A DNA stretch of 64,000 bases, from positions 24,284,299 to 24,348,298 of the forward strand of contig NC_134025.1 of the NCBI RefSeq assembly GCF_964204645.1. Direction: 5' to 3'. Of the stretch, positions 1-64,000 are shown one piece after another (within the stretch, counting starts at the first letter, position 1; each line of letters begins with the position of its first letter). Origin of the DNA: Tubulanus polymorphus. Lineage: Eukaryota; Animalia; Nemertea. The position numbers and the translations under genes are program-made. Under the pieces are notes generated by a model. That model did not search any database, had not been told where the DNA came from, and worked only from the letters and a program-made list of their open reading frames with translations.

Positions 1-1683
1 TGTGGATACGGCGCACTCGACTTCGAATTCGGAGGCCAATTGCGGGCGCCCAGGTGTGCGAATCACACAAAATACCCTCTGTATTAGAGCTCCTGGTTGT
101 GTAGTTCGTATACACGTTGCATAATTTCGTGTTTTTAAGGAGACAAAGAAGAATTCGTTTTGTTCTAATACTAAGTCAAAACCGTCGCGGACATGAACGA
201 AATCATGACCAATGTTCGGCGATCGAATTCGGCCACCGGACCTCCAGGTAAACATTTTATTGTTTGCTTCATTTAGAAAAGTCTATTGTGATATATATTA
301 TGTAAATTACGCCGCGACCTATTGACATATGAAAGAAATATAAAAATTTCAGCATGCGCAATACTGGAGATCTCTTGTAAAATGGCGACGTTTGACATCA
401 TATAATTACGAACTAAACATACGAATAACTACCAAATATAAGCTTTGCGAAATGAAACGATATCATATCTTTATTTATATATTTTTATATGACGCACGCA
501 GCTGCTCCCTCTCGAAGCTAGCATTTATACAGCGTTGATATTGGTAACGAAAAATACAGGCTATTTCGACGCCGACGTCGACTAAACATATCGTTACGAG
601 GCGTCTTAATTTATGGAGCACAAATCGGTCGACGTTCCGAGCATCTGCATACATAATCACATCGCTTCCGACCTAATCGAAGATTAAATTCGGCGATGAA
701 ATTTGTTTATACGGCTGAATCACGGGCAGCCGGAACTAGGAATTGAATAGGCTCTCGGTAGTTTAATCTACTTTTTACCCAACGATTTTTAAAAAACTGA
801 CACCGTTCTGTCGATCAGGCACGATGCCAAGTTTGGGATTGTCACTCGTTATTCTTAAACCGTCAATATCAAACTGAGATTCGGTTTAATAAATGCTTTT
901 ACGTGTGCTTAGTTCGTGGACAGGACTGTCGCGAAGTTGCTTTCATAATAAGTTAAAAATACGATTTCTATAGTTTGGCGCGGTGTCTCTCGCGTGGAGG
1001 AACCGCCGGCCACACGAGTAATCCTTTATAGTGTACCTGTATCATTCGTATACGACATTAAAAGTGGAGATGATTTTTATTTTGTACCACGCGCCGATAG
1101 AGTTGCCAAAGTTTGACGGCTGGCTGGCTGGATCCGTCATCTCGTGTCACAAGGAAACGCGCGCGAAACATGGCGGGCGCATTCTTCGTGTCATGCCCGT
1201 TTTGATTTCAGAGTGCCCCATTGATCGAGGTTTTGCGTACCATTTTTGAATTGAATTGGGTATTTGACGGCTGGTCTATCCGCATTATTTGTTATGGGCA
1301 TCATTAGAGAGGGTCGGGGGCGACGACCCCCCTTTTTAAATTCAAGTACCGCAAGTTCCAAATTTTGTTTTCTTCACATTCCGGAAGTATTTTCTCTTTA
1401 AAGTTCCAGCAAACACCCCTCTTAAGCTCCGAATTTAAAAAATCTAAGGACATTCAAGCAGTTTCAAGAATTCAGAAATCCTCGTTCACCTTCGGCGCTT
1501 GGCGGATACGGCGCGATGTATGGCATATACTTCCGCTGTATTAATTTTCTGACCTCCCTTTAAAAAGTCCCAGTGACCCCCCCTCCTGTTTCCCTTGTAG
1601 TTTATATGGATGCACGCGAAACTATGCTAAGAAAGCTTTCCAAGTTTCCTCTGTTTAATTCGATTCTATATAGTCTATGCTGT

Positions 1684-1869
1684 CAGTATAGACTGCGCTC
1701 AACTAAGCCGAACCTTTTGGGACCGTAAAAATGTGTCCGACTTCAGTGATATCCGAGTTGGATATGTATTATGTATTTCATTGATAGTGTCACGTAAATA
1801 TTTCAATGAACCATCCGAGTTTAACGGTTAACTCCGAGGATGGATCCGAATCGAGCGAAATCTGTTGTA
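1684..1869. mobile_element. Degenerate MITE, Tc1/mariner-pogo-like (CAGTA.. termini, internal tccga repeats)
   Basis: Imperfect terminal inverted match cagtatagactgcgctc / gagcgaaatctgttgta; repeated tccga(c/g)tt units inside. Confidence 0.45.
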
Positions 1870-2100
1870 CTTCTCAGAGAATTATTACCACGCTTGATAA
1901 CCGGATATTCGTGATTACTCGCGATGTTTTACTCAAATCCGCAAACATGGGTCAACATTTCCACGCAAGATGGTGCGAATCGGACCTCTTTCGATACTCA
2001 GTGCATCACTCCCGCCAAAAGTTGGCGCCAAGATAATTTTTTACGCGGTGAGATTTTTATCGTAAAACATCGCATATATTTAATGCTCGTTCGTATTGAT

Positions 2101-2378
2101 GATTGAATCAGATGATGATATTGCGCAGTTTTTTTTTAGCATTTTTCGATGAAAAATGAAAAGGTTACTTCCTAAAGCTTACTGTCGCTATAAGATTGGC
2201 GGAACAGTTTCAAGTCCAATAATTTCTGATTTATTCTGATTGAATCAGGTGATGATATATTGCGCATCGGTTTGATTTTTTCTCGATGAAAAATGTAAAG
2301 GTTACTTTAAAAATTACTGTCTCTATAACAGGATTGGTGGAACAGTTTCGAATCCAATTACTTCTGATTAATCTATTC
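2101..2378. repeat. Imperfect tandem duplication, two copies of ~137-140 bp
   Basis: gattgaatcag.tgatgata..ttgcgca..tcgatgaaaaatg.aaaggttactt..ttactgtc.ctataa..gattgg.ggaacagtttc..tccaat.a.ttctgatt at 2101-2237 and 2238-2378. Confidence 0.9.
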
Positions 2379-3172
2379 GGCGACATTTTCACGCGAAAAT
2401 CGCGCTTTAAACAATTGAATTAATACCAATTAGAACTACATCTTAATCATAAATCTGCTTCTGAACTTCCGATCCGTTGGATCTGCACGGAATGCGCACT
2501 GAAATCATATCATTATCATATCGAAATGAGTTCAGCTCGTCGTATCTTCTTAGCATAAAAGATGAGCTCGCCGTGTCGTTACCAACGATACGGCCAGGAG
2601 ACGCTGGTTGTTGCAGCCGCTGAGTGAAAAATCGATGACGCTCGCTCTCGTTCTATATCTCGCTTAGGTCTTTTCGAGCGCGTTACATATCAAATTAATG
2701 AGTCAAAAACACTCCGAATCTCTCCAGTGGAAACCGCACAGGGTCGTTCACGAAAATTAGTCAAAATTCTCCGAAATCTACCGAATCCATTCAGTAAAAA
2801 GTCGGATGACTTGCGCTCATTGCCAATGCGTAATCATACGATATACACGCGCGTCACGCTATCGCAGCTTTAAAGCGCGCGCTTTTCAAAAATTGTTATG
2901 GTGAATAAGATACTAAGTTGTCGCAGATGCGTCATCTTTTTGATAGTTACTTTTTTAAAAGCCGATTCATCGTTTGATATTTTTTCTACTATTCTTGGGA
3001 AAACATGCGTTGATTCAGCGCTTGAAAGAGACAGCTCAACACAGGTTTACCGTCGTATAACTTGTTCGTTCTATGTTATCTTTTATTTCGACGGATGCAA
3101 AAGAATCTGTCTATCTTTGCAGACGACCTACGAACCTTTTTCAGTTTGTTACAAAGATTTGGCCTCTTTTAA

Positions 3173-3593
3173 TTACTTTGAGTACGGATCCACCACCCAG
3201 AATTTTAAATTAAAAAACATTTTTTAGCCCTCTTATGTGTTTTCATCACAATTTTTCAATAAAGACAATTTTTTCTTGCTATGTCCGTCTTGACTTTCAA
3301 TCTAGTAACTTAGTAAAAGTTATGTTCATCTTAATTTTTGTGATTCGCAAAAAGTAGTTTTTTTCATTTCTCCCATAATTGGAATAAAATTTTCACTCCT
3401 TTTCATTTTTTCCGCAGTTTTTCCGAGGTTTTCATTTGGAAAATACTCCAAATAATAAAAATGTTTTTTATTTTTTTCCTGGCTTCCATTTTAAAACGTC
3501 TGATTATCTTAATATATAAGATTTTTTTCTATTTTAGTTTTTTACCCTTCGCCCTCCCATTATTTCTTGAAAAAAAATCCGTACTCTAAGGAG
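3173..3593. mobile_element. Non-autonomous piggyBac-like element
   Basis: TIR ttactttgagtacggat / atccgtactctaaggag flanked by TTAA (3169-3172) and degenerate TTGA (3594-3597); non-coding T-rich interior. Confidence 0.6.
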
Positions 3594-3779
3594 TTGAATA
3601 TAAGGCCTAACTTGGCAACGCAGTTGTCTGGATCTCACTAGAGATGGCGTGATGATTTCGCCTGGTTCCCGGTTCGATAATTTGGAATGTTCTGGGAGTT
3701 TAGAAACAATTGCGTGTTCTCCATTTAAGTCAGGGGACGAAGAACTATCGGTTTCGTCCTTCGTGGACGGCGTGTTCTC

Positions 3780-4146
3780 AGGGACTGGTTCCTTAGTCAG
3801 GGCTTAGACTTGTGACCGGTCTTAGACCATCTTAGCTCAATAGCCAATCTAACAACTTAAGACTAGTCTTAAAGATCAGGGCTACCAACCCTTTTAAAAG
3901 TGCTGTCATGATACAAATTGAATTTCTTTCAGTAACATTTCATTGAAATATGCAAGAATTATTCACATCAATCAGTAATCAACAGCAAGACCTTCAGTAA
4001 AATCTTTCATACTGCTGTATCGAAAAATCAAATCGGTATTTCTCGTTATAGAATAGTAACAAATACTGTAAATGAACAGTTGCCCACTCTCTGCCAATGA
4101 TTTAGGACCACTTTTGGTCTTAAGTCTCGACATGATCCGGTCCCAG
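3780..4146. mobile_element. Palindromic MITE interrupted by a nested hAT-like MITE (3878-4093)
   Basis: Outer ends cagggactggttc..gacttgtgacc / ggtcttaagtc..gatccggtcccag are inverted; inner insert cagggctaccaac..gttgcccactctctg flanked by a decayed 8-bp duplication ttaaagat / ccaatgat. Confidence 0.6.
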
Positions 4147-4485
4147 TGAAGTTGACGAAGAATCACTTGCTGGCGCTCGTTAAATTCGCTTTATCATAAT
4201 GAATTCACGAAAAAGCAAATTATTTCCGCGTGTCATCGCATAAATATTGAGAACCATGCGGGTATTGGCTTGTCGGCGTCAGCCCAGTGCGCCGGGTGAC
4301 GCGAACCGGGGTAGATTCCGAAATAAATCACACTGAAAAATATCATCCGACTTATCAGAGCGTCAAAACATGAACGCCATAAACTTCTAGGCACGCGATT
4401 TGGAAAAACATATCGGATATGATGATATTTCAACCGATAATCGAGCGGATTTTCCCGAAGTAAACGGTTTCCCCTTGAATAAATC

Positions 4486-4499
4486 CGCGCGCGCGCGCG
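4486..4499. repeat. (CG)7 tract
   Basis: cgcgcgcgcgcgcg read directly. Confidence 0.9.
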
Positions 4500-7400
4500 T
4501 TTGATTAAGAAAACTCGAATATCCTGGCTCTTTCTCCCGAGACTTTCTCCACACCCCTGAATCGTGCGACTCGCCGCAACGACTGCGAAATGTTAATGAA
4601 AGGGAGGACCTTCGGTCGGCTTGTTTTTAATTTCAATAGTAACGCGACAGGTCACCGAGCGGTCAGATTCATAAGAAATGACATGCTAATTATTGGCTTC
4701 CACAGTCAGACGTCGTTTTGCACGACGACGACGCTGTTTTCAAGGCCTTTCTGACCATGTTTTCTGTCTGTCTCATAACTCAATTTGATTCACGGAGCTG
4801 CCATTCCCTCCCGCCACGATCCACTAGGAAAGAATCCAGTTCGAAAATATACCAAAACAACATTAAAACGCATACGTTTTATATGTAACTTTGAATTTCT
4901 TTCTGATTTTCATTTTCGTACGGCGGTACTCGACGGGACTTGGCGAATTTGGAGGCTTCTTCCGAATTTTCCTCGGATTGTATTTTAATGGAGTTTGATG
5001 GGAGATTAATACTGAACAGTAGCGAATGAAAAAAAAAAACAAAACAAAAACCCGTTCGGCGCTCACAGTTGCGCGTGAGTTTTAATTGTCTGTATTCGAT
5101 GCGGTTTAAAACGTTTTCGAGTTCACCAAAATGTCAGACCGACAACAGGATCCTATCATTCGAGATAATATAATGTTTCACTTTTATTATTGAATTTCGT
5201 TTCCATTATTCGAATGCAGAGAGAAGAGGTTCCGAGCGCGCGGACGCACATGAACAGCGTCGGATTCCTTTGTTCACAATCGACAGCACGCAACTGCATT
5301 GTTTTGCCGAGTTGGATAAGAACAACCTGGCAAATATACCGCATCTCGTTGTGTTGTATACCGAAGTCGTTTTTGCGTGGGTGGATACGGCCTTTGCCCA
5401 TATCGTGGCACCTGCCGAACAACAAAACCTGTTTGTTTATCACGTGAAAAAATCCACACGGAATTTTTCTGTCTGAGTTGCTTGCAAAAATATACGCAAT
5501 TGACACAGATGCGTGAAAAGGTTTTTCCCTTGTACAAAAAGGGCGTTGAATACACACACTCCCTGATGTGTGGTTTCGTGAAAGCTATGTAGATAAACAT
5601 ACTAGTGAACTATGCCATTTTTCCTAAATACTTCTCTATTTCATCGATTAGTTAGTAATGGTTGTACAATCCTCGCTTTTTCTATATTCAGAACTGCAAA
5701 AATACATATACAAAGCCGAGTTCAAATGCTTTCCGATCAGACAGAAGTTTTACAGTCGAGAGGAATCTACGAAAAACTTACTTCGAACCTGTATATAGTC
5801 AAGTTTAACCTACGTATATACGCTTGAACACAAAAATCCGGACCAATTCCCACTGCTTTCGAGGACTATCAGTTTGATTTGAAAAGGGGACCTCAACCTA
5901 TATGACCATTCACATCAGTTGCATATCGAATGTTTTATTACAACTCGAAAGAGGTTTCATTTCTCCTAGTAAACAGATCGGATATAGGCGCTATCTACTG
6001 AATGCCGCAAAGCCACCAAGGCTGAGTCGTCATTAAGTTACCTTGTGAATGATGATATTGATGCAATGTAAGATTGTTAGGTTTTTAGTTGACTGAAATC
6101 GTCCGTTTGATACGTTTGCAACAAAGTGATGGCCACTAACAATGAAATCTATACGAAACAAGATGATAACGGATGTCCTCTTTTATGACACGAATAGAGT
6201 ATGAATTGAAAACTGGCCGAGGTCGCTCTTACGGGTATACCTGACCCATAAGAAAGGACAATTTCTATGCAAGCAAAAGAATGCACCGTTATCGGGTGCG
6301 GTTCCTTCATTTGATCATATCCTGGGTAAGTCTTCTTTTTTTCTCATCGATACTTGGAAGTTTTGCCTCGCACTGAAAACATCCGAGAAGATAGGGTTCT
6401 TAAAACGATACCTAAAAATCTTTGTTTTTTCCTATACCGATACATTGTTTATTCGGAAGATTTTTTTCCTGTTGAGATATAAACCGGGACACCTTTGATA
6501 TGTTCTTAAGACTAAAGGGGTTTTTATCTGCCGCGATACGGCTTTTTACGATGAGAAATGAATACAGGAAGTAAAGCTTCCTGATGAACGAGCACGTGTT
6601 TTCTATATATCTATACACGTACTTGCATTACGTATAAAATGCTGTTTTACTTCGAGGTAAGTATGTATTTTTAGAACGGTGATTAAGTGTAGGGCTTCAT
6701 ATTATCCGTATACAATTCAATATACTGATGATGTATTCCCATTTTTAGAATTTCCGCGTAATTTCTCCTTTTTTGACGTCAGCAAGTGTGTGAACTGCTG
6801 TGTACGATCAATGGCTTCACAACGCGATCAGTAGAAATCAGACATACATATAAGAATAAGAATTTGTCCTTGGATTTCCATGTTATATCTAAGGGTAACT
6901 ACAGTATTCATGATATGATCATATTCATGATCATGTATATACTAGCTCGAACATTCACCCAGTGAAACTACACGTGATCTTTCTTCAATTTCTTTGGATG
7001 AATTTCGGGCGAAGCGCTATCATTTTGTTTTCAAATATATACCAAGCATAAACCGTCATAAACAGTGAAATATGGTCGCGCAGAGCCGAACGAGTGGAAA
7101 ATATAGCCGCACTTGGTAAATTTTTCGCCAATCAGATAATCACAGGCATCGTACGGATGTATTCAAAAACTATACTCGCGCATTTAGCGGTGAAACTTGA
7201 AAAACGCCGAACCACTTCAGCCGTTCCTTGAGTTTGTCAGAAGAGACGCGAGAGCGACCAATTCAGATCACATACATCTCATATTCATAAACCGGCACAA
7301 GATTTACACAGTTCTATCCGCATCGGAAGAGAGACCGTGACCCCTATATCGCCGGTTCTTGGAAATATTTGATTTGATATATAGATATAAACATAAATAT

Positions 7401-10400
7401 ATTTATAGATGTACATAGATATATATAATATGTATGATTTACCGTGTAAACAAGAATATCACGGGGCATTCAAATTTCGACTCGGGGGCCCCTGGATTGA
7501 ATAAATTTTCCATCATAAACTTCCGGTTGACGTTTTCACGTCTTTCGACGGCCGACTCGGAAGAATTTACTATATCCCGATTCCTCGGCGATGTTTTCCG
7601 AGCGATGATTGATAGCGATTTCGTCCATTAATAAGCTTGTTAATGCTTCGAACCTGTATTTATCGCCCACAGTATAGCCCCCCGTATGTGTAAACAGACC
7701 CTCTCGTTATCCTCGGCATATCTTCCGGCGTTGTCTCGTGTCGTAAAATCCCGCGTCGCCAAGGAAAGTCAACTAATACTTATATTTGTCGGCGCGGGCG
7801 AACATCGACTGCTGGTGTGTTTAAACACGTTTGATGATGATAATTTCCCGTTGAATATTTATCGATACATATGTATAGGGATCCACGTATTAATTGATGG
7901 CAAGAGTATTGTAATGCTCCTGATATTTTTGTAGCGGGAGTCTACCAAGAAATGACATAAATCTACGCGCGCAAACGTGACAGTAATTTCAATAAAAGAT
8001 TGATTCTGTTCGTTTTTAATTCGCAGTATACGCGATTTGCGTCGAGTTGTGGACTTATATTAATCGGAATTAATTAATCTTCTATTAAAGGCGTCTCGAA
8101 TTGACTAAAAATCCGGTGTGCATTTCGAAAAATCGTTGGCCATTATATGAAATGGTTCACCTGAAACGTAGCATTGCGTCAGGTCTAACGAGTGTATGGA
8201 AGACTGTACCTTTAGTAGCAACTATCATATTTATCGTTTATTTTACACAAATTTTGCCATTCCTCTACATTCGGGACGAATAATTTCAAGAGTTATAATT
8301 TTATTGTAAGAAAAAGTGAATATGAACGCAGTTTTGTGCCTTTTGATTCGCTTCGACTTTTACGAAGGGAACGGTGTCCGTCAATGGATCATCCAATTTC
8401 CATGACCTATCAAAAAGAATGTTCGGATTATAGTGTCCTCCAAAAGTATATATGTACTATAGTGGGATTTCGCAAATACCTTGATGTACACGTTCGACAA
8501 TCTCGGTTTAGGCGAAAAATAAGTGTATGAAGAATATTTTTCACTAATGTGCCACGATTCATTATGAAAGTCACGGCTTTGACTCGTGTCGAAACGACTT
8601 TGTTAATGTGTTTTTCACTAAAGATTTGGTTATCTATGTGTTGTTTTGCACGTTGCCATCGTCGACTCCCGTTTATTAATGGATTTCAGATTATTTCTCT
8701 AGATTCAATTAAGGCTCACTCTTGAGGAGGCTAAAAACCGGTCCAGCAAACGAGTAGTAATCTTCTCTATGCGAGGCCGAATCATTTTCTTTCGCTGGAG
8801 ATCCATACATTGTGGGGGTTCGTTATCTAAAGTCTTAGCGACTATAGCGCTGTTTTTTTCCTGGGGCGGGAAGGGGGCCATTCGCGTTTCCTCGACAAGC
8901 GGAAATAGGTCAATGTCTCGAACGCGGCCAAATATTGTAGGACGCAGTTTTGTCATTACGACCTTGTTCGAGTTCTATGGTTATTAATAACACGATTTTT
9001 CCAAGACGTGTTTGGCCACAATAAGGCACTGACCGCCAGAGGGCCAACAGTTGAATATAACGCTCAAATATCGGGCGCGTATGAGGGATATACACATATA
9101 TATTTATATACATTGCAGAGATTTATTTCCATCACCAAAGTCGTGAATGTTATGAAGCACTTCGGATGAGACATCCATCATCTCAGCGGCCAAGCACATG
9201 CATCATATTATATGCGATTGCATTGAAGAATCGTATGAATGAATGAATATTTCTCAATTCGGAAATGATAATCACCTCACGTTTGAAATTTTCACAAAGG
9301 GCTTCAGACGATCAGAATTCGAAGAAAAAACGTCAGCAGAGCGTGATTTCAATGGCGTGCACAAGTATGCAGCTGCACGGTCGACCTTTTCAAAATTCGT
9401 GAATTAAAACAGGTTGCCGAATGCGCATTGATGCCCGTTGTTGAATTCATATCTCTGTGTTATTATCGACGTCGAGAAATGATGATGATGCACTGAAAAG
9501 GCATTTAGTATCAAATGCATACGCGTACAATTTCGAATACTTTGTTCGAATGTTTTCGAGCAGTTTATACCGCGCGGCCCGCATCGCACTAAAAAGGAAA
9601 CGAGTTTTCATTGTGCCTTGTTTTATGGGTTTCGTATGAAAATTGCCGAACGAATATTTTCGATGTACACACACTATAAACCGCACTTACCGAAGATTTT
9701 ATATGAGCCGTCGATTGAAACCGGTAAAAAGGATCTTGCTCCAACGACCGACGGTGTCATTTACTGGTGGCAGCTTCTGAGAATTATATTTTGACAAATG
9801 CGAGCTATTGTATCGACGACGGTGTCTGGGAGAGCCGGCGGTCGGTCACTCTGAGACTCCAATGTGGCCTTGTTTCGGCGTCTGTCGTGTCGGATATCGG
9901 AGTTCACCCAGCGGACCATTCGTGCCATCCTTTTGATCGGGTTTGACCCGAGTGATTTATGACGAATTCTCGCGAAAAAGATCCCATAGAGAGTATTTTT
10001 CTCAAAAAGCGATTAACGTCAGGGCCTCGGTTTGCGTGCATGTACATCGAGCATAGCAAGGACTAGGACGGAGAGGACATATGCACATTACGAGTAATAA
10101 AATATAACAGTGAATGGATATAAGATTCGTCGAAATTTGTTCCGAACTTACAATATTTGTTAGAAAATGAGAAGTTAGACATGTATTGATGATATAAAAG
10201 ACAAAGGTAGGTTATTTGATACATTTCCCACATTTCCAACGGTGTACACAAGCCTAGGGTGGTAAGGCGGCATAGAGAATGAAATTGAAAAGAAAATACG
10301 GAAAAAATCTTATACAGGAATGGGATCACAATAGATGAATATATAGCGCGGAAGTTCTTTCGTAGTCGGCGCCGAATAACAGAAACAGAAGACATAAATT

Positions 10401-12799
10401 GAACGAATCAGAAATCATTTTTGGCAAGCTCTATGTACTTGTAAAATGAGCTCAGACTCGGCTGATGATGAATCGGCAAAATAATTCAATATACACAAGA
10501 AAAAAGCATGTACGATGATCGGATTATTATTATCATACATGGCGTGAATCCATTCAGTTGCTGGCGAGATTCACAACTAAAATATACTGAATTAAAATCT
10601 ATGAATATGTATACGCAAGTTCAATGAAACGGATGCGTATATATATATGTATATATTTCTGTAGTAAACTTTGAAACAACAGACGCCAAATATACGATTT
10701 GTGTAGATGTTACCTTGCTATTTGGTGTAATGTGTCATCTGACCTCCGCTCCGTTCGATGACCTTGCCTTTTGCGATGGGTGATTTTTAAGAAGGTTGCC
10801 AGCGTTCCGTGCCGCGTATTTCGAACTCCCAGCTCGGCTTGCAGTGCGGCTGCTATCGCGTACGTACCATCTGCAAATGTCCAAACAGTCGACAAACCGT
10901 TATACAAAGGAGTCATCGCTGTGGTTTGACTAGCGTTTGATGGGGCAGAATTCCGATACTTTTTTATTTAAAAATAGTCACTGGTAGCATCATCGCCGAG
11001 CATTTATACGTTTTGGAGGAGATGAAAGGCCAATGAAAAACAACATTTCAGTGCCAACAGTCGTTCTTGCCTGGGACGCCATTATGCTAATTAACTGCAG
11101 TTTCCCCCGGGCCTCTGATTTCAGGGAAGCCGGTCGTATTTTTATTATCCTTGCACTCTTTCACCAATGGCGCGCATCTCGTTCCTGCGACAAGGCGATC
11201 ATGTCAGCTGAAACGACGAGCGCCGCTGCAGTATATTATCATAAATGCAATTTCTGTCCTGGGCCATTCGGCAGGTCATTGGCACCGGTCCAGAGGCCCG
11301 GGCAACGTCTACTGAGCCATGTGACACGAAATCACCAAACCAGCCTCGGTAATTCGATCTTAAAATGTCACGAACCTCATCAGAATCGAGGGATTCGACA
11401 TATTTATGGCTACCACCCGCAATATATATGATCATACAATGAGCTCAGACGCATTAATTGGCCCAGAGATATCTCATGCGATCAGACTCAAGGCCACGAC
11501 ACAATTTATATTTTTTTCTGGCTCCCTTCCCGCCACAAGTGCGATACTCACCCACAGAACGACAGCACCCATCCATCCGGGCATCTCTACGTCACGGCAG
11601 CCATTTGCATTTTCAGGAAAGCTAATACCCGGAGTAGATGCCGGTCATCCATTGATGATGCTGCAGTACGCGCGGCACAAAGGTACAAAGACAATGGATG
11701 TGGATGTGACTGAAAGCCGCGTGCAATGCAAGGAGTATTCGCCTGTCACTGCTGCTACTAGCTATTCGCTAACTTATTCCAAATATATAGATAAGATTTC
11801 TGAAGATACTCGCGGACGTCACGAAATCAATAGTAGAGCATAAGTTTGAAATGAATTGTTCGTCACTTGCGACCTTCGCCGAAGCAATTAAGTAGGCTCC
11901 CTGGACGCAATAGTTATATCCATAATCATGTTTCTTTAGTGCGCTTGGGAGTCGTGAAAATATAATTCATCGATGCATTAACAATACACCGAGGTCCGAT
12001 AATGTTCCTTAAAAACCAACATTTTGGCCCAGCTTGGGTAATTTCTCGCGACGAGGGTTTCTCTATAAATCCCCCGTATCTGATCTCCATTTGGATGGTG
12101 CTTAACCTCCTTATAACAATTAAACATCATCCATAAAAGTCGCAAAGTCTTTTCACGCTATGCGGAATGTATCCAGGCTTTATTGACGTTTTCCCCCATA
12201 AAAATGGACGATATATTACCCTCTATCCATCAGCCGCATCAATCCCGACTCCACCATTGTACCCGAGCAAATATACTATCCGACGAATAATTGCCGCGAC
12301 GATTTTTACAAATAACAAATCCACAAACATTTCCGCCACGCGGATGTGCGCAGACAGGACATAGTATAGTGCAAAAGGGCATATTTTGACATTACTATGC
12401 GGGTTGAATTCCTGAGCTTCCATCCTACTATCATATGCATGTCTTTTTCAGCATCGAATCCGGAATCTTTTTGTGCTACAAGCATCTATATCTCCAACTT
12501 CCATCGTGATATATTGTAATCGGTCATAACGTGTCCACGATGGAAAGCCCTTCTGTCGCTATGTATGGTTTTTGAGATGTCGATGTCCTTTGGTCATTAA
12601 CGCGGCCAGTTACGCTAGTGCTTATGTTCATATTCAACAGAATGAAATATCTCCGGGTTCAAAATGAAACGAATCAAACCGTACGACCTCCTAAACATCA
12701 TCATTTCAGAGCTAGTGTTATATCGTAAATATCAAAACAATCCATCACACATGTATAAATCGTGTAACTGTCGAATATGGAAGCACCGGTCTTAGCATA

Positions 12800-12802
<3 letters not shown>

Positions 12803-12837
<35 letters not shown>
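12803..12837. repeat. (TA)n microsatellite
   Basis: About 17 uninterrupted TA units. Confidence 0.95.
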
Positions 12838-12839
<2 letters not shown>

Positions 12840-13918
12840 TGTGTATCGCGCACCACATGTGTACATGCAACGGCTCTCATCGATAAAGTAATGAATTATG
12901 CGAATTCCAATTCACTTCTTCATTATTTTCCATAATAAAGAGCAACCTCTGGACACGTTGAGAGAAATGAATCGAACCTATCTTTATTCCTGGGTCTTCG
13001 CTTTACAAGATATGTAACCATATACTTTATTATCTATATATCCAAAACGTTGACGTTTGGTAGAGTTGAAAAAGCCATCGAAAATATAGATTCCTTTTTC
13101 CTTAAATCGCTTTGTTGTATCAACGTATGTTGCTCTATGCAATGATTCGGCAATATTTGATTTTTCCCCCTCAATCAGTCACTGCAGCCGAGATCACACG
13201 CTCACAAAAACATTGTCGCGCATTGAATTCCTTTTTTAAGAGTGACCTATTTTTTTGTACTCAATCCGGTTAGTCGTCACTTGTATCGGATTCCAAGGAC
13301 ACAGTGGCGGCGATCTGTTGGAGCCCGCAAAACAGGCATAAAACGCGATGAGGTGATTGTGACACCTTGTGTTTTCAAACGGCCATTATATACGATAATG
13401 TATTGATCTTTAAGTGTAAATTGTGAATATAAATCCAGACGCGAAATGTACAGAAATTGTATCGAAATCCTCTTTTTATGATGTATATGGCTTTGTTTGA
13501 ACTTATTAGAGCGTTTGATATGAAACCTTGATATTGAGATAATCTATTGTACAGTCTTTTACAAATTTTCCGAACCCTATGTATATCTAATTGAAATTGC
13601 AAGATATAGACATATCTCATATTATATATCTATACATTCGACAATAGATCGAAAGATTTTTTATACGTCGTTTTAGGTCAGTAAATCATTCATCAGATAT
13701 ATACCGATGTAGGCCTATATGTAGGCCTACACTAGTCAACGAAAAAATGGCGAAATGTCAACTTAGCGCTATACGAATTTTATTGCTAACATTCCGAATA
13801 TTGTCTAGGAAATGATCGTACTCAAATGCAGGTCTACACGATTTTCTATTGTCTAAAATATCATTAGAAGTAGTTCTCGTCGTCAAAATGATGCTCATGA
13901 TAAGATATCGTTCAATTC

Positions 13919-14156
13919 AAGGGCAGAGGAAAATTGGAAGGTATTCTCGAATTAGGCAGCCATGTCGAAAGAACTTCAATGGAGTCCGTCCATCTAGGAC
14001 AAAATATATTATGGAATAATTCCACCGTCAAAGATGCAATTTCTGAGAGGATGAGGTTCAAATTTAAAGATTTTAACGATTGCTGTCTTCACGAAAAAGT
14101 CAGGCAACCTCAATGGTAAAGCAGGGGTCCCAGACCACCCCCTAAATCCGCCACTG
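13919..14156. mobile_element. Dispersed MITE-like repeat, copy 1
   Basis: Shares aggaaaattggaagg ... aatttc.gagag.atgag ... acgaaaa ... ggcaac.tcaatgg ... accaccccctaaatc with 39243-39500; right end taaatccgccactg. Confidence 0.75.
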
Positions 14157-15850
14157 CAGTAGTTTTGAATGATTCGCATACGATTCTGTATTTCGTTTAC
14201 GGTATATGAAAAGAAATTTAAGAAACTGTACACCCAGATAGTTCTTCTAAGTCGTATTTCACGTTTGCTATACGCATAACATAAAGGAATGTAATACATA
14301 GTAGTTTTCTTTCCGGTTATATAACCGGTACTAATTCGATAAAATGTAGATATACTATGGAATTGAACTTATTTTTATGGACAATATAAAAGTGAGACAG
14401 ACTGGTAATGAACCTGTTGTCAATATTAACGAAGTCATAATTCGTGATTTTGATGATCATGATGATGATGATATAATGAACGGCATAAAATAATTTCTGC
14501 ACCAAAAACTAGACAACCAATCGATGTAATGTAGCAGTATACCATAACAGGAAATGATTTACTAGTTTTCAGTGCTGGATACATATTGATCGGGATAAGC
14601 GTGATCGGAGTAAGCGACATAGGTTACGTAGTATGGTGCAGACGAAGTAGAATACTATACGGTACCGAACCTACCTTCCATCATAAGAGAGGATGATAGC
14701 CTAATTCTAGCTTGTGTCGGCGGGTGGGGGTAAGGTATCCTTTGAAAAACCTGTTTGTAAATAAAGCGTATATCCTGATAAACAAAGACACGATGACGTC
14801 ACGGTGGCGGAATCCCAAAACAGCAATATGTACGCAATAAATAATTATAATCCGTCTGCCATAGAGAGGTAGAACGCTTATTCCACGACGTTGTAATAAC
14901 ACAAAATGACTGGTTTGAAAGGCTGAACTACTGGAAAACGTAATTCCTTTCTCGTATAAAAGGTGAATCAGATTTCGTGGAATGTTTCCATCACAAAACA
15001 TGTTGGCAAAGTCCGATGTACTATTTTGCCGCTTTCTAAGTTCAGTCGGTGCGAAATTACAAAACTGACGGGCAAAAACTCTTAGTCAGACAGCACTAAA
15101 TCTATATGGTAGATGTCTCCATTCTTTTGTTTCTCGTACTAAGATACAGGTGTTGGATCATATATATATATGTACATATATATATATATCATTTGTGACT
15201 TATATATCTGATTATTGTTTCTACGAAAATGAAACCCTGCTCATATACTCTTAATCATATTATAGATAAATAGAATATTCAATAGAATATTCAGTACGGT
15301 ACGGTATTCTTTAGTCTTTTGTTCGGAGTTTTTATACCAAGTAATAAAGATAGCCTGTTGTTCAATACTTACCCGTTATGTGTGTTGGTGCTTGCCTGGG
15401 TAATGTGTTACAACTATTTTCTCTGCGAGGACTGTGTTCGTCTGACAGCGAGTCAAAATATATCGAGAAAAACACTCACCGAGTGGATCAGAGTGCTATA
15501 TTTTTGTGCTTAGTTCAATCGGCTAGTAGCATATGTCAATGCTTGCGATGATGGTAAGCTTATAGAGTCTAGCGATCGAAGCATGATCGGGCACGTATGC
15601 TGATAAAAATGTGCCACGCCTCTGCGATGATGCAGACGTGTTCAGGCACGGATTTCAAACATGAAATTATCGATAGCTCATATCAAATTCCCACCAACTT
15701 GACTTTTGAAGTCGACAGGAAGAGGGGCACGGTTTGGCGAGGGCTGGTATTCAGTTCGGTTCAGTACGGTTAATAGTATAATGCCCATATAATTTGTTGG
15801 TACGCAAGCTTCAGTTCCGGGAATTCGACATCAGCACTACGCTGACATCA

Positions 15851-15864
15851 GTTTCCATGGCAAC
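15851..15864. promoter_or_regulatory. RFX X-box motif
   Basis: GTTTCCATGGCAAC matches the palindromic X-box consensus GTTNCCATGGNAAC, within a GC/CpG-rich patch. Confidence 0.55.
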
Positions 15865-18800
15865 TGGAGCTGACGCCATGATCCATTCCTTAGCGACAAA
15901 GCATCATCGCCATCGCCGCGGCTGCTGCGTCAGTATCGGGGAGTATTTTTTCGCCCAGCTCGCGCTACCTGTGACCGCATCGATCGCAGCGCATTCCTTC
16001 AAGGCTGATCGGTCGTCATAGCTATTCACCTAGCCACGCTGCTAATTATATATCGCTTCCTCAGTCGGTTTTGCCACATAAAAATGAGCGATAATGAATA
16101 ATTCACTTTATTAATACTGCGGCGCAGGGAGCTGTTCGCAGATGGCCTTGCGAGAGCGCGCAATGCGACTGCGGTGATACAAGTTCTTCCGTCTGCACCA
16201 CGCCAGATAGAAGATGTATTGCTAGTAACCACGCCAATTGACAATCACGGATCGTTTCTTCTTCTTAGAATTTAATTCGCCTGAGATTTTAAGTATATCA
16301 TCGTTCCAGTTCAGTCAATTTTTAAAATATCGATGATGAAATTAATGTAAATCGTTTTCTTGAGTGCTTATCGAATAAGAAATGATTTATCATTAGACGC
16401 AGCAAGTCGAATAACGTTCAGCGTATGAGTTATATTTTTCCAGTGTGAATTTGCGCTCTTATTGATGATTTTTCGTTGCCGTTTGATTTTGGTGAAAAGT
16501 GCGCGGTTATACGCGACGAAATGGCACTTATATCAACGGCCCTGACCGCGAGACGCGATAAGTGTGCACAGACAAATTCAATATCTCGCTGCGAAAGTTC
16601 AAGACTTTCTTTGTCTCTGATAGTGCCGCATAATGAAAATTATTATGCAGACGGCTACGCTGTCATGAAAATGACAATTGTGTTGCGAAAATTCAAATTT
16701 GCCAAAGGGGCAGGACTAGCAAAGTCGGTGAAAGGTTCATAGGTTAATAGAATTAGACCAACCTTTTGTCAGCCCAGCATATGATTATCTATTCAAAACT
16801 GACCATCGCACGCGACATTATCACGACAAATTTCTCAAATTTTTGACTCGAAATCTTATAAATTCATTTGATGCATTGATTGTCTATTCATCCAAGAAAT
16901 GGTCCGAGTTATGGTCGCAGTTGGTCAATATCGAATTTTGATTGCGCCCGCACGGATGTCAGTAACCTGCCCTAGATAAACCAGGGTCGCATGTACGCTA
17001 ACCTGTCCACAGCAATTCTATACCGACGTCAATCGTAAATAAGGTTGACAATATTTGTTACAATAACTTTTAAGCGTTAGCTACAGTTAATTTAATATGT
17101 ATATCTTATGTATTCGAAATGGTTTCGAATTGTGACTGTGAAAAGTTTTTCACGTTTTCGATGAATTTGATAATATTATATGCCATCTACAATGAAATCT
17201 ATCCAGGAATCGAACTAATTGGTTTATATAGTGTAGACATATATACATAATGTATCTTGAAATGTACCTATGTGACGTCATGATATATTATGTACCCGTA
17301 CTTTGATCCTCGATGACCCGACCGTGTTTATTGAATTATGTCGAATATCATTTTGTAAATGCAACTGTCAGAATAGGATATGTATATGTCTATTCTATAC
17401 ATCTCATCATGATGTAATAAACACAGGCGAAATTGTAGTTTTATTCTATTTTAATCAGGCGCAGAAAAGTGCGAAGACCGCGTGATCACATTTAAAAATG
17501 GCGTCCGACTACCACCTTTTAAAGTATACGCGCCAATAGATCATGTTCTTCCTATGAAATAATACGGTATTTCATGCCAATTCTATAGAAATAAATCCTT
17601 CAAGATGGATAATAAGTCTTGTCGAGAATGTTTGACAAGAAATCTCCATCGCTCTTTCGTAATAGACTATCATAAGATAACATTTTGCTTTGTATCGTGT
17701 TATTCACGTCCGATATTTCTGTTATTTACATATCGTAATTCAAAGTCATAAGGTCTGATTGAATCTATTTGCAAACCAACGCATCGTGTCGATAAGAAAT
17801 CCGACGATTCGAAGACTTAAAGTTCGCACTTTTACGTATTAAACACGGATGAGTGTTTCAATTACTCGAATGAAATGCAATAAGCCATTTATTGATACGG
17901 AATTTTTCATGGAAATTTGATAAAAATGGTTTTGTTAAAGTCAAGTAGAATCATAATCGATGACGAAAAAATCTAAATCGACCAAACTAAATTCTAAGTT
18001 GGGCTTCCGTCGCGACGGGAAAAATACATTTCTGAGTGTCCAAGATTTATTCATTTTCCAGTTGTATCGCAATATTGATTTAAACCATAGTCAATAGTTC
18101 CTAGTTGCATGTTTTGTAACACAGGTCCGTAGCGTCCCTGATTTTATGGGCAGTTCGTTATCCTTAAAATGCCGACCTTTTGTAACCTTTATGAAACTGC
18201 GCTCGAATGTAAAAATGCAACCCAATGCATCCCATGGAGTTAAATCGATAACAGCCCTTGTACGGACCGGAAGTACATAGGACAAGCCCACAATTGTTTT
18301 CGATTTCTGAAATTCATATTTAAGGATGCGGACCTTTTCAGGATTTGGAGCGGTTCGTCTTAACCCGCTTCAACCGCTCACGCTACGGGCCTGTATGATA
18401 TTGATGTTTCGAAAATACATGTTTGTAGGCCTATTATGTTTACTACGTACATAGAACGCGACTGATAATAAGATCGAATGAAAAACGGATAGATTTCTTG
18501 TAGGAATACGTATGAATTGATATGTCTCGTGTATTGGTGCGGAAAGTTCAATAATTTTGAAATATTTCATGCACGTATAGGCCAATGATGTGCCTTTATA
18601 TCTTTTTTTTTAATTCTCGAGAGGCCATTCTATTCTGTTTTTAAATAGTTTTGTCGAAAGAAAAATACTTCGACGTATACTCGCGCATGTAAATATGTAT
18701 ACGCGTAAAAATATTTTCGGTTTTTTTTAATAAGTGAATTATCGCGATATTCGAATCTGGCGAAACATGTTTCATTGACTGGTTGCCGCAGCCAGACGAG

Positions 18801-20203
18801 ATAGAAGAGCAATTGATGAAAAATTCAATACGTGATCCACTTCAGGAGTCATAGCTGCCATATTCATTTCTAAATACTAGCGTTCTACGTCGTGTTGTTT
18901 TAAAAACAAGGGCTCTCGTCGCTGCACATGTCGGGCGCACATTTCCGAGAATTTTTGATGGTTAATGAAAATGTTTACTCGATTTTCTATTTCGTAGAAA
19001 TATTCGAACAGACTTCTGCGCTTTCTGGATGCATGTTTTAATTGCGCTATAATATGCCAAATGGCCTTCAGTTGCGGATAAATTTGTCTCACCGGGCGGG
19101 CATGAAAGGTTTGCGGTTAAAAACAAAATTGGGCCGCAACTTTCCCACGATCTCGGACACGTCGTGACAATAGTGTAATTGTAACCTCCGAGCCCTCTCT
19201 CCTAGCCTGAGTTCATTTCCATAATTACTATCAAGCCGATGACTAAACCTCTACAACTCTCTATACCAGCCTTTGACAACGCCCACGTGAGTCGATTGCC
19301 TGTTTACTACTATCCTATAGACTCATTGTGAAGCAGGTGGTCATCGCTATTTGCAAAGGGATAAACGGAATGAATCATAACAACCCCGCCATCCAGGGAC
19401 TTGTGACCACGCACGATAATATAATGTACTTAAATCTAATTTTCATCAATGGCATTCATAACTGAGATAGTATCCGCAATGACTAAACAATAGATGCATC
19501 GCCTGAAGGAGCGCGACGCAACTCCGGTCCTTCCCACTCAGTTACGTATGTCTCCGGTTGATCGATGGTCAACTGCCTTCGTCGACGCGTCGTTGTCCGT
19601 TCGGTCGATAATGAGCATTAAATTGGTATTTCTCGCACCGAGATGCAAATGAAATTTAATCACGTTAAGGCCAACCCGTGGGATCGATATCCATAGACGA
19701 CTACATCGATTGTCACATGATCAGATGTAACCGAAACTATCTGTAAAAAGTTGCGTAAATCAGTGAATTCTATATGTTTTCATAATTGTTGTGGTGAATT
19801 CAGTTTCATGTTGCTAAAACACGATATTCAAACTAAAAATGCAGCCTCGGAATATGGCTTCAGTTTTTCTCAGCCCATATTGATTAAGAAATCTTGAATT
19901 ATTGGTCAATATAATCTATAATAATATAGTTAATGATTGATACGGCTCAATCAATTTCATATCTCGTTCCATTTTCGAAGTTCATAAGAACTTTTCTGTT
20001 GCATTTTCTTCCGTAATGTTTTTCTATAAGAATCGCAACATTCCATGTTGAATCCTAATTCACGTAGTACATGAACCAGGAGTTAAAATATGCGAAATCG
20101 AAAATCACTTAACATCCAAATTAACCACGACTGCAGAACTAAAAAAAACTTCTAAACTCACGAATAATAGAAGAACGAACAATTATGTGGGGTTTTCTAA
20201 AAA

Positions 20204-20213
20204 TTTATTTATT
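20204..20213 (-). terminator. Candidate polyadenylation signal (overlapping AATAAATAAA)
   Basis: + strand tttatttatt = two AATAAA on minus, followed on minus by a U/GU-rich tract (ttgttcgttcttct). Confidence 0.55.
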
Positions 20214-20493
20214 AAAACAACAAAAATGTTATCAGATCAGGTACTTCCCTTGATGATAATAATATTATGATAAAAGCCCTAAAATAAAACAATCCCAGAG
20301 CATTTTGATTATGTATAGCAATCACACCATTGTCCGGAGTATGGAAGCCCAAACCAAACCTAAATAAATAATCTACGATGAAAAATACACAAACTAAAAA
20401 ATATGCAAGCGAATATTACAAAATGACGGCAAATTATTCTTGAAAATTTGTGAAACAATCCTTTAACTGATTTATTTATACGGATTCACGATT

Positions 20494-20515
20494 TATATAT
20501 ATATATATATATATA
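20494..20515. repeat. (TA)n microsatellite in probable 3' UTR
   Basis: About 11 TA units. Confidence 0.9.
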
Positions 20516-21746
20516 CTGTTTACAACCAAACATGACTAGTACATACTCCCCATCAGTAGTAACAATGATAATATCAAAACACTCCTAAAATAACTGAGGA
20601 CTAGATACAACAACGGTTTGTTTAGCACAAAACGTACAAGGCATCGAAATAAAAGTGAATAAACGACTCAGTCAACAATCGATACGTAATATTTTTTTCA
20701 ATTCCGGTATCTAGACATTCGTGCTACGATATAATTCATGAGTTTATACACGTACGACGATGTTATTCATCATACTGTTGTTTTCTTGGTTTTTCCCCTT
20801 ATATATAATCACACAGAAATGTACTACACACACACATATACGAGACTAACTTTCCACTATTAAAATATTAGCAGCTAAAACTATAGCGATACGAACGATT
20901 TATCGGATTTATCAACATTTTCTGGTGAAAGACAACGGAAGTATTCTATTTCGAACTCGATAATGAATATACCTACAACACACATTACGTACTTCACACT
21001 AAAAAAAACCCCACTAAAATCTCCTCTTAGAAGAATAAGAATTCTCCTTTTTTTTTATTTTCGAAATGAATAAATACATAAATAAATAAATCAACCAACA
21101 AGATAATAGTACCTATGTACATGATTTGAAAGACACACTCGAGCTCTCGACCTTGTCATTAATGGATAAAGGAGCTGTTGTTATTGTTTATTGTTTATTT
21201 ATTACAGCCAGGGTTTTCAAAATAATACTTGTTAATTCCATAAATATGTTTACATATTTACACATTACATGCCAATAAATAATAATATTAATCAATGATC
21301 GGAATTCGGCACTGTGTTGCAAGGTATGCTGTTTGTACTAAACTTATGTTAAACCCTACCAGCTGCGGGCGCGTCCGAAATGAACTAAAATTATCAACGA
21401 TTCAAATTTATTCAAGCTTCAAATATTTCATGACTTATGTCTCAATTATACGATCGATATTTCGAATGATCATCTCCTTCTCTCGACTACACTGTGAGTA
21501 CAATGAAGGTGCAAACTTTGTGTGAGCAATTTCAACAATTGAAACAACAGAACAGTGCACCCAGCAGTACTTTCCCAAATCATTGTCGTTTAGAATTACA
21601 TCTGAAAGCTTGATTTCATCCGGTTTATAACAATCACTGTCAGGGGATTTGGATAAATCGCGATCAATAACGTATTGTTTCACATGATGATGTGTATAGT
21701 CCGGGAGTAGGTCCCCACGCACGTGTGTGCGGGGTCTTTTCTATTC

Positions 21747-22426
21747 TCAGCTAGATGCTGGCTCATCTTCATACTGTTTCCTGAAGCAATCACCGACTGG
21801 GAAGAAATCCCACGATCGCTGTTGATAATACTCCCAGACGTACGTCTCCTGAAAATTAGACGATTCATCCGATTATTAAGGTCAAACGTTAAATGTGATT
21901 TCACTGTACTTTAAACCAAAAATGACTTAACGCCGAGTTGTGTGACAATGGAATAGGCTATGAGCATTAACAATGTCACATTCAGACCTTTGAGGGCACA
22001 ATCAGTTAATCTCACATAGAATTTGCATTCAAGCATCAACGATTTTCAGTAAAACCTGCCTCGGGTTGCAAAGAAATTGATTGTACTCACTTCAAGGGCA
22101 AATAGCTGAGGTTATAAAGTCAAAATCTAACGTTTTATTTCAACTTTATAGAGTGAATTGGTTTTGATGATTGTTTTTACTTACTTGTCCAGTATATTCT
22201 GTATCTGGTTTGTTAATCAGATGCATTAAGAAGAACCTGAATGGTTGGAAAAATGATCATTTATTTTTTCATTATTCTATGAAAGAGTATTTTTTGTAGT
22301 GTAACAGTAATGGTGTATCGCTTACATATAATTGGCGAAATTATGCTCCTGCTGGACATGTTTCTCAAAGCCATGCGGTACTTTATCAAAATACTCTTTT
22401 CCGATACCACATATGAAACATTTTGA
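21747..22426 (-). CDS. RyR: RyR exons: C-terminal domain with C2H2 zinc site and stop codon
   Basis: Exons 22326-22426 ([16 protein letters not shown]), 22185-22236 (KPDTEYTGQ), 21747-21848 ([33 protein letters not shown]). Confidence 0.96.
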
Positions 22427-25400
22427 CTAAAATGAAAACATAGAAATATGATATAGACATCTATCCACCTGTACAGCAGTATGCCATATGATGATGAAAT
22501 ATAGTGTAAATTTCTGCTTACCTCCATATCTTCCTTGACCTGCTCGAGTTGATCTCTCAATTCACCAAATGCATCGATGATCAAACCTACAATAGAAGAC
22601 GGAAAGGATCTTTAATGAAATAGTTTTCTTCATGTGCTGGTATAAATCAAATGTACAGCAAACAGGTCAATTCGATAGGACTTCGAGAATGGCAATCGGA
22701 ATAAAGGGACAATCTTTTTATTGCCAGAAACAGACAGAGATGTGCCTATCGTGGAAAGAACAACATACGCGATGACACATCCTTGACAAGCCCCACAACC
22801 TGCCAGCTTTTAAGATTTCAGTTCCTAGAAATATTACGCCGACATACCTTGAATTATAGCCAGTAAAATGACAATAACGAAGAAGAAGAACGTAATATCA
22901 AATAAGATACGATAGTTTTCGTACGGGTCTCCATCAGGTGAATCGATCTCGTCACCAATACCACCACCGGCTCGTACACCAGCATACAGGTGGAATACGA
23001 AACACTGAAGTTAAAAAATATCAGTGTCATGAAAATACAATTTTTAGTGCAATTCAAGCCTTTTCATAGCATAATCTTCGCTTGAAAATATCTAAATTAA
23101 ATTCATTCTAGTGGAGAAAGTACAATCGAGTAACAATCATTTGACATAATAGACAGCAAAAGGTGATCATCCTTGACTTTACCGTTAACATATCATGGCA
23201 CTTTTGGTCTACGCTGCCGTCCTCTTCTTTGACATAGAATTTCCGGAAGAAATTGAACGCAATCACCGTGTAAATATACACGACAACACTTGTTAGCATG
23301 ACAGTCAACACGAGCTGAAAAAAAAACAACAACAAAAACATAAGATACATTTCGAGTAGAGTAATCGGTGTTCGTCAAGTATTTTTCCCATCGTATGCCA
23401 GCTTGTTTACATAGAAAATGATGGATCGAAAAAGGATCTAATGGCTCCAGTAACTAGCTGATTCTTGAAAGTATCAAAAGGTCATGAAAAATGCACAAAC
23501 ACACTTCACATGTATATCAGCACGTTGTGATGAATGAATGTAAGCTCAATTTGAATCTTTAGCTTTTGATCGACTGCATATATTCACTTACCTGTTTTCC
23601 GTTATGTGTTACAGATTGCAAAATGGTTCGCAGCGTCTTGAAGCTGATCGCGACATCGAGAAGATGACCGGCGAAGAAGAACGGGTTGATATTGCCGAGC
23701 ATTGAGAACACAAAGAAGAACAGCAGGTACAAAAAAGACTGAAATGAATTGAATTCGTATATCATTACTTTTTTTATGCACAGAAGTAATTGTTTGTAAT
23801 TGGTTTCATACTTACGTTGTCTGTAAATATGACTCCCCATTTCCATATTTGGTACTGCCAGTCAACTTCAGAAAAGCTGTTGAAATATGAACATGATATG
23901 TCTATAAATGCATATGCATTCAATTGTAATTTTGTTGGCGATATGGTGAGACGTTAAAACTTGGGCTAGACTACAAGGTTTTTTAAAGTTTGAAACTTAA
24001 ACGAAACTAAGTGCCTCATGAAGATAAAACGTGATTGTAAAAATATGTATGGGCATGTACAAGCAAGTGAAATTCACATGACTGCTAACTAGTACTGTGG
24101 GCAGTAGAAAGAAAGAAATAGTTCATATAGTTGTATCAGTAATTCGTGAGATGCTGTTATCTGTAGATTTAGAGTATCTTAACCCTCCTTGAAATTCGTA
24201 CTTCCCCTCGGATTAAAAGAATTATTATTACAAAAAAAATATACAATTCATTCTGTCAGAAAAATCACAATTTATTAGTCGAACTTTCACTCTTTAGTTT
24301 TTAGTAATCAAACTTCGTTCCAGTTCTATTCTGCGTGTATACATATATAAACCTTAATTTTCTGAATCGGTCTTAGTGTCACCTCATGAAAGAAAATGTG
24401 TGCTAATGATAAATGTGTAGTACTAGCATTCAACGAAAAAAAAACGAAAATCTATTACTCTCTATGTAATATATCTTACCACCGAAATATGCGTATCCTG
24501 GAATGACATTAGCATTTGAAAAAATAACAATTGTCAGGTCAAACGGAAATGAAGTTATACTGATGAATAGGTATACAATATGCTTTTTGATGGGAAAGAA
24601 TCAGTTAAAAGTCGATAACTTACAAAGTAGGAAGTATGCCCTTGGGTTCTTGGACTTCCTCTTCTTTCACTTTGAAACTCAGACTGTCACCTTTTTCCAT
24701 TCCGAGTAGCGTGCTGATCTCATCGTAGTCATACTGTTCACTGTACTTGTTGCGTACCTAGTTAGGAAATCCATAAATAAATACCATGATACAAACAGCT
24801 CATTCCTGCTGAACATACGAATGAAGAAAATATATTTTTCAGTAACTAACCTTCTTTTTGACAAACTTATCCCAGTACATATGAGGAAATGATTTCGTTG
24901 ATAGCACCAATTTGTCCCAAAGGCTTTTGAGGTCATCTTCACCAGCTTGTTGGTTGATCCACATTCCTTCAAATTCTAACATACGAGAAATTTCTTTCTC
25001 GCGCTTGAAGACAACAAGTGGGACTTTCAGACAGTAGTAAGCGACCAGCATGGAGAATGAGACAATCGAATGAAAGACTGCTAATATTGTAATACACGTC
25101 TGGAAATATGGCACATTTTCACTCATTTTGATGAATTCGTCTGCCTTTTCATCACCGTCTCCACCTTCAGCAGATGTTGCATTTGCAGCAGCGTCTGCTA
25201 CTGCCTCAGCTGCCGCCTCAGCAGCTGCTTCAGCAGCTCCGCTTTCATCTGATTCTCCGGCAGTAACCTGAATAAGATTAATGAAATCAAAAATGACTCG
25301 ATATATACACATGCACTGTTAAGTTTCAATAAAAACCTAAATACATACTCTGTAGAAAAGTAGAATAAAGTTTATGGCAAACCCTAAAATCAGTGCAGCT

Positions 25401-28400
25401 ATTTTCAAGTTGTAGAAGTTGCGAGCAAACAGGCTCTGAAAAATGAAAACACATCATTCATCATTACATGTATATGAAGAATACATTTCTTTCAACCATC
25501 CAAATTTTGATAAGCTTTTTGTCTTACCAGGATGTATTTTCCAGTGTCCAGACCCTTCACTTCATATGGCAGAGCGTCTTCATCGTTTTTTAAAGTTTCT
25601 CCAACACCACTACTACAAATGTAAAGCAATCGACACATATCAATAAAATATACTATGAATTTACTGTGAATGCAATATTACACAACCTTGACAGTATGTT
25701 TTTAATAATTGCAAATGCATGTACATGGACATGTAATCTCAAAGCCTATAGGTACATACTTTGCTTCATTTTGGCAAGATCTCTCAACACACCTTTGAAT
25801 ATATCATATTGTAAAGGAAATATTATTTTCTATACACGCTTTTACGAAACATCTGCTAAAATTGTTTTCTAGTTTTATCTATCTAAACTATGAAAAGAAT
25901 TTCACAACTAGACAAATGATTACATTCCACATACTGGCACTTTCATAATTCAAACTTTCTTCACTATACTGAACTAAATACAATTCTTTGATAGAATACT
26001 GACATTGATTAATCTACATTTTAGTAGTTAGAGATTTAAAGCAAAATGTATGGGTAAAACATATACAAAACAACCGAGAGAATCATATACTGAGGAGTGG
26101 GGAAACTGAAATAAGGAAAATAAATAAGATACATGTCACAAAACTGAATGGATGTTGAGAGAGAATCACATATATACAACATCATGATATAGAGCCGTAT
26201 AATATAAACTAAGGCGCCACAATAACATACCAGCCGTACAGTTTGGCTAGACGTGAGAATCGGCGTTGCCTTTTCCATTGTTTTATGCTCTTGCTTTTCT
26301 TTTTATGGTCAATAGTCGGGTATTTGTTTTGTTGAACTGGCGCAGGCACCAGAGTTGATTGGTTATTGGAGTTGGTTGTTGGGGCAACGAATGGGACTAG
26401 AGCCATTGCCCTGAGAACAAGCACATAAGCAAAATGTGTCAGTACCCGGTGAGAGGGGATTTACAAAATATGTTTGGTTAGAAAAGAGTTATTCAGAGAG
26501 ACGGTTATTGTTAATACAGTCAACCCTTGATAATCCGCCACCCTTGGTTTTCCGCCCAAATCTTTAATCCCCGATTACAGAAATTTAGTTAACTGTCAAT
26601 AAAAATGAAGTTTATTTAATCAACCAGCCAATAAGAGATCGGTCCAAAGAGTGGAGGAATACTTAAGAGTTGACTATGCAATTGCATATTCATCCATGAT
26701 CAGTAAGTCAAATATATGAATATATACATGAAGTTTGACACTTACTCAGGAGTTAATGGTGTGGACTGCGTTGAATCAGGAGCTCCTTGTGGTGTCTCTG
26801 ATTCATCTGGTCTTGGTGACAGTAAGGATGGTTCACCTTCAGCTGTTTGTATTTCGCTGTCTCCCTCACTATAATCTGTACTAGACTGAGGGCTGACGCT
26901 CAATGGGGGTGCCTTCACTCTATAGCTAAAAGTGTACAAAAAAAAATTGCTGACTGAATAGATTTATTGTTTCTTGTAGGTTTGAATGTTAAAACTAGAA
27001 GACTAGAAAAGAAAAAGATGAGTAAGTAGATAAAGTACTGGTATCATTTATTTTCCATGAAATTTATCTATTTTTTCAAGAATTAACTGAATCTTAATAA
27101 ATTAAAAGTTTCGGCGTAAATATTTTTCTTGTTACCTGACTCCATCGGCGGTTTCATCTTTTACGATATCCATTCCGAAAGCATGCATCGGTCCATTTTG
27201 CTGGTCATCGAGGGCTAATTCGGCTGTGTCTATACCCTCCAGTGCTAGGTGTTGTTGAGCGGAGAGTATAGCAGCCGGTGGTATAGACATTCGGCGCACG
27301 TCGTGCATCGGACGATCCGTTCTATCACCCATCATCATCGCGATGATAAACCGTGCAAAAGTCCTACAATAGTGAAGTCAATAAGCTATATACAACAAGT
27401 CAGCATTTCCAAAAAGATATTAACATATCCAGTTATCATCACATCAGTGAATATGCCGTAGGATAAGAAAAATATGTATTTTAAGTATTTTACAAAAGGA
27501 TAATTCCATACTCTGTGCCCCTAAATAGTTGATATCCACCCAGAATTGCAAACCCTCCAAGTTGCTTACCATACAACATTGAACACAAATGTCAGCAATA
27601 GTATGCCAATCTTTGAGCATAGTTTCAGAATGGCCAGCATCAGTTGTCCAAATGTCATCTGTCGCATCGAATGGTACGAGTCTTTGATGTTCGTCCAAGT
27701 GAGGAATGACAATAGGAAAAAGATTCCATCTTTGATTCCACCAAACACAGCTTTTACTGTATCCAGCTTACTTCTACAAGTGAAAGCATTCAGAAAAATC
27801 GAAATCAGAAATCAGGACATCATTATCAATCCTCAGACATAGGTAGTTTCCCGATTACATTTAATCATGTATATGTAACAAAAACTTACTGCTCCTCAGG
27901 AAGTCCAGCTGCACTCCTCATTGCTGCAATTTGTGACATGCGGGCTGCTTGTTCCTCAGCACTTATACTAGCAGCATGCTGCATCTGTAAGTTAATTTAC
28001 ATTTAGATTAAATCCAAAACTTACTGATGATGTGTTTACTCTTATAGGAAATCTTTTTTTTTCAATGAGAATGCACTTGTATTGTATCAGACCAAATAGT
28101 TACCTCAAATATAGTATCCTCACAAAAGTTGACAAATGATTCCAATTTCTCTTTGTCTCCCCCTTCATTCACCACACTGTGCAAGAATGAACGCTTTGAA
28201 TCCTGAAAGAGTAAGTAAAACGATAATAGGGATGTTATTCATTATCTGTAGCGAAGTAAGTAGAGAAGAGCTACGATCCATCATGCTGTGTAAAAGATAA
28301 GTATGGTAAAAAAACTTAAGGAATGATGACGAACCTTGATTTGAGGAGCTTCCCACTGGTCAATGTGAGACTGCTTGATTTCAAAGTACACTCGTTCTAT

Positions 28401-31400
28401 TCGTCCTGAACTGCCAAGAATTTCAATTCGTCCGAGGTAGGGTTCGAAGTAATCCAGTACACATTTAGCTTTTTCGAGGAATCTCTCCAACCTGAGAAAA
28501 ATAAGGTGTACTAAATGATCAAAAACTTGTCTCAATCAGTCAATAATAATTCGGATCCATCATCACATGGATAAAAGGCGTATGCGTAGAATTAGGAACA
28601 ATACCTTGGATCATTCGGCATGTGTTCCGATAGATTTGACAACAGTACAGCGACGTTGAAACCAATGTCTTTGGCAGGGTTATGGAAGCGATCGGTAAAT
28701 TCGCAAAAGTCGACTTTTCCATCTTGGTTTGCATCGACACACATCATAATGTAGTCAATTTCTTCCCTAAATTCAAAGAAACAACGGATTCATTTGAGAA
28801 ATGATTAACTATTTTCATTTGAAAAAATTGATGGATGCATTACTGGATACTGTGTATTGACAAAATTCTAGGTAGAATTAAATCTATTTCATTCTCAATC
28901 ATTTTCAATACCTACCTCATAACATTTAATATGACAAGTATTTGTATAATAAATTGCACAACAGATTAATTAATGTTAAATATGATTTTAGCTCATTCTC
29001 TCGTGCATTTTAAGGACTGAACGTCTGTCAGATGCAAATTTACATCAGGGACTAGTTTCAAACCAGTATGAACATTATGCGGAACTTGATACTATGAATA
29101 AATAATTCAAAACTGGTTGAAAGCACTCGTTTAACCTTGCCAGGTGCAGACAGACATACAGTCAGTCATTTTACAGACATTGATGTGTAGAAATGTATAA
29201 GAACAGCAACGAACGATCAAACCCTGTTGAACCAATAGTGAAAAATGTTTTTGAACTTATACATTCCTATACATGTGCGGTGGCAATTCATTACAGCGTG
29301 TATAGATTACTGTTAGATTGTTCAGATTTTAGTTCCACGGAACTGTACTTAAAAATCTTGAATATTTCCATGAAATATTTACTGAATTATGTACCGACAG
29401 TCTGTGCATTAGAAATAAAAAACAATACGCCAGGATATGACTTAAACAAATTGAAATGTACTCCCATGTGTCTTGAACGAGGCACTAGCTATGCGCAGCA
29501 TTAAACTAATGGATTGAAACCACATTTTTTTGTTGTAAATCAAAAGAACTGATAAGCATTTCCAACAAACACTAGTTGATTGTTAATTCTAATCATGAAA
29601 TGTATTTAATTCAATCACACTAGAGCTAGCGGATCTTCAATTCAAGACTCAAAGAGGAGCAGCGCATGCAGGAAATAAGATGACATCATAGATGATTTCA
29701 TTTGAAATGTTTGTCTGCAGCTCTTTGACTATCAGAAAGTTGCACTTCAATCGTGAAATTTGAGGTGGTGTACCGAAAGTACCAAGTGGGGGGGGGGGGG
29801 ATATACTGTTTGAAGAGAGGACATGCGAGCAAACAAACAGTGTGCCCTCACTTACTCTGTGTAGACCTTCATAGTATCCATTGCATTACGGAACTCTTTA
29901 TGAGAAATAACACCATCACCGTTCTTGTCAAATTCCTACAGAATCCAGCGTACGAGTTTACACATACAGACAAACATAATTATGATGATTACATGAACAT
30001 GTACATGTGTGTGAACAAAGCATATACAAGTGCACATCTGTGTAATATATCCTAGCCACCGAATGTTATTATTCAATAGCCATACCATTGCTGAGAGCAG
30101 TATTTTTTTATCTTTCATAATAAATCTCTTGTATTTTTACAGTAGGACATTCGTTTGATAGGATAACGATGTACACTTCAATAAAAATCCAAATTCATGA
30201 TATGTGATTGAAAAAACTGCTCTCTCACTCGTCTAAACCACCAAAAGCAACTGAAAACAAGTCAGGATGAATGCGCTGGATCGATCATCTAGAGTTGTTA
30301 AGACGCAGTAAAGCCCGACACCAAGCTTTATACTAAGCCATGTACGAACCGAGTGTACATCTTCTGCGCATCCATCGCTCGGCGGAATTCTTTAGCCGAT
30401 ATAAAACCATCGTGATTAGTATCAAATTCCTGTAAATTGAACAACAAACAGCATGCATGTCTTATAACAGTTATGGCATTTTTAAAGGCCTATGAGACAC
30501 CACTCTCTGAAGTGGACCCAAATGTATCGTTGGGCTGCATGGGCATCGAATTGTGTACAAGAATAATATTCTAAACATTCTTCATCCATTAAATCCTCAT
30601 GTTTAGGCGAAAGTACGTATATAGCTATATATATTTCGTCGACGCGTTAAGCCATACTCTCCACTTCGTACAAATGCCAAGGTTTTATCTGGAAAGACTT
30701 CAAAACTTTCAAAGCCTTTTGGGAGGGCTAAAAAGCATATCCTGGATAACATGTAATGTATTTCATTAATTTTGTTTCCTACTTACCAGGAATGCTTCAG
30801 ATGATGTAAGATCTTTCATCTTCAGGAATATATCGAAGAATTTCAAGATCATCTAGTAAAATAAACAACACAGAATTTCATCAACAAAGATAGATGTAAT
30901 TAAAATGTGAAGCTGGATAGGATGATGACTTTTACTGGGTAGGACTGAGAGTTTCATGTCACTGATCTGGGTGGGTTTAAATGTTTTATTCGTAGAAATA
31001 TAGAAATATTCGATAAAATATTCGAAAATATAAATGGCATGCTGGTTGTTATATCATTGATCGATTGATAGGTTCGTTTTTCTAAACAGTTTACACCCGA
31101 GATTAATTTTCTAAAATTGACATCTGTACACATACATCCATGTTAGCTGATGACTCGACTAATGTATCAACCATCTGTTTACCGATTGGGCCATTCATTT
31201 CATTTCCTGGAATAAAAAGTGATTAATGTCAGTAACCAGGCCAGTGAGCGATATTTTTCCAGCGAAAACCAATATGGCACATGGCCTTTCCAGACTATTT
31301 ATTGAATGGACATAGAACCAACCGCTTACCTTCTAACATAGAGAGCAACATGATCATCATTTCTTTTTGTAACTTCATGAATTCTCTTAGCAATTCCAAT

Positions 31401-34400
31401 TGTTCGGGATCCTACAAACGAGTAATAACAAAATAATCTGACAGTTTTGGACATCTAAAAATTATTCTCTATACGGCGACGAATGATATTGGCTTTACCT
31501 TAGATAACTTATCTTGCATGTGGGCAAAGATGTAGAGGAATCCACCAACAGCATCCCACAGCCTACTGTGAGCAAGAGCCAATTGATTTTGGGAGCATGG
31601 ACCCTAAAATAAGACAACTCTCAATAAAAAACAGTTCATCGATCTTTCATCTGTAATTTTACTGTATTCATGGACTATAGATGGTTCAGGAAAATAAATT
31701 TTCAGAATTCCAGATATACTATTAAAATTCTTTGAAACAGCCATATACACATTTGTATACATCGAAATTAATACATCTACCGAAGCTAACTGGGACACAC
31801 CTGGATATATTCAGTCAATGTGTTGAACACCTGCGCAGCGACCATGATAGCGCGACAGAAATTCTCTTTTCCTGACTCATCAATTGTGTCTTTGCCAGAA
31901 TAATGCCAATAGAAATCCATGATTGATTCCTGTAGATTGGAAGAAAAAAGTACACAAACTTCTGACATTACAAAACCAATAAGCATCAATCTGTCATAGA
32001 GTCGATTGGAAATACTGAAGATATGACTCATAATAACTAGGATCTATTGCAAGTATATGTGCAGCAGACTCCAGACTTGGATATTACTCAAGTTGGACAC
32101 ATTTATATGGTCCGAAAAGATCCGACTTGAGCAAAGTATACTGTATAATGAAGTTTATACATATTTATATATATATATATATATATACATGTACTTCAAG
32201 ATATTGTACATGTACAGCATATTATGTTTCAGCAATTACACAACCCTGATCGAATGGAATTCTGATTGAATACCTGAAGTCTGAGAAGATAGTCAACAGT
32301 ACAAATGACCAGATTCACTGTCGTGTTATTGCCAGCTTGAGTGCGCAAGTAATTCTGCCATTCTGAAAATACAGACAAATGATTGTACAATGTCGTCCAA
32401 CGATCAGACATTCTTTATTTTACATTTCCTTCAGTTTGATCCAATAGAATATGCCTACCTAAGTTATGACCTTCACAGAGGAGTTGTAACAAACGGAACA
32501 GTTTACACGTGAATTCAGCATCGTGTAGATTCTTGACGCCCGCTGTTCCTTCCGAACCCATTCCTAGACCTTCAGCCTTGTTACAGCGCTCGAATGCATC
32601 CAAATCCAGCACACTGATAAGAAATAATTCGGCAAAGGTATACAGTATGTGAACTTAAGTCAACTGTGATGGTCACAATTTAGAACAGAACTCACCTGCA
32701 TTGCTGCATGAGACCAGCTACGGATGTAAAGAAGCCTACTTCTTTCTTTTCCTGCATGTGATTCAACATTTGCTGGAATTTTGATAAAATGAAAGCAATA
32801 CATTAACTCATGATAAACCTACCATAGTTAGCCTTTAGCTACTGGTAGTTATAACGAAGTGGCAGCAGAGTAAGTGACCACTAGTCGTACAGGAAGGGAC
32901 TTTTTCAGGAACATGTATCAAGGTGTTAAGAGGGATGCAGGATGTGCTAATGCTAAGTTATGTACTTTTAGAGGTTTATACGATTATTTTTCCATTCATT
33001 ACCTTTTGCACATCAATATTGCCACCACGCAACAATGATATACCAAGATCGATAGTCGACTCTACCATTGGACTCGTTTGACCTGAATTCCAAAAGAATC
33101 ATCTTGAAAAATGTTCTTAAATCCGTATTGAATATCATTTATCGTAATGTACAACAGGATTGCACATATTAAATGCCATTTGTATACTGATTATGTATCT
33201 AGGTCATGTTGATTCAGAAATGTTATTCAGTGCTGACAGCTGTAGGCTTGAATAACAGTTACACAATGAATGTACAGTATCAGAACAGCAGCACTGTGTT
33301 GATCAAATAACTCAATTTTTAAAGGTCTTCAATAGGAATATTTTCAATTCCCACTTTTAACACAATTTGATTCTTAATGTTAAAAACCTATAGCATTCAA
33401 GACGATCATATTTATTCACTTTCGAATACTACGCAGTGGGTATAAGAAATCAAGTAGAATGATAAATCAAAATGTAATGTACCTTTACATGCAGAGATAT
33501 ACAGTAAAACCATTTCAGATGCGCCACGGTCAGCAAGACGAGACTGTTCAAATAGTAACTTTAATTTCTCCATCTCTTGTTCCTAAAATATCAATGTAAC
33601 AAAAAATGATGAAACGATAAAAAAAATTAAGTCTTTGTTATTAATATCAGGAAATGTTTTGCTACATATAAGCCCAAAATAGAATGTAATATTCCACAAG
33701 ATTTCCTGCAAAAGAACATAGATGAATATCTGAAGTTATGAAATCATGTCAATCAAGCCTTGCAATGTAAAGTGTAGAAGATACTCAATAACATTTTTCT
33801 TTTAAAATTGGGATATAGGGTGATTTCGAGCTTTATTCGGATCTACGTAGATTATATAAATGAATGTTGATTTCAGTACTTTTTGCTGAAAAACAAAGGC
33901 CAAGCAAGTCATGGAATCAAAGGAGCCCTTAACTCAAGCTTAATACATTTACAAACACAGTATGCTTATTCCAGGGTATTGATTTACAATTCACGCATCT
34001 ATACCCGGTACGAACATAGAATTCAATGTTTTCCAAGATATCATACATGTACATGTACACATACACAGACAGTGAAGTCTCTAGAGTAATGTATGACACA
34101 GCAAACAACATAGAAATACCTTCATAGCGTGTAGTTTAATCTGCATGCAGAAAATACAAAATAAGATGAAGTAATTTCAATTGATGTATCTTCATATCAA
34201 TAACTTGTAGATTTTAAGCGACTAAAAGCGTGAAGTTTAGTTTTGAGGGTATACTGAGCTCTGTTCCTCATACTGTGTGAGTGTGACCTGCCATTAAAAT
34301 CAATGGATATATATCATCTACACCGTACCTGTATTGAAGCTCCCGTGTCCTCCTCGTCTTCCTCTTCTTCTTCCTCATCTTCTCCACTACAGCTTTTGCT

Positions 34401-37400
34401 CATGATGTCTGCGTAAGACATATAAAGGAAGTCTTCGGAGTTAGATTGACTGTGTTCGGTCGTTGCTGCCCGGCAGAACGCCGTTATTAGCTGTTTCAAA
34501 GGATCAGGTTTCTCATCAGTATCTGCTTCTTTCTTCTCTTCGCTTTCATCTTCACTTTTCTACAAATGATATTCAGCCGCACAAAGATACGCATAAATAT
34601 CATATATCAGAGGAGTGGTAAAGCATATGAGCGAAACAATGTAGGAGTACTTACAGTGAGATCTTCGATCATATCCAAGACACCCGATTCCTCTTTACCA
34701 AGCCACTGATCAACGTAAGATTTCAAGAACAAGTTGATTACCCTATGCCTGAAATAAAATCCACCATCCATAAGTGTTGGCTTATCTATCCGGAAATTCA
34801 TGCTGACTATAAGAAGAATGGCATCAGCACTACCAACGGAGGTCGTGCTCGACATTATTTATACATACTTTGGTGTAGCATGAAGTGGCACCATTCTGAA
34901 ACAAGCCATTACGGCTCTCTTCTTCTGAGATGATATCAGCTTTTTCCAAGCCCCTTTCAAAGATGGCGGAGGATGATCGACCTATTCGAATAAATAGATG
35001 TTTGTAAATGACGAACAGTGGCACATAATACACCATTATATCTGCTAGATATGTACTTACCAAGTAGAGACCATGGAGCACTTTAGCCATAGCAATAACC
35101 CTCTCAATCATCTTATCTTTATCAAGTACAACAGCACCGTCCAATTTCGTTTGCCCAATCTTTTTGTAAAGGAGCTTCTGCCATCGCATTTTGGCATCGG
35201 CATCGATCTAAATCAGAAGCAAAATTTCGTCAACTATAGCAAATTCATTTTCAGAGATATCAAGCGCCCTTGAAATGAATTTAGTGACCGAAATAATCAG
35301 CAAGTTAGGCCGACAAACCTTTTCTTCCATCTGAATGCACTGTTTCAAGTATTCTTCGATCTCTGACTCGGGTTCCTTCTGAAACATTGAGAGATCAGAA
35401 CCCCGTATATACCCAATGGTTAGTAATAAAACATGCATAGACGTATACATAAACTGAAGAGGGAACACAGGCAATCACGGAATACAGTACAATTCTTACA
35501 TTTGATCAAAATTTGATGAAATCTCTAATGTTTATGTTCAAAGAGCGATCTAATCGAAAAAGCAAATGAGTTTGTCCATATAAGTATACTAAGGTATAAA
35601 CCAGGGAAATATTTCTTAGATTCTCAATTACCGGTACCGTACGCGGAGATGATTGCCTATGACTGCGAAATAACGGGAATCATTCAGGTTGAAAAATAAC
35701 ATATATCGGAAAAATCTTTTCACAGATATCGCGTTCGTAGGGGCCTAAAGTGGCAATGAGGCTCCGATATTGTAATAAAAATCTTCAGTCATAACGACGG
35801 AAAATTTTTCTGACAAACAAAGAGGGATATGTTAATGATGTAGGATACGTGTAAACATGGGATATATACATGGAGCCTCATGTCCACCTTGAACATCCAA
35901 AGATATTGGCCACATTAATATTATATTTTCATCCTCAAAACGTTATGAACACTTTTTAAAAAGCTATGACAGGTTTGATTTAAATATATTTTGTTCATGT
36001 ACCGGTAGTCTAAAGTTGAGGGCTTGAGAAATGCAGAATTTCTACAGCTAAGATTTCTAAGCTAATTCTCATCTATAACTTTAGTGACTTATGATAGTTA
36101 TTCAAACCATTATCTATACATGTATATCTTTTATGTATATAAAGTATTATTCCAGCTAAGAGAACTAGCAATCAGATACTAAGTACATAACTTATTGATT
36201 ATGATAATGATAAGAACTATCAGGAGAAGTAATATTTGGGAGAACAACTACAGGACATGTGAGACGTTAACTTTGAATATTTCAAACAAACGTTTTTAAT
36301 GATTGATAGAGACAGCAAGAGTTAAAAACAAGATTTATGACAAACACAGTAGAACGTCAGTAACTGTAGCGGTGAGAGGCTGACACATGTACATTTATAT
36401 ATCTATTTAGTATCAATGTACATGTACATAAAAACCATACATTTATTATATTTCCTTTCTATCAACCACTAGGAACTCTTTATCTTCTTCAAAGATTTTC
36501 ATCCTCATAAAAACATCAGATAGTTTGTTTCGATTTTTGATGGGGAGTTGAAAAAATGTGAAGATTTTTGAAAAGACCCAAAACCACGTGCACTTTACGC
36601 ATTTGGACAGACACAGGAGGAGTGGTACCAGTAGGTATTTACTTTGTTTCGACAAGTTTCTTTAATATCTCTGTTACAAGTAACAATATCAACTAAACTT
36701 GTGGAAGAAGAAAATTTGCTGGTATAAACACATCTAACAATCTAGATTATTTAATTGGCTCACCCCATCATTGGCTAGCTAATGCAAAAATTGAATGTAA
36801 ACAATGAATATGTCATTTTAATAGATGCTTTTGTTAATACTCTATGCATAGTTTATATATCTTATTAAAATCATACTTCTACTACGTTTTACAATATTTG
36901 TTCATGCGTGTCACTATTACTCATAATGGGAAATGTAGGAAGAAGCTCTTCGTCCGAGTCATTTCATGGAAGAAAGATGAGATATCGGAACATGGAAACA
37001 GAAAGATTTATGACAGAACTTTCGTTTTCAGGCCCATGGAGGAACCCTAGTATGGTACGTCACAATAAAACTGGTCTCGATGAGTCCCAGCAATGAAACT
37101 TCTGAAGTCAAATTAAAGATGAATACCATCGATGACAAAAAATGATGCAAAAATGTTTTAAAATAATGAAATATGTATTACACATTCAAATGTAATTAAG
37201 AGCAAAAATGAAAACTGTTTAAAAACTTTAAATCTAAAAGAATGTACTGCATTAGGCCTAAGCAAAAATGAGTTAATTTATTAGTAGTGTTCTATTTCAT
37301 ACGTTGAATTGCAAGCGGATAATCGTAATTTGTATTATCGTGTACATCACATCTTGTGAGTAATGAATATGAAACTAAGTTTTAGTAAATCTCTGACGTA

Positions 37401-40400
37401 CACTAAGCAAGCACTATCTCAGTTAATTTCTTTATCTTGCAGCCATTCACATACCATTTTCAACATCATGAAAAATAATCACAGCCTGTTGTGAGCAGGA
37501 ATTCTTCTTTTGCTAATGGTTAGAATTCATGCATGCAGAAAGCGACTAACTTTTTTCACTCATGAAATTTTTAGTGGCGCGAATATGAAAATGGTACGGC
37601 TAAAAAGTAGCAAATTGAAACTAAACATAGGCACATCACTCACGCTATGGTATTCTTCTAGACTGCTGCAGTCTACAAAGGTATTCTGAAGAAGGAACCA
37701 AGACCTACGTATTTTGCAATGCCAGACAGAAATAAGCAGACACAAATTCTAAAAATACTTTACACCAAACACTTTTTTAAAATCTGTTTACACATTTTTT
37801 TTGGTACTTATATTATTTGGAGTAGAATGGGTGAAACATTATTATGAAAATGAGAAAGCTGAACTTAAAAATAAGAAAAGATCTTTGCAAAATAATCTGT
37901 GGAGCAGTGGGGCTGCTATTTAGAAGGTAATTTCTGGCAGCCATTCAACATAAATGATGTAAAAATCTAAAAAACACCAAAACTGAAATATCAACTAAGC
38001 ACACTTGCAAACAGTTCTAATCAAGGAGAATATTAGCAATTCAAAATGGTAATGACCAACTAAACTTAATGAAGATAGTCGTGGGAAGGCGAATTGTGCA
38101 ATATTTCAACTTGTGAAAGTATTTTGCTTAAATGGTTTGAATTCCTTTTGAGTTAGAAAAGAATATAAATGATGGAAAGTTGGATGAATTGAGGTGTTCA
38201 AAACTTTGACACAATACGTGTAGAAACATGTAGGGGCCAAGTAGTTGTCAGTAGACATGTGTAAGTACAGAAGTAAGTGAACTTTCATTTAAGCACTACA
38301 ATGGACAGTGGATACTACAATCATGGAAACAACTTAGGACAGACTCTTAAATTCAAAAATAAGCAAGTAGCTGGATGCTGTGAAAGGATTCTACATTGAA
38401 AGTGACTGGACAAGTTGTCTAATCATGCATTGATCAATGTACAGGCATTCTAAGTAGGTTATAGCTTCATAATTGAATGATTTGCTGTGAAAGCACACAG
38501 ATCTGTCATAGATTCTTTTAGTAAATATCTGGCCTACAACTAGCTGCTTGAAGTTTCTAAATTGTACAATAACGCTGTATTATATGACAATTACTTTTGT
38601 GTTACTAGTAAAACTAAATTTTCAAAATCTCTTAAATTTATGCTGCATCAGTCAAGCTTAGTTTTACTTAGTTAGCCAGGTTAATTTCAGTGTACCAGTG
38701 GTAATTCATATCATATTTGATTAACGAATTCATTAGCAATTACTATCATTCAGTTTTCGTTATCAGTTAGGTTAACTTTTATTTTGAGAATTGTCATCAG
38801 AAGTATGGTATTTCTTTGCATGTTGCATAGTTTTCTTCATAAATAAGAGATAATTTGCCGGAGGTCAAACCGTACCTGGATGAGGCGTTCTTTGGCCTGT
38901 TGAACTAATTCCTGTTCGCGGCCACCAAACAAATTCAAACCGATCGGCAACAAACGTTTCAGACACGCAACATTCAATGATGTATAGTTAGCAAGCTTTT
39001 TCTTTTCGCGTTTTCGTCCCTTTGTCGGAATGGCGTCATTTTTCTGACTCTCACCGCTGACCAGTCCTTTCGCATGAGTCGGCATGATGAGCGCCATGTT
39101 GTCGATTTCATGAAGAATGACGAAGTTCATTTCTTCCCGTTTGAAAATCTAAAAACAACAATTAAGGTACGGTAGAATTGAGGTAGTATACCCACAAAAC
39201 AGGACCCAGTTCCACAGTCAGATTCTAACTCAAGAGTCGCATCAGGGGCGGATGTAGGAAAATTGGAAGGCAGGAAAGAAGAAAAGGCATTTCTACGATA
39301 AAGCAGCTATGTCAAAGCCCACACTTGGGTCCATATACCTAGGGTTAGATATTTTTGAAGATATAAATCCATCCTAAAGGATGAATTTCCGAGAGAATGA
39401 GTCTCAAATCTATAGGTTTTAATGATATCTGTTTTGACGAAAAGGGCAACTTCAATGGGAAGGCAGGATTCTGGATCCCAAACCACCCCCTAAATCAGTG
39501 AGAAACTAGCTTAAAAAATGCAACAGCTTGAAATATACCATTTTGATATTCTTTATATATATCTTGAATTCTAATATATAAACCAAATATTCCGTGTAAC
39601 ATGCACTTATATGCACATGATTTGTTACTTACTGCTGATCTAGACCAGAAGTAGAAGATATCAGCGACACACGAGTACAACTGCTCGGCTTCAATCGATG
39701 GATGTTTCAACCAGTGAGAACGATGCAGGTCAACGTATTTGATCAGTAATGGATGGAACGCATACATATCTCTCACCAAAACTTGGAAATTCTGAAATTG
39801 CAGAAAATATTCCAAGCAATTAGGTAAAATCGTAAATTGAACCATACCAACATGGTTAACTAAGCGACATTTACCAATTGAACTTCTTCCTCCAAATCAC
39901 CGACATCTTGGTTACCACGTTTTAACGAATTATATTCCTCTTCTTCACGTTCCACAAATTTAGCATTCTCGAGCAGTTTTTGGGCAGCTGGTAAGATGTG
40001 ATCAGGAAGCATGTCTGGTGTTGAGCTACCAATAATTGGCTGTGTACGACCTACAAGTGATTATTTCATACATAGAGTTATGTGTAAACAAACACTAATT
40101 TATTGGCAGAACAATAATTCAAATCAACTTACTCGCAATTCTTGTCATCCATGGTGCATTTGGTGTTCCGATATTGTTCCTAACAAGTTTCAATACATTA
40201 CCAAGAACTGCATTCATCAGGTTAGCAGTGACTGTGGTCACGTGGTTTCTGAAAATTAACAATTATCTTGTTGAAAAAGACAAGCACTAGATTCTCTTGT
40301 TCTTGATTTTAATATGCACTGGTTTTGATAACTAGTTTCCCTATGAATATCACTACTTACCCTTCTTCACCCAGTACTACATTATCGGGACCTTGAGCCC

Positions 40401-43400
40401 ACCACAGTGGAAGATAACTACACAACATGGGCAGTGTCACTTCAATAACATGCGGAGCTTCGTTGTATTTTCCACCGGATTCAGCTAATTCTTCGATTTC
40501 AGCTACAATCCTAGACAACGTCGGGACATTCTCAGCCAATTCAGCAAATACCTCTACAAAATGAGATAAAAGAGTCATATTTCTAACATATATGATCCAC
40601 AGATATGACTTTTCAGTTGGATCATTAAGGCGCATTAATTCAGTTAAATATAATTTTTGTATACCTCTTGCTTCCAATGAGAAGTCCTCAATTTTTCCTT
40701 CGATACCATACACGATGGAGTTTCTGTTAAATTGGTTTAGTTCTGGCTCGAGGAATGCTACTGGGAATGTACTGGCAAATGATGCGACGCATTCACCAAG
40801 GATCGGTCGATGTCTACAAAAAAGTTTGTATGAATTTTCATGAGTTTTCTTAGATCATATTGGTACACGTGTATTCACTGCATAACGAACCATTAATCAC
40901 ACATTCACAGTACCGGTATAGGTAAAGTGTTTCTTTCACATTTGCCATTAGTTCCAAGAAGTAAGGAGAATTCAAGAACAAAATGGTAAATTTCATCCGT
41001 AGATAAATTTAACAGATGAGACATACAAGAATTTTTGTCAGTAAGCTATTCTTTTCCATGCTGAATAATGAATCATTGTTAATAAATGAATTTCTATGAA
41101 TAATAAATTTTTATGATTATCATCATTCTCTGATAGACAGAGTGCAGCATCATTCATATCAAATAATTGGGCTATAAGGGTCTTGTGGAAGGGACAAATC
41201 TCAATATTCAACACCATGCCATGCTCATTCACCTGTCTAATTCGGCATGAATTGCATCCCTGAAAATCGACACGTTGAAGTCATGATTAAATAATGAAAT
41301 CATGAAAATTGACACATTGTAGTCACGAATAAACATTGAAATCATAAATAATCAATCATGAATAAGAATTGAAAAAGTCTTAAACAAAGCATTGAATTTT
41401 AGGGAAAATACATATGAATTGTGCGATTGATACAGTACCTGGTAACATAAACTGCTCCACTAGTTCCTAGTGTGTAAAGTGCATTGAGGATTCTGTAGCA
41501 GCACAGCTGGATGTCTTCAACTATCATCAAATTCAGATAAAATATAAGTGATTTATGGATTGAGTAAAGAGATTGAAGTTATTTGTACTTTGTAATTTGT
41601 AATTTTTTTCCTACCAAGAAAACTAAGCGGGTATATACAGATTTCGATTTATGAAATTTCCAGTTACCTAATAGGTCGATTCCATAGTCATTTCTACCCA
41701 GGTGATCAAACAGTGAACACAGGACAGGAAGAAGCACCATATGTACATAATTCATACTAGTAGCACCTCGTGCGATTGTGCCTTTCACATGACTGAATCG
41801 TCCCATCTTCAAATTATGAACAGTTTGAGTCAGGTCATCAGCGGCATTTGTAAAGAATGGAAGCAGGGACGCGCGAACAATCTCGGGACTGTTCTTTACT
41901 ACAGCTCTGTAAAACAGCAAATTACATCAGGTTCATTCATATTCAAATATTCATCCAGAAATACATCAATACGTCACAATACATCGTATTGTGCTAGTCC
42001 TACCTGGCATCAATGGCTTGTACCAATACTTGAAGACAGCGAACAGCTATGTTCACATCATGGCCAAAAGCAGTGACTTTCTGTCTGAGGAGCGCTGCTA
42101 GCTTACAGAACAAACTGCTTGTCATTTCTTTCTCTTTGACAGACGCTTGTCCACTCGAAGATGCGGGAACGTTTGGCATTGTAATGAAGTAGGCACGATG
42201 GGCTAAGAAATACTTTTCAACCAGAGGTAGTACAACCTACAATGAAGATTTAGAGTAAATTAGGTATATCTTGGTATAGCAAACAAAATATACAAAATAT
42301 GAAGAAAGTATAAGCAACGATTTTTTTTCATACTTTTCCAAAGAATTTCACGTCCTCTGTAGCAGTACAGTAACTATTGCGTCTACTGAATCTTGCGCTT
42401 GGTTTAGACATGTTTAGGTTGTACGAAGCCCGATCGAGATATTCTAGAAGTTTTTCGAGTAAGCTGTATGCAAATCTTTTCTCGGTTGAGGACACTCCGA
42501 CACCACTATCTGCCTCAGAGTCTTTGCTCTCACGGTAGGTCGCATCTCGCTTGCGTTCATCAATGATTGTAGTGCTAAAATGATGAATCAATTTTGTTCT
42601 TTGTCACATTGCAAATCATTTATAAAACAAGACAGATTGAAATCTAACTTCAATATTAACAGATTCACAAAATTTCCTGGTTTAAAGTTTCAATGCAGTA
42701 CCTTTGCATTCTATATCCTTGCATTTGTAAGAATTTCAACAACTCCTGACATAAATCTCGATTCTTTTTCTTCTCCATGTCCGTCACAATATCATAGGGT
42801 ACAAGCAAAGGATGCACACCCCCACCTAGAATACAAATGAACATTGCTGTATAGGTGTCTTTATATTTTGAACATTTCAAAAATAATGAAGGAATACATG
42901 ATTTTTTAATCTAAAAGGACCCTTCAATCATGATTTGATTGTCCCGAAATACAGCTGGACATGCAATGTGAGCAAGCATCCAATCCCTTTACCATAGATG
43001 CATGATATAGATGTAGTAATATTGGCTGAGACGGAACGAATTACAAATTCAACAAAGCAACATTAGCATCTATTTTTACGAGCATAAATTTTGTAATAGC
43101 AATGAACATTCACAGAAAGCCATTAAACCCATGATAATGAAAGTAGCAATAATCGTTCAGCAATAAATTTTTTGGTGAAGGTTCTTCTTGAGAATATGAT
43201 ATGAGATGACCAGCTCCATTATCTCAACTCCAATGAAGCCATAACTAGCAAAATATAAACACTTACTTTCAGGGGTAACTAGAATGGGATACACACAAAA
43301 TGTATAGAAAAAACATTAAAATCACATTCACAAAATATAGACAATTACTTGTACAGACACACGTAATTAACCAAAGTATTACAATCACTTGATGAAGGAA

Positions 43401-46400
43401 TAAGCTTGGATAGTTTTTGTTAACACTGTTATTATCAATTCAGCTTACCAATAGAATCAAGTTCAGCTCTTTTCTTTTTGGCCCAAACTTCATGAGCATT
43501 TTCAGCCAGTTTTTCAGACATTACCTACAGGAAAAAGAGTTAAATTTACATGTGGCAAAACAATGGGATTTCATTGGAACAGGGATATTTTAAATTGATA
43601 CTGAAAGATATATCAAAAGAAAATTCATCAAAGCCTACCAGCATTTCTCTACTCAGAGTAGTATTTCGCAAATCAACTGGTTGTGGACTGTATCCATGAG
43701 GTGAGTCAACCTAGAATAAATGGAAACTTTATCAAGTATGTGTAAAAGCAGAAAAAGTACATCTTTCCATGAGGAATAAAAAAGAATTGTGTATAAACAT
43801 GAACAGGGGTGAGATTGGTGTATGGTGGAATTTTCACATCTTTTATCATATCGTAATTTTAACATTTTCACATTTTTTCACTGTTTAACAGCTCAGACTT
43901 TTCACATCTTTCATACTAAAATTTCAAAATATCAATATTCTTTACATTGAATATGGTGAGAAACAACAGGAAACTGTAGCCTTGGCTTTTACAATGGAAA
44001 AACAGTGCCTAGTTGCTGCGATGACTAAAAGCAAAGGCATTGCAGTCTATAAGATTGACAGACTCAAGTTCAAAACAATAGGCCTAAATGAAGAAGAGCA
44101 CAAAATATACATGCATATGTGCTGCTTAAGGTAAAAGAGAAAGAATATTCTGCAGAAAAAAGTACCGGTACCTCAGAATTTTCAGCAAACAAAATTTTGT
44201 AAAATGTCATACATTTTTGTAAATTTCCCATTTTTTTGTTATTTTTCCCAGAAATTTCAACTTTCAAAATTTTTCCCAATTTTTTCAGTATATTTTTCGC
44301 ATCAATCTTACCCCTGCGTAAGGACAGTTACGATGAAAAATTTTTGAAATGAAGTAGATCATGCAAGTAATGTTGTTCAAATAACTAAACACGTCATAGC
44401 CTGCAATCCTGCCCTAGATATTATGCACAAATGGAATTTTTCATCTGGCCACACATTAAAGCAATCATCTCAACGAAGCTTATTTTCTATATACCTGCAG
44501 GTTTGAATTTGATTTACTTCGTCCCTGAAATATAAAATCATCAAAGTTTCACCTGACATGCACATAATAATCAATCACCTCCTACCTTTATATCTGTGAT
44601 AAGTGGAGGCGCATGCCAGGTACTTTACACATTTGATGATGTGCTGTCTGGTCTAGAGGTAAAGAATCTAAGACAGCTACATACGTGAAGTGCGATATCG
44701 AAATAGAATAAAATAATAACGGGGTATGTTAAATAAATACTAGACCCCATACAACTACCAGTACATAAAAAGATTTCATAAAAAATTTTTCAAAAAGGTT
44801 GAATAGTTACAATAAACGCTAGAGCCAAATAATATGTATATTAGCATTTTTTCAAAACTGTATAAGGCTAAAAAAGATACCTTGTTTCTAATGGCCGGTC
44901 AGTAAAAAATGAGGTCAAACCAATTGCTAAAAATTCAACAAAAAAAATTTGGCCATCTGGGTCCATTCCGTAAAAAATTATATACAGCTGGATGGGTGTA
45001 TAAATTTATTCATTAATGCTGTTTCTTTTTATGTCAGACATTTCTACGATGTCAGTGCTGTATCTGATTTCGTACACTAGTGTGACCGCTGGTTCTAACA
45101 ACACCTACTTGGTGGCACCACTAGCCAGTGCTTTTATATATGTATTCAATCGATAAATGAAGGAAACGTGGTAAAAAACTAGGGGTCCAGGTAAACCATT
45201 CCCACCCCTTGGTGAACAAATACAGAAACCAATGATCTTGAAACCCTCCGAGACATAGTGTGTCAGGAGCTACAAATTTGCATTTGACTTAGGTTAGAAA
45301 TTATGCATATGTACCAATTAATATGGAAACTATTTTTTCCAATTCCAAAGAGTCAGGTTGGTGGGTCAATTTTGGACTTCAGAGAAACAAGGTATCTTTT
45401 TAAGCCTAAAAGCAGCATTTCCTGCAATAGGCTACTAATAAGCCGCAATATGGGATCTGTATACCGTATTAAGAATAAGAAAAGAGTATAAACAGAATAC
45501 CCATAAAGATCATTTTAGCATCAAATACCACAATTAACCCTGTCACGCATGCCTAGTCAACTTATCAAATACATTCAGAGTGCACAAGATCATGTTTATT
45601 TTCAAAATCCTTCATCGAAATCAAAGGAAATAAAAATCTACTATGGAATAAGGTGTCTCACTAATATCGATTCCTAGAATTTTCCCATGTAATAAGTGAA
45701 TAGAACATCTACATGAGATTCAAATTGACTATAAAGCTAACATAATAAAAAGAATTTAAGGGGGTACTACTAATTAACAATGTTAAGTGAGATGCCTTGA
45801 AACTACCATGCTACTCTATAGACGATGTGCGCAATGTAATGATGTTTATACAAACATTAAATTTAGACTGGCTTTGGATAAGGTTCACGGTGGTCTGATG
45901 GAAATAAAAAGTGCAAGACTAGCCTTACATTTACCAGGGAAATGCGCGACGCTCGTCGTTTCAGCGCACGTGAGGAAGCTCGTGATTCGTCGAGCTCAAG
46001 TGTCCAGCCCCACGCTATCATTGCTTTAACTGTTTCTCTAATTGGCTCGACAGTTTTCTCTTGTTCCTGAAATTAATCATTCCAAAATATCAATTCGAAT
46101 GCCAAGAATTGCATCTTATGTTACTGGAAAGTGACTCGTAAGTACATTGTAGTTCAAGTTGTTTTCCAAAATACTCACCCCTTTAATTATATGAACAAAT
46201 GGTTTGAGATTTGGATGCTCCTTCAAATCATCATCATAGCGCTGTCCATACACCCAAGAGTCATCAATCTATCAAAAAAATATCAAGAAATCTTGAAATA
46301 TTTTAATAAACAAGTGCATGTACTTATACATGTTTTTTTAAGTTACGTAGGTTCATAACAAAGTGATCGTAGAAGTCACAAGTTCGGTCTTATACCTTTT

Positions 46401-49400
46401 TGACAGCCCATGAATCATGCCAGTGTTCAGCAAACTGGTTCACAACTGACTCCAATTGCGGATTTAAAACAACTCTAAATGAATGAGAATGAATACAGCC
46501 ATCAAATAAACTAACAGCAGGCTACTTCAATTTCAAATTTCAGATAAGTAGCGTTTTACACTGATAGACTACAAAGACGTACCGGCTAGTGTCAATTGGG
46601 TTTGGATTGTAGACACCTTCATTTTCTGCAGCGGACTGTTTCAGCCAGCTATCATCCTGGTTCGACAATGAGTAATCAGGAGATAGGGCACAACCAATGG
46701 CTGATAAGCAGGGCAGGGCTTTTGAGAAGAGTTCTGGATCATATGCCTGAAATTAAGATACAACTTTTACATTCACAGAAAATACGTAATACATAATATT
46801 CACCAGAATATAAGGAGCATTTAAGTAATTATATGCGAAATTATGACTTTCTACTCACTCGTTGAGCAAGTGAATCGAATATAGCACTGAACAACATCAT
46901 TGTCAGACGTTTCTCCTCTTCTGTAGCTTGACCCATGCTGCCACCACTGCCGTAGTAATTACTGCATCTTTCATAGTGATGAGTTAAAACCTTTGAAATA
47001 TTAGAAATGAAACATTGAAATCAAATCGAACAGCTTAATGAAGTGAAAAAATCTTTGCTTGGAATTCTATTGTCATGATAAGCAATATTCCTTGAAAGTC
47101 AAGAAAGTTTGGCATGAAATTCTATTTTCACTCACTCGGAGAGGCACTATAGTGTTTTCATTCAAAGCAGGAACATCACAGGTCAGTTTTCGCAACAGCT
47201 TCGTCATCAAAGGTGGGCGTAAATGACTGAAAAGAAGAACACACTCTTTAAGGGTGTCTACATAGAATCACAGCTACTCAGGATCATGTCAGTCCGGATC
47301 AGAAGTTGAACATAACTTTTAAGTCCAGTACATTGATTTACCTTGTTAAAGCTACCAAGAAATCCGAGGATTCTTCACGTTGACCTTTGGTAAGTGATCG
47401 GCACTTGGACAGTCTATAGGCAGTGTGTAGCAGAGTTTCTAGCAGATTAGACGCATGATCCGCGTCGTTGAAAAAGTGAGCATGCTTCGTTAACAGCGGT
47501 AACACGTTGTTGCATAGGTACCGATTCAATGCCAGTGCCATGTCACTCTCAGAAGCTGCAGCCTATAATCAAGAAAATATACTACGATATAGTAATTGCG
47601 GATTAAAAAGAAGGCATTTCCATTTGCTCGTTATATCAGAACTTTATCAAAGCTTATTTTGAAGCTGTAAATCTAAAACCATTCAAACTTTCACTCCTCT
47701 AATACACATTAATGTTGTCATAACTCAAAGTGTTTTTCATCCCCAGAAACTTAAGTAAATCAAAGGTTAATTCACAGAAAAACAAAAACTGTCAGAAATT
47801 TTTGCTTTGAACCATTTTTCAAATGTTAATCACGAAAACAGAGGAAAACTGGTAAAAATTTGTTATAAAGCAATTCGAATGATGATGACATAAATGCAGT
47901 AATGTTGCTTGAAAGTTTAGGGAGGGGCATAAAAGGTTTTGATTCTATTCATAATCGTATCAAAATCTCATCTTTTCATTAATGTGATATTACAAAGATA
48001 CAACAAAAAATTACTAACTAAAAACATTTGAATTAGCACTAATTCTATTGATAGCGGAAAAGAATTAATTAACAAAACAAAAGCCAACTCCATGAGGGAA
48101 ATGAAATGTTTTAACAAATCTCGTATATCGACTGTGCCCTATTTCATGAAATAGAATAGAAACCAAATAGGGTCACTCGATGGTTATACTTGTACCTGCT
48201 GTTCTATTCTCCTCTGCAAAAAAAATCAATCGAAATAATCCACCAACGTTTTGAAGTTACTACAGAAAATGAGGCCACAAATCGAGTTGCACCAAAGGAT
48301 TTAGATTTCCTTGCAAAAATGTATCACACAATCTTTTCTAAACTATCTTCAATATCATTCAATTCATATGATAATCATTTTGAGCACACGTTAGTCAAGC
48401 TAAGCCCCAATCACAAATCTTTCACTGACTACAGAAGCTACGTATATACAAAATCATGACTTCAGTAATCAAAATAAGCAAATTTTTCGTCACAAAAATT
48501 GCTACACTTGTTTTATTTCTCATCGTGAAAATAGCTGGCAGATACTGCCTGTTTGGACTTACATCGTCAAGAGTCACTGCTGCTCTCAAATCCGGCAAGA
48601 ATCCTTCTTCGAGGAGACGGAAAAATGTTGCTTGATCGTCGATGCCATAAACTCGTTCCAAGAACATAACAATCGACGCTTTATGGATCGGGTTTAATCC
48701 AGGGGGTAACCCCGCTGTATCTTTCACTTCCATTTCTCCCTGTTCGTTGTAGGTTGTTTCCGGTTCGGCAACCGGGAGAATGAACTGCAACGCTAACACT
48801 CCCTCTAGATCTTCCATTGATACGAGTGAGCGTAGAATTGCTCGAGCACGGACTAAATCACTACGTCCCGTTTTTAGAGCTTCGGCCTCCGGAGCGCATC
48901 GGCCGAGCAGATCTACTAGCACCGAGTAGAAAGTCAATATAGCACCACCCATATCTACGTAGTCTTCATCATCATCTGGCGGAAGGCAGGAGAAATCATA
49001 TTTCCTGCAAAGATTTTGGGATTCATGAAAATCAATATCACCATAGACAATCAGTTGGTCCAAAGAATGAAAGAACTGGATTAAATTTTACCTTTGGTTC
49101 AAATATTGACCTCCTGAATCATCATCTATATTCACAGCGATCAAAAATCGAGGATCGGAGCTTCCTTTGGCGGCGGCAATTTGTTCAGACATGCGAATAC
49201 CGTCTTTGACAGCTTTCAACAATCCACCACCTTCTCCTCTAAGTGCAGGGCCGAGGCATTCTGGTCGACGAATCAACAAACGCACGACTAAGTTGGCATT
49301 TTCTTCAACACTTTCACCTAAAACCAGTAGAAGAAACTTATTCAGGTCATATGAAATATTTGGTAATGTTCGTAATTTTACCAAGGGTCACCCAAACTTA

Positions 49401-52400
49401 CCGTTCACCCAAACACAGAATCTGAAGAAATCAAGGAAGCGCTCTCCTTCAACTGGATCCCAGCCGATGTCTGGATAGCCGAGCGCCATCAGTTCGGCAT
49501 TAGTTTGTAAACCACACCTGGACAGATAGATGGCAATTCGTTCCAAATGAACTTCTCTCAGCGCTAGAGCAAGTTCATTGTTGTCCATCAGCGATGAATA
49601 GGCAACGTCTAACGGACAAGAACCACGCAGTGATGGACGGGCTGAAAATTAACCACAGATCTTTTTGTCCATTTCTGATACACAATAAGGTTTATGACAT
49701 TCATGAATGTCTTAAGTTGCAACAATCACAATTCTTCACTCTTCTAAATTAATTTCCAATAAATTTCGCAAATAAATTTCATGAACTATACCTAAAAGCA
49801 TGCTACTGTTTTCAAGTAGATAGCTCAGATGGTCAAACATTGCTTTCTGGTTCATTCGACCAGTACGACAGAAATAACAGAGGAAACGACAACACATGAC
49901 GACCATATCTGCAGAGTTATCCTGAAATTGTGCAAAGTCAGTAAATATAGAATGATGAGATTCATTTTACTTCATAACTTCGTACAGCAAAAAAACTAAC
50001 AGTAATGACAACACAGTAATGATGAATTCCAACTACTTCTGATCATAATGAATATCAACTGGGATTAATTTTACTTCCCCATGCACCTTTTCATTCTAAC
50101 AATCCTGGATTTGAATGTAATTTCCAAATGAAAGCATACCTTGACCTCTTCCTCGAGTTGTTCTGGATCAGATGTTGGTGTCTCAACAACTGCCTGTGAC
50201 TGTTGCTGCTGATGTTGGGTTTTACTCAATGTGTTCACCATCAATTGCATGACAGTTTCATGCACACTCAGTACTCGCATCAGATCAGGATGCTGGAAGA
50301 AGATCTTGTTATCCATGGAGTCCCTTCAGAAAATAAAGTATCAAAACGTAGAAAAATTTCTAAATCTACCCCTGTATGTAAGAAGTTTTATAAGGATTCA
50401 ATCATTTATTCTAGTATCATTTTGGTTGCCTATACATATACTTTTGCTTCATCAATTTACCATAGACATGATTTCAGCAGTTCCTCTTCATCAGCATCAA
50501 CCTGAACGGACAACAATCCTCGGATAGTTCCTAATGAAACTAGCAGACTATTCACATCACCTGCGCTCATACCATTGATAACATACGATTTGTTCAAGCT
50601 TCGAAGAATCTGAAACATGAATGAACATTCAACTGTTACTGACAAAGAAATGACTAAAGCACTCACATGATGTTATTCATCGATTCAACTCATTATGGCA
50701 AAATGTTGAAATATCTCTTCTGTGAGCACACTTTTTCCTTGTTGGTCTATTGCAAGTGATGTGCTTACCTCTCCGAGTCCATCGAATTGTCTGTGCAATA
50801 AGCTGAACATTTCTCTGATAAGTTTCTGACTCTCGATGAATTCAGATTCAGCCCACTTGACAACTGTGTCACAAATCAGTTTTCTCAACACAACTGGAAA
50901 TGAGTAAATAATTCTTCAAGGAAAGCTATTCAATTGGCTTAATTAATCAAAAAGTCAAGATAGAGGGCTAAAAATGTACCTGGTTCCCCTGCATCCTTTT
51001 CATCGGTGACAATAGTAGCTTCCTGAGCTCGGTGGAATTTCACAAGATCGAATAGTCTCTCCGATATTGTTGGACTGGGGAGCTGCTCTTCAGTTTTTGA
51101 TGCTGTCTCATCTTCTGGTTTTGGAATTGAAGTTGCTTCCAACAAACCCGAATGAAACATATTCATGACCTCTCGAAGGTCATCCCGACAAGGACACAAA
51201 GACGCTTCTTCATCTTTGAAAGCCAGCAATGAACGCATCTGAAAAATTGATTATTCTGGTTTATGAGCTTGGGTTTATTTCCTCTTAAAGCTTTCTACAA
51301 ACTCAATAAACTTTTGAAAACAATAAATCTAAAATGCTAGCTGTACCTGTTCAGCTGGTGGACACCTGAACTCTCTGGTGCGTTTTGCGGCAACAGCAGG
51401 TGCTAGATCTGCCTGTTTTACTTCAATATAACGCCTCAGTTGGTCCTGTAAACAACGAAATTCTCAACTCAATCCATATCAATAGAAGCTAGCAAGAGGC
51501 TTTTATAAATCAATTCTGAATCTGACTTACGTTTTGACATTCCATAACAAACTCATCAGCAAAATTGTTCAGTTGCTCGATGTAGAATCGCAGCTGTATA
51601 TCACACAAATGGTGAAGTATTTGGCACAACTAAATTGTATTTAAAGGAAAAATCATCACTTCAACCATCAGTTTATATACAGTAGTACATTTCAATAAGA
51701 TCAGAAAATTTATGTTTGAGTAAATTCATGCTCCTTCACAACAGTAACTTTTCTGCAACAAACCTGAACTTTCACTGGTTCTGCCAGGTACATGTGCATC
51801 AGGCCTTTGTGCTCTGTATATAAATAGAGTATAAAATGTATTAGAGTACAGATGTTCCAGTAAATACACAATTTTATAGGATTACGAAAAAAGGTTTACC
51901 AGAATCTATCTTGCCAACTGACTCGATACTGATCAGTGATAGTAACTGTCTAATATCGTCATCACTCAATACACCCATCACTAGCAGGTTGTCGACAACT
52001 TTCAATATTGGTCTGCAAATATTGAAATACTCATTTAATATACTGTTTTAACACAAAAATTGCAAATGTGACTCTTTAAGAATTACTTACACAAATAGAT
52101 TTTCATTTGAACCACCGATCGGATCTCTGATATGGGCAGCACCTTTCACAACAGCTTCGTTGAGATGTTGCATGACCTGTTTTTTGAGTCTTTGAATCGG
52201 GAATGACGGACTTGTTTTCTCATTGATTGCATCATCTTGTCTAGAATGATCAAAATAAAGGTTGTGTTATTAGTCTTCATTAGAGCAGTTTTTGTGAATG
52301 TTATTGTCCTGCATGTATGTTAGTATTCATATCTTTATTATTTGTGCGTCTGATACAACAAGCAGCGGTTTAAGAATCGCTAAATCTACTTACTTCAGTG

Positions 52401-55400
52401 TATCTTCGTCTTTTATCATCAGCATAGGACGAATAGATGTGAACTCACTCGAAGTGGGCAAAGCATTTTCACCTTTAAACATAACGTTTTCCCGCGCGTA
52501 TTTGAACATATTCCCGTTCTTTTTCTCGTTAGTGATCGGAATTATGAATTCGTATTGAGTCATCATCCGCGTTTGAGCAAAACCGATGAGATGCATGGCC
52601 GTCATTAAATCATGGAAACCCATCCTCAAAGGACCAGACAAATCTAAATACAAAAGTAAATCCTTCGAATTGAAATACAGGTATACCCCTTTTTTTAATT
52701 TACAAGATTAAAGTTCAAAACTAAATAGACTGGGTACGCAATAGACAGGTGTACTTACATTCTGAGTTTACGCAGTACATGAATTGTTTTGAATCTACAT
52801 GTTTCGTCAGAACATGTGCCACTCGATGGTTACCGTGAGAACAAACATGATGGTAGAGTTCCAGAGTTTTCGCATGGAAACTGAGAAAAAGAGATCCATT
52901 ATTTTGATGCAGCAACACAAGAAATTTACAGTTACTAGGTATGGAAACTTACTTCAGCAGCTCTTTGTGTTCAATAAGTTCAAGAACGTCTAAACACCGA
53001 TCTTCTTCAGGAATGTGGATAGCTAGCATCGATACTGAAAGAGACAAACGACTTAAATATGAATAAACAGGCAAAAGAGAATAATCTAATATCACCAGTT
53101 AAAAAATCTCCGGCGCAAGAAAGATGTTAGGCATTGGAAACTGGTTAATTCTAACAAGCATACCCGGGTCTTCAGCCAACATACTCCATCCACGAATCTC
53201 TGACATTTTCAGTGAATGCACAATTAAAGATTTAGTTGGTACACGTGACCACTGAGCTGGTTTCATGATCTGAATATCAAGTCTGGGAGGACACTGCGGA
53301 GTGATGTGTTTCCCTCCACGGAACAAACAAGCCGACAAAGGTAATGCGTTCTGAAATGATAGCAAATATTTGATAATTTTTTGCTATATACTTATCAAAA
53401 TATGTTTCTTTATAACTGACCATCTATATACCTTTGTTCGTCCAAGTTCAAACTGTAACATTTCTTTACTGGTTGGTTCGCAGAAAACAGCAGGGTATAA
53501 GCAAGTTCCAGGATCAACCTACAATGAAAAATGATTCAAGTAGTGTAATTCATGAGCATTGTTAAACTCAAAGCAGTTTAGCCGATGAAAGCTCTCACCA
53601 TGAATTTATTTGCAACTTCGCGTCCGTTGAATGTAAATGAAAGCTGTCCATTTATAGTATCGACTAAGCAGCCAATAACAATGCCTGATGATGTACGTTT
53701 TGAGCTGGCATCTTCATGTTGTCCATATCGCTGTTGTAGAGTGCCCGCAGACACCATGTAACAATTCTTCTGGCTTACACTAAAATACCAATAGATAATG
53801 GTTCTAGTTTTGAATTGACGAGTTGCTTTCTTAGAATCTTTCAAAACGGTAAACTGACTTAAAGGAATAAGAATATAAGAAATTGAAATATTTATCATCC
53901 CAAAATGCAAATAATCTTCTTACCTATGTTTGACCTTGTAATCGGCATCAAGCTGACAGACGATCACATTTCGTACTCTCTTCATATCGAATTCATCGCA
54001 ATACGTTTGGAAAGTGGATGTCACCCAGCCGATGTGCAAGTGATTCGGGTCTTGTCCGGGGAATATACGAACGGCGTAGTAATATGTGTCAATTTGGTCA
54101 ATCATAGCTTGCATCTCGGTGACATCCATGTCTTCTTCGCCGTATTCATCAATGCTCATGCTGTATGCGCTAGGGCTCTGGAGCAGTCCTCGTTTGGAGT
54201 TTGATTGGAAGTCGGCTGGTATACCAGTACTGCTCAGTCGATCAGCCTCAGATCCGGTTGGCAATGTCATCGATTTCTTGTCAGTTTTAGATCGCTTTCC
54301 TTTGACCGACGATACAGGGGACGATTCCCTTGACCTAAATATTCATGTTACATTGAGCACAAAGTACGAACAATTCATCTGATCACTACGCACAGGAAAT
54401 GATAACAAAAACATAGTCCACAAAAACACCTTGTATATATAATCAAGGACGGCCGGATACATCGGATTAAAAACCATAACCACATTCACTGCCCTGTAGT
54501 TATTGATTATATAACGAATAGATAAACAAAGTGATTCGATAATGAAAAATGGTACATTGACTTTCCAGTATACTGCACATGATTTATACGGTACATGTAG
54601 CGATGTTCCAACTAGGGATTTAGATGCTCGGAGACTCGAGGAGACACTGAAAATCTTGAAATACAACGAAAAGGGGCCTCCATGGAAATTTAGGATGATG
54701 GAAAATTTTGTGTTCGCATGAAACTTGTGCATCTTAGATGTTAGATCATCGGTCTGTGTGATGAAATCTATACATAACAACAGTGTATGTGCTGCCATGC
54801 AGCAACCAATTTTGAAAAAAAAACAACTTGAAATTGTGCAATCAAATCGGGATTCAATCACAGTGCTTGTGGTAAGGGGATAAATCAGAAATGGTTGCAT
54901 CAATCATGATATCAAAGATGCACTTATGAATTAATGGTAAAAATGTATATACCCAAACCAACGTTGTATGCTCCAAAAGGATAGTTGTCACACAGTTTTA
55001 GTTAGAAAAATATTTTACATTGTATCAAGAAATATACTCATCAAACCTCAGAATGATTAGGAATGATTACAGATAATTTCATAAAAAGGGATCATCTTTG
55101 TTCTTTTAGAACTATTCATCTTTACTCGAACAACTATATACCGTTATCCGTATAAGAAGTATAAACTAAACTTATCTTTATGATAGTGAAAAATCTGCCA
55201 ATGATAAATTCTGAGGTTTGAAGACTTCTGATACAGACTTATGCTAGATACTCATCTTTCATTAAAAACATCTGAATTTCATAGACCAAGCAATCAAAAG
55301 TTGAGGCAAATACCTCGAAAGATCTGGGCTCACAGGACCAAACCATTTTAGCATAAATCTGCACATATACACAGCACGCCGTTTATTCTTACCTCGGCTT

Positions 55401-58400
55401 CTTCAGAAATGAGAACGGTGATTTAGCGCGTTTCGCGCTCTGTTTATCTGCAATTTGTTTTGCAGTATCTGTAAATTTATCAAGAATAGAAAATTTCGAT
55501 GAGGTCCTTTCCGGCTTTCCGGACACGCCAAGAAAGTCATTCGGGTCGGCGAGGTTAGTTTCGCTGTGAGTGCCGGTGATCGTCAATGACGGACCTGTCG
55601 ACTTATCTGGTGTCAGCGAATCGTCCATCGAATGCGCGAGTTTATTTTTGAATACGCGACGTCTGCTGTTCGCTTCGATTGTCGAATCGTCGGAGAACGC
55701 ACTGCGCTCGAGGTCATGTTTCCGGTCGCCATTCATCATTCCATGAAATTCGTCATCTGCAAAATGAATTCAAAATGTAATTTCTCGCATATTCTTCTAG
55801 GCCGAAGCGTTGCAGTTCATCGGACATCTAGAGCTGATTGCTTGTTTGCGGAGAACACATGTACCGGTAACTAGAAGCGTGAAACCGAAAGGATTACTGA
55901 ATAAAGAGAGAATTGTAAAAACAATGCGGGTGTTGAGTTACATTGCAAAAGCTGAAAAGATTTGAATACTAATAACCAACTAGATAACTGTAGCTGACAT
56001 AAATGAAATAAATAAGTTAAAATCATCAACACGTTTAGATCAAACACTCCTATAAAGGCTTAGACCGAGTGGTTTTGTTATCCGCGACTAATTCGGCGTG
56101 CACCACTTGACAAAAGCTTAGAATTGATTTTACGAGAACTTCAAGAATTTCGGGAATTCATTTTTGGAAAATCATGCAAACAGTGCCGACCGAAACACCA
56201 AGGACAATGAGTAATTTCATCGAAAGATAAAATCTGAATTTCTTAAACAATCGAACTGCAAAAACTGTGATGAAATGACTTGTTACAACGAATTCAATGA
56301 CTGAAATGCCGCAAGAAGGAATGTGTGCCAAAACCATTTATGTACGAGATATTATCTACTTACGACTTCTATTTTTGCGTTTGAAAGCTCTCAAAGATGC
56401 AAAACGCTTTGATTTGCGAAGTTCAGGCTCATCCAAGCTATGGCCATGAACAAGCCTCCTCAATGTGGCTATCATGCATGCAGGAAAATAAGGGTGAATA
56501 TAGGAACATAAGGTATATGATATTTTCTATACTTCATAGGTTAATAAATCATGAAAAATATAATATTACTGTGTTAAATTAAAGCTAACGCATCGTTAGT
56601 AACAAATTAAACAAAAATCCATAGTTTGTTATATTTTGAAACATGAGGGCGGTGATTCTTTTCCATTTTAAGAGATAGGTTTACACCTGGTAGATAGATT
56701 CTACTTATAATGAATCTGTACTTAAATCTTAGAGAAAAAGTAAGAATCTAAACACCTTTATACCAGAAAATATGAAAGTTACAAAGAGATGTTGACTCGA
56801 TTTCAAAGTTTTAACTAAACCATTCCCTTTTTAAAAGAAAAAGCAACAGTGAACAGTTTTCATTGTTAAGGGCCACGATAGAAAAGAAATAGCAGCATAA
56901 TGGTCATCTTCATAAGACAACTAGCTCATGAATATGAAGAAATAGAAAGTCCGGCTTCATATGCTTTATAATGACTAGATTGTTTCACTTACACTATACA
57001 TTATGTGGGAAACTTATTGTACATTGATTGCCACTGGGTAAACTTTTAAATGTTTTCTGTATGAGTAATTCAACCATGAAAATGCCTGAATCAGAAACTC
57101 TTTCCAGAATCTATTTAACAAACTCTCTACTGTCATCTACTACGGAAATATAGCGTAAGTGATAACACAACTGGGTATATTTTTTATGTTAGATCCATGT
57201 ACAACAGTTAGAAATAAGACAGATCGAGAGACGACCCACCAGAGCCTGAGCTCAACGGCTCGTCAGATGATTCACTCGTAATTGCGCCGTCTGCTGCAAA
57301 AATGAACAATTTCAAAACATACCTATCAGATGAGAGAATAAACATGCAAAAGGAGGATGCATTTAGTGCGTTTGGGATCTATGAACATGCAGGTATTTGC
57401 CAGCCTCTCTCGTAGGGTTTTGAAACCTGATGGCATCGCGAGATTCAGCCATGACATGAACCCCTGCCTGATTAGCCCAAGTGCACAGGTACATGCATAG
57501 ATTAGCCACACAAAAACGTGATGCGCCAATCAGATTGCAAGCTGTATAATCACCGAGACAAATTTACATGCATAACTGAAATGTCATAACCCGGGGTAAA
57601 TAAAACAGGATTTCTGATTGAGTAATGATGGTATTATCTAAGCTGTGCATGTATCCGCATACTTGGGCTTATCAGGCAGGATTTCGTGCTGTGGCAGTCT
57701 CTGATGCCATAAGGTTTGAATCCCTGCCGATTGAGGATATTTGCAGGTTTATCTGCCTTCAGTTACATTCATCTTCATAGACACGAATAGGAGATACATG
57801 TATATAATGCAACTCATATAAGCATTACGAAACACATCAGGATTTAGGGTTTAATGATTGGAACATACATATACAGTGACATTGTATTGGGGGGTACAAA
57901 AGATATGAATATCACATTGTAAAATATCTTACCAGCTATAACACGCGGCGCTCGCTCAGTTGCCGGATTGCTAATACTAGCATCTCCGTATCTTATCGCG
58001 TCACTGCCAGGTGGTTCTTCTTTGATATTCATTTGACCGCGGCGGAGATTTTCCATATTCATTCGGGCATCGGTGTTGGCGCCATCCCTGAAATGTACGG
58101 TGTGGTGTCCACTGTGGATTGAAGAAATACGGGCCTTATGAGTCAAGTATACAGCGATGGACATTGCAGCGTATCTTTGTGGAAAATAAGTGTCAGCAAT
58201 TTTCCTTTTCAATAGTTAGATATGGCAGATATCATTTCAAAGTAGGAGCCTTTGTATGGTGGAATTTGAAAATAAAATTGTGAATAAAATTGTACTGTTG
58301 CTCGTAATCTATCTTCAAAAGATTGAAATGATTAAAAAATACCAGATCATCTTTCTACAACAGTTATAATTTCAGAAAATCCACTTTTCAGCTTTATACG

Positions 58401-61400
58401 AATTCACACAAGCTTTATGTTCCACAAACAAATTTATCTTTTACATAGTTACTGTATACAAAGCATGAAAAAGTGATAATCTTACTAATTTATATTGTTG
58501 ACGAATGCCAATGAAATGTAGAAAACTCAAAACTATGAATATTAGCTGGCCTATTACAGAGTCATGCCAAAGACATACATTCAGGACAAATTTTCTATGA
58601 TTTGCTTGAAGTAGTCATGCTAGCTCAATGTGCACCAGACTTTCCTTCTCAACAATTTTTATACGTAATATTTCATGTCTGGTGAACACATGACTTAGCT
58701 CATAAGCAACTCAATTAACAACAAAGCTATGACAAACAAGTACAAGAAACAGACGGCCATAGCGAACTGTAAGACAATGACAATACATTTGACATCTAAT
58801 AGGCGAAGCAGTTCAGATGTGAACATACTTACACTGCTGAATCTGGGTAACCGATGCTAAATTTTGCCCGTAAGCTGCAATAACAGTTGCACATTGAGAT
58901 GTGAATATTAATTCATCAAGCGCGTAAACAGAAAGGAAAAACCCAGGACATTGAAACATTGAATTTACATACTAACTGGTAGTTGAAAACATAATTCAAT
59001 GTACCATAGAAGTAAAGTATTTCATTTAGTAGCAGAGAATTGACTTATGTTTGACGTGTTATAATGAGTAGTAGTTATGGAGCTTCCTCGGTGAGCGTAA
59101 GGTTTAGGATGCAAGCTGGAGGCATGAAATGACATGATACTGAAGAGTTGAATACATTAGGAATGCTCTACACTACATATGTCCATCACTGCACAGACTC
59201 TACTGGCTAAAAACATAAAATAACATTTAGTGAAATATCATACAAACAAAATAGACCATTAATCTACAGTGGATAAACTAGGAAAGCATATACAAAACTT
59301 ACGAATATGTGTAGAGCACAAAATCATTATTGTGTTAACTACAAAAGTCTAACCGTAATTTCTATAACGATAGACTACTACTAACAAATTCTTTATCATG
59401 CAATATATATCTTGGAAAATAAAGAAACTAAACATCTAAGCTGTATGTAAATACAATGAATATGTATACTATAATGTGTGCTCTTACAATACATGTAAGG
59501 GTTTCTGGGTGTAAATAAATCCCACAATACTGGGGGTTCAGGACCACAAAGCCCACTTAGTGAAATACTTGACAATCTGAGACGATTTCTTCAATATGCA
59601 ATTCCCCTTGTGAAGAAATACACTAAACAATGGCCATAAAAAACTACTATCATAGAGCATGTCATGAGCTACAATTTTGCAATTGATTGTGGTTACTAAT
59701 ATGCATATAGGTACCAATATATACATGGAAATACTATGTTATTCTGCTATCAATGCCCCTTGGTGAACATATACAAAATCCAATAAGTATAAACCAAATC
59801 AAGACATGTATTAATGAAATATCAAGAACACCTGTTGAAGTGTATTCAAAATGTCCCAACAATAACTGGATTCTATTTATGGATGACAGATGAAAAGTGA
59901 ACACAATATTCTGCTGGGGCTATGCCCAATTGGGCTAAAAGTGAGTCTGAAATGTTTCCTTGAGCTTGTTTTTCTTTTGTATTGTGGGATTTCTATATTA
60001 CTGTTACAACAGGGACAGTGTTTCATCAAGGCTATAAGGGTTTCTGGGATTTGTTTATCGCTTACCGCATAGCAGCTTGGCCAACTTTAACAGGCATACT
60101 CAGTCGCAGAAATTCTAATCGCACCTTCTCCAGAGTTCCAAATGTTTTCGATACAACTCTCAAACAAGGCGGGGCATTTTGACTAGAAATAACAACCAAA
60201 ATATACATCATTTACACATGAATAAACCTGAAATGAGAAAAATCATTTCAATCCTTAAAGGATGAAACCTACCCGCCTGAGATACGGCTCACTTCAACAC
60301 GTGGATGATGTTTGACAGGCACGAAAACTGCCTTATCCATTCCATACCAGAGAGTCATCTGTCTTGTCATATTACTGGAAATATGAATATAAAACACCAA
60401 AGCAAACTTACGATTGACAGTACTTTGACAAGATAGACAGGTACAGTTACACAGATTTGACAATTACTTACACGCAGAATGGTTCATATCCTTCTTGAAG
60501 GCCACAGCATGTAAAAAATTTCAATGTGTTTACATCTTGGCCGAAGTTGAGCTTTGCATGTTGACAAGCGCCTATCAGAACAGCGGGAACGTAGCCGCAA
60601 GAAACATCGATTCCTTTGAAAGCGATTTCCTGCCCCATAGCATCCATCATCAATTCACCATTCAGAGAATAACCTTGATTTACAAGAATTCAGAATTTGA
60701 GAATCTTTAATTTTCTGAGCCCTGAGCTCTTAGGTCATCCACTATTTTGATTAGAACTTACTGATAGTTTTGTCAGTCATATCCAGCATACATCCAATAA
60801 CATCACCGACTTGCCAGATTTTACCATATGGTTCAGCACCCATATGCCATTTACAGGCCTGTAAAATGTGAATAGAAATTCAGAAATTATTCAAAAGATT
60901 ATGAAAGAAAATGCTATGTTGGCCATGTTGGATTGACAATATTCATTTCATGTCTTATTCAAATCAGTAAACTGTACCTTGAAGCCATCAAACAGATACG
61001 CTTGATCATCTGCACCCAGTTCATGGTTTGGTCTGACGGTGGTCTTAGCCCAACCTAATCTCATCAGACCTGGGGTTACCACTTCAAATTCATAATACCT
61101 GTGATAAATACATGAAAACCGCTTAGAACAAAAAAATGATTATCAATTCATTTACATAGTTATCTTCGATATTTACCATTTTCCTTCATGTATTGCATAG
61201 GTAAGTTCAGCACGATATATTGTGTAATGCAACTTCTTTTCAGGCACTTCTCGAGCAACTCCTGCAGAATTTACACAATCATTGTTTTTTAAATGTGAAT
61301 ACTAACACACTTGGAGGTTATACTTCTTTTATGAAGCAATTAATCAGTTTTTTACGAGCATATCTAACATTCAAAAAAGTGGAAATTCAATATCTCTTTA

Positions 61401-64000
61401 CTAAAGCGTCTAGACATATGTTAAATTTTTGCTCATGCTGACACTGCACAGTATATATTGTAGCCTGCAAAAGCACTACATGCTTTGAATTGTAAAGTCT
61501 ATCTGTTTGACTGAAGCTATGTTTTACATGAAGACGGTATGCTCTGGAAGGTTTGATGAATTTGTTACTTAGTTAATTGATGAAGTATCACTGTTTGAAG
61601 TACCTGGTAGTAGACTTCAGGTTACGTTTAGAAGGATAGCAAGTGTGGTCCAGATGGAATTTTTTGAAATTGAGAAATGGAAAATTGAACAAGAAATAGA
61701 AATGGAATAGAGAAAAGATAGGATTCTATGTATGCCATGTGTTTTGGTATTGAAGTGAATACATGGTATTTTGTTAGAACGCTAAGGATGCGCCAAAACT
61801 ATAAAGCAACAAAATGCAAGAGAGGTCTACATCTCTAAGATGATCTACTGTAAGGAATTTGAAAAAAATCATCGCAATTGACATGAAACCCCTCTTGTAA
61901 TTGCCAGCAGTGGGTGGTACAGATCGAAAACGGAAAATGGGATTGATTTGAGCAGCCCAACATTTTACCTGGTGGGGTGCTTCCGGCTGTTGTAGTTGTT
62001 GAATGTAACATGTCATGAAGAGGAAGAGAAAGAAATAAATGGCAAAATATACATATATATATAGAGAGAAATTGATCAATGTGCAATTCTATTAATAAGC
62101 AGACCAAATTCTCTTCAAGAATGCTTATAAATGCACAAATTATGAAATACAAATGGACATAGAGAATGCAGTCGTAATAGATATAATCCAAAATGCCCTT
62201 ATCGAGTCTTCAACATATGATATGAACACTGTCTGAGCATCAGATTACTTGAAATCGTTCAATAAAATTTTCTTTACCGGTTTCTCCTGCTTCATTCGTT
62301 GGTGGTTCCAAAATATATCCATAAGCCATCAGCGTACGTACAGACTCACTTGCCGTGTCCCTACACATATACACAAGTCAAGAAAATCCAGAATTACGTA
62401 TTTCCTGATGAATTATCTTGTGATATTTTTGAAACAGGTATAGTACTAATATACGTTACCGATTTGCTTTTTTGATCGAATCATCAACTTTACTATAAGG
62501 CACTAGATATGGAGTTCGTCTATGAGTGGGATCCTCTATAAGACCGTACGTCCAGCCTTGTTTGATGCGGTCTCGTGCCCATACATTGTGCGTATTCTCC
62601 GCTAACAGATCAACAAGCTCCTCCATTTTATCGTTCATATGTATACCAGATAGGTCAAGAGGTGTTGGCTTGTATCCATTTGACTGGAGGTAACTAAAAG
62701 TCAATGAGATATACCAGTAAGTAACATTTGAACAATTTATAGAGCACAATAAAAATTCATAAAATGATTGATTTTTAACTCACTTGTTTGCAAGCTTTAA
62801 TGTCTTCAGGCGTGGATTCTTTTTCTGGTCACTGTGATCGACAGAAATGTGGTAGCCCAATGCCATCAATGTTCTGCGTATCAAATAATTTGAAATTTAG
62901 TAGGATACTCAAATCAAAACCAAATATTATCATTAACAACAATTAATACTGATTCTCACCTGAGAGTTTCATAGGCTAAAGTGATATCGTATTGCCTTTC
63001 ACTGGACGGCAGCCTCTCAAAAGTTGTCAGACATGGATGCTTCTTCCTTTGGTCATCACGTCTCTGAGTAAAATATTATTGATTCGGGTTAGATTGATTA
63101 GCATAGGTTTTTCGATAAGAAATCAATATTTGGAAACTAATTTGCATCACATACCTCGCTGTAGTTCCAACCTTGATCGATCTTATTCATAGACCAGAGT
63201 TCATGTATATTTTCAGCCAGCTTGTCTCGTACTGATTCAATGAATGTTGGCAGTTGAATCTAAAATTTCATAAGGAATATATAGAACTCTAGATACATAT
63301 ATATGAACACAGATTTGAAGTTTCATCTACTCTGCATTTGAGTTCTGCAAAAGACATACATGTGAAGTATCAACAGGTTTTGGGATGAAAACCACATGTT
63401 CCGGTGGTTCAGCTGGTCCGCTTATGATGCCTTTGCTGTTGTCACCAAAGTGAAAGCAAGGTTGAATTTTCAACTTTTGTTTCGGCAGGAGTGATTCGAA
63501 CACCGGTGCAAATCCATCGGGTGGCCCGTATTTCAACTTGCCATGTGATCCACCAAGGATGAAACGCATTCTATGAACAAAATAAACAAAGATGAATTCA
63601 TTGGACAATATCTTACCATGACACTTGTCAAGACACCTAGAAACTGAGACCATATATGATTCACAAGTATGATACTTACCCAACCTTTGCGGACATACTA
63701 ACAACCGGAAAGAACATGCCAGTGTTTTGTACGTTGAAGTCTCTGAAAAGACCTTTTGTCATGATTCCATTGACAGAAAATGTAATTTGAGGATTAGCTA
63801 GATCTAACAGGCAGCCAACGATGTCCCCTTTCATCAAATACTGATGGACAGAGCGGGCTTTCTTTGGAACACCGCCTAAAATGAAATGCATAAATACTTG
63901 AGCGATTCAGAATGGTTACAATGAATGCTAGAGGCTTGTTTATAAAAGTGGGGAATATTATTACCTGTCCAAAGATTCTGTCCATCAAATCCCCATGAGA
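21747..64000 (-). CDS. RyR: Ryanodine receptor (intracellular Ca2+-release channel), 5'-partial, multi-exon gene
   Basis: Spliced translation gives diagnostic RyR motifs in the correct order: WGFDGQNLW (SPRY1), LAENIHELW and [10 protein letters not shown] (RY repeats 1-2), WYYEFEV (SPRY2), [56 protein letters not shown] (CaM-binding), [11 protein letters not shown]-hands, [10 protein letters not shown] (pore), KCFICG..H....[16 protein letters not shown]. About 90 exons with GT-AG boundaries and consistent phases. Stop TGA at 21747-21749. Confidence 0.99.
22522..25435 (-). CDS. RyR: RyR exons: transmembrane S1-S6 and pore
   Basis: Exons 25349-25435, 24851-25267, 24624-24757, 23816-23876, 23592-23738, 23183-23314, 22848-23004, 22522-22586; [70 protein letters not shown]. 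Confidence 0.97.
24480..24497 (-). CDS. RyR: Candidate RyR microexon in S2-S3 loop (LIRIFRC replacing F)
   Basis: 18 nt, cattccag acceptor, GTG|GTAAGA donor, phase 2>2, open. Confidence 0.55.
25528..27773 (-). CDS. RyR: RyR exons: auxiliary hydrophobic segments and divergent region 1
   Basis: Exons 27570-27773, 27136-27363, 26746-26925, 25528-25612 (TAGTAG tandem acceptor); phases consistent between the conserved flanking exons. Confidence 0.85.
26231..26410 (-). CDS. RyR: Candidate RyR cassette exon in divergent region 1 ([28 protein letters not shown])
   Basis: 180 nt, ttctcag acceptor, TG|GTATGT donor, phase 2>2 matching the host intron, open frame. Confidence 0.7.
26517..26676. mobile_element. 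pogo/Tigger-like MITE in RyR intron
   Basis: ta|cagtcaacccttga ... ttaagagttgacta|tg terminal inverted repeats with TA-type flank. Confidence 0.7.
27890..28766 (-). CDS. RyR: RyR exons: EF-hand 2 and U-motif/thumb-and-forefinger
   Basis: Exons 28605-28766 ([13 protein letters not shown]), 28335-28491 ([16 protein letters not shown]), 28104-28202 ([11 protein letters not shown]), 27890-27984. Confidence 0.95.
29856..29935 (-). CDS. RyR: RyR EF-hand 1 exon, variant B ([26 protein letters not shown]), mutually exclusive paralog of 30350-30429
   Basis: 80 nt, tgtag acceptor, GA|GTAAGT donor, same length and phases as variant A, aligns residue for residue. Confidence 0.9.
30350..30429 (-). CDS. 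RyR: RyR EF-hand 1 exon, variant A ([26 protein letters not shown])
   Basis: 80 nt, tttacag acceptor, CG|GTTCGT donor, phase 0>2; canonical 12-residue EF loop. Confidence 0.9.
30787..34981 (-). CDS. RyR: RyR exons: calmodulin-binding helix and core solenoid (RIH-associated)
   Basis: Exons 34869-34981, 34655-34748, 34329-34559, 33483-33582, 33003-33082, 32696-32772, 32459-32613, 32274-32362, 31801-31929, 31499-31603, 31330-31411, 31136-31206, 30787-30852; [60 protein letters not shown]. Confidence 0.95.
34120..34140 (-). CDS. RyR: Candidate RyR microexon (IKLHAMK)
   Basis: 21 nt, ttttctgcatgcag acceptor, AAG|GTATTT donor, phase 0>0. Confidence 0.6.
35061..42574 (-). CDS. RyR: RyR exons: bridging solenoid 2
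   Basis: Exons 42334-42574, 42004-42236, 41668-41906, 41439-41520, 41233-41259, 40665-40813, 40361-40553, 40133-40248, 39875-40050, 39633-39791, 38876-39148, 35319-35378, 35061-35207; [71 protein letters not shown]. Confidence 0.93.
39243..39500. mobile_element. Dispersed MITE-like repeat, copy 2 (intronic)
   Basis: Left end caggggcggatgta is the inverted complement of the right end of copy 1; colinear similarity with 13919-14156. Confidence 0.75.
41263..41346. repeat. Two imperfect ~41-bp tandem copies in intron
   Basis: aaaat.gacac.ttg.agtca.ga.taaa.a.tgaaatcat repeated twice. Confidence 0.75.
42702..46474 (-). CDS. RyR: RyR exons: RY repeats 3-4 (phosphorylation domain)
   Basis: Exons 46396-46474, 46179-46268, 45935-46066, 43639-43710, 43449-43524, 42702-42825; [49 protein letters not shown]. 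Confidence 0.93.
43267..43278 (-). CDS. RyR: Candidate RyR microexon (VTPE)
   Basis: 12 nt TTACCCCTGAAA, cattctag acceptor, A|GTAAGT donor, phase 1>1. Confidence 0.65.
44495..44524 (-). CDS. RyR: Candidate RyR small cassette exon in phosphorylation loop ([10 protein letters not shown])
   Basis: 30 nt, tatttcag acceptor, CAG|GTATAT donor, phase 0>0. Confidence 0.7.
46583..50893 (-). CDS. RyR: RyR exons: bridging solenoid 1 (includes second RIH domain)
   Basis: Exons 50769-50893, 50461-50609, 50140-50323, 49792-49921, 49402-49641, 49092-49317, 48563-49004, 47342-47562, 47136-47226, 46859-46990, 46583-46746; [56 protein letters not shown]. Confidence 0.95.
48196..48213 (-). CDS. RyR: Candidate RyR microexon (RRIEQQ)
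   Basis: 18 nt, poly-T + gcag acceptor, CAG|GTACAA donor, phase 0>0, in a 1-kb intron. Confidence 0.65.
50980..53034 (-). CDS. RyR: RyR exons: handle/junctional solenoid
   Basis: Exons 52953-53034, 52759-52880, 52394-52643, 52091-52240, 51900-52012, 51764-51813, 51531-51629, 51347-51445, 50980-51238; [47 protein letters not shown]. Confidence 0.92.
53164..54334 (-). CDS. RyR: RyR exons: SPRY3 core
   Basis: Exons 53924-54334, 53599-53779, 53432-53518, 53164-53350; [46 protein letters not shown]. Confidence 0.93.
54590..54646 (-). CDS. RyR: Possible RyR cassette exon ([19 protein letters not shown])
   Basis: 57 nt, ttttcag acceptor, weaker CC|GTATAA donor, phase 2>2, open, Ser-rich like neighbouring exons. 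Confidence 0.4.
55393..58087 (-). CDS. RyR: RyR exons: low-complexity divergent region 2 (DR2-like) inserted in SPRY3
   Basis: Exons 57933-58087 (phase 2>1), 57240-57293 (54 nt, phase 1>1, CAGCAG tandem acceptor), 55393-55756 (phase 1>2, ends [11 protein letters not shown]). Phases link 60066 to 54334 without stops; sequence is Ser/Asp-rich and supported by splice signals and frame rather than by homology. Confidence 0.8.
56364..56468 (-). CDS. RyR: Candidate RyR cassette exon ([35 protein letters not shown])
   Basis: 105 nt, atgatag acceptor, C|GTAAGT donor, phase 1>1, open. Confidence 0.7.
57388..57757. repeat. Long imperfect inverted repeat (~145-bp arms, ~80-bp loop) in RyR intron
   Basis: cctgcctgattagcccaagt / acttgggcttatcaggcagg, aaacctgatggcatc / gatgccataaggttt, tacatgca / tgcatgta and caatcaga / tctgattg, all in nested order. 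Confidence 0.85.
58833..58874 (-). CDS. RyR: Candidate RyR cassette exon ([13 protein letters not shown])
   Basis: 42 nt, ttattgcag acceptor, GT|GTAAGT donor, phase 2>2, open. Confidence 0.65.
60066..61261 (-). CDS. RyR: RyR exons: SPRY2 and start of SPRY3
   Basis: Exons 61177-61261, 60978-61098, 60762-60858, 60472-60673, 60273-60374, 60066-60182; [58 protein letters not shown]. Confidence 0.93.
61969..61986 (-). CDS. RyR: Candidate RyR microexon (AGSTPP)
   Basis: 18 nt CCGGAAGCACCCCACCAG after a pyrimidine tract and aacag, donor CAG|GTAAAA, phase 1>1. Confidence 0.6.
62278..64000 (-). CDS. RyR: RyR exons: end of SPRY1 and RY repeats 1-2
   Basis: Exons 63965->64000, 63680-63875, 63360-63570, 63155-63259, 62960-63063, 62784-62873, 62460-62693, 62278-62360; translate to ..[67 protein letters not shown]. 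Confidence 0.93.

What the first reader, a model, noticed from the sequence alone, without database searches (positions are those of the whole stretch)
29856..30429. Mutually exclusive duplicated exons swap EF-hand 1 of the ryanodine receptor
Seen: two 80-nt exons of identical phase (0>2) encode [26 protein letters not shown] and [26 protein letters not shown]. Both keep D-x-N-x-D-G-x-I-S-x-x-E loops and intact splice sites, with divergence at synonymous and non-ligand positions. Including both or neither shifts the frame, so exactly one must be used. Established: the RyR EF-hand pair is implicated in Ca2+-dependent inactivation and contacts the S2-S3 loop. Inference: one gene generates two Ca2+-regulatory channel types, possibly muscle versus neuron. 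I do not recall this switch being described, but I cannot search the literature.
Basis: partly seen in the sequence, partly recalled or inferred. Interest (0 to 1): 0.8.

Follow-up and report, generated by a model that had tools for sequence, protein, structure and literature searches.

The report
Swappable calcium loop in ryanodine receptor
The ryanodine-receptor calcium-channel gene of this animal, likely a ribbon worm, holds two copies of the exon for its first calcium-binding loop, its assembled transcripts use one copy or the other, and the same choice recurs in snails, clams, octopus and another ribbon worm, so one gene likely makes two channel forms that shut off differently at high calcium or magnesium.

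Summary
Confirmed, and now shown at the RNA level. Two 80-nt exons (A 30429-30350, B 29935-29856) each encode loop and exit helix of RyR EF-hand 1. In spliced run X2 each is joined singly to the same flanking exons; no both-in or both-out joint was listed; run X5 shows B only. Public gene models give two or more EF1 forms in 13 of 14 named mollusc and nemertean species with at least 4 sequences, and an annelid locus has four tandem copies. All Ca2+ ligands are the same in both exons; the differences are at non-ligand sites, including RyR1-equivalent Q4100 (M in B) and an Arg at 4105 (A). The facing S2-S3 loop is acidic and lacks RyR1's R4736, so the mammalian mechanism does not carry over directly. 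A position-conserved GCATG hints at Rbfox control. Function and tissue use are untested. Eight literature searches found RyR exon pairs elsewhere in the protein but not at EF1. The scan noted the same pair before in an octopus-like genome (e1-8806995). New variant of a known kind.

The parts
21750..64000 (-). Ryanodine receptor gene, from about residue 720 of a full-length relative to the stop codon; the 5' part lies beyond the window
   Evidence: tblastn of full-length relatives maps colinearly down the minus strand; GT-AG introns are skipped in runs X2 and X5
30787..30852 (-). Shared upstream exon, 66 nt, phase 0 to 0; holds most of the entering helix of EF-hand 1 (RyR1 4057-4078, with the E4075 and Q4078 equivalents)
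   Evidence: Spliced in X2 and X5; numbering
30452..30457 (-). TGCATG 28 nt before exon A; candidate Rbfox site in the repressing position (inferred)
   Evidence: a GCATG also stands 13 nt before the first copy in L002
30350..30429 (-). Alternative exon A, 80 nt: EF1 loop and exit helix (RyR1 4079-4104) plus two bases of an Arg codon (4105); Ala at 4090, Gln at 4100
   Evidence: joined to both flanks in an X2 contig of depth 41.6
30344..30349 (-). Non-consensus donor GTTCGT of exon A
   Evidence: The only one of 19 donors examined with C at +4; upstream copies in L002 and L006 also have non-consensus donors
29856..29935 (-). Alternative exon B, 80 nt: same stretch; His at 4090, Met at 4100, Glu at 4105; consensus donor, pyrimidine-poor acceptor
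   Evidence: joined to both flanks in X2 (depth 55.1) and X5 (depth 8.45)
29822..29826 (-). GCATG 30 nt after exon B; candidate Rbfox site in the enhancing position (inferred)
   Evidence: Same position in L002 (+30) and L006 (+29); 0 of 14 single-copy annelid loci and 0 of 6 arthropod-like loci have it there
28604..28766 (-). Shared downstream exon, 163 nt, EF-hand 2
   Evidence: Spliced in X2 and X5; EF-hand match, 24.1 bits, just under the Pfam cut-off of 25.4
24624..24757 (-). Exon with the S2-S3 loop segment that faces the EF-hands in RyR1; here acidic, with Asp at the G4733 place and Glu at the R4736 place
   Evidence: Translation; same segment as Lineus, which aligns without gaps to RyR1 4716-4745; exon ends

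Best explanation
The gene splices in exactly one of two old, tandem-duplicated exons for the loop and exit helix of RyR EF-hand 1, and this likely yields channels that differ in how strongly Ca2+ or Mg2+ bound at the EF-hands closes the pore, likely by changing the surface that meets the neighbouring subunit's S2-S3 loop rather than the ion ligands. Shown: both exons are used one at a time; double inclusion or double skipping gives an early stop; the choice recurs across molluscs and a nemertean and as tandem copies in annelids; the ligands are invariant. Inferred: form A (less acidic exon, Arg at 4105, Gln at 4100) would couple more tightly to the acidic S2-S3 loop than form B (Glu at 4105, Met at 4100). 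Inferred: a weak A donor, a weak B acceptor and Rbfox-type GCATG sites (before A, after B) would favour B in Rbfox-rich cells, with nonsense-mediated decay removing errors.
For: Four single-exon joints in X2, B joints in X5. Frame test. 13 of 14 named mollusc or nemertean species with 4 or more sequences show at least two EF1 forms; one form only in Schistosoma, Antedon, Tachypleus, Adineta, Lytechinus and four vertebrate RyR3 sets. In Lineus, Octopus and Biomphalaria isoform sets EF1 is the only substitution found, and in Mercenaria the only internal one. Loop positions 1, 3, 5, 6, 9, 12 and K4101 are invariant in 32 of 32 exon copies; R4105 in 15 of 16 A-type and 0 of 16 B-type copies; net charge -1 to +2 in A, -1 to -2 in B. 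Q4100, K4101 and D4079 form contacts with S2-S3 in RyR1 structures (PMC12119028 section 7; PMC10832476). Exchanging EF1 of RyR1 for that of RyR2 weakens Ca2+ inhibition while the EF2 exchange does not, and the authors place the difference in signal transmission, not ion affinity (PMC12119028 passages). GCATG position and Rbfox rule; Rbfox controls mutually exclusive exons in C. elegans.
Against: No functional or tissue data. R4736, the key S2-S3 residue for RyR1 inactivation, is replaced in all 16 mollusc, annelid, nemertean and brachiopod sequences listed, and G4733 is Asp or Glu, a change that weakens inhibition in RyR1, so the interface may work differently or not at all. Position 4105 is not among the interface residues named in the papers read. 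The Arg could partly reflect selection for a G at the last exon base next to a weak donor (two L002 copies with weak donors lack it). Met at 4100 is in only 3 of 16 B-type copies (plus L002), so it is not a general A/B difference. No ion has been resolved at the EF loops in RyR1 structures. The GCATG match rests on one nemertean-like and two related annelid loci and was noticed after the fact. Contigs drop rare variants, so low-level double inclusion is not excluded.
Confidence: 0.55

Rival explanations
1. The swap changes the ion affinity or Ca2+/Mg2+ selectivity of EF1 itself, through non-ligand loop positions 2, 4, 7 and 10 and helix packing with EF2 (closest to the first reader's reading).
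For: Both loops are canonical EF-hands above the Pfam cut-off, more so than mammalian RyR EF1 loops; position 10 is Ala in 13 of 16 A copies and His in 10 of 16 B copies, position 7 is Tyr/Phe in 12 of 16 A and Trp in 11 of 16 B.
Against: All ligand positions are invariant, unlike alpha-actinin, where one exon loses its ligands. For mammalian RyRs the isoform difference was not explained by EF ion binding.
Confidence: 0.2
2. The swap tunes something other than cytosolic inactivation: sensitivity to luminal Ca2+ or binding of a partner protein on the exposed EF-hand surface.
For: Deleting the RyR2 EF-hands reduces luminal Ca2+ sensitivity and spares cytosolic activation (PMC5583710 passages). 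CaV2 exons 37a/37b act through kinase sites, calmodulin transduction and localisation, not ion binding. The S2-S3 arginine is missing here.
Against: No partner or luminal effect is known for this clade from anything read; the EF1 exchange experiment in RyR1 affects cytosolic inhibition.
Confidence: 0.15
3. The two forms are nearly equivalent; both exons persist because each is the one spliced in some cells and must keep a working EF-hand.
For: Ligands identical; without positions 4105 and 4090 the A/B match to the window holds in only 10 of 17 pairs (6 reversed, 1 tie). Single copies suffice in 10 annelid loci that span both flanks and one form only was seen in 11 Littorina sequences.
Against: Class-specific residues are kept across phyla; further, strongly diverged copies were added in L002 and Ruditapes; chelicerates swap the adjacent exon of the same domain.
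Confidence: 0.1
4. On origin: the pairs arose by several independent duplications, not one in an early lophotrochozoan.
For: The exon tree has low support; one A clade is only not rejected (p-AU 0.378) and a window-only duplication is not formally rejected (p-AU 0.056). Lineus copies lack the A4090 and R4105 marks.
Against: Same order (Arg-ending copy before the His/Glu-type copy) in the window, the Plakobranchus model, L002 and L006; shared weak donors and GCATG position between window and annelids; 14 of 17 pairs match A to A and B to B without using position 4105.
Confidence: 0.25

Closest known systems
Insect RyR mutually exclusive exons a/b in SPRY2, and a predicted pair at a calmodulin-binding site (PMC3989282, PMC3787966, PMC4204029, PMC4309888; passages read)
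   Same: A single invertebrate RyR gene diversified by homologous exons used one at a time; stage and tissue regulation shown for the SPRY2 pair.
   Different: Other domains. No local duplicate of a SPRY2 exon was found in this window; none of these passages describes an EF-hand pair.
Vertebrate RYR3 tandem duplicated exon substitution (named in PMC9741552, passage)
   Same: Homologous alternative exons in an RyR gene.
   Different: In fetched RyR3 isoforms the swap lies about 400-430 residues before EF1, and EF1 is identical within each species set.
CaV2 channel exons 37a/37b, EFa/EFb (PMC7235277, passages)
   Same: Mutually exclusive, frame-shifting (97-nt) exons that swap the loop and F helix of an EF-hand in a Ca2+ channel and change its Ca2+ feedback; best model for how this works.
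   Different: Unrelated channel family; the CaV2 EF-hand is described as a transducer that does not bind Ca2+, while these loops are canonical.
Alpha-actinin ACTN1/ACTN4 EF-hand exons (PMC9741552, passage)
   Same: Tandem duplicated exons that swap an EF-hand.
   Different: There one form loses Ca2+ binding; here both keep every ligand.
C. elegans unc-68 tissue-specific isoforms (PMC7644089, passages)
   Same: One RyR gene, tissue-specific isoforms with separate functions.
   Different: Alternative first exons and divergent region 2; no EF-hand mention in that text.
Mammalian RyR1 versus RyR2 EF1 difference (PMC12119028, PMC10832476, PMC11096358)
   Same: The exon covers the stretch (4079-4105) whose exchange alters Ca2+ inhibition.
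   Different: Separate genes there, splicing here; the S2-S3 partner R4736 is absent here.

Membership tests
Ryanodine receptor | Colinear homology over SPRY, RyR-repeat, RIH, EF-hand and pore regions | tested here: met
   tblastn maps; 63-83% identity to named RyRs over reference-anchored, identity-filtered columns
Mutually exclusive tandem duplicated exons | Adjacent homologous exons of equal length and phase with intact splice sites | tested here: met
Mutually exclusive tandem duplicated exons | Each exon found spliced alone to the same flanks | tested here: met
   Four joints in X2, two in X5
Mutually exclusive tandem duplicated exons | No double inclusion or double skipping | tested here: inconclusive
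   None listed in 4 runs laid, but contigs drop rare variants; both products have early stops
Canonical EF-hand | 12-residue loop with ligands at 1, 3, 5, 7, 9, 12 and Gly at 6 | tested here: met
   Both exons above Pfam PF00036 cut-off; invariant in 32 of 32 copies
Canonical EF-hand | Measured Ca2+ binding | not testable with these tools
   No assay
RyR1-type EF-hand to S2-S3 inactivation contact | E4075/D4079 facing R4736 | tested here: not met
   R4736 place is Glu in the window and not Arg in the 16 lophotrochozoan sequences listed
RyR1-type EF-hand to S2-S3 inactivation contact | K4101 facing an acid at 4730 | tested here: met
   Lys in both exons, Glu at the 4730 place; sequence only
Rbfox-regulated exon pair | GCATG before the repressed and after the enhanced exon, conserved | tested here: inconclusive
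   Position shared by window, L002, L006; 1 of 16 constitutive window introns has GCATG within 60 nt of an end; binding untested
Docking-site/selector (Dscam-type) exclusion | Conserved competing base pairing | tested here: inconclusive
   No intron word shared with the annelid loci beyond chance (best p about 0.055); A-B intron folding z -1.4, 0.2, -0.4
Steric exclusion | Intervening intron too short to splice | tested here: not met
   414 nt here, 279-507 nt in L002 and L006

The most novel reading that the evidence does not exclude
An early lophotrochozoan duplicated the RyR EF1 exon and put it under Rbfox control, so molluscs, ribbon worms and many annelids build cell-type-specific channels with different Ca2+/Mg2+ shut-off from one gene, with up to four settings in some annelids. 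The coupling would run through a charge-reversed interface (basic EF-hand face on an acidic S2-S3 loop), a splice-encoded parallel of the RyR1/RyR2 split and a natural experiment on whether EF1 is the inhibitory divalent site.
Probability: 0.3. Interest if true: 0.75.

Novelty: new variant of a known kind. Interest (0 to 1): 0.52.

Why it matters
Whether the EF-hands are the low-affinity inhibitory Ca2+/Mg2+ site of RyR is still argued, because no ion has been seen there. These exon pairs are long-tested natural swaps of exactly that element in an otherwise identical channel, with canonical loops that should be easier to assay. They also show how animals with one RyR gene may obtain several Ca2+-release behaviours, and they correct gene models that fuse or drop the copies.

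Tried and rejected
No whole genome is held for the window, so I did not test for a second RyR gene or an Rbfox gene. No listed run is on record as RNA; X2 and X5 are read as RNA because they skip GT-AG introns. X6 laid nothing; X3 and X4 gave intron-rich pieces and no joints; neither is evidence. Alleles or assembly duplication: rejected, one DNA contig spans both copies. Pseudo-exon: rejected. Shared intron words with annelids: none beyond chance in 21 intron pairs; a 9-mer that caught my eye had p about 0.2. Conserved RNA structure: not found. A first, partly circular 15 of 15 A/B match was redone without the labelling residues: 14 of 17, then 10 of 17. First tree run timed out; the short-alignment tree did not place the window; the longer one did. 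A 27-residue query found no solved structure. No Rfam match in the window; no Pfam match for 4 long open frames tested in 1-21700. No structure or complex prediction was run: both forms would give the same known fold.

Full report
Observation. The minus strand of the window carries most of a ryanodine receptor gene, 64000 to about 21750. Between a 66-nt exon (30852-30787) and the 163-nt EF-hand 2 exon (28766-28604) lie two 80-nt exons, A (30429-30350) and B (29935-29856), each after an AG, before a GT, phase 0 to 2. Both pass the Pfam EF-hand_1 cut-off. They are the only two hits of an EF1 profile in the window and the only local exon duplicate found in the part of the gene present; the other overlaps are RyR's own internal repeats. 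A or B alone keeps the frame; both or neither gives an early stop. They share 53 of 80 bases (19 of 27, 21 of 27 and 13 of 26 by codon position) and 18 of 26 residues.

Organism. On 2652 reference-anchored columns, EF1 left out, the window groups with the nemertean Lineus longissimus (FastTree support 1.0), outside the annelid and mollusc clades. No phoronid was sampled, so 'ribbon worm' is likely, not certain.

RNA. Six runs were listed, none on record as RNA. Runs X2 and X5, from two studies, skip GT-AG introns along the gene, while X1 covers it flatly as DNA with one contig over 22000-32152 (15 of 35 joints were shown). Laid on 28551-31250, X2 has two 132-nt contigs, one joining upstream exon, A and downstream exon (depth 41.6), the other doing the same with B (depth 55.1). 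X5 has one 2593-nt contig with B. Five joints were listed in all; none joins A to B or skips both. X3 and X4 gave no joints. These are contigs: they show presence, not absence, level or tissue.

Relatives. Among public gene models (up to 15 members listed per cluster), 13 of 14 named mollusc or nemertean species with at least four sequences reaching this region have two or more EF1 forms: Lineus, Mercenaria, Ruditapes (three), Ostrea, Magallana gigas, Mytilus galloprovincialis, Pomacea, Biomphalaria glabrata, two Haliotis, Gigantopelta, Bradybaena and Octopus bimaculoides; Littorina (11 sequences) shows one. These are predicted models, not checked transcripts. The Plakobranchus model holds both copies in tandem, A-type first. 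One form only was seen in Schistosoma (11), Antedon (9), Tachypleus (11), Adineta (8), Lytechinus (3) and RyR3 of four vertebrates (27, 6, 5, 5). Of 65 metagenome loci, L002, which falls in the annelid clade, has four tandem copies with splice sites, one of 83 nt; L006 has two before its contig ends; 10 other annelid loci that span both flanks have one copy; six arthropod-like loci have one exon with the same two boundaries. So the exon is older than the duplication.

Classes and origin. In 16 pairs (15 relatives and the window), loop positions 1, 3, 5, 6, 9, 12 and the Lys at RyR1 4101 are invariant. A-type copies have Ala at 4090 (13 of 16) and Arg at 4105 (15 of 16); B-type have His at 4090 (10 of 16) and never Arg at 4105 (numbering, matching the loop numbering). 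I labelled the classes by that Arg, so I retested without it: 14 of 17 pairs still match A to A and B to B, but only 10 of 17 when 4090 is also dropped; species are not independent. One A clade is not rejected (p-AU 0.378) and a window-only duplication is close to rejection (0.056). A single early origin is the simpler reading but is not proven.

Exon choice. A has the donor GTTCGT, the only one of 19 window donors examined with C at +4; B has GTAAGT but a pyrimidine-poor acceptor. The annelid loci repeat this: non-consensus donors on upstream copies, GTAAGC on the last. GCATG stands at +30 after B in the window, +30 in L002 and +29 in L006, and at that place in 0 of 14 single-copy annelid loci (two have it at +39 and +58) and 0 of 6 arthropod-like loci; TGCATG stands 28 nt before A. 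The motif occurs 1.2 times per kb in the gene and near an end of 1 of 16 constitutive introns. Rbfox usually enhances exons when bound downstream and represses when bound upstream (PMC11874969 passages, which also notes that many GCAUGs are not bound) and controls such pairs in C. elegans, where decay of frameshifted products backs up 14 of 29 clusters (PMC4165533 passages). This predicts B in Rbfox-rich cells; it is inference from three loci, two of them related. Steric exclusion does not apply (414-nt intron) and no conserved pairing was found.

Protein mechanism. The exon covers RyR1 4079-4105. In RyR1, E4075, Q4078 and D4079 contact R4736 and K4101 contacts D4730 of the next subunit, and K4101 mutants lose Ca2+/Mg2+ inhibition (PMC10832476, abstract, introduction and first results; PMC11096358 passages). 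Q4100 also contacts D4730 and I4731 (PMC12119028 section 7). Exchanging EF1, but not EF2, between RyR1 and RyR2 changes Ca2+ inhibition (PMC12119028 passages citing earlier work). Here D4079 and K4101 equivalents are the same in A and B, Q4100 is Met in B (3 of 16 B-type copies), and A is two charges less acidic. The facing loop differs from RyR1: Glu at 4730, Asp at 4733, Glu at 4736. The R4736 contact is therefore absent, and G4733E is a change that weakens inhibition in RyR1. I read this as a K4101-centred contact with an acidic loop that the more basic A form would grip better; that step is inference with no structure behind it. Rivals are a change in ion affinity, an effect on luminal sensing (PMC5583710 passages) or partner binding, and near-equivalence.

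Known and new. RyR exon pairs are in print for insect SPRY2, a predicted calmodulin-site pair and RYR3; the RyR3 swap maps 400-430 residues before EF1. EF-hand swaps are known in CaV2 channels and alpha-actinin. Searches listed no paper on an RyR EF1 pair; I read passages of those named here, listings only for the rest, and no supplements (that of PMC9741552 may give the RYR3 exon). The library lacks most subscription journals, and the isoforms already stand unremarked in public annotations.

Verdict. A real, expressed, widely kept mutually exclusive exon pair at a regulatory site of RyR, apparently undescribed; function untested. New variant of a known kind; interest 0.52.

Noticed in passing
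L002:8048-9454: Four tandem EF1 exon copies in an annelid locus; the first two are strongly diverged (one is 83 nt) yet keep loop ligands and splice sites. No RNA evidence for them.
   Followed up: partly
P0384 (Ruditapes models): A third EF1 form, one residue longer than the other two.
   Followed up: no
P0151 and P0553 (Tachypleus models); window equivalent 30787-30852: Horseshoe crab isoforms swap the exon just before EF1 (entering helix) instead, and another near residue 2746-2782: the same domain diversified separately in chelicerates.
   Followed up: partly
window 24624-24757: The S2-S3 segment is acidic and lacks the R4736 equivalent in all spiralian, arthropod and echinoderm sequences that could be anchored; only the vertebrate RyR3 rows have it.
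   Followed up: partly
P0022 and P0007: Likely annotation artefacts: the Plakobranchus model fuses both EF1 exons; the Paralvinella model has seven extra residues after EF1, which may hide further copies.
   Followed up: no
L002:9096-9374 and L006:102-392: The intron between the last two copies has two hairpins with the same arms in both annelid loci; overall folding is not above shuffles and the window does not share them.
   Followed up: partly
window 32079-32200: A short repeat with very high depth in the DNA run (bin mean 1026 against 39) next to a TA run, inside an intron.
   Followed up: no
window 26793: T to C difference in one X5 contig; probably an allele.
   Followed up: no
window 28551-31250, runs X3 and X4: Intron-rich short contigs with shared adaptor-like loose ends and no joints; possibly nuclear RNA.
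   Followed up: no
window 1-21700: No gene identified: four long open frames had no Pfam match and the window has no Rfam match.
   Followed up: partly
L041-L050: Rotifer-like loci lack the intron before the EF1 exon but keep the one after it, so this exon could not be duplicated alone there.
   Followed up: no
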